From the NCBI RefSeq assembly GCF_000143415.4, contig NW_003314369.1, positions 502,006-566,005 on the forward strand: 64,000 bases of DNA. The letters run 5' to 3'. Source of the stretch: Selaginella moellendorffii. Its lineage: Eukaryota; Plantae; Lycopodiophyta. The translations under genes were made by a program, and so were the position numbers. This document shows positions 1 through 64,000 of this stretch, in pieces. Below the pieces are notes generated by a model, which was given only the letters and a program-made list of their open reading frames with translations, had not been told where the DNA came from and searched no databases. Each line of letters starts with the position of its first letter. Within the stretch, counting starts at the first letter, position 1.

Positions 1-3000
1 AACACAATAACGTATCTGCCAAAAGCGCAAGAGGAAAAAGAGTGAAGTTTAAGCGTGCAAGCTAGTACCTAGCAAGAGCTTTTCCGAAGTCCTTGACAGT
101 CTCAGTTTTCCCTGTTCCTGCAGGACCTAAAGGATTTCCTCCTCGCCGGGTAAACAATGCCGCACCAAGGGTGATGTAGCATCGATCAGTCAAGGGTGTA
201 ATAACAAGTCGACCGTTGTTGCCTTGATACTCGTAACCATAAGAGAACACGGATAACACCTACAGTGGCCGTTGTTAGAAATAGAGGCGAAGGTTTGCGA
301 AGAATTAACAACAGAACAGAGCTAGTACCTGTCTGATTGCACAGTCATCGTTCTCCCAGTAGAACCGTAGCTGAGACGCCCATTCGAAATCGTTTGGCGA
401 CGAGCAGCCAACTTTCATAAGCTTCTCAATGACATCTCGCGCATGCACTTCGATAGTAATCAGAGATGTCTGCACGGGAAGAAAACCAAGAAACAATTTA
501 GAGAACTCGATCAACTTCTTCAATGAATATACTTACAACTTTGTTCCGGTCGATTTTTGAAAGCCGGGAGCGAGTCATGTCTGTAAGCTTGTTTAGGTAA
601 CTCAGCCACTTTTTCATTAGTTTGCGAACTGATGTTTTGTTAGTTTCCGCTCCTGCTAGTGCCTTCTCACAATCTGCTGTCCATTTTATCTGACCCGCAC
701 TGTAGTCGATAGATTAGAACTAGTTTTGCGAGTCAGGTTGGAAGTATTACGTGATAATGCATTGTCCTGCATTTTCTTTAACCCATTTGTCTTTCTTCGC
801 AAGTTTACTGTCCTCGAGCGCTTTTCGCAGATAAACTTTTACAGCCGTTGTCATGGCCGCTTCTACCTGTGAACAACACAACTTAGACTACCTTCAATAA
901 TGCCGGGTCAAAGCATCTTACTCTGTTAAGCCACTCCTCTGGCGGTGTGTTTAAAATGATAAGATCTGAGAAAGGAAGATATTCTCCATCCGGAGAAAAT
1001 ATTCCAGTCGTATCGTATTGTCGTCGTCCTTCCTCTCCTGGAGCATGCATTTCCAGCCTCTTTATTCCCTCGAAGCACTTCTTGAAATGTGGCTGTAGGT
1101 ACAGCAGAGAGTGTTGGTTTAGAAAATAAAATAAAACCAACCGTTGTATGGAAACAAACCTGAACATTGCGCGGATCTTTTGCTTGACCAAGAATCTCCA
1201 AAAGGTTATCGCTAGAAAGGAAGTAGAAGCGAGGGAATTGCTGCCGCTTCTGTTCTAGATAGTCCTCCAGTGACTTCTGGATCTTTTCCAGCTTGGCCTC
1301 CATGTCCATCAAAGACTCGAGCAAGCCTTTTACAGTAAGTGCTTTTGTGACTAGTTTGTTGACCTGAAGAGAAAAAATTAAGAGAGAAAAACAAAAAGAG
1401 AGGAAAACATACATATAAACCCTCCAATGCAGCAATGAACACTGTGTTAACTCCATCGAACATGGCAGTCTCCGCAGGCAGTTGCTTCCGAATGTCTTCA
1501 GAACCAACAAATATATTTTCCAGGTATGCCCAGGACCGTGAAACCTGTAACGAATTGGAAGCTTCGAGATAATAATCCAAATGTTTGGCTTACCTGCACC
1601 ACCATCTCTATGGTTTCTGAGACAAGACTAAGAGTGCGCTCCCACTGGTTGATATCTTTCGCGAAGAACAAATGTGCCCGATTTCCCTTCATTGAAGACA
1701 AAGACACTCTATGCTCTTCTAAAACAGCAAAAACATCTTCAGTGCTTTTGAGCTTGTAAATCTGCATAAAACCAAGCGCTTTCACACAAAAAACACAGTA
1801 AAATCATGTTTACCCTCGGAGCATCGCGATAGATTCCCATATCTAGCTCCATTGTCTCCCACACTTCTTTGATTTTTATAATGGATTCCTCTATTGCAAG
1901 CTCTTTGCTCGCCATGCTACTTAAGTCGCATATTGCTTCTCCATGTAAATCAAGACGCAACTCAGCAACCTACGAAAGACAAATACAGGAAATTAGAAGA
2001 AATTTCATGAAGAAAGTATATCTCACACCTTAGCAAGCGTGAAGGTGCTAGAATATGGATCAAATCTTTGGCCAACAGTTTCCATCAACTGCTCCCAATG
2101 TCGCAACCTCATTGCAGGATTTCTCAAGTCGACTGTAAGGGGGAGAGTTGATTTAAAAGCATCAATCGTTTCCTTGAGGTCTTGCCACACCGGCCATCTG
2201 TTACACATTAGAGCTGAAGGTAATCTTCAAAAGCATAATCGCTTACCCTTTGGTGTCGCGTCCAATCTTGAAGACACGCTTGCTAAAGATTGACGCAGAG
2301 GACTCCATGGAGGCAGCATCAAGCTCACTGAAAAGACAATCCTTCCAACTGTCGAAGGCTTCCTGCCATTCCCGTTTGAGGAACCACATTCCCTTCAGTA
2401 GCTCCAATTCTTTAAGTGTAGCAGCATTATCTTTATTCGACAGTTTCTCCATTCCAAAAATGCTCATGCCTGCCCAAAGACTCTGCGATCGTTGCTGAAA
2501 AACTTCAACCTGCGAAGAGAAAGAGAGAGAGAGAGAAAAAAAATTAAGGTTCATGAGGCAGACGGTGTTTCAAAAAATACCTTAGCAGCCTCTTCTTCAA
2601 TGAATTTTACTGCATCGGGAATAGATGTCGCCGTAGTAGTAGGATAACGATCGACAAAAGACACTCTGGTCTCCGAAACCTACAAAATTGCACCATTAAA
2701 TTGTGTCTCAAGTCCAGTTTCGTAAGGCACCTCTTTAACGAAGGTCTCCACCATCTTGCAAATAGTTTCATAGAAACCAGCCTTATACTGCTCTAGTACT
2801 CCTTCCAATTCTTGAAGCATAGTTTGAAATGCTTCCCATTCCACTGGTAAATTTTCTAGGAGCAGTTTTTCATCATCGGGTATCATAACCTGAAAAGTTT
2901 AGCTATCAATTACAAGGCGAGGCGGTTGACAGCAGCATACCTCAAACTTGAAAAGTGTATCGTACTTCTCATCTATAGGAGTGAACTTGGCTTCCATGGC

Positions 3001-6000
3001 AGATCTTTCGTCCACCACAGCTCTCCATTCATTGACAGTTTCTGTGAGCTGATCGAGAGTCTCAGGTTTTCTTTTAAGTTGCTGCTTGTTCCTACAAAGC
3101 ACAAGCTCACTAATCTTGCGAAACAAGATATAATACTTACTTTTCCATGTACGCATAGATAGACTCCAACTCTGTTTTAGCTATCGTATTGAGCAACGTT
3201 CTGTGCACAAACGCAAAGTTTCAAAAAAAAAACAGTCCTTTCTGTGATTGCCAGTTTCCTTACGTAAATTTGGAGACCCAGGCCACGCAATGCGATATGA
3301 TCGCTTGTTTCAAAGGACCACAGTCAATACGCAAAAATCTCAAGTTCGTTATGCCTTCTTCACCCTGTTATATACTTGACATCACGTATCCAGTCAATCA
3401 GATTGTAAAAGTATACCTGCACATCTTCCTGCAGATCTCGATACTTTACAATGTCACTTTCAAAAGCAGAAAGTGGTTTCTTTGCTCGCTCGTACCTGCA
3501 TATGAGCCTTGTAAGGTTTCCATAAAGACGAGCTCAAACCTTCGTATAAACGCGTCCTTGTCTTGGTCCCAAATGCTTCTGTATTTCTTTTCCCAGTACT
3601 GAAGGTAGTGCTGAACTTTATCAGTTATTCCAATTACACCAGCGGTGATCATCATAAGGATCTCCTCTTGATCGGGACCGATGACCTGAAGAACACATTC
3701 TGTTAAGCTCAGAGAAATTAATGAAGAGACAAGGAACCTCATAAAAGCTAGGAAGCGCTTCTTGAAAGCTGGCTTGTTTCCTCAAACGAGGAACTACGGA
3801 AATGACAGTGACAAGTTCTCTAGCAACGATTTGTATCATCTCCAAAAGTTCCTGCAATTTCCATAGGCAACCGTCAATCTTCCAGTGACAAAGCCTAGTC
3901 TTAGCAGACGAACCTGCACCGATGGCATAAGCTTAACGCGCCCTGTTCCTTTATCCAGTACTCCAATGGCATTAAACATTGGCGTAGAGGACTTCGTATC
4001 AGCGTTCAGAGCGTTGGATAGTTCATTCAAGGATTTTGTCACACAATTTCTTAGTGAATTTTCCATGAAGACTTCCACCTGGTATTGTAAAACTGCAAAA
4101 CTGAATGCATCATTAAAAATAGAAGAGGTACCTTCTTGTTATAATCTTCCCACTTATTATGTACTTCAACCATATCGCTTGCACATTTCTTGTTAGAGAG
4201 AGCAATCGTATCTTTGATGCTGAGGTAAGCCTTCTCAAAACGGCCTCGCATGATACCGCGGTGCTCAACTTGCTTGGATGAAAACTCTGCCAAGTCATAT
4301 ATTCGTTTCTTGTCGATGCTGATTAACCACGAGTCACTGATCGAATTACAAATCTGATTGATCTTTCTCTTCGCCGCTCGAAAGAGCGCTGTTGATGCAA
4401 AGAGGACATGATTTTTAAAGCGAACCTCTTGTAGAAAATGCTCGAGCTCGTGTGCAGAAGAAGTCCACGTAAGCTAAAGAAAAAAATAAACATCAGATCG
4501 CACTCGAAGAATGAATGCAACTATACCCTATCCAAGGCTGGACTGATGCTGTTTCTAAGCCGAACAACGTGCTCAGCTATTAGTCCTCCTTCTTCAGTAT
4601 CCAAATTATCAATCATCTGCATGAAGAAGTTGCAATACGAGAAATTTCGAACCGCAACCGAACCTTATTACAGTCACGGATCACTATGAGAACATTAGCT
4701 CGAAGAACGCAAAGATCTTTATTATCTTCAATGAAGCTTGTAGCTACTTCCGGGACATCCCAGCCAAGGGATTTCCAGTAATGAACCTGCTTGCAGCAAG
4801 TTAACATGCCTCATAAGCAAATGGCCTTTGAAACTAACCTCCTGGTAGATAGCAAGCAGTTGAGGATCGAACTTTAGAACGTAAAATCCATCGCCACCAT
4901 CCTCCAGCAAGCTTCTTTCAAGCCTTTTTGGAAGAAGAGGATCAACACTGGCTGTCCATTCAGCATGCTGGTTCTGTACAAACTGCACGAGAAAAAAACA
5001 GGAACAACAACATCAATTTTCGAAAAGGATTTCTTCGGTCGCATAGTACCTGTTCGATCGAAGCCATTATTTGAGAAAATTGCGTGTGAATGTCAGCAGC
5101 ATCTGGAGTTTCGAGCAAATACGGCGCCGCATTGGTTAAAAGCATCATAGGCTTCTTAAGTCGACGTTGAAACTGCAAAGCCCAAGTAGCTCCACCGGCA
5201 AATCGCGGCAAAGCATAGTCCATCAAAGGACGTCTACGAAGTTGATCGAACTGCTTCTTCATAATCATTAACTCCATACTAAATGCTTGACATACCTGTA
5301 CTTTCAGATTAGTTTTTGCCTTGCAAATGGAAAACCTCCAAATTACCTGAGATCCCATTCTGTCAACGCACTTGCATATAGATTCCCTACACGCCAGTAA
5401 CTTAAATGCCTCCAGCAACTCTATGCTTTCCGGCAATGAAGACGAATGACGAAACGCGAGGGACATAATATTTTGCATCAGTACCTGTATAGAACACAAA
5501 GAAGGTAAACTCAGGTTTGAACTTGCATGGCTTACCTCAAGATCTTGAATCCCACTTTTAAACTTTGCAAAATCGTCGTGCCACCGTGTCACTCTCACGT
5601 CGAGCAAGTTATACGAAAGCGAGCGCAACCCCGAGACAAGTTTTTGAAATGTGTCCTGAAGCTCGAACATCGACTTGGTAATCTCTAAACCTCTTGTTCC
5701 TCCAAAGACTGGCAACTTCATTCGCGTTGAAAACTGTCTTTGCGCATCACAAACCTGCCACGGCCGAAGTTGGTTGAAACATAGTTGCAGACGTGCCATA
5801 CCTCCAGCATATCCCGACACCGTTGCAGGAACGCTTCGACTGCAGCGAAAACACTTCGATCGACAAGCTCGTTGTCGTCCTTGAATTCACCATCGTGTGC
5901 CGCTGCAGCCCTCATCATGGCTACGTACATGTGCTTCCACGATTCACAGGCTTGGACGCTCTCAAGAAGAGCCTTTTTGCACTTATCCACGTCCCCATCA

Positions 6001-7339
6001 AAAATCTCTGACAGAGGGATGCCCGCAGAACACCTGCTTATTATCTCGTTACTAACCTGCAGAAGAACGTCCAGTAAGCCGCACAGTACAAAACAGTTCG
6101 TCTAAGTACCTTGGCGAAGAGACCACTAATTTTCTCATCTGTGTTATAGAACGGACTGATCTTCCAGATCATCCGGATGCACTTCAGCAACTTCGGCAGA
6201 GCAAATGGAATGTCGACAATTTTTGCTGCTCCCAGTTCCTTGCAAGGATCCTCTATCGTCACTAGGAATTTCAAGTTCTCTTCTGCAACAACAGCTTCTT
6301 GCTCGATCTTTCTAGATAAACTAGAAAACGGAGAAAGGTACGCAGATTTGAGTTTCTCAAGAATTTTCAAAATCGCAGCTACACCCTGCATTTACCCAAG
6401 TCTGAGTATCAGAGTGACGCAACATATACATTACCGATTTAAGGAAATGCCTTCCAAGGAAGGATCAAGAATATTTACTGAATGATTTATTTGCTCCCGA
6501 ATCCCACTTAAGTCGATACTACGCCGTCTCCAAAACTCCACTTCTGCTAAAGGTCCGGATATCTCCACTTCGGAGAACCGCTCCTGATTCCTAATAACCT
6601 GGAAACCTTAAAAGAACAGTCAGTCTCATTCCATACAGATTTACCTCTTTAATCTGTCGAGTCCATCGAATCACAATGGACTCCAGTCGCTGAGCCAATT
6701 CTTTGTCAGGAGCTTGATTCCCGACGAAGTCCATCAGCCGCACCGGAGGAATGTACAAAATCGTCTGACCCTTTGCCTCGAACAAAGACTCTGTCAAAGT
6801 AGCCATGAACTTGTCAAGCTCTCCGGCAAAGTCTTTGGTGATGTTGGCTCGCAATGTGTCATCTTCCAGCATAAGTGGAAGATACATGTCCTGCAAAGAA
6901 AAACAAAACCAGAACTTTGTGCTATCGATCTGACAAACACATTCTCACCTGCATCAAGCGAAGCATTGCATCGCCCGGGCTTCCATTGATCACCTGGCAC
7001 TGGACGAGCTTCTGGATGCTACGCGCTTTAAAAGGTTGCGTTGTGTCACGCATAAACACAAGAACCTATCAAAGAGGACAAGGAGAAAAACTCCCCACTC
7101 ACTCTAGAATCGATCGAAATATTTCCAGAGCTTACCTCGTTCCATCTGGAAGGCAGCGTCGGCGTGCAATGAAGCTGCCCTGACGAATCCAGGTAGCAAA
7201 AGAGCCTGGAATTCTCATTCTGGTGAAGAAATCCCGAGACGATCTTCGCGTGCTCGTCGTTCCAAGCCGCCTCCGCGCCGATGAGCCGCATTTTCCTGCG
7301 CATCCACCCTACCTCCTCCTCCTCCTTCTTCCCTTCCAT
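1..7339 (-). CDS. Axonemal dynein heavy chain, inner-arm I1-beta/DNAH2-like; multi-exon, 5' part only (runs off the left edge within AAA1)
   Basis: ATG at 7339 (MEGKKEEEE). Stem motifs: [102 protein letters not shown]1: [22 protein letters not shown] and P-loop [24 protein letters not shown]. Many ~50-nt GT-AG introns. Confidence 0.95.
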
Positions 7340-7509
7340 GGCGGACGCGGCGCGAGAGCCCGAGCTCGGGCGCTTTCATCAGAAAAACCCAGCCCTAGTT
7401 AAAATTCCGTTGAGGAAGCCAAAGAATATCCTTCATTGCGCAATGAGCATATGCCCCTCCTTTCAAACAAAGGAAGCTATCAACAAACATACAAGTTACA
7501 AATGGAACG

Positions 7510-10277
7510 CTATGAGTCTCTCGTCGCGGCGATTAGCATCTCCTTGAGTCTCACAGTGAGCTCCTCGAAACTTGGGCGTTCTTCCCAAGCACTGCAGAAA
7601 CATATACTCTGTGTAAGAACTCGTTCACTCACGAAGAAATGAAGAACTCGGGAAGAATCCATTCATTCATTCACTCGGAAGAATTCATTCACTCCCGAGG
7701 AAAGGAAGAACTCATTCACTCGCGAAGAAAGGAAGAACTTTGTACCTTTTCCAACAGTCTTGTATCGTGGCTGCGTATTTTGGATCCAAGCTCTCGGGCA
7801 GTGGCATCCTTTTGTCTTTAAATCCCACCACCGCTATCACCTAGAGCAACAACACAAGAATGTGAAGCTTTGATCAAGGATCGAGGAGAAGACAATACTA
7901 ACCTGTAAAGGATCCAAGTCTTTCCAAGGGACTTCTTCCGTAGCCAGCTCCCATAGTATCACCCCGAAACTGTACACGTCCGACCTGAAATAAAACGGAG
8001 CAAAACGAGAAAAGAACAGATTAGCAACACACACAGAGCCGATTTCGCAGCTCTCACATGCATACTTTTCACTCGAAGCCTCGCTCCGGAGAACCTCAGG
8101 GGGCATCCACTGCGACTGAAGACATCAAAGTGGCTTGTCAGGAATCAAATCAACCAAAGGAAAGATTTACCGTTCCCATCCGTGCGTTCCCCGTCAAGAA
8201 GTTGGAGTGCTTCAATCGCGAAAGGCTGAAATCTCCAACCTGATACATTTCCCAGTTTTAGCAGCGCTTAAAGCCTCTCCTCAGAGAGTTACCTTGACTT
8301 TGAGATTTTTATCAACCAGTAAGTTTGTAGACTTGAGATCGCGATGAACTATAGGTGGTGTGCAGTTGTGAAGGTAAGTCATCCCGCGAGCCTGTAAAAT
8401 GGAGCTAAAATCTCGACAAAAGAGCAAACTATGGCAATACCAACCACGTCCAAAGCCATGCTCAGCTTTCGCTTCCAATCCAAACCCGTTGGCCTTCTGT
8501 GAAGCAACTTAAACAAACTGCCCCTGAAGAAGAAAAAAAAGCCATTGTGAGATTCTAAAGTAACAAATTTGTACCTGGGCATAAGCTCGGTTACGATGTA
8601 AAGCCGATCCTGAGTCGAGGCAGCACCGAGGAAAAGAACAATATTGGGATGTCTTAACTTTTTCATGATTGAAACCTATACTAAGCATATTAGTCTCCAG
8701 GCACTCGTAGAAATGGCGTGCTCTACCTCTTTCCGAAAGTCCTCCATGCCACTCTCGTTGTACTGAAGTTCGTGAAAGACCTTCACTGCCACGTCCTACA
8801 CATACATTGTTAAGACTATAACAAAAAACTTTGAACGTACCAGTCCACACCAAGTCCCACGGTGAACTGTTGCACAGCTTCCTGGGAGATAGAGAAAACT
8901 TACAATCAGAGAAAGAGAGGAAAACACTAACGTACCTTGACCAATTTGATCGTGCAAGCTGAGCGATTCCCAAGTGATCTCATACTCTGGACTTTCTAGA
9001 TCATCCCAGACGTGCCTGCTTGAACTACTGCTAGCCGTGCCTGTGCTACTCATACTACTATTGACATCCATGCTAACGATCGGTTGATTTGATGCGGGAG
9101 CCTCCGGATGTTCATGCTCGTCCTTCCGCAAAACAGCCGCCGCAGATGCCAACTCTGCCTCTGTATTAGACCAAGGCCACAGCCGACCCGTCCACGACCC
9201 CGATCTCGATCTTAAACCAGCGAAGACTCTGCTAGCCTGTGTCAAATCCTCACCACTGCTGCTTCCTCCAGCAGCAGCAGGATTTACCTCCATAGCGTTC
9301 CCTCGCAGGTGCGTTAGAATCTTGGTTGCCTGCACGGACAAAACACCAAGCGATAAAACACAAAGAAAACAAAACCTTGACTTTTACCAGGCTTGAAAAT
9401 GTCGCGGCAAAGGGTATTTGCCACGAATCAGCTTGCGCGAAGTCCCTGCTCTTCATAAACGGCCGTGCATCGCTCGACACACAAATCACCCCGACGAGCT
9501 TCCCGTCGTTGTCGTAAAACGGCGTGTTTGTCATCATGGCAGGAAATATCTCGCCGGATTTTTTTTTGAGTGAGAACTGGCCGACCCACGACTCACCGAC
9601 ATAGAGTCGTGACAAGATCTTGGTGGCGCTCTCCACGGCGCTCTTGTCGATCAGAAGCTCAATGAGATCGCGACCGATGGCCTCGGCGGCGGACCAGCCA
9701 TATAAGCGCTCGGCCATGCGGTTCCTACGCAAAAAAAAAATTCCATTACCACCGAGCAAAGAAGAAAAAAACTACGCTAGAGAAAAGAAACATGGAAAAG
9801 AAACCAAGGAAAGGAACCCGCAACAAAGAAAAGAAAAAACCAGCAGGAAAACAAACCAAAGAAGAAAGAAAAACGAGAGATCATGTACCAGTATGTCACC
9901 TCAGAAGAAGTCGTGAACATATAAACGGCCTGTCCCATGGACTGGAGAATGTCGTTGTAGCGATCCTCGGCCATGGAAAGCGATTTTAGATCCAGCGCAG
10001 CGCGCAAATCCTTGTCCGAGAGCTTCTCCGAGGACGTCCTTCTCGGCCCGGACGAGTTCTTTGGAGGAGGCGACATGGACATAGATCTTCTTACGTGCCC
10101 CGCTGACGCTTCCTCTTGCTGGAGCCGGAGCGCCTTGACAACTCGCTCCCTCTCCTCTAGAATTTTTTTCATCTCCCGTTCTAGCTTGGTGTGTCTCTCC
10201 TCTAGCCTTCTAATCTCCTCCTGGAGGGAAGAACTACATTGCCCCGGCTCCACCTCCTCGGCCACTGGAGCGTCCAT
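7510..10277 (-). CDS. PAS-domain Raf-like MAPKKK (B2 group), multi-exon
   Basis: ATG at 10277, then a coiled coil and a PAS domain ([29 protein letters not shown]). Kinase motifs: [54 protein letters not shown]. The last exons were read by eye: [31 protein letters not shown] / [27 protein letters not shown], with the stop at 7510-7512. Confidence 0.92.
7614..7740. repeat. Degenerate short tandem repeat (GAAGAAYTCATTCACTC-like) in the last kinase intron
   Basis: About 4-5 imperfect copies of gaagaa(c/t)tcattcactc make this intron about three times longer than its neighbours. Confidence 0.6.
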
Positions 10278-10921
10278 TTCCCCCCAAAATCCAGCCCCGA
10301 AGCTACAATCCACCAACACGAACCCTTGCCCTGGATTCCAGCCGCCAAGAACCCTCCGATCTCCTGCGTCCGGGAGCTAGCAGCAGCTTCTTACCTCTCA
10401 TCGTCGCATCCCGGCGCGCCGGATGGATCCGCCACAACCTAATCCTCTCCGCGGCGCTCACCGGATCAAGAATGCGCTCCAGACGGGCCGGGGCGGAAAT
10501 CCTTGCCGCGCTCGCCTGGAAGAGCATAGATCCATGCTCGCCGCCCCAGCGCCGACGAGGAGGCGGCGCGCTAGCCCGGATTATCGCCCCTGGAATGGAG
10601 AAATCGGTCAAGAATCCAGCCTTGAGAGATTGATTGACAGCGCGAGCGCTAAGTTCTCTTTCCTGCCAGGGAACTGTGGACCTTTACGCCAATCATGCAC
10701 ATCCCAGCCGTTGATCTCGTAGCTAGATCAGAAATAGAAATGGCGGCCTGACCGTTGGATCCCATAGATCGTAGCCGTCCGTAGCGAAACGGGTGCGTTT
10801 GGCCGGAAATAAGAATGTGCTTTTCTCTAGGGCAGATAAGAAGCTTCTAAGAAAAGCACGAGGAATATTCACAGGCATAGTTAGAAGCCCTAGTTCTTGA
10901 TGCGATGATATTGCGACGACC

Positions 10922-12791
10922 ATGAAGGCTTTGCTCCTTTCGATCGCGGCGATCTTCTTCCTCTCGCATGGAGCGGCAGCTAGAATCGGCATCGGCGACG
11001 AAGAGCGGGTAGGGAATTTCAGAGATTTCTTCGGCAGCGCAGCGGCCGATCCAGCCGATGGAGCCGAGGCAGGGATTCTCGTCACGCTCTCCGAGATGGG
11101 GATCAGCTACGTCCGCGAGGTTCTCGTCGATAGCGTGCTCCAGGATTTGACGCCGCTCAATCTGCCGAATGTGAAGCGGAGGGTGGAGTGGCCGATTGGA
11201 ATTGTGGATGTGGAGCTCAAGAACATTGTCATTGTTTATGCCAACGTATCGTCATCGAATGTAGATCTCGGGAACACAGGGATCTGGTTCAATGCTTCAG
11301 GGGTCGAGACCAAAGTCTCGCTGGATTGGAAGTACACTTACACGGCATCACTGATTCCATTTCCCATCTCTGATAGTGGCACCGCGACTGCAAAGGTAAG
11401 AAAGGTTTTTGCTTGTTTCAGAGACTTCGACTTGATGAAAAAACCATTTTTTTTCTTAAAGGTGAACGATGGAGACGCATGGTTGCAAGCTACAATGCAA
11501 CAAAAGAATGGAACACTGTCCATTCAGGTGACCGAGTGTAACACCGACTTATCGTCACTAGATTTGGAGCTGCAAGGCGGACAGTCGTGGCTCTACCAAT
11601 GGTGAGTTTATTTTTTCTTGTCGAGGAGCTAGAGGGGAAGATCATTAACAAAGCTTCTTTGTTGCTTGCCAGGTTCGTTTATGCGTTCAAAGGACAAATA
11701 CAAAAATCTGTCGAGTCTGCGCTTACGACACAGGTTCTCGCCGCTGTGAGTCGGCTAAATCGTTTGCTGCTCAGCTTGCCCAGGCAGCTCCAAGTGGACA
11801 CCACTTCAGCCGTTGATGTCACGGTTGTCGACGATCCAATTCTCAACCAAAACTATATCAGCGTCGGGGTGATGGGGGAGTTTGTAGATATCGCTTCCCC
11901 CAGCGAAAGAAAGCACCCTCCAAAGAAGCTGCCAGCCGGATTATTATGCATTGATTCAGATGTGAAGATGATCACTGTGGCTCTTGGAGACTACGTTATT
12001 ACCTCCGCGTCGGACGTGTACTATAAAGTAAGTCTGCAACGCTTTTGTTTTGTTTTCTATTTTTCGTTAGTGCTCAATGGCTTTCACAGGCAGGACGATT
12101 AGAGAGGGTCGTGGATAGACTTCCACAGCAGTCCCTCCTCAATACTGCAAGTTGGAGATTTCTGATTCCGCAGCTGTATCGCAAGTTCCCAAACGATGAT
12201 ATGTTACTCAACCTTTCTGCTGCTTCTGCCCCCCGGGTTTCTTTTTCAAGGGATGGGATTCGTGCGACCACTACGGCTGACATGACAATAGAGGTGGTGG
12301 ACAACAACGAGATTATTCCAGTAGCTTGCATAAGTCTGGTACGATCATACAGAATTCTTCCACTTTGCTTTTTCTTTGCTTATTCTTGTACTTCACTTTA
12401 GGAAGTTACGCTACATGCTTTGGCCGAGATTGTTGGCACTAACATCACTGGCGAGGCCTCACTTTTGGACTTGAGCCTGGACCTCAAGTGGAGTACTATA
12501 GGCACTTTTCCAGTAAAGTTCGTCGAGGTAAGCGCCTACTGTTTCTTTCACATTATCTACCTAAAACGTTTGTTGCAACAGGTAGCGACGAGAACCATCC
12601 TCAAAGACGTGATTCTACCACTGGTGAACTACAATCTCAAGAAAGGTTTCCCGCTGCCCGTCATTCCAGCGATCGAGTTCCAAGAAGCAACCATTAGATA
12701 CGAAGACGATTTCCTGCTAATCTGTACAGACATCCGCTACACAGGCCTTCCGCTCCCTCCTCCCGTCGCTCCTTCGTGGTCCACCATCTAA
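10922..12791 (+). CDS. BPI/LBP family lipid-binding protein (plant LBR-like), secreted, multi-exon
   Basis: Signal peptide MKALLLSIAAIFFLSHGAAA. N-domain: GILVTLSEMGISYVREVL and LELQGGQSWLYQW. C-domain: LLNTASWRFLIPQLYRKFPNDDM, NLKKGFPLP and DDFLLICTDI. Stop TAA at 12789-12791. Confidence 0.9.
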
Positions 12792-14189
12792 AGAGGTACA
12801 TATCGGTCAAATGCAACTCCTTTTCTTCTCGAAAGCCATCACGTTGCTCTTTTTTTCTTTTTTTTTTGTCTTTTTTCTCATATTGTTTTTCTTTCGCAGA
12901 TAAAATCTGTAGCATATTCCCCGCGGTTTACGAAAAAGCGGGGCGTCTGTTTCCATCCCTGTCTGTCAAGCGAGACAAAAATGTTGAAATGGAGCCTCTG
13001 ACAGATTGCTCAGCCGCGGTACGTCGACATTCTCGGCGTATATAACTTGTGGTGTGTACAGGATCATAGGAGAGAAATAAGTGAGCGTTGGGACAGTCCA
13101 TTTCTCCATTCGTCGCGGTGAGTACCTTTCATAGTTTTTGGTTGCGGTGGCTCCACAAGTTTTTGTGAAGAAGAGACAAGCGAGCCGTGCTACTTGTCCT
13201 CAAACTCGAGATCAAGCCGAGCTCTTTAGACAAAAAAAAATTGGCGAGAAGAGCTTGATTACATGCGACAGGACTTAAGAACAAGCAGCACACGCATTTA
13301 CGTTTGTGCCCACTCTAAAACTGGTATCGGTTGGTTGTTTTGGCCAGATTTTTTTGCGCGTCGGCTGCTTGCAATCGCCCTCCAAACCCATTGGAGTTTC
13401 TTTCACTCTAAAAATTTGAGAAAGCTGCCAGTCACCCACTGGGATGTTCTGTCATTACTATATTTTCCTCATACGAATCATAGTTTCCTATATTGTCAAT
13501 ATCAATCGCTAGCGATCTAGGCTATAATATTGAGCTTTCAAAACAGGCTGTATGGAACAATCGCGGATTAACTCACGAGACAAGGCTGTGGAGAATCACA
13601 ACATGGGAGTATCTTTGCGGGCCTGCTGCTGGAAGAACAGTTTTTTCTATGGACTTATTCCCAGTCCATAAAATCTAAGTTTCCAGTCGGGGGAGCTGCG
13701 TGGTGCACAAACGCCCACGACGCCACATCGCTTTCTCTTCTGGGTGCTATGACTGTGTCCTTTAGAAAAATGGCCCTTCGCTAAGTTGGCCGATCAAGAA
13801 TCTTTGGAACAAAGAGAAAAAAGTATTTTTTTGCTAGTTTTCCTTTTGACAGGCAGGCTGATCAAACAAAGAAAAGAAAAAACCCTTCCATGGTTTTGCT
13901 GGTTTTCCTTTTGACAGGTAAAATCTCGCGGAAGAAGCCTTTCAAAGGCTGCCACTCTTTGGTCTGCTTGGTTTGCTCGCTTTAAACTTATCCCTGGGAG
14001 CCAGGGCTCTCCTTTGGACGCTACTCCTTGTCCACGAACAAGGAATGGACGGCGATGATAGATAGATGCATAGACATTGCGAAAAATTTGATCTCACGCG
14101 CCCACAATTCCTCGAGAAATCCGCGTTATTGTCCCTTCATGACATGGATAGCTACAAAGAAAATGCACAGAAGAAACAAACCTTGGGTA

Positions 14190-14362
14190 CACGTGTCACG
14201 CTCGTGGCCGATCAAGCTGCTGACGTGACATGACCGCGGCGCCGCGCTTGACGTCCTACCAGCTGGCGGTGTGGGCCTTTCAAAGTCACGTGGCCCTACC
14301 ATAACCACAAAAAGCACATGGAATATGCTAATGAGATGCTTTCCCTGGATCAAAGCCACGTG
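14190..14362. promoter_or_regulatory. Cluster of G-box/ACGT elements upstream of the APRR2/GLK-like gene
   Basis: CACGTG at 14190, 14287 and 14357; TGACGT at 14221 and 14249. Confidence 0.45.
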
Positions 14363-15492
14363 AAGACTATATCCATTTGGCCGAAGCATAATCCAACATT
14401 CCCCTGGTTTGTTTTAGTCGGGACAAACACGATTTTGTCAACTCCTTAGCCCTAAAAAAGCTTTTGATTCGATGACGTTTTGCAAACCATGCAAGGGAAT
14501 CGAGCAAACGTTGTGGGCCATGGACATGAAATATAATCTCGATTTGGATTATTGCAAAGAAAGGGACATCCGCTTGTAATGTGTCGATCGCAATAGTCCC
14601 AATCACACCAATCAATCAAGACCCTTTTCTTTTCTCCTTTTTATCTACCCCACATAGTAAATTCTTGCCCTAATTTTGTCACACCGCGCCTAATTTCCCG
14701 TGACCCTCTTTCTTCTTTCAAGCAGGCAACCCACCACAACCGCTTACAATGCAATGTTTCAATGCACTCTGTAGATATACATAGCCAGGCATGTGAATGT
14801 GAACAGTAACAGATAAAAGAAAAAAGAAAGCAACCGAAGGTAAAAAGGCAACACGATTCGAACACGAGATTTCCGGGAGCTTTCATTTCAATCCGCAATG
14901 GAAGATTCGCACCTCACCGGCTACACCCGGTGCTCACAGTCCTTCAGTACTGGAAGAGCCGGTCACTTTCCTCTTTGTCTCTTTGTTCTAGCGAAGAGTG
15001 TGGCGAGAACAAGCCGCCATAGATAATAGATGGCGAGTTCTTCCCTCTTTCCTTCTCATTTCCTGGCAGCGATTTTCCAAGAGGAACTGCCGCAGAGAAT
15101 CCTCCGCGCCTGAAACGCGGCCCTGGATCGAGAAAGGGAGAAGTTCTCTTACAATTCGCTGGCTTTGAGCTCCAACCAAGTCTCCTGGCCGGGAATTCAT
15201 GGCAAATCCGCCAATGCGTGCTCCACTGGAATGCAGGTTGACACAGGAGGATCCAAACCACCGCCACCATTTTAGTCGTCGCGGCCTTATCCACACAGGG
15301 CCACAGCGGGGACTACTCATAGTAGCTCAAGAACAGCACTAGGAATCGCAAGCCGGTGGTGCCTGGGAAGAGAACCAAAGGAGTGGATTTGGTCAGTCCT
15401 TTCGAGGAATTTAATGCAGGTTTCAAGCTCGAGAGTGACAGAGGAATCAAAGAACTCACCGCAGAGGGGCTTTGGATCTCGCAGCAGCAGTC

Positions 15493-18179
15493 ATGCCGCA
15501 AGACAAACTCCACGGCTGGAAGGATTTCCCGAAGGGACTGCACGTACTCGTCGCGATTGCCGATGGTGACGACCGGGAGGAAATCAGTGGCATACTCCAA
15601 TCCTGCAGCTATCGAGGTAGAGCGACGGGAAAAGAAAAACTCATCACTCCCTTCTCCTCTTTCTTCCCTGGGATGCTCTGCTCTGCTGCCTCTGACTCGT
15701 CTCCTTGTTTCTATCGTTTCCTGTTCCAACGTTTTCCCGGTGTCTCGTTCTCGTAATGCTGTCCCGGATCTGCGGAGAAATCGTAGCAAGCTCCTCCACA
15801 CGGCGTCCCGCACTGCATACATTAACGTTGGCTTAAGTCTAAAAAATGATATGCCTGTGCAAAGAAAATCTCACGTACCTCTGGCCACGAAACCATCCTG
15901 TCTGTCTTGTGTGCATCGGGTAGCCAACTGAGTGAAAGAGGTCTTTGTCAGCTCTTTGTATGGTGGATTTACGGACAGCTTTTGTGCATGCGCAGTCACA
16001 GCCTTCACTAGCGAGGAGGATGCTCTCGCGGCGATTGAAAAGCCCAAGACCCCGTTCCATGCCGCAATGGTTGACGTAAGTTTGTGTTGCTTATGTCGAT
16101 CCACTCACAATCGTCTTTTGATGTTCCAGGCAACCAATCGGGATATCTTCGATGGCTTCAAGGTGCTCGAGGCTGCAAAGGAGTTGGCCGTCATAAGTAA
16201 GCTGACAGAACTAGCGGGTTTTACCTCACACTGTTTGTGGTTCCTGCGACAGTGATTTCCAGCACAGAGGATATTGAAACCATGATGCGAGCAATATCTG
16301 TAAGTAGAAAACACCAGCAATTGCGTCAGATTTTCAATACTTGTTGAAACCAGCTCGGTGCCGCGGATTTCCTCCAAAAGCCTTTCTCCGAGGAGAAGCT
16401 GAAGAATATCTGGCAGCATGTTGCTCGGAAGGTCAGGATACAATTTCTGCAGAACCACCTCGCTCACATTTATCACCTTTCAGGCTATGCTTTCAACAAA
16501 CAGCGAGCCAGCTTCCACAGTAGCCGACCACGAAGTTAAGCCCGAAACGCTTGACGATGGCGACCAAATCGAGAGCCAAATGCAATCGTTTGATGATCTG
16601 GGATGTATAATTGGGGAGTCATTTCACGAATGCGAAAAGTTCCCAGAAGTAGAGGAACCTGCAGCAACGGAAACCAAAGAAGGTTTTGACGTAAACGGTA
16701 AACTTTACGACTTAGAAAGAGAGTTCATGAGGTCGACGAACCTGGAGTTTTGCACAGCCGAAGGGACTTGTATAAAACTTGAGATTGACGACACGCTGGA
16801 CGACTTGAACCTCGGAGATGGCATCGTTCTAGACGGGGAAGGAGCCACGGAGTTCGAGCTCGACCCTTCATTATTCGTTGGCTTTCCAGATTCTGACTCT
16901 GACTCTGCGCTGGATATCAACTTCGAAATGCTTGATTCCGGAGACACGCACGAGTCAGAATTTGACGGAGAAGAAGCGATGATGTTGGCTCAAGTCCTCA
17001 AAACCGAGGACGAAGTTGTACGTAACGTTTCGGAATCTTCAGAGTCCATGAGCAGCTCCACAAAGGAAAAGGGTGAAGAGGAGACCAAGCCCGAGAGAGC
17101 AGCAAAAAGCTGCAAATCTGCACCAGGAAGGAAGAAGATGAAGGTGAATCTGCTTCATACGTTAAAAAAAAATACATGTACAAACTAACGTCATTTTTCA
17201 GGTGGACTGGACACCGGAGTTGCATCAAAAGTTTGTACAGGCCGTAGAACAACTTGGCGTCGACAAAGCCATACCGTCCCGTATTCTGGAACACATGGGA
17301 GTCAAGTGTCTAACGAGGCATAACATTGCGAGCCATTTACAGGTAACTCCTGCAACAACATCATCAAAGATCAGCAAACTAACAGAGAGTGCATAAAAAT
17401 CCCACCTTTTCAGAAGTACCGCTCGCACCGGAAACATCTTCTGCAACGAGAGGCCGAAGCAGCAGTAAACTGGAGCCATCGTCGACATTCCGATACCTGG
17501 TCTAAAAACCGGGCGCCAACCCAGTCACGTCAAACACCAATTTTGCCTGCACCACCACCCGGTGGAGTTCCATTGCTTGTGTGGGGGCATCCAACCATCG
17601 ATCACTCTTCGGCTCATATGTGGCAACAGCAGCAACCACCTGTGACTCCTCCGCCATGGCAAGCACCGGACGGAACCTTGTGGCAACACCCTGCTGTAAG
17701 TTCCTCGGTCTTCGAACTTGAATGATCCAACTTGTGTGGAAACAGGTTTGCTTTCCTCCTTGGGGTCACGCACCAGCACCAGGAACACCAGTTTATCCCA
17801 ACTGCATGGTCTGCTATAAACTTCGAGTTTTCCTTCTTAACCAGTACCTTGTTTCCTTTGTTTTCCGCAGAGAGTACCAGTCGCACCTGTGATTGCTGTG
17901 CCGCAACCCCCTGCACCTCCACTTCCAGGAGAAACTCTCAGCCCCCCGGCATGCCATCCGGTAATCTCTTCATTTTGCCCGGTAGCCTCTGCTGATAAAA
18001 GTTTCCACGTTGTTCTTTTCTTCCTGGTAAAGCCTCGGGAGGTCGTTGACGCTGTGATAAGTGAGGCCCTCACCAATCCCTGTACACTTCCGCTGGGACT
18101 AAAACCTCCTTCGATGGAAAGTGTGATGTCCGAGCTAGTGAAACAAGGAATCACCATAACACCTCCAACGCCTTCTTGA
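15493..18179 (+). CDS. Receiver-domain + GARP (Myb-like) + GCT-box transcription factor, APRR2/GOLDEN2-like
   Basis: Receiver: [59 protein letters not shown]: [64 protein letters not shown]. Also LLVWGHP and a GCT box ([36 protein letters not shown]). Splice sites are consistent. Confidence 0.9.
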
Positions 18180-19055
18180 CGAGCAAAACCTCTGAGGTTC
18201 AAAAAATCCGTCGACATATACTACTATCGTCGCTTTTTCCCTTCCCGTTTTCCCGTTTTTCGTTGAGGAGACCATGCTGTTCTGCAGAAACATCACTGAA
18301 AGCCTTGCAAAAGAGCTGAGGTTGTAAAAGTTCCAGTTTTGGCGTGGTGATGTACAGACCTGTACAAGAAATAAAAACACATTTGAGAGATTAAAAAAAA
18401 AAAACACACTTCGATTTCCTGCTAACTCAACTGGTTCCTTCATTCCAGCTTTCAGGTGGCGTCGATCTTTCTCTTTCTCTTCGCAGCACCAGGCCCTGCC
18501 AAACGCATTTATCAGAGTGACATACAAATCTGGAGAATTTCCGTCTCACCCGAGACTCCCTCCGTGTGTCCTTGGCAAAAGATTATTGAATTCGCTGCCA
18601 AGATCGTCCCTCTCACTGTTCCTGTCCACATCCAGACGAGGAAAAGCTTGCAAGAAAAAAGCAGTACAGAAAACATGAACTTACTTTAATCAGCCGCAGT
18701 AGCAAAGGTACTTTAAATCTCACGCCTCTTTGAGCCTGTCTTGGCTGCTACGCAAGAAAAGGTCCGCTCTGATCGCCAGCGAGAAAGTAATAAGCGAAAG
18801 CGAAAGCCTCGCGCAGGAATCGGGTCGCGTTCGTCTGAGCATGTTGATAAAGTTAAACAACTTTATTGACTTCCACTCCCTGCAAGCTATGTACAACTTT
18901 GGCCAAGGCTACGTTCCACCCATCCGTAATCCATCCATTCCCTGCTTTGATTTTGCTCTGCGAGGCGGATACTATCAGTACGTAACCTGTGTCGATTATT
19001 TCGATCCTCCTCCTGTCCCGTCCTGTGAGAAGCACTCCTACCCCCTACATTCTTC

Positions 19056-20412
19056 TCATGTCCCTTCACTGCTCTTGTTGGTATCAGACGCTGTCTTTGG
19101 GTGACCATCCAAATCATCCGGACCCGGCTTGGTCCCGCTGGTTTCCTGCTGAAAGGCCTTAAACATCCCCCCTGTGGAGATCGTGTCCACCTTGTTGGAG
19201 CCCGTCGCAATGTCGGCCAGAAACGAGCTGCCGCGGCTGGCATCCCCTTGAGCATCAATCCTCAAAGTTTTCGGGGCCCATAAAGACCCCTCTGGCCGCT
19301 TGGCCGGTCCCGCCCCTGCCACTGACTTCTCGTCCCTCATGTGCTTCCCCAGCGCCGTGTGAACATTCTGAGCGAGAACCTTTGCGGCTGCTGTTGCCGC
19401 GGTCGCGGCCATGCTCCCCCAAGGACTGTTGCTCCAGCCAGCCCAGCCGGGGAGATTCCATGGGCCCGTGCCATTGAAAAAGGCGTAGGGCCAAGCCGTC
19501 GTACCACCGCCACCCTCCCTGCACTCCTGGGCCGGGTTGGACACCGATGACCCGCAAGTCGAGTCGTCTCTGGAATCGTTGCTGCCTTCACTTGTGCTGC
19601 TCTGCTGCTGCTGAGACTGCCTTGAAGGATCCTCTTCAGTGCTGCGTGAAGTCGCGAACCCCCGGATGAAACCAAAACTTCCGCCTCTCCCGGCGTCGCT
19701 TGCTCGGCTAACCTTGCAGCTCGAATCCTGCTGCGGGAGCTTCGTCGCCAGCTTTCTCTCGGAGCTCTGCCCGGGATTCTGCTGAGGAGGAAGATCACTC
19801 CCGGCAGCGGCAGCAGCACCACCACCACCACCACCACCATTTTCCAATCGCCCGTTCTTGTTCTTCCGGCGCCCGGCACCCACTGGAACGTTTCTCAGAG
19901 TGCCCCCGGCTGTCCAGTACCTCTGGCAGTTCTTGCAAAAGTGTCGAGGCTGGTTGACGTTGTAGTTGTTGAAGTAGCAAAATTTGGTGTCGAGGCTATG
20001 GCAGCGGGGGCAGGACACGGGCTTCTCAGGTCTCTTGAGTGGCCTGCCGCTCCTTTTGTCCTCTTGCTCCTCCGGCCTCCTTGGCACCTCCGCTACACCG
20101 CCGCCGCGGCCACCGTGATCCTCCTCCTCCTCCTCCCTTTTCAAGGCTTTGTCATCGTCGCTGCCGCTGGTGCTGGCGGAGAAGCTCGCGATCTCTTCCG
20201 CGGTATTCGATATCACCTGTGATGTTTGTTTGCTCGCTAAAACTCGTAGATTTCCAAAAAGCACTTACCTCGGACTTCGCCAATTCAGCGGGCGACGCGG
20301 CTTGATCCTCGTCCGCCGGTGTCACGGACAGCGAAATCTTCATACCAAACAGCTTCACGGCGTGGGAGAGCTCCCGCTTGGCCGCGCTCTGCCCGCTTTC
20401 TTTCACCGCCAT
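19056..20412 (-). CDS. Dof zinc-finger transcription factor, CDF (cycling Dof) type; one intron at about 20220-20268
   Basis: N-terminal VKLFGMKI (IKLFG motif). Dof domain [56 protein letters not shown]-terminal blocks [14 protein letters not shown] and GGMFKAFQ. Confidence 0.93.
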
Positions 20413-20773
20413 GACAAGAAGAAATCCGCCAATGCCAGAACCGGTGCCTAGCTCAGCGTATCTCCAAGAAAGATCGCCGCCTTACTTCTGGCAAGAATGC
20501 AAGTGGCGCGGCGCTGGGGATGGCGATTATGACGCACAGATCAGAAAAGATTGGGGAATTTGGGAGCAAGCGCACCTGGATTGACGAGATTGGCATGGAT
20601 CGGAGCGAAATCGAAGCTGTGGGAGCGCACATTCCATCAAACCCTGACCAGAGGCCGCCGCGAGAGACGAGGCGAGAGCGAAGAAAGGAGATAAAAGAAA
20701 AACAGTGTTTTTAGGGTTTATAATAAGCTGTTTACTTCAAAATCGGCTTCTATGATTAGGACCATATCGCGAC

Positions 20774-21017
20774 TGACGTGGCGCGCCAGCATTGGGTGCA
20801 CAATAAAGTGACCACGAGGGCCTTTGCCTACGTGGCGGTAGCAAAATTTCGCCGGAAATCCTCTTCGTTGGTTTTCAAGGAGAAATCCACATCGTAGAAG
20901 ATGATCTTTTTGGTCCGCCACGTAGAAAGGCCGGCTGCCACGTGACGCGTCATGGTAGGCAGAAAAGATATGCAAGTAAAAGACTCTTTTTGGTACTGGA
21001 TAAGCACGGGCCACGTG
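20774..21017. promoter_or_regulatory. Five ACGTGGC (ABRE/G-box) elements upstream of the Dof gene
   Basis: TGACGTGGC at 20774, TACGTGGC at 20829, GCCACGTA at 20917, GCCACGTG at 20937 and 21010. Confidence 0.6.
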
Positions 21018-22928
21018 ATGAAAATTGATGGACGGCCGGGATGCTTGTAAAATCAAATCTGAGAAAGGTAAGTTTTATAACCTAATATTTTAATAGAAAG
21101 GTAGATAAAACTTTCACTATTTACCAATTCACGTATATTAAAAACCATTGCAGAATATTCTCATTCCAAAAATGCAAAAAAAATCCTATATAAATGAATA
21201 TTCTCAAATAAATGCACAAGAGTGAGATACTCTCTATATAAAGGGAACTTCTCTCCATTTATTTTGTATTTGGAAAATCTTGAAATGCATTCCAAGGATT
21301 TTCCAAGAATGCTTGAAAACTTGACAATCATTCTTTCATTGGTCCAAAAACAATTTGAAAACACTAGGGCTACATATAAATGGAACAACTTTCATCATGG
21401 TTTATTTATAGAGTACAAAGTGGATAATTTTAAAGTATATAACATTTGGCATACCATTACAAAATCCATAAGTGTCTCCCTTTAATGCTTCTTTACAACC
21501 TAAGAACTTTAACTACTTCCCATCTTTCCAAAAGGATATGAGATGCAGGTGTACAATTATATATTATTATTAGTATAGTGGAGATTTGGTAGTTGTTGGA
21601 TTGATTTCAATCTGAACCACTTGCATTATATATAATCTAGGGTTTTCTTGCTAATCCGATATACATATTTTATATTCCATACACTCTAAATTTTAGAAAT
21701 TTATGTATTTATATTAAAATTAACATTTTTAAGAATTTAAAGTTAAAACACTTTTTATACTTTTATTCTATCAAAATTTTTATATTCTTGATTTTTTAAT
21801 CCATATCCTATGGTCCAAAAAAACTAACTATGCAATCATTTATAGATTGTGGCTGTTATTATTGGTTAAATTGCTAAAGCTTGCCAAATGCTAAAGTACT
21901 AGTTGCATGTATCATCCTACATTTATATTTATGGATCAAGCATTCAGACATTTATTATTTTCATTAGTCAAGGATTATATAGACAAAACACCCCACCCTA
22001 AAGAAGTGTTCTATCCAAGAGATTTAGAAGTTTGAATGCTTGATCAATAGAGTTAATGAAAATGCATTGTGACTCAATGTGAGATTCTATTATTTTATAT
22101 ACCACAGCTACTATAGCATTTGACAAACTACAGTAATTTAAGTAACCACAATAGACTTTGTAAATGATAGGAGTGGGATGGCTAAAGCTACTGACCATTT
22201 CACAACAATGTTTTTGAGGATTTGAAACCTTTACTGATAATTGCCTCTAATAAAGTAGTCTTTTCTATTGAAAAATCTATGTGTTGACTAGTACACTATA
22301 AGGTTTATTGGAAGCTTGTCTTGAAACACCTTCATAAGCAAATAGTGTTCTTGAACACATATAAGTCTAAAAGTGTAGGGATGGTGGTTGGAATGCACTT
22401 AAGGAACAATTGCGAAGTCATAGCATCCAAACATGTATCCACTCGGATCATCATTTTCATCTCTATGTATGCAACAAGATTAGTTAGTGACTAATTATTA
22501 TTGACTAATCACAAGTTCCCACCTCTTTCTCGATGACTCATTTTTGAAAAGGGGTATGGTTGTGTAAACAATTTAATCTGCCAATTTATAATATGTCTAA
22601 ATCTTCCTGACGGGGTTGATTTCTTGCTCAAGGGAAGTTAGGCCTTTGGCCTTCTTCCTATATCCCTGCAGGCAGGGATGTATCATTCTTTTGTAAGCCG
22701 AGTGGTACTTAGAGTAGCAAGGGTGGCTAACTCTGTTAGTCATTTCCTTGTCAGCGACGGCTAAAGAGTGTCTGAGTCTTAATGTCTTTGAATATAGAGG
22801 AGAGGTTGTTCCATAACTCATTTCAGTCGGTGTGTTTCCCATATAGTGTGCTTTCCATTAACTTTTGAAGTTATTTCCTAAACGGTTTGCTACTTAAGCA
22901 TGCATCGACGAGGACGTCAATCTTCCCC

Positions 22929-23333
22929 AAGGGGAGGAGAGTGACACGAATGTGACTTCGGGTATCGAAAGATACTTGTCGGCTAGTCCTTAGGAACACT
23001 CTTTCCTTATTGCCATGACAGTAGGAGGTCGGTATAATTAGTTCCTTTTATCATTCCCACTTGAGCTAATTAAAAAACTGGTCAATGACCTTGCACTTAA
23101 ATTGGTAAACATAAGGTAAGAACTTTATGTGTTTCTTGCTGAGCATACTCGGCCTAGTTTAAGAAACTCGTGTCATTGGTTTGCACTTGCTAGTATCAAG
23201 AACCCCCTCAATATTAAGTCTAGTCTCTCAATATCATTATCATTTCGGTCCCAAGTGTTATTTATGGAAAGTGTCTAAATTCGCTTATTTGGCATATCTA
23301 CGGAATGTAGAGATCGGCCTGAACACAATGGTG
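22929..23333 (+). mobile_element. LTR retrotransposon 3' end relic: PPT plus the start of a truncated LTR
   Basis: The purine tract AAGGGGAGGAGAG is followed directly by TGACAC at 22942 and preceded by a gypsy-like GAGGACGTC. This segment is an inverted homolog of 28616-29064. Confidence 0.55.
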
Positions 23334-23545
23334 ATAAGGTTTAAGCCTGGTAGATTGGATACCTTGTTAATATATTATTTTATTTATATTAATAAAAATG
23401 ATAAAACTACATATTAATTTACAATACAAAATAAAAAATTTAATAAGTCAAATAAAATTCAGAATATCAGAATCTTAAAAGTATATTCTAGGTCTATTTA
23501 AGAACATACTACATATCCAATCTACCAAGCTTAAACCTTATCCCC
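23333..23545. mobile_element. Small AT-rich element with 29-bp inverted repeats (MITE/foldback-like)
   Basis: GATAAGGTTTAAGCCTGGTAGATTGGATA (23333-23361) pairs with TATCCAATCTACCAAGCTTAAACCTTATC (23514-23542), with 1 mismatch. The internal part recurs at about 33832-34010. Confidence 0.6.
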
Positions 23546-26500
23546 AAAGGTTTTTCAGGGCCTTTATTCACTAAAACAAAGCTAATAGAAAGCAAGAGTG
23601 AATCACCACCCAAAACTCTTTAACAACTAAGCTAACTAAAGTTGAAGATACTTTACTTAGTGTCCAAGACCAATCCTCCAACAATACTCAGTTACAAATA
23701 ACACATCATCAAGGAGTGATTCACCACATCCAAGATTTAATAAAATCCAACACCATAGACTAAATGTAACCAAATAATATCAACAGAGGTATAGCCAATA
23801 TACCAACATAGAAAAAACCATGCAAGTCTAACAACATGATCCTCTACAACACTAACTAGCAAAACAAGCCTATCACTGATAAATCTTCATCGAGTGAAAC
23901 AAGTGTTAACATTCCTTAACAAAGTCTACAAATAATCACTAGTCACAAAGCAACCACCAATTACTTTTCAACTTGCTTTCACAAGACCCAAACACTAAAC
24001 TTATATCATCAAATCATATATTTGTCCAACATGAACATAATATCCTAGATATGAGATAAAGGTTCATAAACAAGCATAAGCTAAATGACCACTCGAATCC
24101 AACTCAATAAGCTCAGTAATGGATTTAACCATTAGCTCTAAGCATGTCTTGAAGAGGCTAGTTATACATGACCAACACTTTGTTGAAACTAAAGTGAAGA
24201 TCATGAGATGGACTTATATCGGTACACAACCTCCTCATACACAAAGCTATAGTACGGGTACCAACATCTTAACCTCAAACAACTAAGTTGAACATTATCA
24301 TCTTCAACCAAGGCGCAAAGCTACCAAGACTAAGTCTGAATCAATGAGAGTTCACTACTCTCATAAAGTTTAACAAAATTCAAGATGCAACTTGCCACCA
24401 AGTAAAATGCTATAAAAGAAAGGCACAAAAGTCACCCTTCTTAGAAGAGTACAACGATGTAAACTCTAGTGTGCTTACAACAGCTACTTTCTTACACCAA
24501 CTCCAAACTCTATCCAATCAATTGCTTTAGCCTCAAAAGTCAACATCCCTTTTAGGTCATATCATATAAACTACTTACTAAAGTTTAAGCTAATTGAAGT
24601 CAACTCTAACCCTTTCACTAATTTGTAATGGTTTATGAAAACAAAATGGTTTTCAAGTAAAATGATAAATAGATTAGCCATTGGAAAAGTCTAGGAAAAT
24701 TTGTGGAAAAAAAATTTTCATCCTAGAAAAAGAATGACTCTTAGTCTAGGAATGCAAACTCTCTAGACTCAACTAACTTCCTTATACCTACAACTTCACA
24801 TAGGCTCACCTCAACACAAATTCTCATGACCCATAGTATGCTTAAGCACCTATATTTTTGATATCTAACACCGATATCCTCAAAATGCAAAATGAACATC
24901 CAAGGCTTGATCACGAAGACTATATCTTTGGACATCCATATTGCACTAACATTCTTTTTCAATCACCTACAAGATTCAATATGAAGCCAAAACATTAACA
25001 AAAAAAATGACATGGAAAATTAAGTTTTAAGGAAAATTTTTTCCATCTGACAATCTACTCCAAATACTAACAGATAAACCGATAAGCCATAGCAAATGAA
25101 TGTTATAACCTTTTTCCAACAGCTCAATAGGCAAACTCAAGGAATCTAGGTACTGACTTAAGCTTAACATAATGGATCATCATCGAGAATCAAGTTAAAG
25201 CTACTACAATATTATTATATGTAAATAGATTAACTTCTCTATTAACCACTTTGGGGTTGATCATCGTTTAACTAAACAACTTTGTAAATGCATTACTCAT
25301 TATCACATAGATATGATATAAAAAATCATAATGAATTGATCATCAATTGAGTAACACCACGAGTAGTGTTTATATCACTACTACAAAAGTCTATGTGAGT
25401 ATCAAATGCCAACTCTATTCAACAAAATGCAACATAAATACCCACTGATAGAGATTTACAATACTTAACACTTCTAACTTTTGTTCACAAACTCATACCA
25501 CTTTTTTTCTGACCAAATTCAAAACTAATCCAATACCAAACTACTCAAGGAGTAATAGCAAGGTTCTTCGAAAAAGAATTAAACATTGCAACCCAATTCT
25601 TCAATAGCAAATCTAGACAAAATGGTTTAACGCTCTACCACTATCCATCCCACAACTCACCATTTGTAAGACTATCATTTTCCACATGCATCAAGATAAG
25701 GACTCTTGATTGCATGATATGAACACAAGCAATGAGATCACACATCATTACAAATCATCTCTTCAAAAAGAGAAAATGATTTACATGTTTGATCCTTCAT
25801 CTCTGATAACTCACTTTTTTATCTCATTTTTTTACTAAACCTCAAGCTTGCTTTCACATTGCCTTTAGTCCAATCCAAGAAAAGTTTATGAGAGAGCACG
25901 GTAATGACTATATGAACCAATAGACTAATCCCTACAGTCTTGATTAATCCACTTATAATCATGCTTAGAAAAGATCCACTAGTGCCGTGCTAAATAGCTA
26001 CGGATTAGTTTATTTGCCACTCATAGAAAACCCAAGGAAGATTTACTTTTACCCACGGTACATGGAACAACTCATGGAACCACTAATATCCTAACATTAA
26101 TCCTACCAACTCAAAGTGTAACCTTGAGTTGCTAATGTGCCTCACTCACGAGCCCAAGCACGAACTCGTGCTAATGAAACATCTTACATCCATCTTATGA
26201 GCCTAAGCAAAAGCTCATACAATCTAGTATGAAAGGTAACTAAATTTCATACCCATGGAACAATTGCAAAGCCTTTACACTGAAATATATACCCACTCGG
26301 ATCACCGTTTTCATCTCTGCGTATGCAACAAGACTAGTTACCTAATCTCATTGGATAGTACTCACCGAGACTCATCCTTTGATACCAAATGTAACACACG
26401 TGGTTTTTACCCTTTATTTTATAGTGTTTTACTATAAAATAACCACAAAACGGAACCTAAACACTCCATATGCCACATGCTCAAAGGACAATGGTGTGGA

Positions 26501-27063
26501 ACCCGAGTTTCAAGGCCTTGGACCACTGAATGAAGGAATAGTGCCAAACTCCCAAGTATGGAGCCAAGGAGCAATGGTACTGGAATACAGAACAATTCCC
26601 AAGCATATAGCCCAAGGAGCAAAGGGACAGGAGCATGGAGCAACTTGGATCAGTTTTAGAGCAACTAACATTCTAATGCCAAGACCAACATGCAAAATAG
26701 AGTTAAATGGAGTTTAGTGCTATTTCAGTATACCAGTGGCCTAATGCAAGGATATGGGTACTCCACCAGCTAACATAGAATGGAACTTGGGCTTAGACCC
26801 AAGCCAAATGCAAAACAAGGACAGGCATGCAAGCGAAAGCTAAATTATACTATGAGACACAAAATCCCTAGGCCCCAAAATGGAGCCGAAAGGGTGCCAT
26901 GTGGTAATGGCTAAAGCGAAAGCCAAACAAATGTAACACATTTGGACTAAAAGCTCCGACTTGAAAGGTTGAGAGCGGGAGTGATACTCCCAACGAAGTG
27001 CTTGAGGAACAAGTGCAAAGCAAGCAATAAGTGAGTCTTTAGAAAAGGGACACAAGAGGAACT

Positions 27064-27808
27064 GAGATGGAGTCCGAGATGGACCCAAGATGGAGTCCGA
27101 GATGGACCAAGATGGACCCAAGATGGACCCGAGATGGAGTCTAAGATGGAGTCTGAGATGGACCCGAGATGGAATCCGAAATGGAGTCTTAGATGGAGTC
27201 CGAGATGGACTGAAATGGAGTCCAAGATGGACCCGAGATGGAGTCTGAGATGGAGTCCGAGATGGACCTGAGATGGAGTCCGAGATGGAGTCCTAGATGG
27301 AGTCCGAGATGGACCAAGATGGAGTCCGAGATGGACCCGAGATGGAATCCGAGATGGAGTCCAAAATGGACCCGAGATGGACCCGAGATGGAGTTCAAGA
27401 TGGACCCGAGATAGAGTTCGAGATGGAGTTCTAGATGGAGTCCGAGATGGACCCGAGATGGAATCCGAGATAAAGTCCAAGATGGACCCAAGATGGAGTC
27501 CAAGATGGACCCGAGATGGAGTCCGAGATGGACCCGAGATGGAGTCCGAGATGGACCCGAGATGGAGTCCAAGATGGACCCGAGATGGAGTCCGAGATGG
27601 AGTCCAAGATGGACTCCGAGAAGGATCCGAGATGGAGTCCGAAGTCGAGACCAAGACCGTGACCAGGACTGAGACTGAGACCGAGGCCGAGGCAGAGCCC
27701 GAGTCCGAGTCCGAGCCCGAGCCCGAGTCCGAGTCTGAGTCCGAGTCCGAGTCCGAGTCCAAGTCTGAGTTTGAGTCCAAGTCTGAGTCCGAGTCCGAGT
27801 TCGAGTCT
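27064..27808. repeat. Satellite: GAGATGGAGTCC/GAGATGGACCC 12/11-mers grading into GAGTCC hexamers
   Basis: Directly visible tandem array: 12/11-mers up to about 27641, then hexamers from about 27640 to 27808. Confidence 0.95.
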
Positions 27809-27812
27809 AAGG

Positions 27813-28557
27813 GGGTGAAAGCCCAAAGCATTCATCTCCCAAACCCTAGAGGTTTTAGTGAGCTCCAAAAGTATAGTAGGGGGAGGATTCCAGTGGAGTC
27901 AGTTTGGCCAGGAAAGGCCAGTTTATCCCAGAAAGGCTGTACCTAGGTGTTGGGTGATGGGATAACCACTAGGAAGTCCAAAGCTAGAGTGAATACAGAC
28001 TGACAAGTGGGGTAGCTTGGTGAAGTGTTCAAGAGCCGACTCTAATTCCCCCGAGAGATCAAATGGTCAATGTTCCCAGTCCAAGTGTGAGTGGCACTAC
28101 CTACTTGAATACCTGACGTGGCTCAATGAAACCTCACTCTAAGCTCATGGCTAGAGCACCCAAAGGTGAAAGGCGGGGAGAGTAACCATGAGGCTCATAT
28201 AAGGCCACGGTGTTCCGAAATGTTGTCCCAAAAGCCCAGACTGTGGAAAGGAAGAGGAGTAGTCCTTTGGTGTAGTGACCAAGGATACAATCAGGTGGTA
28301 AAGAGGTCCCAAAGGACCATGGGACTTAGTGGTCGGGCCTGTGGACCTCAATCCAATGGTAGTGTTGGCAAACACGGCCATGGGCAGAAAGGGACTTGGT
28401 AGGGACCANNNNNNNNNNNNNNNNNNNNNNNNNNNNNNNNNNNNNNNNNNNNNNNNNNNNNNNNNNNNNNNNNNNNNNNNNNNNNNNNNNNNNNNNNNNN
28501 NNNNNNNNACCCCCCCCCCCCCCCCCCTTGAGGAACACACGCTTTGGGCTTTCACCC
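27813..28557. mobile_element. Element with 17-bp terminal inverted repeats spanning the assembly gap (probably an LTR, TG..CA at 27816-28554)
   Basis: GGGTGAAAGCCCAAAGC at 27813 and GCTTTGGGCTTTCACCC ending at 28557. The left end is preceded by a purine run. No TSD is seen. Confidence 0.45.
28409..28508. other. Assembly gap (100 N)
   Basis: Run of N followed by a poly-C tract. Confidence 1.
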
Positions 28558-29099
28558 AAAGCTTCCTACTAAATATGGAATATTCCTAGATTGCGAATTT
28601 GGATATAGGACGAACACCATTGTGTTCAAGACAATCTCTACATTCCATAGATATGCCAGATGAGCAAATTTAGACACTTTCCATAAATAGCATTTGGGAC
28701 CGGAATAAGACTAACACAAAGAGCATGATAGCAAAGGTGTTTGGTAAACACGGTAAATTATCATGTAGTGAATATTAAAGGACCAAGCTCAACATCACAA
28801 GGGTTCCCAACATTAACAAGTGCAAGTTAACGAATAAGTTTCTTTAACTAGGTCAAGTATGCTTAACTAATAACATTTAGGAATTTCGTCCTTATGCTCA
28901 TTTGGTCAAGTACACACATAAAGACCAATTTCTCAATTAGCTTAGGTGAAGATTAATAAAGGATCCAGCAATACCAACCTCCTACTGTCGTGGTAGTAAG
29001 GAAAAAATATCCAAAACAACTAACCAACAAGTAATTTTCAATACTTACAGTCACATTTGCAACACCAATGACAAGTACATTTCATGCTTGAGCATCATT

Positions 29100-32000
29100 A
29101 ATAGCCTACAAAAAAGAGGAAAGAAAGGCCATGAAGCTCAAAAGAGCCAAAAAGAAAGGGGTTTAATATGTAGTAGTTATAAAGAAAATATTTGAGTGTC
29201 AAATTACAAAATAGTTGATAAAATAAGAAGAAAAAAAAGTTATGAAGGAAGTAATAGATTAAAGAAGTAACACTAGCAAAAGTTTATTAAGAGTCCATAA
29301 CCAATGAAAAATAAATATGCTTATATTCCAAACCATCACCATGCCCTAGTAAGTTTAAAGCACTAAAGGGTTGAGACTCAAACCCAACTTTTATATATGC
29401 ATCTATAGATGGTATTATCCAAGATGCTTGGTGTGACTCCCCACACCAATGCACTAATTTATACTTAATGTGCACTATGGATCACAACTTAGAAACTTAA
29501 TTCCTTTGAACTTCCAAGTCCTTTCACTTGACAAGCTTATAATTATGCATGTACTCCTGGTCACCCTTTTTGAAGTTAACACTTTTAACTAAGATCTTTA
29601 TTCCTCTGACTTACCAATCTCACTTAGCAAGTCACCTGATTAGTGTAACATAGTTCTATGCATAAGTGTGAAAGTCTTTAAACATCAACTTACATTCAAA
29701 AATATCTCTTTGAACACTCAAGAATTAATTCCCCAACCTTGATAACATTGCCTTATGGCAAATTTCAAGACTACACTTCTGCTGCACCACTCTAATTTCA
29801 TGCGTTCTTATAAACCATTTAAACTTGTCTTTCTAAGTATCTACTAAGAATTATCTTTGGAAATCTTGAAAGGACTCTGTCCCTTAGCTTGAAAGTTTTT
29901 CCTTTTGCAAGCTTTCTAATTACTATATGATCAAAAATGGATAAATTCTATATTTTAGAATTTCTATAGCAATATGATTGTTAATAATAACATTTTCGAG
30001 CACCCACTTGATTCTCCACTCCCAACTTGCATAACCACCCTCAACTATGCCTTTTGATTTTTATAGTTTGATTCTATCCTTTTATTACTTTCTTTTTCGC
30101 TTTATACATTCCTTTTAGTTATTCTCTTCTAAGCTAAGAGGGTAGCTTTGCACTTTCTACTATGCCTTAACATATATTCTTAGGGATGAATCTACTCATT
30201 AGTCTAGGGAGTGGTTATTTAATCTTGATATGCTCACCTTAACCTTCTGGAAGCCCTAGATTCCAAATTATGGCGAGAGATCATGAATATTTGCAAAGAT
30301 TTATATCACCATCTCCAGCTTTCGTCAACCTTGGAAATTGGATAGCATCTTCTATCCATTTTTTTTTAGAGACTTAGTCTGATGGGTCTTATCTAATGCC
30401 TCCATAATATCTCAACACCACCTCTTTGGTGTTTTAAGGTGTTTATATGTTTCAGTGATGCATTTCCCAAACAATGAACATTTCTTATTATAACACTTAC
30501 CCATTATAATGCAATGCAAGCAATTTATTCCCCAAGAGATATATCTAACCTCTTCCTTGCTCAACCAAAAAGTCTCAAGAAGTTAATTCTAACAAATTAT
30601 TCCAAACCTTTGCTTAGTTGTTTCATAGTTATCATATTCTACAACTCATTGTTGATGCTTCTACACATCCATCAATATTTGGTCAAAGCACTTAAATTGC
30701 ATGTCTTCCATCTTAAACTATGCCAATCCCATTTTCATTAACATTCCTTTATTAAGAGGTTCTTATAAACCAATCAACTTCACCTCAAAACATTACATAT
30801 TGGAATATTTAGTGTCTCCACACCATCAACAGTATAAACCTACCCTCACGATACGTCCCACTTGTGTCTAAATTTTTCCCAAAACAATAGTAATAATTTT
30901 TTATGTTAACTATCGGTTAGCATACAATATAGTGTTCATCCACAACTCCTCACTAAAATTACTTTCTTTAATAAACATCTTTTCATGACTTTAGTATGGC
31001 ATATTCTGCTATCAATGAAATACCCACTATTCTTATATTTAAATCTCAAGATTTTCCTATTTCTCCAACACACTTCTATCTAAACAGAGTTCTCCAAGCT
31101 TTTGGGACTATCCCTTAACTCTACTAAGTTATCTAATTTTTAGACTTTGTTAATTCAACATTCCATAAAGCTGTAGCCTCTTTGCTACTTTTGAGGTGCC
31201 ACCACACTTTAATACAACTTTTTGTATTAACATTCTATTCATAAAGACCATCTTTATAAGTGTTACTCTAACACTTGATTATCCTTTGTTTTACATAGGT
31301 TACTTTTGCCCATTGGAACTATCCTTCCATATAAGAATAACACTAACTCATCCTTTGAGTACACCTCCGAAATTCTTTGGGTTGTTCTGATTTTTATTAA
31401 ATGTAGCCCCAACTACCATTTCAAGGACATATATCTTTATTCATATTTGACCTTTTACAATCACCAACCTTTCATGGTTATTAATTCTAATTTCAAATTC
31501 ATAAGCACCATCTTTAACCACATGAGGATAATCTATCGACTCCTTTATTGTCCAAAGTCTCTATCTTTTCTATGATCCCAATTATAATTGTTTATCACAA
31601 CCATATTAGCCAATTTGCTAAGTCAAACATTTATATAAATCACATCCTCAACTTTCTACAAAAAACTTTCTATTGTTTCCAAAATCCTAAAGTCATTCCT
31701 TTATTAGTCATTTTCTATCCTCTACATTGCTTACACATTCACATATGAACTCAAATGGAAAGTCATGCCCTCTTGACATACCACTCCTTGAGAGGATAGA
31801 CCCACTCTTAGGACACTTTGATGCCAATATCAAGTGGTGATATATCTGACCACCAATAAAAGTTAAACTAAAGAATAGTTTCAATACCAAATTGTAAATG
31901 ACTAAATTTTCCATTCTATTTTAGTCACTTTACCACACCTTTAACCATTTGAAGTCTCACTTATAACCTTCATAAGTTCTATTCCTAACTTGGAAACATG

Positions 32001-33830
32001 CTAACCCCATGAATAGCATCTATGCCATTTAGCCTTTGCACTTGTTCCAAGTGCTCCATATATCTAATCCCATGATAAACACCTCAAAGGTATTATTGGA
32101 ATTTTAACCTATTACTCTAAGGCCATATCCATTTACTATTGCCTCACTAGTAGTCCAAAACCATCTATACCATAATCCCTTCTCCCAAAGACTAGAAAGT
32201 GCTATATATACTTCCTTATAATTACACTAATGATTTTAGGAAGGTGGAAAATGGTAACAATGAACAGATGAGATTATCAACCATTCCATGGGAATTGCCT
32301 AGAAAATGATTGATGAAAAAGGATAAATCATAATATTCTATATGGACAAAAAGTCAACACTGGTATATAAAGAATTCCAAAAGTATGCACTTAATATTCA
32401 TATAATTTTCAATGACTATCCATTTGGATATAATGGATGACTTGGGAAAGATAAAGGTTTGTGTAATATTAATCATCTAGGAAAATTACCATTTTAATTT
32501 TTGCAGAAAATCAACTCTAAAAATAAAGCTAGTAAAACTAAAAAAAGTTGAACCATGGTTTACCGCTACTACATTTAACAAATGGGACCTCAATAATGAT
32601 TTTTTCAAGTTCATAAAAATATTTTAACACTATATGACAATGACGCAAACTTGATTAGGAGGGTATATAATTCTTTGACTTCTTAATACATTGTACCACA
32701 CCGAACAAAGGCGTCATTTTGGATCTATTTGCAAGAATAGGAAGCTCACTTGTGGTAGCAGGAACAAACAAGTGCTACCTTTTGTCTTTAGAAGAAGACT
32801 CTGAAATCCTAATAATCTCAAACAAGAAAAGGAAGAGTTAGTAGTTAAGATGAAGAAGGGTAAAGGTAAAGAACCAATTTTTGAACTTCTAGGTGACTCT
32901 AATGAAGAAGTTTAAATTCGAAATTTTGAAGATGATTAATAGCTTTTAAATAAGTAAGTTTTGACATAATTATCACTTATTTAAATTTAACTATATCTTT
33001 ACTTAGTTTTATATGAATGTCTTTAATATATTCTCATTTCTTACATAATTTCTAAGCTTCTGAAATGGAATTATATAAAAAAGAAAACATATGATAACTT
33101 GATAAAATAGAAAACATATAACACTAAAAAATTAAAACATTGGACTCCATCTTATGGTTGTCGGTTTCTTCTTTAGAAACATTGTCGTCTTCATCATCTC
33201 AATTATCAGATACATCACTATCACTATTTGCAAAAGAAGATTTCACCCCATCTTTAGCTAGATGAGTTTTCTTGGGTGGGGAGGAGAAACTAGAGTGGAA
33301 GTTAGAGTGTTAAACTTTGGTATTAGATTATAATGGATTTTAGTGATGAAATTGGAGAGAAAATAAGTATGGGCCACGTAGTCCCATCATCATCCTCAAA
33401 ATGTAATATGGGCCCATTTCACCTAAATTCTCTATCAACATCTTTAGACCTTGCTATTCTCATTTCTACAAGGATAAAATATAAGAGCCTAAAGATGTTG
33501 ATAGAGAATCTAGATAAGAGACAAGGCAATATTTTGGCAGTGGCTAAGAATTTGGACGACCATATAAAGAATGTGGAAAAACTTTGGTGGATCACTTGAT
33601 AAACCTGACCTTAATGAAAGACTAAAAACTTCATTCATTTAAAGTTCCTCTTCCAAATTTAAGAAACATTTGAAATCTATCAAGTCAAATTTTAAAAAAC
33701 ATTAGAGTCTGATATTTGAATCTGACTCTACAAAAACCAAATAATATGCAATAAATTTATCATGATCAAAATATAATACGGTCAAACTTTTTCAGGTAAA
33801 AATTAACTTACTTGATTTCACAATTATATT
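29100..33830. mobile_element. AT-rich, ORF-less region, probably old TE-derived sequence of unresolved class
   Basis: No long ORFs, CpG-poor, and flanked by TE relics. No diagnostic motif could be read with confidence. Confidence 0.3.
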
Positions 33831-33831
33831 A

Positions 33832-34010
33832 AAATATATTATTTTATTTATATTAATAAAAATGATAAAACTACATATTAATTTACAATACAAAATAAAA
33901 ATTCTAATAAGTCAAATAAAATTCAGAATATCAGAATCTTAAAAGGTATATTCTAGGTCTATTTAAGAACATACTACATATCCAATCTACCAGGCTTAAA
34001 CCTTATCCCC
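33832..34010. repeat. Second copy of the 23369-23545 segment, including the right inverted repeat
   Basis: Near-identical direct repeat of about 180 bp. 33979-34007 is the perfect reverse complement of 23333-23361. Confidence 0.85.
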
Positions 34011-34885
34011 GAAGTTTTCATCTCTGTCCAGCTTAGTTTTTAGTTTTGTTGTTTTCATGTGTCGAGGTGCCACCTGTTCAGTGAGCCATTCAGGTGAGAA
34101 GTCTTCATTAAGCTGTTTCTTAAGCAAATCTCCATGGAGTGAAACGTGAGTGTCACTTACCCTTTTGTAGAGCCTCTGAAAGCATTGAAGTGGATTAAGC
34201 AAAAAGCTTGTACTCAAGGTTTTCATAGATTCTTATCCTCTTGCTTCTCTTTTTTTCACTCCTGCAGGCTCCTGAGCTACAAGATCTTTTCTTTTCTAAA
34301 GATAGAGCTTTGTGTAAGAAGTTTTCTCAAGTTTTTTTGCAGAAGAGTTCTTATTCGCTTCTTTTGGTTTGCGCTAGGACGTGTTTGCTGCTGAGGGAAA
34401 TGCAATATCTACTGGATGGAACTGGATGAGGTTGTGCTACGGAACAAGATCATTCTCGAGCTACTACTCACGCTCCCAAGGTTTGTTTCTCAATTTGAGT
34501 CGTTTTCTTATGCTATTTCATCAACGTTTCCTTTTCTTTTAGAAGAGGAAGCACGGCTTTCATTAGTATTCAAAGCCTTTAAATCAACACGTAATTCACC
34601 TTGATCTATTGAGGTGCAATCTTTTTCCGAATGGCAGGCAAAGTTACAGCTCTTGAACGACCTCGAGATGGTGGAGATGAAGATCGTGACAATTAGAGCT
34701 TGCTGGAATAGGTAGCACTTGATCAAATCTTCCTTTCCTCTTTGTTTCATCTGTGTAATTCTCACCTTCTGGAAAGGAATTGGCAGATGAAGTTCTAACG
34801 AAATGATTAGCTACAAACTAATCTTGATCTAAGCTCTGTTGGAAATTTGAATTTCCCGCCCTTCGCCAAAAACCCTAGTCCTACG

Positions 34886-35834
34886 ATGAGCTTTGGGATT
34901 AACAAGCCAAGCGCCGGCGAGCTCGCGTCACTCTGCGGATCATACGACAGGTTTGAGCGCCAAGTCCCTCGCGGCGGCGATCCCAGGCGGCTGGATCTTT
35001 TGCGCTCCCGGCCGCTGCCGCCGCCGCCGCCGCAGAGCCAGCAGCAATCCTTCTCGTCCTCGCAATCCTGGCGAGAATCTCAGGTCACGGCCAGGGATCT
35101 GGTCCCTCGGCCACTCCCAATCTGTAGCCGATCGGACGATGTGATCGAGGAACGGCTGGCTGCTCTGGAAAATCTCGTGGCCGGGGTTGCGGAGAGCGTC
35201 AGCTCCATGCGAAAGTCTCTGGACGATCAAAATCGCGAGGTCTCTTTCATGGTGCGTTCTTTCTTTTTTTTGTCCTGCTCTCTTTATCTAATGTTTTTTT
35301 TCCTCTTGTGAATGGAAGTTGAAAGAGGAGGAAGGCACCATCAAACGAGTGGTCGATCAGATCCAAGCTGTGCCCGCGAAGCTGTCCGGGGATCTCAAAG
35401 CAGCACTCCGAGAGGAAATCAAGCAAGCGCTCTTGGAGTCGGACGAAAAAACTGTGAGCCAATGCATCCCGTCAAAGGATCCGAGAGACAAGACTCCGTC
35501 AAGTGTGGAAACAAAAGAGAAGAAAGGATCGAATAGCAAGAGGAAGTCAGCAAGTGCGGAGGAGCAACGATCTGACGGTAAGACTCTGCTTTTCTTTTTC
35601 GTCTTAGCTTTATCAGATTCTCGTACTTTGCAGATTCCACGACCTTGGATCTCTATTCCCCAAGCGCAAAGGAGCTCAAGAAAATGCGAGACAAGGTCCT
35701 CAGAGCTCGAAGGAGCATTAAGAAACGAGTTTGACGAGATCCTGGTACGAAGAAACTTTTTCTGTTTTAAATAAAACAGTAATGTGATTTTCCAGGAAGT
35801 GAACGAGAACAAATTGGCGAGGTGGAAACTATAA
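34886..35834 (+). CDS. Coiled-coil protein, possibly PRD3/PAIR1 (meiotic DSB factor)-like; multi-exon
   Basis: N-terminus MSFGINKPSAGELASL, an SQQQSFS motif, and a coiled coil (IEERLAALENLVAGVAESVSSMRKSLDDQNRE). A telo-box-like AAACCCTAG lies just upstream. The putative last exon is EVNENKLARWKL with the stop at 35832-35834. The resemblance to PRD3 is from memory only. Confidence 0.5.
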
Positions 35835-35919
35835 TGAATCGATCAGGAAACTATGAGATGAGCTACGGGACGGCGTCCTTCCGAGCCACATCTTCAAATT
35901 CCTGGCCCAAGTTGCTCCG

Positions 35920-36832
35920 CTACCGGTCTTTGAGCTCGTGCTCAAAGCTGAGCAGCGTCTCGCGAATTCTCGGCAAAAACGACTCGAGTTCCTTGGCGAG
36001 CCGGTTCTTCTCCGCTGCGGGCAGGCCCTCGTCCTTGGTGAAGTCGACCTCGATCTAAATCAACCAAGGACGAATCCATCAACTTGGTATGCGCAACTTG
36101 ATCACCAAAGAGCTAAACTTTTACCTGGAGATCGTCCAGCTCGCCACAAGATGCGTCCAGGAACTTGAGAGTTCCCGTCAGGTCCTTGAATTCGTCGAAC
36201 AGCAAGCTCCCTGTAGCAACATCGATCACTCCCTCGAAACAAACAAGAAAAAGAAAGAGAGAAAAACAGTACCTTGGAATCCTAGAGTGATGTCGAAGGA
36301 ATACCCAATGCGCTTCTTGTTACGCACCGTCACGACTGTGGCCTGCATCCATCGCTCACTTAGAAATCTCGGAGAAAACGAAACCAAAGAGAGAAAAAGA
36401 AAGAGAATCTTTCGTTCTTACATCTCCACTGCAGCCCACAACTTCCGTGACTCGAGCCGATCCATCAGCGTACTCGATCGGTTCCAGCGCAAGGAGCATT
36501 TCCTGGGAGCAAAGGAGCACGAAATTTTTTCTCTCCAACGAAAGAACCCAAGCTCATACCTTTAACCTCGCAATTGCCCACGAATTTAAGTTCTTCTCCT
36601 CCCATGTCCCCAGCTGCAAGAAGAAGAATGCGAGATTTCATTCAACGAATTCCATCCGAGGCACGAGATCTACCTGATTCCACGCCGAGCCGACGCGATT
36701 TTGCCGCGAGACGAGCGAATCCCCCTCGGCGGCCGTGAGCTTGCGAGGGACTTCCGCTTGGCAAGTCGCCTCGCGGACCCAGTAGGTGTAGGACGCAGAT
36801 TTGCCGATGGCGGCATCTGCTGGAGCATCCAT
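35920..36832 (-). CDS. Aha1 N-terminal-domain protein (Hsp90 ATPase activator-like), multi-exon
   Basis: SYTYWVREA..GSAWNQAGTWEEKNL..WA..RLK, VTVRNKKRIGYSF and GELDDLQ; ends ELKDR with the stop at 35920-35922. Confidence 0.9.
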
Positions 36833-37559
36833 TGACGCTTAACAAGAAACAACACTGGCCCCTTACCGCGACCTCGATCGATCGAGCCCCAACCGGCTAG
36901 AGTGGAGGAACCCTAAAAGCACGCCAATCGTCCAATTTAGGGCTCCTAGAGATTGGTCTTTAGTGGCAGCGGCCGAGCTGTGGCTTTGCGGCGAGCCCTA
37001 CCGCCCACGGCAAGAATCTGTGAAGCTGCCCACAGCGAAATCTCGCGCCTCAAATCAGCCCCCTGGAACGCGGAGAATCGGTTCTAGAGGTTGACCAGGC
37101 TCTACATTTTCCTACTCTTTCCTTTGTTCCAGCTTCTGGACGGAAGAAGCAAATCTAGCATTGCTTCTATGCTCTAGCTAGGTGAGCGTCCCTCGAAGCT
37201 GGGAGAGCAAAATTTTCACTCGGTACTCCTCTGGAAGCCACTGTCATTCTTCTCTGAGGCTCAAATGGGTGAATACACAGAGTGTTCTTCGTTACCCAGG
37301 AGGATCTCAAATTCTTTGCCGCCAGGCAAAGCCGAGAACAAAAAATGGTGCGAGCACTCACTGACCACTGGATTTCCTCGCCAGTCTCCATTTTTCAAAC
37401 CTAAGATCCAAGCTATACGATTGCTTGGGTACACTTTTGGAGCATGATACTTTTCTCGACATTCAATGAGCACATTGGTGGTAGTGGACGTAAGAGCCAT
37501 CTTCACAGCAATGTGGAAACACAGAGACAGAGAGGGAGAGAGAGAGAGCTCCTCTCATT

Positions 37560-39350
37560 CAGAAAGAACAACTACTTTGTCGTGCAGAAGTTTTTCCTTG
37601 AGCAGCTCCACTCGGGTGTACCCGGATTTACTGCCAGAGCATTGGCCTCGTAGCGTCTCAACTTCTTGAACCGGCTGCTCGTCAACTGGATGATGCTCCC
37701 CTCAGCTGGTGGAACCATGGGATCAGGCATCCCAGATACAGTCCTATTGCACCACTCTCGAGCAGCAGCCATCTTTTGCATTACCGTGCGTACGTCAACA
37801 TGCACCTTGCCTTCCAGTGCAGCTTCGAAAGAAAGCACATACCGTGTATGCTCCAAACACCAACATGGCTTCCATCTCGCAGTGACCTGAGAGATTCCTT
37901 CTGAACTTCAGGCGCCCTCCCGGTTGTACAAACAAAAACATAATCCAGCTGCACAAGCTTATTCCGTGTTGCTTCCAGGACCCATACCACTTCTCCAGCT
38001 CCCGAATGCTCATGAACTCTGATTCTGAGTGCAGATGCCTTTTAGTAGAGAACGGAATGGAACTAAGCTGAGTGATGAAGTATCAGGCAGGATCAGTCAC
38101 CAGTCCCTTTCGAGAAATGACGTCGTTACAGAACCGTTCACACAGCCACCCAGCTTCACTCCAATCCATAAGTGAACTGTGGACTACTGCGCTCGCATAA
38201 GCCACCCAAGGGTCATGATCATCACCAGCATGCTTGTTTCGAAACTCCTCCACGTAAATTTGCTGAATGACAGAACATTCACTTTTCGACATATGCATAC
38301 CTAGGATCCACATTTATAATCCGGTGCTGAAATCTCCTTTAGCTTTCATTGACGCCCTTATAGCTGCTATCAACGAAAGAGGAGATGACTGAATCCCAGT
38401 CTTCAGAGCTGTCTAACAGGTCACTGACTTCCTCGGGCGTCAAGTCGAACATTGGAGCCTCGAACCAAAATCCATCCGCCTCTACTCTCACCCGTTCCCG
38501 TCCAACCAGTTTCTTAGAGGCAATTTCGATGCAGGTCTTATCCAAGATATCCAGAGAGTGTGGGTGCTTGGCTGCGTAATACTCCACATCGCGTTGTCTA
38601 TCCTGGTCATCACCAACCACAGCACCTAGAACTGAGGCATGCTGCATAAACGTCTGCAGTTGTTCCTGCAAGACAGTCCACATAAGCATAAACATGAAAG
38701 TAAGAACGATCACATACCTTGGTGAATCCTTCTGAATGAAAGATTGTCGGTTTTTCATCGAAGGTTCTTTCCACTTCCGTGAAGTGCCAGGCATCGGGTG
38801 AGAGTCCAAAAATCACTTTGTAGTTCCCAACAATGTCCTTCAACGACTCCTCCGCTTTAAAACGCTTCTTGCGATCTGGTTTCTTTAATACAAAGCCGGG
38901 GCACCATCGACAATAAAAGTGAAATCATCCCCCAAGGACGTTCGCTTCTTCAGAAAAGCCTTCAGCGAAAGACCTCAGCTGTGACGTCGGGTTGCTCTGC
39001 ATACGAAAACTTGAGCTCATCAACAAACCAATGAACGAGGCAAGCGCTGGCTAGTTCCACGCTACCACCCATTAACATCCAGTGACTTTGCAGATGTTCC
39101 AGATACACACCACTTTTCTAGTAGAAACGGAGCACATAAGTGAGGTCAATGCCCTGAGCTTGCAAGACTTCCCGTCGCCCTTGGGACCGACCAGCAGGAA
39201 TTCCTGACCAGGACGCATATCACGAATCCACCTCCGAGCTAGATCCTTCAAGTCCGGCAAGCCCCTCCTCTGCCTGGCCTTGGACCTGGTTCCAAAGTGC
39301 CTAGGTAAGGAACTTTGTTTACCTTAGACACATTCTACAAGTTCTCATAC
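37560..39350 (-). pseudogene. Decayed P-loop NTPase plus putative restriction-endonuclease-fold gene, Crinkler (CRN)-like
   Basis: Walker A LLVGPKGDGKS and Walker B FTFIVDG, then GFTKEQLQTF, VDPRYAY, AGWLCERFCNDVISRKGL, LDYVFV and GISQVT. Several stops and frameshifts. Confidence 0.5.
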
Positions 39351-39539
39351 TTGCGCTTCCCGTCGTCCTCCTTAATCAGCTTCCAGGCTGCAGCACTCTA
39401 CCACCATTCTGGATTCTCTATTCTCTGAGAACCCTAAAAGTAAAAAGAAGTTTATCACGATGAATATTCTAAGAGGGAGGTGGTTAAGACTCTCTGGATG
39501 GATGCTGACACGTGAGGCAGTCCCAATCAGAGAGTTGCA

Positions 39540-39940
39540 GTGGCACTATATTTGCTACCGTGAGAAGGCCAAGCCTGGAGGCATTCTTCCACGCACTCTA
39601 GATTCTCCACTTTTCACCAATTCAAAAGAGTGTGGTGTGATCGTCATCAACTCTATCAATGGTTTCAAAGGAAACTCTCATCCGTGAATATGGTAAGGTG
39701 GTGATTGTGCCAAGTCCAGATGCTTTTGATCGTAGCGTCTACACTCTTGAGGCTTTTACCTGGGGTTTTGGGATCTCGGACGTTTCCAGAGATGACCTTG
39801 CCTTGGTACCAGTGGCGGACCTTGTAAGTAAGTTTTTGTTCGAGATTGTTTAGTGTTCAACTGACCCTGATATATAGTTGCTTTCGCATAGGCAAATCAT
39901 GGCTTCGGGCTGACCAATGAAGATCCTAGCTAGAATGCCA
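39540..39940 (+). pseudogene. Fragment of a Rubisco-LSMT-type SET-domain methyltransferase
   Basis: ILPRTLDSPLF, YTLEAFTWGFGI and LALVPVADL|ANH (SET NH motif split by an intron). Frameshifted and incomplete. Confidence 0.6.
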
Positions 39941-40446
39941 AAGTTTCCTCTTGCAAGGATCTCACCTCGCCAACAAAGTAGCTAGCATTACTATGCAGCT
40001 CTTCTCCTTGATCGAGGATTCCTCGACTGATAGAAGCATACAGGTTAAGTTCTAAACTTCCGCAAAGAAGATCATCTCATCAGTGGAGAGCTAGGAAGAA
40101 ATGAGAGAGGACATGAAGGATTTCATCTGCTTGTGGACAGATCATTGCTCCATGCGTTAGAGGCTGTATCTCATGGCGTCGTCTATGAGATAGAGGCCTC
40201 GTGAGCTTATGATTTTAAAATAGCAATATTTCTATCTTAAATTTCTAAAATTGGCTAATACTTTAAAAATATTTAATAAATATCTAAAAATATTAATTTT
40301 GAAGCACAAAAAATTATTATCATCTGATAAAAACTCTAAACTGCTATTATTACACATTCAAATGCTTAATATTATATTATTTACTTCTTGATATATTTTA
40401 AGTATTAGGATGCTAAATGTAAAGCATATATTCCCAGAAAGATATA

Positions 40447-41369
40447 TAAACTAATATATTTTGTCAATGAAAAGTTTGCCATCTTAGTCTCGACAGGGAA
40501 CTTGGAAAAGCAGCAAGAAGGAAATAAGACGCAGTAGTGGAGACGAATTTTTCAACGAATTTGATCTCTTTCCCAAGACAAAGTCTAGCAATTACCTACG
40601 CCAACCACGTATATAAAACACCCGATCTAAAATGAAATGAAACACACACTTCTCTTCTAAAGATCGTCAAGGTCCAACTATTTATTTGGATATTTGTCCT
40701 TTTCAGTGGCAATGAAGTCGATAGCCATGGCGCGTGGTGATGCATGAGTTCAATAATATATATTATATAAACTGTGAAAAAAACTAAAGATGTTGCCTTT
40801 ACTCATCTGGATTCACTCGTGTGTTGTTCTATGTCCCAGCATTATAGAAAAGAAAAGGAATTGACAAACTCGGAACGATTTCCTCGACTAACTTTCAAAG
40901 GACAAAGTGATGCCGCCCCAAGAGACGCCACAGCATTGTATGCTGCCTCCAGCTACAAATACGAGTGGCCTCACAGATCAAATCACTTCTCTCGAATATA
41001 CTCGTTGAACTTTTAGTTTTAGCAGCAAATCATGGAGAACCAAGGCTTGCTTGGTGTTGTTTTCGGTGCTTGCCATCTTTGTGCCGATGCTGGCCATGAG
41101 AGTGGACGTGGGAGGAATCGAACCGCGAGGATGGCGCTAGTATGGCGGCAGCTGCCACCGTAACTAGAAAGCTAGCTCCTCTCTGTGATCGTAAGTTTCC
41201 TCTCGGCAATTTTGAATTCAACTATGAAGAACAAGTTGAGGGAACACACTATGACCAACAAATCCAATTGCCCATGTACGCTTATTCGCCATTGACAAAT
41301 CAAAGCTCTATCTTGTCAGTCAAGAGAATTCCAGGAAAACGCCGGTAAAAGCAAACGAAATGATCGATG
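40447..41369 (+). repeat. Segmental duplication A, copy 1 (copy 2 at 44520-45420)
   Basis: Collinear high similarity from taaacta..gtcaatgaaa..gccatcttagtctcgac to ggtaaaagcaaa..aaatgatcgatg. Confidence 0.9.
41032..41167 (+). pseudogene. Pseudogene of the secreted Cys/Trp-rich peptide
   Basis: Homologous to 43727-43924, with a +1 C after codon 3, an in-frame TAG replacing Trp, and TATA changed to TACAAA. The corrected frame reads MENKACLVLFSVLAIFVPMLAMRVDVGGIEPRGWR*YGGSCHRN*. Confidence 0.8.
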
Positions 41370-43084
41370 AGAGGAATCACTACCACGCAGACGTACCGAT
41401 TGAAGCCTCTAGAACAGGCCGTAGACGATCTAGAGCGGCGGGCATCGTCGCTCGACGACGACGACTACGCGCAACTCCTCACAGCTTGCATCCAGGAAAG
41501 AGATTTGCGTCAAGGCGCCAGGCTCCACGCGCTCATCCTTGGCAGCAGCCACCACCAATCCAACAGGTACCTCGCAAATCTTCTCATCCAGCTCTATGGA
41601 AGGTGCGAGCGCGCGGATCGAGCATGGCAGGTGTTTATCAGCATCCACGAGCCCAACAGATTCTCCTGGAACTTGATGCTTGGCGCTTATGCCCAAAATG
41701 CGGATCTTGAGGAAGCAAAAGAGCTGTTTAAGAGATATTGTTGCATGGGTCCCTATTCTCACGGCTCATGCAAACCGTGGAAACTTGGAGGAATGCCAAG
41801 CATTGTTTGATCAGGTTCCAGAATGGGATGTCGTTTGCTGGAACTCGCTACTTACAGCATATGCCCATAACGGGCATATGGATTAGGCAAGCCAGGTCTT
41901 TGATGGAATGCTAGAACACAACATAGTTTCTTGGGCTGTTATGGTTACTGGGTATGCAAGAAAAGGCCCTGTTAACGACGCGCTAAATGTGTTTATGAGA
42001 ATCCCCGAAACCAACGAACTAGGATGGACTGTTCTTGTCACTACATATGCCCAGCTTGGGCATATTGAAAAAGCCAAGGAGCTTTTTAGTAAAATGCCAC
42101 ACCGCGACTTAATCTCGTGGAACGCAATGCTAGCGGCAACGGCCAGCCTGCAAGAAGCAAGGTCTCTGTTTGATGCCATGCCACAGAGGAACGTTGCATC
42201 GTGGTCGACAATGATCACCGCACTGGCGGAGAGAAACCAGCTCGAAGAAGCTCGCATTCTCTTCGATCGAGTTCCCTATCACGACGACGTGGTGTGGATT
42301 GCCATGATCTTGGCCTACTCCAACCACGGCCACCTCGAAGAAGCCATGAAGATGTTTGCACGGATGCCACAGCGCGATCTCGTCGCTTGGACGGCAACGG
42401 TGGCGGCAATTGCTTTGCACGGGAGTTTGATCGATGCCAGAGCCTTGTTCGACCAAATGCCACAGCACGATCGCGTCGCGTGGAACACGATGCTGGGAGC
42501 TTTACATCCAGAGCAATTGCCTCGTCCAAGCGCGGGAGCTCTTCGTGGCCATGCCGGTGAGAGACACATCGAGCTGGAACACGATCCTTGCCGCGAGCGC
42601 TGAAGGGGGGAATGTCTTGCACGCCGGGAAGATCTTCTCCACATTGCCTGAACGGAGCATTGTGTTGTGGAGCGCGATGTTTTTTGGCAGCATGGCGATG
42701 GAGGGCGAGACGAGAAACGAGATAAGTTTCCAGGGGATTTTCCTGACTTGCAATCACGGTGGGAAGCTCCCTGTGGCACTCGACTACTTTCGATCTATGG
42801 TGGCCGAGTACAGCATTTCTCCAAATGTGATTCACTTCCAGGCGATGGCAGATGTGCTGGGACGAGCCGGGCTGGTTGCCAAGGCCGAAGCTCTGCTGCT
42901 GGTGATGCCCTTCCAGCCGCATTTCCTCGTGTGGAAGAGCTTGATCAGCGCTTGCAAAGTTCATGGTAGTGGCAAGAATTGCAGCTCGTGCCGCAGAGAA
43001 ACTCTTGGAGATGAAACCAGGGGACTCTGGAGCTCTACGTGCTCATGCTCATGTCGAATCTGCAAAAGCAGCTGCGTCACATGA
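41367..43084 (+). pseudogene. PLS-class PPR gene with an E-type C-terminus, disrupted
   Basis: PPR motifs (YAQLLTAC, ANLLIQLYGRC, many FDxMPxRDxVSW repeats, MPFQPHFLVWKSLISACKVHG) are spread over four ORFs, with a TAG at 41884 and frameshifts. Confidence 0.85.
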
Positions 43085-43639
43085 GTCCATTTGGCCGGTT
43101 AACATTAAAGAGTCAACAAGTATAAACATTTAATTAATAGAATAACAGAAAATAATTATATGTAAATTAAATAAGAAAAACAATTTTAATGAATAAAATC
43201 TTGATAATTATTGATATCACTTTCATTAATCGTTGCAGATTGCTCCAAAAGATTGTCAAGAGCCTGCCAGTGAGAAGAGACAATGTAGCATTTACCACTT
43301 TGATTAAAGTTGCAGGTGACTGGAAGCAGCCGTACTGAGTCTGTGGTCGAGATGGAAGACAAAGTATTAGGTTCGTGTTTAGGATATTAGCATGGAAGTT
43401 CTATGGAACTTTGAATCAAACACTTGTAAAGTTTTGGCAAAGCTAGTAGAGGAATGCTAGAGTGACTTTGGAGATAAGGATTTGAAGGGTTGGAGAAGCA
43501 TAGGAAAAAGAAGAATTGGCAAACACGGAACCACTTTTACTGGACTAGCTCTCAAATATTCTTTCAGAGATAAGAAATAAGCGAAGCCGTCCCAAGACAA
43601 CTCTCCAGCGTCCATCTAACATTTTGTGCTGCCTCGAGC

Positions 43640-43646
43640 TATAAAG
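43640..43646 (+). promoter_or_regulatory. TATA box of the secreted peptide gene
   Basis: TATAAAG 87 nt upstream of ATG 43727. The same context is conserved at 44970 and mutated at about 40954. Confidence 0.6.
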
Positions 43647-43726
43647 ACGAGCCCCTCCTGCCTCACAGATCAAACCATTTCTCTCTAATATACAAGCTTA
43701 CTTGATCTTAGTCTGAGCAGCAAATC

Positions 43727-43924
43727 ATGGAGAACAAGGCTTTCTTGGTGATGTTTTTGGCGCTTGCCATGTTTGTGATGATGCTGGCCATGGGCGTGGA
43801 CGTGGGAGGAATCGCAAAGGCTGCTGCCCAGCGCTGCCAGTCGGGGTGGTATTGGTATGACAACAGTTGCCACCGTTGCCAGAGGGGTTGGGTCTGGCGC
43901 AACAATCGCTGCTGGCGCAACTGA
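43727..43924 (+). CDS. Small secreted Cys/Trp/Arg-rich peptide (65 aa) with two C-x10-C repeats
   Basis: MENKAFLVMFLALAMFVMMLAMGVDVGGIAKAAAQRCQSGWYWYDNSCHRCQRGWVWRNNRCWRN. It has a hydrophobic signal peptide, a TATA box, a good start context (aaatcATGG) and decayed paralogs nearby. Confidence 0.85.
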   Translation: MENKAFLVMFLALAMFVMMLAMGVDVGGIAKAAAQRCQSGWYWYDNSCHRCQRGWVWRNNRCWRN

Positions 43925-44214
43925 AACCTCCCGTTTCACGGGGTAAGCCCATGTTAAGAATCAACATCATAATTGCCTTTGATTTCATCATTCTGCAGTG
44001 CCAAGAAAGAATAAAGACACTGATAACGTGTTTTCTGATCGTGATGAGTTCCAGCAATAATAAATAAATTGTCCAGCTTGATATAAAAAGTCTGAATGTC
44101 TCTTGCTCCTCCTCTCTTCTCCGAATCCCTCGACTTCCAATCAATGCATCGCTGGATTGATCGATTGCTCGACTCGATTGGAGCGTCACAACCAGGCCCA
44201 GGCACACCCAGCTC

Positions 44215-44339
44215 ACCAAGGCGATGGCGCAGCGCTGCCAATGGATTTCGCTGCGTGCTATGCAATTGGTACGGGTATGACCAGTTGCCATCGATGCCAG
44301 CGAGGGTGGCGCTCGAATGGCAGCCGCTGCTGAAGAATC
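44215..44339 (+). pseudogene. Decayed paralog of the peptide's mature repeat region
   Basis: AQRCQ..NWYGYD..SCHRCQRGWRSNGSRC* read across frames; the final Trp codon is TGA. Confidence 0.7.
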
Positions 44340-44519
44340 GCCAAAGTTCGCTAGCCTGGCGCCTCGAAGAACCACGGGAGCGCAGTTTGAAATTTTCATG
44401 CCCCTGAGACTGTCAATGTGGTTTCTAGAAAGTTGGTTCACTTTTAATATCAAAAAAATTTAGAACGACTCAAATCTACATAGCTTTTGGACTAAAATTT
44501 ATTATTATATAATATTAAA

Positions 44520-45420
44520 TAAACTAATACATGTTTTTGTCAATGAAATGTTTGCCATCTTAGTCTCGACGTGGAACTTGGAAAAGCAACAAGAGGAAAT
44601 AAGATGCAGTAGTGGAGACAAAATTTTCAACGAATCTGATCGCTTTCCCAAGACAAAGTCCAGCAATTACATACACCAACCACGTCCCCTCTCTCGATCG
44701 AAAGTGAAATGAAACACTTCTAAAGATCGTGAAGATCCAGCAATTTATTTGGATGTTTGTCCTTTTCAGTGGCAGTGAAGTCTATAGCAATGGCACGTGG
44801 TGATGCATGAGTTCAATAATATATATTATATAAGCTGTGCCTTTACTCATATCAGCATTATAAAAAGGAAAAGGAATTGACAAACACGGAACGATTTCCT
44901 CGACTAACTTTCAAAGGACAAAGTGATGCCGCCCCAAGAGACGTTACAGCATTGTATGCTGACTCCAGCTATAAAGACGAGCGGCCTCACAGATCAAATC
45001 ACTTCTCTCGAATATACTCGTTGAACTCTTAGTTTTAGCAGCAAATCATGGAGAACCAAGGCTTGCTTGGTGTTGTTTTCGGTGCTTGCCATCTTTGTGC
45101 TGATGCTGGCCATGAGAGTGGACGTGGGAGGAATCGCACCTCGAGGATGGCGCTAGTATGGCGGCAGCTGCCACCGTAACTAGAAAGCTAGCTCCTCTCT
45201 GTGATCATAAGTTTCCTCTCGCCAATTTTGAATGCATAATTCAACTATGAAGAACAAGTTGAGGGAACACACTATGACCACCGTTTCCTTTGTACTGCAC
45301 AAATGCAATTGCCCCATGTACGCTTATTCGCCATTGACAAATCAAAGCTCTATCTTGTCAGTCGAGAGAGTTTACTGTATCCCAGGAAAATGCTGGTAAA
45401 AGCAAAGGAAATGATCGATG
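44520..45420 (+). repeat. Segmental duplication A, copy 2
   Basis: Collinear with 40447-41369. Confidence 0.9.
45048..45183 (+). pseudogene. Second pseudogene copy of the secreted peptide
   Basis: Same +1 frameshift and TAG as the 41032 copy; TATA retained at 44970. Confidence 0.8.
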
Positions 45421-46200
45421 CCAAAGGTTGCATGTGGTGAGATGGGTAGTAATATCACGTCCATGCCTAATAGTCTTGCTGTTTCCAGGACAAGTTTGGT
45501 CACATAAGACCTGTGGCCATCAACAATGCGAGTGTGGTGGTTGTATACGAACATCCATTAGGGATTGATTTCATAAAGTGTTCAAGCCAATAGATTTTAT
45601 ATCATTCAAGCTTTCTTACTGATGGTGAGTGTAACTCTTACTTTGCAATCTGCAATCCAATTTTGTATCCTCCACTTGCCTTTGAAGATATAGGATCCAG
45701 GTAGCAGCATTCACTGCCACAAGAACAATCATGTGTTCAGTGTTGTTTGGGACAATTCAGTAGCTGAAGCTGACACTTCGGGTGTCCAAAACTTTGACAC
45801 CTCTAAAACAATTGGCTCAGACACTAGTTTTGTCAGCATTCCAAATGTTATTTGGCTTGTAACTGCTTGGAACATAAGATGCATCAAGATTCTCATAGAA
45901 TCATGATGCAACTTCTTTGCTTAGGAACTTTGCACGTTGGAGCTCCAAGGCCTCCCCAAGCTTGCTACTGATCTCTGGGTGCCATTTCATGAAGCTACTG
46001 CTCCACTTTCTGCTCGGTTCTCTGTCTGTCCAGCTTAGTGCTGTAGATGCCTGGAAACAACAAGAAGAGAAGTTGGTTCTCTTTCTTTTATCTTTTACCT
46101 TTTCAGATTGGCTTTCACTGACAAGAGCTGCCTGACAATTTTTCTGCACAACAGGCTAAAAGTGGTTTAATTAAGACCTCAAAGGACTTATAGTGTACCT
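45421..46200 (-). mobile_element. Degenerate pogo/Fot1-like (HTH-CENPB + DDE_1) transposase, truncated at 45421
   Basis: SRKWSSSFMKWHPEISSKLGEALELQRAK (end of a CENPB-type HTH), NIWNADKT and RIVDGHRSYVTKLVLETARLLGMDVILLPISPHAT (DGHxSH..LPxH motif). Stops and frameshifts. Confidence 0.7.
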
Positions 46201-46636
46201 CTGGATGCAGAACGGGATAGCCTTTAAGAGATGCAAGTGTTTGCACACGAGCTCTTCAAAGTAAGGTTGTACCTTTTGGACCAGCCAAAGAAGTATTTTA
46301 AGATTTGCTTCGTGTAATGTTGTTCTGGCTGAGATTTGCAGTTGATGTAACAGTAAATCTTGTGATCGGATCTAGAAAACATGAAAGAAAGAAATGCTTT
46401 CCTTTTTACAAGAATGTTCTTACCTCAAGATTCTATTAGTCCACTCTTGAGACTAGTATATTTTAAGTCTATCCACTACAATTATTTTGTCTCAAAAGTC
46501 TCCTTGTGTTTCTCCTCCATGTTTAATGTAGTATTTAGGTTATGCTCCCACAATTCTTCACGCATGTGGATCGATAGCCACATAAAGCGATTCGTTACTG
46601 GAGCTTTATTCCTTTCTTCTGCAACATTGATTTTGG

Positions 46637-49600
46637 GATGGCACTTGCCATGTACCATATATCCACAAACAACACTACTGCCACCAACTATTGTTGCTTT
46701 GCTCAAATCCTTTATAGTGCCCACCGGTTACAACTCCACCATTTTGTGGAGCACGGAGCAAATCTATTCCCTGCCTCTGTTTTGAAGATCCCGAGCGTGG
46801 ATTTGCAGGTTCTCCATGCCTTGGTGCTTGCAAGCAGACCTTACCAGTTCATGTTTTGTGGCTTCTCTTGCCTTTCAAACGTTTCCTTTGGTGTAGAAAG
46901 GAGTGGCTTTCATTCAAGGAGCCTGCGGTTTAATCCCCAAAGACTTAGAAAGAAATGTCCAGGACACTGCATTAACTTTGACTTATCAAGGTGCGAACTT
47001 TTTCTGAATAGCATGGAACCAAGGTGAAGTTCCAGAGATCCAACCAAGAAAGCTCTTGTCTTAGTAAGCAAAGTGTGGAAGCGATGGACCAAGGATGAAG
47101 GCCTTTCTGAAGCAGAGAAGTGGTTTGCCAAAGTTCAAGCTTAACAATTTTAAGACTGATTCAGCCAACATTTCTACAAATAAATGCATCAATTTAGAAT
47201 GCTCTACTTGATTGCTAGACTTTTGATGGGAGATCCTAGACATTCATTTAATTTCAGAAAACTTCATCAAAATAAACCTACAAATCTCTTCAAAAGCCTT
47301 CATGGTTGTTTCAGCATGAGATGCAGTTCCTGCTGAAATCTCCACACAACCAATATCTGTCTTAGTTGGAGGTAATTTAGTGTTGGAGCGACTAAAACAC
47401 CAATATCCCTTTCTTGATGTTATTTCCTTCTTCTCTGAACTTGATGTTCTTATGATCGTTCCCAAAGGCATGGAGCTTGAAACCCATTCTTTACAATTTT
47501 GTACCACAAACATCCGAGAAGTACAAGAAAGATTCTGTAAAAATAAAATAATATATAAAAAAGAAAAAACATATGTTTTACCTTCACATATGAGCTTTGT
47601 CCAGCATCAGTGAAAGCAATGCATTTGAGACGTTGTAGCACCTCTAACTCTGTAAAGTTTATAATAAATATAAAATATATCAAGTAAATACTTAAAACCT
47701 CGATATTTTAGAAGCTCATAAGCATCATATCCACCACATGAATGTGCAATAATAGCAAGTTGTTTAGCTGGAAGTTTTTGACATATATTATCCCATACAG
47801 ATATAATATGTTCTCTCCGATTCTTAAAGTATGACTCCTATAATAAAAACATTAATAAGTAAAGGTAGAATAAGAAAACTTAAAATTGCATTACCGTTTT
47901 TAGAGAGGCATGATTTGGATTCAAAACTAATATTGCAATGTTCCTCTTGTGTGCCCACTCTAATAAAATATAAAGTTATATCTGACTAAAATACTAATTT
48001 TCTTAAAATTTACCAAGAAATGGCAAAACACTCCCAATCTTTAGTGAACCCTGTACCAAAATTTAAATTCAGTCTCAAATTGGAAACTTATAAAGAACTT
48101 ACATTAATACATAGCTTCCGAGCCCATTGCCCTGCACTGATAAAAACAAAACCAGAAATTAAATCCCTGTACTAAAATTAATTGAGTTAGAAAACTTACG
48201 CTACTTTTCCAGCTCCACAGCCAAGAATAACAAGCTCATTAGCTTTAACAGCATTCTTAGATAAGAAAACAAAGCACTGAAAAAGCACATGAGGTTTTAA
48301 AATCTCAAATTGAATCTAACCAATAAACCTTTTGTGAGGGTAGCTCCACTCTCTCCATACCATACTTCTAGAAATAAAACAGTTAGCACAATTTTTTTTT
48401 AACTTAACTAGTACCGTTTCCATAAGCTGATGCACAATAATCTCCAGAGCATTGCCTACACACTCATAATGAGATTGGCTTACAAACTGAAAACCAGCAG
48501 CAGTCGCTATATGTCGCAGTTCTAAGCTTTCTTCATCTAATCTATAGCCCAACTCTTCCAATCTCTCCATCAAAGCAAACCCTAACTAGGTTTTAAAATA
48601 ACATATACATATATTCCTTTTATCAAGGAAGAGCTCAGAATCACAAGACACTTGCATTGCACAGAGAATTGGACATATGCCAGTTGTTACTTGTTCTTCT
48701 TTGCTTGCCGCCATGGCTTCTACCTCAAGCTCTCAAGCTTGTCAAGCAGGAATCTCTTGATAAGCCTATATGGTCTTGAGAATGAAATTTACTTCGCGAA
48801 TGCTCTACTGGATGCGTTCTCGATTGCTTCCAATCCATGGTCGTAGTGGCTACTAAGAGCTTTTGCAAAGCATCGATGCTTTGGAGTGGGCGTGTTTGCA
48901 AGAGCCACAGTAGCTTAGCTTGGAATAAAAAGAGCGGGCTTATTTGAAATGCTCTTACTCTTAGGTCTAATCGAGAATGCGGGCGATTCATTCGATCGCG
49001 GTGGCTGGAGCTCCTGGAGATCGCGGCGGGCGCCGGCAATCTCCTGGCTATGGCGCTGCCACTGGCGCTGGATCATCGAGGTAGGAATTCTCGCTCCAGT
49101 TTCAGGGTTTTCAATCGCGTTTCTTTCGCAGATGGAGAACTCCCAAGAACAAGAGCGGCTCCAATGCTGGAATTCCGTCGATCTACGACGCGTTGCAGCA
49201 GGCGGGAGCGATTCCGGGCGTTGGTGTCGTGCTTGCGGCATTGACAGCGTGTAGAAACTCGCGAGACCTCCAAACAGGTAAGCGAGTCCATAGCTACGTT
49301 GCCGAGCGAACGAATTACTGTTCTTCAAACAGCGTGGTGGCGAACTCTGTGCTGGATATGTACGCAAAGTGTGGAAGCATGGAGGACGCGTTGCAAGCTT
49401 TCTCTGAGATGAAGCATCGGGACGTCGTTTCGTGGACTTCCATGATCTCGGGATATGCAAGGTGTGGAGATGGCGCTCTGGCTCTTAAGTTCTTCGCGCG
49501 CATGCAAGAAGAAGGCTGTGAGCCGGATCGTGTCACGGTCATCGCAGCAGTGAAGGCATGCTCTAGCTGCGCAGAGAAGGAAGAAGCTCGCGAGATACTA

Positions 49601-50182
49601 GGAAGAGCAGTGAAGATCAAATCGCTGGAACAGGGAAGAGCTCTTCATTCTCGAGTCGCCAGAGCAGGATTTGTCCGGGACCTTGCTGTGGCAAACTCGC
49701 TGGTGGATATGTACTCCAAGTGTGGGAGCATGGAAGATGCACAAAAGGTGTTTGAGAGCATGAGGCAGCGGGACGTGATTTCATGGACTTCGATCATTTC
49801 GGGTTATGCACAGGCTGGGGAAGCGGAGTTTGCTCTCAAGCTTTACTCGCGAATGCAAGACGAAGGCTGCGGTCCAGATCGCGTAACTCTCCTCGCTGCG
49901 CTCAAGGCTTGTGCTAGCTTGGCCGAAGGAGAGAAAGATGGTCCCTCGAGACAAAAGTGGCTGGAGCAGGGAAGGGCTATTCATTCCAAGGTCGTGGGAA
50001 GTGGAAACCAGTCGGCAAACTCTCTACTCGACTTCTACGCGAAGTGTGGGAGCATGGAAGACGCTTGCACTGTGTTTCAAGCTATGGGTCGTCACAGCTC
50101 AATCTCGTGGAAGTGCATGATCCTGGGATATGTCTACAACGGGGAGTTCGAGCAAGCTCTCGAGTTTTACAAGCGCATGCAA
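46637..50182 (+). repeat. Segmental duplication B, copy 1 (copy 2 at 52475-55581)
   Basis: Collinear from gatggc..catgtaccata to aagcgcatgcaa. Confidence 0.92.
47244..48570 (-). CDS. Arb2-domain / FAM172A (ARB2A)-like protein, about 9 exons, intact
   Basis: Spliced by eye: MERLEELGYRL..ELRHIAT..YECVGNAL; GKVAAGQWARKLCINGSLKIGSVLPFL; ILVLNPN; EHIISVWD..IIAHSCGG; IAFTDA; NCKEWVSSSMPL; EISAGTASHAETT; stop at 47244-47246. All introns are GT-AG and in frame. Confidence 0.85.
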
Positions 50183-50191
50183 CTTTTCTAG
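48977..50191 (+). pseudogene. Truncated PLS PPR copy (5' half of the 54358 gene)
   Basis: Same exon 1 and intron structure. It has a 12-bp deletion (DHFV) and stops right after RMQLF at the duplication breakpoint. Confidence 0.85.
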
Positions 50192-50720
50192 CCAGCACGC
50201 TCGTCAGCTTCTACGCCAGTGTGGAAACATCCGGGACGCCTGGAAAGTGTTCCAAAAGGTGCGCCGTCACGACGCGCTGTCCTGGACTCGGGCTCTGCAA
50301 CTAATGCGACGACGCGTCAACTTTCGTGGCTGCTCTAGCAGCAGCGCGGGAGCCCTGGAGCAGATATCTCCAGGTGTGGACTCGAGGACGCGAACGTCCT
50401 CGTTGATGGCTATGGGAAAACCGGGAACGCAAAGGCACAGCAGGCCTTCAAGTCACTGGCGAAACCAGACGAGGTTGCCTGGACGTCCGTGATAGCAGCA
50501 CACAGCCGCGACGCAAAGCTCTTCGGCTTCTTTGCGTGCTCACGGCGTGCAGCCATACCGGGCTTGTCCGCCAAGCGCAGCGCTGCTCCAATGAGATGGA
50601 AGAAAAGTATGGAGTTCGTCCTGCCGAGCACTTGCGTGCTTTCGATCGGCTGGTTCAAGGGAGGCGAGGGACGAGGCGGGGTACTTGTTGATGGAGGCGA
50701 TTTACTTGAGGGAGGAGCAT
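50192..50720 (+). pseudogene. Decayed PPR fragment, related to 57090-57670
   Basis: STLVSFYA..AWKVFQKVRRHDALSW and VLTACSHTGLV; shares DNA blocks with 57175-57570. Confidence 0.6.
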
Positions 50721-51652
50721 GCTCAAATCATTTGAGAACGCGCTCTTTTTTTACAAGCACAATGTAGTACATACCAAAGAATATCCTCTTTCATTTCTAC
50801 AAGGCGGCAAAATTTGATAAGATGCCGAGAAGATGCTGTTTTGACACGTGGCCGTGTCCTATTTGCTGCTGGCCGATGCTTTGAAGCTCGTAGAGCCTGC
50901 CGTCCCCTTGGTTGCTAGGTTTATTGCATTCTCTATACGCGCTCTTCGTCTCCAACAGCTAGGGCGTCGAAAATCCATCGTCTTTGTGCGCGCCCGGGCC
51001 TCGCGCTCTTATAATCCGGCTTCCGGCCGCCAGCAGGTACTGTGATGTGATCGCGCTCGATCAATCCTGTCTCCGATGTCGAAGCGTTTCTAATCTTCCG
51101 CTACTGGCGCCAATGCAAAGATTTCGAGCGTGCCATGGAGCCTGGCAGTGGAGGAGACGGAGAAATTCTAGAAATCTCGGCAAAGGTACGCTTGTACGTT
51201 ATAATCCCTTTGCCGGCAGCGCTGTAGTGGATCTGTTCCACAGAACGATGAGCCACGACTAGCCGCGCAACCTCTCGAGGAGTTTCCGGTACAATGCAGA
51301 TTTCTTTCATCTCGGAATCTGGCAATATTCTTTCACGCAGGGAAATGAGAGCCCAGCGCTCGAGCAACCGGTATGCTTTCAAAGATTTGACTCGATCTTC
51401 TCTTTAGTCGTTAAACGTTTCTTCTACTAAATTTTAGGCCCCGCGAGCTCACGGCAAATTGGTACAAGCGTTGTTCTTGCCAAAGTATGAGTCCGAGCGC
51501 TGTGTGTTTTGCAGCAAGGATTGGCGAGTCTATGTTGCTGGGCCTTATCATCTTTGGTAACCTTGTGTGCTTCTGCGTGCTCTCGACAGTCCAAGGAAAA
51601 GGTTCGTTTACAACTTTAGCTTACTTCGCTGATAGAATTGTTTCTATTGCAG

Positions 51653-52359
51653 AATCTGCAGAACGACCAATCTCACCAAGCTGACATTGAGGATGACGAC
51701 GCGGTTGAACTGGTATGCTGTCCGGATATTTGCCTGCTTAAGCTTTTCCTGCTCGGGAAATGCAGCCTCGCCGAGGACTCTCCTATATAGTGTCGTGTTC
51801 GTTCATCAAGAAACGGATCAGCAACATGGAGTGCAGTGATGTGCGCATCTCGCTCAAGCGGAATTCTTTCCTCACGGTGCAAAATCGCGAGACATACGCT
51901 CCCTACACCCGGTTTAAGGCAGCATATGAAGCGATGGAAAAGGACCATCCCGATCTTGGTAAGAGCTCAGTGTTTCTTATGGAATTCTTTTGAGCACGAC
52001 CAGGTAACATCAGTGCTGAATTCGAACCAGCTGACGCCCCAGAGGTGTTGAAGTTCCTGTGGCACGGCACCCAAACGAAGAACGTTGCCTCGATCATGGA
52101 GAGGGGAATGCTCTCAAACCGGGCGAATGCTTACGGGAGGCGTGAGGCTTACTTCTGGTTCACACCCACGGTCAGATATGCGAGGCTCCACACCAGCAAT
52201 GACACGAAGGAATACACGATTGTGCTATGTGCTACACTCTCCGCACAAAAGGTGGACGAAGATCGTTTCACGGTGGACAGCGAGCGCCCAGATCTCGTGC
52301 TTCCGCTAGCGGAGTGGCATCGTCGCCGTGCGGAGCTCCAGCCCGGCCAAATGCGATAG
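51653..52359 (+). CDS. Short PARP-like (SRO/mono-ART-like) catalytic domain, 3' exons; 5' exons (about 51040-51600) unresolved
   Basis: Exons 51653-51712, 51766-51958 and 52004-52359 splice in frame: VELPRRGLSY..TVQNRETYAPYTRFKAAYEAM..LKFLWHGTQTKNVASIMERGM..NAYGRREAYF..RYA..TIVLCATL..DRFTV..LVLPLA. Confidence 0.7.
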
Positions 52360-52474
52360 CTAAATACCTATTTCTCAAACGAAACGAATATTCTCTAGCA
52401 TTTACAATTAGCATTGACTTTTATTGGTCAAAGCCTCTTGCATGGAAGGGATAGCCAATTTTCTCCTGTTTTGC

Positions 52475-55400
52475 GATGGCGCTTATCATGTACCATACAT
52501 CCACAAACAACACTACTGCCACCAGCTATTGTTGCTTTGCTCAAATCCTTTATAATGCCCACTGGTTGCAACTCCGCCACCATTTTGCTCCACAAGATCA
52601 CACTCTATTCTCTGCCTTTGTCTTGAAGATCCCAAGCGTGGATTTGCAGGCTCTCCATTCTTTGATGCTTGCGAGCAGGCCTTACCAGTCCATGTTTTAG
52701 GCTTTTCTTGCTTTCAGAACGTTTCCTTTGGTGAAGAAGAAGAGTGGCTTTCATTCAAGGAGGCTGCGGTTTAATTCCAAAAGCCTTAGAAAGAAATGTT
52801 CAGGACACTGCATTAACTTTGACTTATCAAGGTGTGAGCGTTTTCTGAATGACATGGAACCAAGGTGAAGTTCCAGAATCCAACCAAGAAAGCTCTTGGT
52901 CTTAGTAAGCAAAGTGTGGAAGCTTACTTATAGATGGACCAAGGATGAAAGCCTTCCTGAAGCAGAAAAGTTGTTTGCCAAAGTTGTTACTGACATTCCT
53001 CAAGTTTAACAATTTTAAGACTGATTCAGCCAACATTTCTACAAACAAATGCATCAATTTAGAATGCTTTACCTGATTGTTAAAATTTTAATGGGGTGTC
53101 TAAGGCAGCTTTGTCCAGCATCAGTGAGAGCAATGCATTTGAGACGTTGTAGCACCTCTGACTCTGTAAAGTCTAGAATAGATATAAAATATATCAAGTA
53201 AATAACTAAAACCTCGATATTTTAGGAGCTTGTAAGCATCCACATGAATGTGCAATAATAGCAATTTGTTTAGCTGGAACTTTTTGACATACATTATCTA
53301 ATACAGATATAATATGTTCTCTCAAATTCTTAAAGTATGACAATAAAAACATTAATAAGTAAAGGTAGAATTAAAAAAAATTAAAATAATACTACCGTTT
53401 TTAGAGAGGCATGATTTGGATTCAAAACTAACATTGCAATGTTCCTCTTGTGTGCCACTCTAATAAAATATCAAGTTATATCTGATTAAAATACTAATTT
53501 TCTTTAAAATTTACCAAGAAATGGCAAAACACTCCCAATCTTTAGTGCACGCTGTACCACAAATTTAAATATAAGAAACTTACATTAATACATAGCTTTT
53601 GAGCCCTGCACTGATAATAACAAAACCAGAAATTAAATCCTTGTACTAAAACTAATTGAGTTAGAAAACGTACGCTACATTTCCAGCTCCACAGCCAAGA
53701 ATAACAAGCTCGCTAGCTTTAACAGCATTCTTAGGTAAGAAAAAAAAGCACTGAAGGACAAAACATTTTAAAAATATAAATTGAATCTAACCACTAGAAC
53801 CTTTTGTGAGGGTAACTCCATTCTCTCTATATCATGTAGAAATAAATCAGTCAGCATGTGAAATTCTTACCTAAGTAGTACCGTTTCCATAAGCTAATCT
53901 CCAGAGCATCGCTTACACACTCATAATGAGATTGGCTTACAAACTGAAAGCCAGCATCAGTCGCTGTATGTCGCAGTTCTAAGCTTTCTTCGTCTAATCT
54001 ATAGCCCAACTCTTCCAATCTCTCCATCAAAACATAACTTTAGGTTTAAAATTATATTCCTTTATCCAATCCATCCACGTTCTTAGGTTTTGCTTGCCGC
54101 CATGGCTTCTACCTCAAGCTTGTCAAACAGGTTACACGGTCTTGAGAATGAAATTTTCCTTGTGAATGCTCTACTGGATGCGTTCTCGATTGCTTCCAAT
54201 CCATGGTCGTAGTGGCTACTAAGAGCTTTTGCAAAGCATCGAGTGGACGTGTTTTTGCAAGAGCCACAGTAGCTTCGCTATGCCTGCTAATAACAGGAGA
54301 TTGGAATAAAAAGAGCGGGCTTATTTGAAATGCTCTTACTGTTAGGTCTAATCGACAATGCGGGCAATTCATTCGATCGCGGCAGCTGGAGCTCCTGGAG
54401 ATCGCGGCGGGCACCGGAAATCTCCTGGCTATGGCGCTGCCACTGGCGCCGGCGCTGGATCATCGAGGTAAGAATTCTCGCTCCAGTTTCAGGGTTTTCA
54501 ATCGCGTTTCTTTCGCAGGTGGAGAACTCCCAAGAAGAAGAGCGGCTCCAATGCTGGAATTCCGTCGATCTACGACGCGTTGCAGCAGGCGGGAGCGATT
54601 CCGGGCGTTGGTGTCGTGCTTGCGGCATTGACAGCGTGTAGAAACTCGCGAGACCTCCAAACAGGTAAGCGAGTCCATAGCTACGTTGCCGAGCGAACGA
54701 ATTACTGTTCTTCAAACAGCGTGGTGGCGAACTCTGTGCTGGATATGTACGCAAAGTGTGGAAGCATGGAGGACGCGTTGCAAGCTTTCTCTGAGATGAA
54801 GCATCGGGACGTCGTTTCGTGGACTTCCATGATCTCGGGATATGCAAGGTGTGGAGATGGCGCTCTGGCTCTTAAGTTCTTCGCGCGCATGCAAGAAGAA
54901 GGCTGTGAGCCGGATCGTGTCACGGTCATCGCAGCAGTGAAGGCATGCTCTAGCTGCGCAGAGAAGGAAGAAGCTCGCGAGATACTAGGAAGAGCAGTGA
55001 AGATCAAATCGCTGGAACAGGGAAGAGCTCTTCATTCTCGAGTCGCCAGAGCAGGATTTGTCCGGGACCTTGCTGTGGCAAACTCGCTGGTGGATATGTA
55101 CTCCAAGTGTGGGAGCATGGAAGATGCACAAAAGGTGTTTGAGAGCATGAGGCAGCGGGACGTGATTTCATGGACTTCGATCATTTCGGGTTATGCACAG
55201 GCTGGGGAAGCGGAGTTTGCTCTCAAGCTTTACTCGCGAATGCAAGACGAAGGCTGCGGTCCAGATCGCGTAACTCTCCTCGCTGCGCTCAAGGCTTGTG
55301 CTAGCTTGGCCGAAGGAGAGAAAGATGGTCCCTCGAGACAAAAGTGGCTGGAGCAGGGAAGGGTTATTCATTCCAAGGCCGTGGCAAGTGGAAACCAGTC

Positions 55401-55581
55401 GGATCACTTCGTGGCAAACTCTCTACTCGACTTCTACGCGAAGTGTGGGAGCATGGAAGACGCTTGCACTGTGTTTCAAGCTATGGGTCGTCACAGCTCA
55501 ATCTCGTGGAAGTGCATGATCCTGGGATATGTCCATAACGGGGAGTCCGAGCAAGCTCTCGAGTTTTACAAGCGCATGCAA
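52475..55581 (+). repeat. Segmental duplication B, copy 2
   Basis: Collinear with 46637-50182. Confidence 0.92.
53105..54027 (-). pseudogene. Arb2/FAM172A-like pseudogene
   Basis: Duplicate of 47244-48570 with deletions in GQW and HSCGG, other indels, and loss of the last coding exon. Confidence 0.85.
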
Positions 55582-56664
55582 TCAACAGGGTGTGTGGCGG
55601 ATCGTGTGACTTTACTGGCAACTTTGAAAGCTTGCTCTACCTTGACGGCGGCAGGGGCATCAGAAGAAGCACTGGGAACTGCTGAGAAAGAAAGGCTCGT
55701 AAAGTTCAGGCTCAAGTGTCTCGAAACAGGAGCACGCATCCATTCTCAAGCTGGAACGCTGGACCTTGCAGTGGCAAACTCTGTGATCGATCTCTACGCG
55801 AAGTGCGGTCGCATCACACTTGCTCGCAATCTCTTCGAAAGCCTTCCACAGAAGAACACCGTCTCATGGAACTGTATCATCATCGGGTATGCGGAGTGTG
55901 GGGAAGGCGCCGTGTCTTTGGAACTCTACAGACAGATGCGTCACACCTCAGGCTGTGCTCCAGACGCCGGTACTTTCGTGGCCGTTTTGAAAGCTTGCTC
56001 CAGCTTGGTGGCACTGGAATTCGGGAGGCAAATCCAGATGGAAGCCCGCAGTTTTGGACTAGAGAGAGATCCCATCGTCGCAAACGCGCTCGTTAGTTTC
56101 TTCGCGAAGTGTGGGAGCATGGCCGAGGCCGAGGAGGTATTTAGTTCCATTTTGAAGAAAGATTTAGTGACATGGAGCTCATTGATCGCAGGCTATAGCT
56201 GCCGAGGCGACGCAACTCGGGTGCTGGACCTTTTCGAGAGAATGGAGAAAGTTGGCGGTGTGAAGCCAGACGGTGTTACGCTCCTCTCCGTTCTCACTGC
56301 CTGTAGCCACGCCGGCCTGGTCGACAGAGCGAAGGACGAATTCAGAGCAATGCTCCGCAAGCATGGGATTGCTCCCACGATTCAACACTACACTTGCATG
56401 GTGGAGCTTCTCGGCCGCGCGAATCAACTCGACGAGGCAGTGAAATTGGTGAAAGGGATGAGCTGCAAGCCGGATGTTGTGATATGGAAGGCAGTGCTGG
56501 GAGCTTGCTGGAAGTGGAAGAACGTGGCGCTCGGGAGGCTTGCTTTCGAGTCCATCATGGAGCTCGACAATCAAAATGCCCCGGCTTACGTGCTCATGGC
56601 CAATCTTTATGCTGAGGCTGGGATGCTGGAAGAAGCCGCAAGGATGCGCCGAAGCTTAAGTTAA
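54358..56664 (+). CDS. PLS-class PPR protein with an E domain and no DYW; probable organellar RNA-editing factor
   Basis: Exon 1 (54358-54467, MRAIHSIAAAGAPG.., transit-peptide-like) and a 51-nt intron (54468-54518) lead in frame into the 694-aa ORF. P-L-S triplets (MYAKCGSMEDA, DVVSWTSMISGY, PDRVT..AC) and an E domain (PDVVIWKAVLGAC..AYVLMANLYA). Confidence 0.92.
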
Positions 56665-56779
56665 CTATCTGGTACGTGACACTTTGAGTCCCCCGTGTTA
56701 ACTTTCTAAATGCCTTGTAGAAGCGATTGACAATACAAGATCCAAAGAAGGTTATTAGGGGAGGATTTTATCACTTTCG

Positions 56780-57670
56780 GTACCTACGGAGAAGAAACAG
56801 GTGTGAAGAGATTTTCTCATGAAGGAATTGCGTGGCTAACTGCGATCAAACGAACAGGTCTCAAAGGATTTTCCCCCGACTTGGACGCAGAAGTTCTCGA
56901 CCGGAACCAGCCCAGGGCCAGAGAATAAGTGAACTTCGCCACCTAAGAGTGCCAATGACGATGGAGAAATCTGGATCGAAGAGTACGTACCATACGATTT
57001 ATAGTTCTTCCAGTACGAACTCAGTGCTTTACTTGCAGAGAAACGAAACAAGCCAGGCTTTACAGTTGCAAGTGGCAAGCACACTCTTTCTTCAAACGAA
57101 CTATTGCACTGTTTCTTGTCAAGGTTCCACGAGTTTGACTTTCTCCTGTTCCATCGAATGCGAGCCCAGCCCAAGGCTAGCAGCAGCGTGGGAGCTTTGG
57201 AGCCTCTGAAGGGAATTGACGCAGATATCTTCAGGTGTGGACTCGAGGACGTACAAGCTCCAAGGTTACTTCATGTACGCTGTGCACAGGCTGAGGCCGA
57301 ACTATTTGCTGCTTCCTGCGAACGCTCCCAAGTATGGAGTCCAATTCATGAGGATGATACAAGGCTACAAGTTTCAGGCAAGAGTATTAGTGAGGGTGAA
57401 CAAGATTCTGTAAGGTGACTCCAGACGCAGTTGCCTAGACGGCCATGATCCGCGATGGGGACACACGAATGGTTTTAAGCTCTTCAATGAGATGCAAGAC
57501 GAATGGCACTTCTTTGTGTGCTCACGGCGTGCAGCCATCCCAGGCTTGTCCGTGCTAAGCAAAAGTATGGAGTTTGTCTATTGACTGAAGCGCCGAGCTG
57601 GAGGAAGCGCGAAAATGGTTCAAAGCCAGCTGCTTGACAAGAAGTGGAAGAATGCGGGCTTACTTTCGAT
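56780..57670 (+). pseudogene. Decayed PPR-derived fragment
   Basis: AIRDGDTRMVLSSSMRC and FFVCSRRAAI (VLTACSH in another frame); homologous to 50280-50720. Confidence 0.5.
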
Positions 57671-57721
57671 TGGCTTGGCGAGGAAAAATAAAAGTTAAGA
57701 CAACGATCAAAAAATTTAGAT

Positions 57722-57750
57722 TGGGGATGCCAGGAATCGAACCCGGAGTC
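57722..57750 (-). other. tRNA 3'-half relic (T-arm plus acceptor strand)
   Basis: The minus strand reads CCGGG-TTCGATT-CCTGG-CATCCCC-A. There is no matching 5' half. Confidence 0.35.
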
Positions 57751-58014
57751 TTTTTGTTTGGTCAAATAGAGGATTAACCCGAATAAAAGACCTTGCTTAG
57801 TGACATCTACGTCAAAAAAGATACTGGAAGTTTCAGGGACGTTAATCCTTTATAGAAGTGTCTCGTCGTACGTGTTGATCTCGACTTGTTTAAATCATAA
57901 TGTTTACACGACAATGTGAAAAACATCCATTGCTCCTTTTTTTTTTTTATAATATAGGAATTTTAAAACTTTGCGTCATAACGACTAAAGAAAATCACAA
58001 AGATTCGATGAAGC

Positions 58015-58235
58015 TAGCAGAAGAACGAAATCTGGGCGCTCGCTGTGACCGTGAATCGATCCTCGTCACCTTTTGTGTGGAGAGTGTAGCACACGATATA
58101 TGTGAGGCTTGAAGGAGTAGCTTGACATTCCCTCCAAGCAAAGTTCATCATTTCGGTGCTGTGCCACAGGAACTTTAACACCCTTGGTGAATTAGCTGAA
58201 TTCAGCAATGATGTTATAACCTGGTCATGCTCAAA
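58015..58235 (-). pseudogene. Inverted decayed copy of the last PARP-like exon
   Basis: VLKFLWHSTE..IVCYTLHTKGDEDRFTV matches 51990-52310 in reverse orientation. Confidence 0.75.
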
Positions 58236-58670
58236 TTGAAAAGAACTTGACCATGAATTATAATAATAAATTCTTGGCTAGTACCACAACAGGTGACCAC
58301 TGATGGGATGTGCAAGACCATCTTTCTTTAATAAATTTAATCTTTAATAGTTATAATAATAATTAATTTTAGTAATTATTAATTTGCTTAAGCAAAGAAA
58401 TGGGGTGGTAGTGAATATACTTAAAATATTTTTGGATATTCAAGGATATTCTACCATTTAACGGTTATTATTCATTTAGATTAATCTTATATTTATCATA
58501 CTCCCTTATTTAAATGTGCTATTGGCATATGGCATCCGGTGAATCTAACAGTTCAAATTCAAAAACTTCAAATAGATGGCATAGATCAAGTGCCAAAGGG
58601 GTGGCAATGCTTCAATAGTGACACTCCAAATCAAGTGAAACTTTTTAGGGTGATAGGGCAGATTGTGAGC

Positions 58671-58675
<5 letters not shown>

Positions 58676-58702
<27 letters not shown>
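58676..58702. repeat. (TG)n microsatellite
   Basis: About 13 TG units. Confidence 0.95.
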
Positions 58703-59940
58703 TAATGTTTCCTTTTCCTTTAGTTGGAGCAAGGTTTTGGAAATGAAGACCATGTCCCCAGATGAGACAAGCCATTTGCTGCTTCTCACAGCTTGCGCTC
58801 ACAGTGGAGAAGTGGGCCATTGACTGAAGCTATGCTGCTCTTCTTTAGAACCTTGAAAGTAAGATTTTCAATGTTTTTTGAGAGTTTCCATCTATTTATC
58901 TTTGCAGGAAAAAGATCCAGACTGGTAGTCAAGTCGCCAGAGAGAAAAGCTGAGAAAATTGGTGAAATGGCTTTATATTTTTTCGTTTTTGTGTTAGAAC
59001 TAAAACTTTGCAGCTTTCTTTCAGCCTATGCAAGACAATGATTTAAATCCAAGCCTTCAGGAAGAGTACATCCCTGCTGCAAACAACTCTCCTCCATCCC
59101 CCTTGCTGCCATCAGCAAATGGTGGAACAATGTCCAGGTATGTAGTGTTTTGCTCTTTAATAACTGATGTTGCACCTTTGCCATAGGTGCTCAATCTAAG
59201 AACACTCACCTGGTCCAAAGTTGAGCAAAAGCTCCCAATGTCTCCTTTTGTCCTTGTCCATGCCACTGATCCCCCTTGTGCTGGTCATAGCCTGGTAATT
59301 TTTTTAGCTTTTTACTTTCATCTTACAATATTCCGGAGTGTTTTCAGATTCTGAAGAACAGATGCTGTTTGTTGGTGGCCACTTGAGAAACCCTTGACTC
59401 TGTCTCAGGTTAATATAATGCATTTCAGTGTCTCACTTCAGTGCTCTCTATCTCCAGTTCATGTTTTTGATATACAGACTTTCACTTGGTTGCTTTTTCC
59501 AACATATGGACAAGCTCTGGTGCATGTGACATACTGTATCACGAACCTGAGATTGACCATTTGCTGTTTGAGGGGCCAGTCTGTTTCGCTGATCGGATCC
59601 TGTTTAGTGGAGTCATGTTTGGTGGAGAAGACTCCAATAGGTGTCTACTCAATGACCTCAACATCTGTGATCTGGAAACAATGACATGGGAGGCAATATA
59701 AGCCAGCACGGATGTATATTGCATGTGAGGTATGCTATTTTGATTATCCTTCCTGGCCTTACTCTGATTCCATTTGTTTCTGTCCTGCCTAGGGATTGAG
59801 TCTTGTCTTTATGTGTTTGAATGGAGAAGAAACATTAATAGCCTTGGTTTTTTTTGAGACTGTGACTTGTATTGAGGTGGAAGCTGTCAGATGCATGTAC
59901 TGAAGACATGCAAAAGCCAATCAGAGGTGTCTCCTGCTGT

Positions 59941-62861
59941 CAGTGTGTAACAAAGTCCGAGGCTCCTTTGTACCCCGCCAGTACCATTTCAGAATTGCCG
60001 GTACAAAACAAAGTTACAAGGATATACGACCGGTGCAAAAAATCTCGTATAAGGCTAGATCCGGTACGTTTGGATGTTATAAGGAATCCTGCCGGTACAT
60101 TCACCTACCTTTTGAGGATTAGGGTTTCATGGTTAATTATGTTTAATTAATTCTAATTAACAAGATTAAATAAATAATCATCAATCTTAGTTAACACTAA
60201 CTAAACATAGTTACACTAAGTAAACCATGTCATTAATCTAAGGTTAGAATATTCTTTCACAATGTTCACATGGGCTCTAAGGTTAGAATATTCTTTCACA
60301 ATGTTCACGTGGGCGTGGGCGTGGGCGTGAACATAGATTTTGGTGGGGAGATCATCTGGGAAATGAGGAGGGTGCCTGCAGGTAGGAGCAAGGCTGCTGC
60401 AAAAGCCATTGCTCAATCAAAGCAATCTTTGTTAAGTTTTGCCCCCATTGTGGAGAGAGGAGGTTTTGTAGATGAGGACAACCTGGAGGGGACTGAGCCT
60501 AAGGAGGGATGTGAAGTGGGAGAAGGTGATGCTGCATCAGTAGAGGAGAAGGAGAAGAAAATTTGTAGGGGGAAGTGGCAACCTGCATGGGTCATAAAAT
60601 GGCGGTGGTTGCATTTTGATCAGAAAAATGGTAATAATTTTCTTGATTTTTCATCTAATCCTACTTGCATTACAGCACTGATCTTTTGCTCAATATGCCG
60701 TGCCAACAAGAATTGCAAGAATCCATTTGGTACATCAGGTTCCACAAACATGAAGACTTCAAGTTTCCATGCTCATGGGCAAACAAAAGATCACAAGCAT
60801 TCCATTTACATAGCTGAGGTGAAAGTTGGCAGTCAATCCTCCATGGCAGCTGCAAATGATCGGCAATAAGAGGCAGTAGAGAAGGGAGTTATTTGCTTGT
60901 TTAGGACTGCTTATGCTATTGCATAAGGTTTTGTTCCTCTTCGCAAATACCCACTGCTTCTGGAGCTACAACAGTTGAACGGAGTTTATGTTCCTAGCAT
61001 GTACAAGAACGTGATGGCCTGCTCACGCTTCATCACTTTCATCAACAAGGTGAGCTAAAGTCTGATGATAAACCTTGACTGAATTTTGTTGTGTAGGTGC
61101 TCTTAGATCAAATTTTGGAGAAAGTTAAAGCTAGCCCATTCTTTGGAATAATGCTAGATGAGAGCACGGATATAAAGTAAAGCTGATTAGTGATATTCTT
61201 GGTTCTAAATTTGTTAATGCAGTACTAGTAAACACCTCATCTTTTACGTGACCTACATCCACGACGCAAGGGTGTTGACAAGCTATTTAGGCTTGTCAAT
61301 GGTGAACAATAGTTTTGCAGAGGTGATTTTTAACACCACCATAGCTTCACTGCAGGATTGGGGGCTGGATATGAGCAGGTTCGTGGGGTTTGGTTAAGAC
61401 GGCTGCAATGTTATGACAGGAAACAGGACAGGGGTTGCAGCAAGGTTGAAGGAGGTCAATCCATTCATGACCTCCATACATTGTCTTTCACACAGAGCTA
61501 ACTTATGTGTGGAGGACGTCTACAAGAATCCAGCAGTTCATAATCTTTGCGATGAAGTGGATTAGGTGGTGAACAAGGTAGCCAGTTTTCTCTCAAGAAG
61601 TTCTAGCAGGTTGCAGCAGCTACAGGCACTACAGGACGAGCTAGACTTCAAGGTGCTGAAGGTGTTGCAGATCCAGCAGACACGTTGGTTGAGTAGGGGT
61701 GGAGCCATTACCAGGATGTGTGAGTGTCTGGAACCACTACTCAAGTTTTTTAAGGATGGGAGAACAACTCAAACAAGGAAGCTGTATGACCGTCTCAGGA
61801 GTTTCAAGTTCCTTTATGCACTCCACTTTCTAGGAGATATCTTGGCAGTGGTAAATCAGCTGAACCTGGAGTTTCAAGCACAGACTATGGACGTGACTAG
61901 TGTTGCACCTTTATGCAAGGCAACTATGGCCAAGATACAGGTATACTATTTGGATAAGCAGGTGGATTTGAATGGTTTTCAATTGGATAGCAGAGGATAT
62001 CCTATAATCCCAGATGGTGGAGGCCGCAATGGTCCTTTGGATGAGCTCAGGTCATCAATTAAGGGAAACGAATACAGAGACGTGGAAATGATCAGGTCGA
62101 TTCACGGAGAAGATTTGGAGGAGGTACTAGAGTTTCAAAAGAACTTTGGCACTAGTCTTTTGGAGGGTATAAGGACCAGGTTACAGGACTCTGAGGCAAC
62201 TGGTATTCTCTCCAAGTTCCACTTTTTAGCTCCTATCAACTTACCTTCATCAGTGCATGAGTTGAAAGCTTTTGGTAAGTTTGAGGTTCAGGAACTTGGA
62301 AAGTTCTACACAGGGATGATCAATGAAGCAGAGCTGGCTGAAGAGTACAGTTTATGGAAGATAATAGCTTCCGAGGAGTGGAAGGGGAAAACTTTTGTGG
62401 ATGTTTGGGGAATGATTTATGCTCACAGTATCTGGACGAAGAAGTATCCCAACTTGCTGAAGTTGGCAATGGTCGGCATGGTTCAATGCTGCAACATTGC
62501 ATCATGTGAGTGTGGGTTTAGTAGAATCAACTTGGTGAAGAATAAGTTTCGAAACCAGATGGGGACGGAGATGGTTGACGAGCTTGTGAGGATCTCCATT
62601 GAGGGTCCGCCAATAGCTAAGTTTGATTTCGAAACAGTGGTGCAAGCATGGAAGGAAGGTGCAGCTTATAGGCATATTTATAGAAGCTAAAGTGACGGTT
62701 TGTAGATGTTTAACTTCCTTATAGTTTTCATATATTAAGGAATTTATCCGAATGAGATTTCCTCTTTTAAGGATTATGCCGGTACAAAAAAAATATATCC
62801 TATTCATTTTAAGTATTCAAGGATTTTTTCCAGTACACTAAAAATACTTTGTTACACACTG
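59941..62861 (+). mobile_element. hAT DNA transposon (ZNF862/TTF-finger type), 2.9 kb, with 16-bp TIRs and an inactivated transposase
   Basis: TIRs CAGTGTGTAACAAAGT (59941) and ACTTTGTTACACACTG (62846-62861), with subterminal CCGGTAC motifs. Confidence 0.9.
60363..62690 (+). pseudogene. hAT transposase with premature stops
   Basis: WQPAW..W, FCSIC..H..H (TTF zinc finger), FFGIMLDESTD, FG*DG..MTG, IHCLSHRANL, TRWLSR and ASCECGFSRINLVKNKFRN. In-frame stops at 60867, 60924, 61395 and 61563. Confidence 0.9.
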
Positions 62862-64000
62862 GTGTTGGTGGAAGCCATTTTATAGAGGTTGGAGAATCTG
62901 CAAATGTGCCCAAGAGCTCAATAATTTTGAAGGAATCATTAGATCATCAGCCTATGGTATCATGTTTTTGTGCGTCTCTTCCCTGTTTGATAATGTTATT
63001 TTACTTCTTTCCAGGAGAATGGCAGCTACAACACACCAAAGTTGCTGGAGCTTAAACAAGAGCTTGAGGTGGCTTTAGCATCACGCTAAGATGAAATAGC
63101 ATGTACAGCTATGACTGGTCGAATATAAAGAAACCCTTAGCTTTTATGAATTGCTTTAATGGCAAGGAGCTTATGCAGCATGATAGTTCATGGCAGAATG
63201 AAATAGAGGCACTCCAGGTTTGGCATTCTTGTTGGATGTCTCTATGCTTCTCTCTGAAAGTGATGAAAAGAATGAGATTGCTACGCTCCAGGTCGTGTCA
63301 GTGCTGCTGTTGTCCACCAGCAATGACATTCCCACCAGTGTTGCTTGCGGCAAGATCAAGATCATCGTTGAGTTTTAGGCAAATTGATGAAGATGCCTGG
63401 AAAATGAGAGATGAAAACAAGAATAGAAAGAAAAAAAAGAACCAAAAAGGCTCTGGAAATATCTGTATAGCTGAGGGCAGAGGCTCTGTATAGCTGTGAG
63501 AAGATGCTCTGGAAATGGTTGATTAGAAACTTAAGTCTCATGATTAGAATCTTGGAGGGGTCAGGAAAACTTCCTAGCAGAGAGTAGAATTTTAAACCTT
63601 GGGAGAAAAGAAAGCTTGAATGACAAAAGCAAAGTACCTTGAGCATGTTGCATTGCATAAAATCTTGTCTTGGCTTCTTAAGACAGGAGGACATTGTGCA
63701 CATCCAAAATGTTCAAGTCATGTCAAAAGTGTTTCTAAGAAGGATTTTCAAATAGAGACAGACTTGGATAGGACATTTAGATTCATACCTTGTCAAGATG
63801 CTCTCCATGTGCTTGAAAAAACTTTGGGAGGATGTAATGAGAAGGATTCCAAGCTGATGGCATTACTTGCATGTGCTTCTTGATGGCTTACAATCACTGG
63901 CCATCGAGTGACAAGGAGTGGAAGAATTGGTGACAAAATAAATGGAAAGTGTGCATTTCAATGTAAACCTTATTGTTTAATCATTTTCTGCAAAAGAATT

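Follow-up and report, generated by a model that had tools for sequence, protein, structure and literature searches.

Cationic β-hairpin antimicrobial peptides that are rich in Trp and Arg or stapled by disulfide bonds are exemplified by tachyplesin, protegrin, arenicin and lactoferricin, to which the Trp-rich domain of the puroindolines may be added. Amongst plants, the Ib-AMP peptides of Impatiens balsamina are basic, 20 residues in length and rich in Trp and Arg, with four Cys and an N-terminal Gln, and are released from a multi-unit precursor. Within the vascular plants the lycophytes form the sister lineage to all the rest, and to our knowledge their defence peptides are almost unknown.

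The peptide described here, from the spikemoss Selaginella moellendorffii, resembles the β-hairpin antimicrobials in being small and rich in Trp and Arg with a net charge of about +5, in its predicted disulfide-closed hairpins and predicted secretion, and in its high expression. However, the sequences are unrelated, each of the known peptides consists of one hairpin and has a different Cys spacing, and a tandem of two C-x10-C units with C-x2-C between them is not seen in any of these. The likeness to the Ib-AMPs lies in plant origin, basic character, Trp and Arg content, four Cys, a modular family and possibly an N-terminal Gln, but the Cys spacing is CC-x8-C-x3-C in those peptides and C-x10-C-x2-C-x10-C in that of the spikemoss. 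Several peptides are excised from each Ib-AMP precursor, whereas the spikemoss gene encodes one peptide with its units left joined, and no similarity to Ib-AMP was found in any search made with the peptide.

Locus and transcription of the peptide gene

The gene lies on the + strand of a 64-kb (64,000-nucleotide) stretch of DNA, which we call the window. As a check of species, a Dof gene in the window matches SELMODRAFT_448037 of Selaginella moellendorffii at 100% identity. Transcript contigs were taken from four public runs (X1 to X4) from four studies, and the features of the locus are as follows.

43640..43645, + strand: TATA box TATAAA, ~30 nt upstream of the start of the transcript contigs (first contig piece from 43674)
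43672..43942, + strand: exon 1, with ~55 nt of 5′UTR, the entire CDS and 18 nt of 3′UTR; 5′ end approximate
43727..43924, + strand: CDS, from the ORF listing and zero-difference contigs
43727..43795, + strand: signal-peptide-like part, residues 1-23 (n-region MENK, 18-residue hydrophobic core, A-x-G)
43796..43828, + strand: residues 24-34 (VDVGGIAKAAA), either c-region, conserved, or a short propeptide
43832..43873, + strand: hairpin unit 1, RCQSGWYWYDNSCH, predicted strands WYWY and SCHR, turn D-N
43874..43915, + strand: hairpin unit 2, RCQRGWVWRNNRCW, predicted strands WVWR and RCWR, turn N-N
43943..43998, + strand: 3′UTR intron of 56 nt, GT..AG, in four contigs of X1 and one of X2, with matching loose ends in X3
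43999..44080, + strand: exon 2 to the main 3′ end, with AATAAA at 44010 and 44059
44081..44400, + strand: minor read-through 3′ region that includes a decayed copy, from transcript contigs

The coding sequence is an uninterrupted ORF of 65 codons plus TGA, with a start codon in good context (A at -3, G at +4). The bounds of exon 1 were set from the onset of depth in bin 43532-43705, the contig pieces (43674-43925) and the joint at 43941/2. Contigs from all four runs cover the gene over 43674-43925, several with zero differences; the zero-difference contigs that cover the CDS span 43741-43864 (X2), 43718-43794 and 43835-43894 (X3), and 43766-43925 (X4). An earlier note on this DNA had described an intronless 65-codon gene with a TATA box. 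The length, the TATAAA at 43640 and the single coding exon all stand, but the RNA-derived contigs skip 43943-43998, placing an intron in the 3′UTR that starts 18 nt past the stop codon. Since this intron reads GT..AG the transcript is that of the + strand, and a 242-codon antisense ORF (43725-44453) was discarded on this ground. The main 3′ end is marked by a ~50-fold drop in summed X1 depth between bins 43880-44053 and 44054-44227. There is some read-through, with spliced contigs reaching 44207 (X2) and 44384 (X3), and X1 contigs over 44049-44348.

The gene is transcribed at a high level. The earlier note had proposed looking for transcript coverage of 43670-44020, and contigs from the four runs lie over the gene, the GT..AG joint being the evidence for spliced + strand RNA. 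The depth per contig is 1025-3499 in X2 and 178-1544 in X3, compared with 3-8 at the adjoining PPR gene and 0 in most intergenic bins; these depths are rough, from runs whose type is recorded as 'RNA? (a guess)' and which were selected for containing the peptide gene. In three of the four runs the depth per contig is hundreds of times that of the PPR neighbour, to which reads from identical paralogues elsewhere in the genome may contribute. The ORF is a real, strongly transcribed and unannotated gene of S. moellendorffii. It represents an abundantly transcribed, predicted secreted family that is missing from the gene sets of this species except as the N-terminus of a pectinesterase model (see below), and because the gene sets omit it, the expression atlases, proteomics searches and comparative studies that rely on these annotations overlook the family.

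Composition, predicted fold and likenesses of the peptide

Within the last 31 residues there are 4 Cys, 5 Trp, 6 Arg and 1 Asp, as had been counted before; this part includes the two 14-residue repeats, which are identical to each other at 8/14 residues and 25/42 bases. It has a mass of 4105 Da, a pI of 9.7 and a net charge of about +4.8; with its 5 Trp and 4 Cys it has, by prediction, the cationic, amphipathic, disulfide-stabilized β-hairpin form that characterizes one class of antimicrobial peptides. The Cys spacing is 10-2-10, and the pattern C-x2-G-W-x-W-x4-C occurs at a single place in six frames of the 64-kb window, which is the peptide ORF.

The signal peptide was assigned by hydropathy and the -3/-1 rule. 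The hydropathy is 2.1-2.9 across residues 4-24, with a hydrophobic core of residues 5-22, and an AlphaFold model of the precursor has a helix at residues 2-23. Candidate cleavage sites after G23 (A-x-G) and after A34 (A-x-A|Q) fit the rule equally well. The second is the AAA|Q site at which the earlier note had suggested a possible N-terminal pyroglutamate. Residues 24-34 have a near-identical counterpart, GVDVGGIANAAAQ, in the paralogue XP_024531936.1 (P0002), the hydrophobic core of which differs. With a predicted signal peptide, a small mature part, four Cys and abundant spliced transcripts, the peptide has the general character of a secreted plant Cys-rich peptide.

Structure prediction had also been proposed, and AlphaFold2 run on the single sequence gives two β-hairpins with a mean pLDDT of 85.2 (80.8-85.2 over all five models). 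In the register of this model, made from one sequence, the two Cys of a unit are not placed opposite one another on the strands, so the pairing may be 1-3/2-4. By analogy each unit is most likely closed by its own C-x10-C disulfide, because the prokaryotic units discussed below (P0003, P0006, L005-L007) hold two Cys each.

Two other kinds of Cys-rich module bear comparison. The earlier note had likened C-x-x-G-W-x6-C to the spacing of the hairpin of long-form C-type lectins (C0-C0′, C-P-x-G-W-x2-[FY]-x3-C-Y). Unit 1 matches C-x2-G-W-x2-Y-x3-C position by position, and the top three PDB sequence matches (6a7t, 8w9j and 3ubu) are all to this N-terminal hairpin, but with E values of 0.34-6 they are not significant. 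The remaining ~110 residues of the lectin fold are lacking, there is no match to Pfam Lectin_C, and a mature part of 31 residues has no room for the whole C-type lectin-like domain (about 115-130 residues, WIGL core, C1-C4, C2-C3). The single-disulfide hairpin modules, linked by C-x2-C, in the Cys-rich domains of furin-like / EGFR-insulin-receptor, ephrin-receptor (GCC2_GCC3) and mGluR/CaSR proteins have C-x2-C-x2-G-aromatic-x6-C in common with the peptide. The model superposes on the Cys-rich domains of mGluR5 and mGluR2 over 31 residues at 1.5-1.8 Å (TM 0.66-0.67 by query), with further fold matches to EphA2, IGF1R and TNFR-type structures, all of them non-significant (Foldseek E ≥ 1.8, VIA-align Z ≤ 2.6). 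In contrast to the peptide these modules are parts of large receptors, are neither Trp-rich nor cationic, and usually have interlocked 1-3/2-4 disulfides; there was no Pfam match and no significant fold match to furin-like, ephrin-receptor-like or TNFR-type repeats.

The precursor gave no candidate in a word-index protein search, and its exact sequence is missing from a collection of 15 billion proteins. With hmmscan against Pfam-A at E up to 10 the only match was DUF4215, which with E 0.58 and 10.9 bits falls well short of the cut-off at 27 bits. The models for defensin, thionin, hevein, snakin-GASA, nsLTP, RALF and Bowman-Birk, families with 6-12 Cys at family-specific spacing, were unmatched, bearing out the earlier claim as far as the plant Cys-rich peptide families in Pfam are concerned. 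Nothing was found for the peptide in NCBIfam or for the whole 64-kb window in Rfam; ESM Atlas feature searches with the precursor and with residues 35-65 gave no usable match, and Foldseek and VIA-align with both models gave no significant one. A literature search (Selaginella with cysteine-rich, tryptophan-rich and antimicrobial, and motif strings) found no description of the family. A survey of Cys motifs in 1267 transcriptomes names Selaginellaceae only for a cyclotide-like match, and the Selaginella entries in a review of plant RiPPs are burpitides and Bowman-Birk inhibitors only. The peptide probably belongs to a family not yet described. The proposal that it was new holds with respect to the plant Cys-rich families in Pfam, but a RefSeq pectinesterase model contains its module and a prokaryotic or phage-like module shows significant similarity to it.

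The scaffold of tandem 14-residue Trp hairpins with 10-2-10 Cys is short enough for chemical synthesis, and if active it would be a new modular template among the β-hairpin antimicrobial and glycan-binding peptides.

Relatives near and far

Three decayed relatives had been noticed close to the gene, at 41032, ~44220 and 45048, and all were recovered by tblastn with the peptide, at 41042-41161 (E 4e-10), 44283-44336 (E 2e-5) and 45058-45177 (E 2e-11). The copies and the duplicated blocks are these.

41032..41180, + strand: pseudogene copy with an extra base after codon 3, an internal deletion and a stop; TATA box mutated to TACAAA
44213..44336, + strand: decayed copy of the peptide-coding part, promoter-less, signal-less and frameshifted, ending in SCHRCQRGWRSNGSRC*
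45048..45180, + strand: pseudogene copy with the same lesions as 41032-41180
40443..41369, + strand: duplicated block A, holding the pseudogene with its flanks; partner 44516-45420
44516..45420, + strand: duplicated block B, paired with 40443-41369

Three lesions are common to the 41-kb and 45-kb copies: the additional base after codon 3, a stop codon in frame (PRGWR*YGGSCHR) and loss of the stretch with the first Cys. The two blocks are 84% identical over 965 columns. Since the copies with shared lesions sit in one duplicated block, the copy was dead before it was duplicated. At 41032-41180 there are no contigs in bin 40922-41095, the adjoining bins carrying 0-26, and the contig depth at 45048-45180 is ~2-12. 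The variant of the copy at 44213-44336 in run X3, rebuilt from the listed differences, is likewise broken, so the possibility that this copy is an allele intact elsewhere was rejected. These observations support membership of the peptide gene in a family that is locally duplicating and decaying.

An exhaustive HMMER search of 1.84 billion proteins returned one annotated plant relative, XP_024531936.1 ('putative pectinesterase 11') of S. moellendorffii, together with P0001 and P0004, which were dismissed as low-complexity repeat artefacts. XP_024531936.1 is 60% identical over precursor residues 10-54, sharing the signal peptide, the stretch GVDVGGIA.AAAQ, one C-x10-C unit and the beginning of another, and it retains the Cys, Gly and Trp positions of the module. 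It differs in its length of 353 residues; past C-P-K-G there is a poly-Asp linker and then a pectinesterase domain (PF01095, E 4e-59). The module has kept only three of its Cys and the enzyme domain is incomplete; the fusion may be genuine, or the gene model may have been merged.

A look-alike module, E-C-x3-G-[WFY]-Y-W-Y-[DGN]-x2-C-H, is found in prokaryotic or phage-like surface proteins (P0005/P0007/P0009, P0006, P0003/P0008 and L005-L007). In the same library phmmer gave E values of 4e-5 for P0005 and 2e-4 for P0006; the local score is 109-110 compared with a shuffle mean of 27-29 (z 12-14), and none of 2000 composition-preserving shuffles scored as high. P0005 is identical to the peptide at 14/19 residues without gaps; the shared residues include GWYWYDN, C-H-R-C at the junction and, in the second unit, G-x-V-W. 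The units of the module stand in tandem, as in the peptide, and P0005, P0007 and P0009 have the same two-unit layout. By contrast the C-C spacing in the module is 11-12 rather than 10, its units are acidic where those of the peptide are basic, and the proteins that carry them are membrane-anchored or large and multidomain (Ig-like, FISUMP, tail-fibre-like), whereas the spikemoss units are in a free peptide. No Pfam or NCBIfam model exists for the hairpin motif in the prokaryotic proteins, and the significant likeness flags a mini-domain not listed in any domain database. Viral and GTDB genome contigs gave pattern matches to the P0005 family but no relative, and the DNA pattern for G-W-Y-W-Y-D-x2-C-H was found at three loci only, all in one proteobacterial MAG.

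The likeness extends over ~20 residues and may reflect common descent, transfer or convergence. One version of descent is that the peptide is homologous to the module, having reached Selaginella by horizontal transfer or as an ancient mini-domain, and that it then gained a plant signal peptide, exchanged its acidic character for a strongly basic one and multiplied into a family that ranks with the most abundantly expressed of the plant's secreted peptides. We regard this as distinctly unlikely; if true, the peptide would represent a structurally new class of plant defence peptide whose microbial origin can be traced.

Possible function

The account that we favour, at about even chances, is that the gene is functional and belongs to a multi-copy family, specific to Selaginella, of secreted cysteine-stabilized peptides. 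We infer translation, secretion, cleavage and disulfide formation along the following lines. The 65-residue precursor would enter the secretory pathway via its N-terminal signal peptide and be cut after G23 or A34, and a peptide of 31-42 residues (~4-5 kDa, net charge ~+5) would be released into the apoplast. This would fold into two short hairpins, WYWY-DN-SCHR and WVWR-NN-RCWR, held by two disulfides. A cationic antimicrobial or a wall-binding role is the most probable, and the likeliest single role would be that of a constitutive defence peptide, for which we put the prospects a little below even. Through its Arg side chains the peptide would attach to anionic surfaces of microbes, and its exposed Trp and Tyr would enter the membrane interface, in the manner of cationic Trp-rich and β-hairpin antimicrobial peptides. 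A stoichiometric defence product fits because the mRNA is abundant, the copy number is turning over and the neighbouring copies are decaying.

The sole annotated relative is fused to a pectinesterase and the weak fold matches include chitin-binding CBM14, both of which point to wall or glycan binding rather than membrane attack. The flat aromatic faces formed by W/W and Y/Y ladders might, with Arg, bind de-esterified pectin in the wall of the plant itself, or the chitin or glucan of an invader, making the peptide an abundant lectin-like or wall-modifying component; we consider this somewhat unlikely, though it has several points in its favour. In XP_024531936.1 the signal peptide and one hairpin are linked through poly-Asp to the pectinesterase domain, although that model is possibly a mis-joined prediction, with its three module Cys and incomplete enzyme. 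Chitin-binding domains of the CBM14/peritrophin type make up six of the ten VIA-align matches (Der f 23, Der p 23, Blo t 12, Avr4 twice and chitotriosidase CBM14; Z 2.1-2.6, rmsd 1.2-1.9 Å), and the metagenomic look-alike P0005 has a sub-threshold CBM_14 match (E 0.0096). All such structural and sequence matches are below significance, however, and Z ~2 is at chance level for a 31-residue model. Lectin hairpins are the best PDB sequence matches, yet the hairpin of C-type lectins is not the sugar-binding site. The high expression is consistent with a stoichiometric wall component.

The high expression is in turn unusual for a ligand. Many plant Cys-rich peptides of such size are ligands, and a small, lineage-specific peptide from a family of fast turnover, predicted to be secreted and disulfide-stabilized, could signal to a receptor kinase in the manner of RALF, EPF or LURE-type peptides. 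But transcript levels that in three studies exceed those of the neighbouring genes by a factor of hundreds, the lack of similarity to known ligand families in Pfam, and a strong positive charge with 16% Trp, typical of peptides that bind membranes or polymers, make this quite improbable. We think it more improbable still that the abundant transcript carries a short ORF without a stable product, being non-coding or a decaying young gene whose Cys/Trp pattern has no present function. The family is missing from annotations, many copies are pseudogenes and the Atlas language-model recognition value is low. Against this, the ORF is unbroken and its start codon well placed, and the Cys, Gly and Trp are kept between the units, in the diverged paralogue P0002 and in the module of unrelated organisms that shows significant similarity. 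Furthermore, some indels among the transcript variants fall in the UTR but no well-supported one within the coding sequence, and the nearby dead copies are almost silent.

Gene, transcript and product

The peptide gene has an open reading frame in a good initiation context (A at -3, G at +4), and the TATA box claimed for it in an earlier note is present upstream as TATAAA at 43640. The precursor comprises four parts, i.e. a short polar start, a hydrophobic core of 18 residues (hydropathy 2.1-2.9), a Gly/Ala-rich stretch of 11 residues and a tail of 31 residues containing 4 Cys, 5 Trp, 6 Arg, 2 Tyr and 1 Asp; all the counts in the earlier note for gene and tail were correct on recounting. The tail has a computed mass of 4105 Da, a pI of 9.7 and a net charge of about +4.8. 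Its two units are identical at 8 of 14 residues and 25 of 42 bases. The pattern C-x2-G-W-x-W-x4-C, proposed as a check, occurs in this gene only in a six-frame scan of the 64-kb window.

43727-43924 (+): peptide ORF, 65 codons (ORF listing)
43832-43873 (+): hairpin unit 1, 14 residues (tail repeat comparison)
43874-43915 (+): hairpin unit 2, 14 residues (tail repeat comparison)
43943-43998 (+): 3'UTR intron, 56 nt, GT..AG (contig gap, cut shifted by one base)

Part of the stretch is found in 20 public runs from seven studies, and the contigs of four runs (X1 to X4, from four studies) were placed on 40400-45600. The gene was covered by contigs over 43674-43925 at high depth, as looked for in the proposed RNA-seq check; contigs without any difference span 43741-43864 (X2), 43835-43894 (X3) and 43766-43925 (X4). 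Single-contig depth on the gene was 1025-3499 in X2 and at most 1544 in X3, compared with only 3-8 on the adjacent PPR gene, and the majority of intergenic bins were empty; such depths are only approximate, the runs had been picked via the peptide gene, and identical paralogues elsewhere could add reads. X1 gave 1119 contigs at the locus with 90-100% identity, and this number and spread show that many variants are expressed, i.e. that the family is large.

Contigs of X1 and X2 skip 56 nt beginning 18 nt past the stop codon, and loose ends in X3 fit the same junction. The gene, called intronless in the earlier note, therefore does have a small intron, in its 3'UTR. The run material is recorded only as guessed RNA; splicing, together with empty flanks and a thousand-fold difference in depth, shows it to be RNA of the + strand. 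Depth falls about 50-fold past ~44050-44080, downstream of two AATAAA signals, with minor read-through to ~44400, and the third decayed copy (see below) lies within this 3' region. The gene thus bears a promoter, is spliced and abundantly transcribed, and has an intact ORF. A 242-codon antisense ORF with a TTG start (43725-44453, - strand) spans the whole gene; it was rejected as spurious, being contradicted by the + strand intron.

Relatives of the hairpin unit

The exact protein is absent from 15 billion sequences, and a word-index protein search with the precursor found no relative. The sole Pfam match was sub-threshold (DUF4215, E 0.58). No Pfam model of defensin, thionin, hevein, snakin, LTP, RALF or Bowman-Birk was matched, in keeping with the view that the peptide lies outside the described plant CRP families. 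Since the claim rests on a lack of relatives, 1.84 billion representative sequences were searched exhaustively with HMMER; this gave six matches at E <=0.001, two of which were discarded as repeat artefacts. The single plant match (P0002) is RefSeq XP_024531936.1 of S. moellendorffii, "putative pectinesterase 11". Its residues 1-52 comprise a paralogous signal peptide, the conserved stretch GVDVGGIA.AAAQ, a complete C-x10-C unit and the first part of another. Beyond them come a poly-Asp linker and a pectinesterase domain that looks incomplete (the best Pfam stretch covers profile positions 99-297 only). P0002 may be a true fusion of hairpin and enzyme or a gene model joined in error; on either reading the small peptides themselves are unannotated. 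The gene is a real, expressed member of an undescribed, Selaginella-specific family of secreted Cys/Trp/Arg peptides. Its general kind, a small secreted, disulfide-stabilised, cationic peptide of hairpin modules, is known; the Cys pattern and the family are new.

The remaining matches are metagenomic. P0005, P0007 and P0009 have 83-85 residues with a double hairpin and a C-terminal membrane anchor, and their contigs, tightly packed with small same-strand genes, look prokaryotic or viral. P0006 has 581 residues with Ig-like domains, while P0003 and P0008 are from a bacterial MAG and have a FISUMP domain. All of these proteins contain units E-C-x3-G-[WF]-Y-W-Y-[DN]-x2-C-H, a motif covered by no model in Pfam or NCBIfam. 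A DNA motif pattern found three further proteins, each with three tandem units, in one proteobacterial MAG.

P0005 matches the plant peptide without gaps at 14 of 19 residues, spanning GWYWYDN, the C-H-R-C junction between units and the G-x-V-W of the second. Its local score of 109, against 27 +/- 6 for 2000 composition-preserving shuffles, exceeds even that of the plant paralogue P0002 (70); the similarity to the prokaryotic or phage module is significant at the sequence level. By contrast, the look-alike units are acidic where the plant units are basic, have a Cys spacing of 11-12 rather than 10, and are embedded in larger proteins. About 20 aligned residues are too few to tell common descent or transfer from convergence; homology of the two modules is possible but somewhat doubtful, and transfer into the plant lineage seems unlikely.

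We note some features of these loci. P0005 and P0009 (L002 1-13268, from Logan SRR16071516, and L001) lie in runs of ~25 small same-strand genes, almost all without a Pfam match (weak matches to Big_3_5, transglutaminase core and DUF2341); such an arrangement suggests that they belong to a virus, or to an archaeon or bacterium with a small genome. The proteobacterial loci (MAG JAHIVH01; L005 5848-5877, L006 7756-7785, L007 4617-4646) encode paralogous ORFs, two of ~640 residues and a third of 304 that is clipped by the locus end. In each, the three E-C-x3-G-[WY]-Y-W-Y-x3-C-[HQ] units are flanked by an N-terminal region and by a C-terminal region that is conserved; the products resemble tail-fibre proteins of phages or adhesin-like proteins.

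Predicted structure and possible role

In the AlphaFold2 model of the precursor, built from a single sequence, residues 2-23 form a helix, and there are also another short helix and two hairpins (pLDDT 78.7). The 31-residue part alone is predicted as two hairpins (strands 7-10/13-16 and 21-24/27-30, with turns at D-N and N-N), with a mean pLDDT of 85.2 and all five models above 80. Fold searches with these models gave no significant match in Foldseek or VIA-align. The best in Foldseek were the Cys-rich domains of mGluR5 and mGluR2 (31 residues, 1.5-1.8 A, E 1.8 or worse), followed by EphA2, IGF1R, TNFR-type and EGF modules; VIA-align gave an mGluR domain and six CBM14-type chitin-binding domains (Z 2.1-2.6). 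The likeness to the C-type lectin hairpin drawn in the earlier note is reproducible, such N-terminal hairpins being the top three matches in a PDB sequence search, but it is not significant (E 0.34-6). Taken together, these results describe the unit as a common structural solution, in which a disulfide closes a short aromatic hairpin and C-x2-C chains one to the next; they are no proof of membership in the matched families. In the prokaryotic proteins each unit has two Cys, and the linkers are long and free of Cys. This argues for one disulfide per unit (1-2, 3-4), although 1-3/2-4 pairing would also fit the register of the AlphaFold model.

The precursor would enter the ER co-translationally and be cleaved after G23 or A34, both of which satisfy the -3/-1 rule; the 11 conserved residues that separate the two sites may represent a c-region or else a short propeptide. 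The peptide would then fold oxidatively and be released into the apoplast. A role as a constitutive cationic defence peptide is our tentative preference, at slightly less than an even chance; Arg would bind anionic microbial envelopes, and Trp and Tyr would insert at the membrane interface. Binding to the wall or to glycans, hinted at by the pectinesterase fusion model P0002 and by weak resemblance to CBM14 and to lectins, is rather unlikely. The very high expression makes a signalling ligand improbable, and an untranslated RNA, at odds with the conserved Cys, Gly and Trp positions, is more improbable still.

Local duplication and neighbouring genes

The three decayed relatives reported near the gene were recovered by tblastn of the window with the precursor (E 2e-11 to 2e-5):

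41042-41161: decayed copy, E 4e-10
44283-44336: decayed copy, E 2e-5
45058-45177: decayed copy, E 2e-11

The copies at 41 and 45 kb are damaged in the same way: both have an additional base following codon 3, lack the first-Cys stretch and contain an in-frame stop. They lie within one duplicated block (40443-41369 = 44516-45420). Decay therefore came first, and the dead copy was then duplicated along with its flanks; the two did not decay separately. Both are almost silent (nearby depths 0-26), with no contig of the four runs directly on the 41-kb pseudogene. The copy at 44283-44336 is frameshifted and lacks promoter and signal peptide, and a variant of it from one run is broken too. The family thus duplicates and decays locally, and its description as one of birth and death stands.

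The window also holds PLS-type PPR genes and the following:

4960-5820 (-): dynein heavy-chain N-terminal fragment
10922-11605 (+): LBP/BPI/CETP-like ORF
19056-20264 (-): Dof zinc-finger gene, ORF 100% identical to SELMODRAFT_448037 of Selaginella moellendorffii, which assigns the window to this spikemoss

The PPR gene adjoining the peptide gene (41367-43084, +) is weakly transcribed. Its coding sequence is broken into ORFs in three reading frames (41367-41810, 41908-42603 and 42434-43084), and it is therefore probably a pseudogene or affected by assembly frameshifts. The contigs on it have several gaps of one base, and C>T differences are clustered at 41967-41983; paralogues are the simplest explanation. 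Two further PPR ORFs (49193-50191 and 54580-56664, +) have the same first 60 residues, and short tblastn matches recur at an offset of ~5.4-5.5 kb (47892/53393, 49335/54722, 49465/54852), which points to another and larger segmental duplication, located downstream of the peptide gene.
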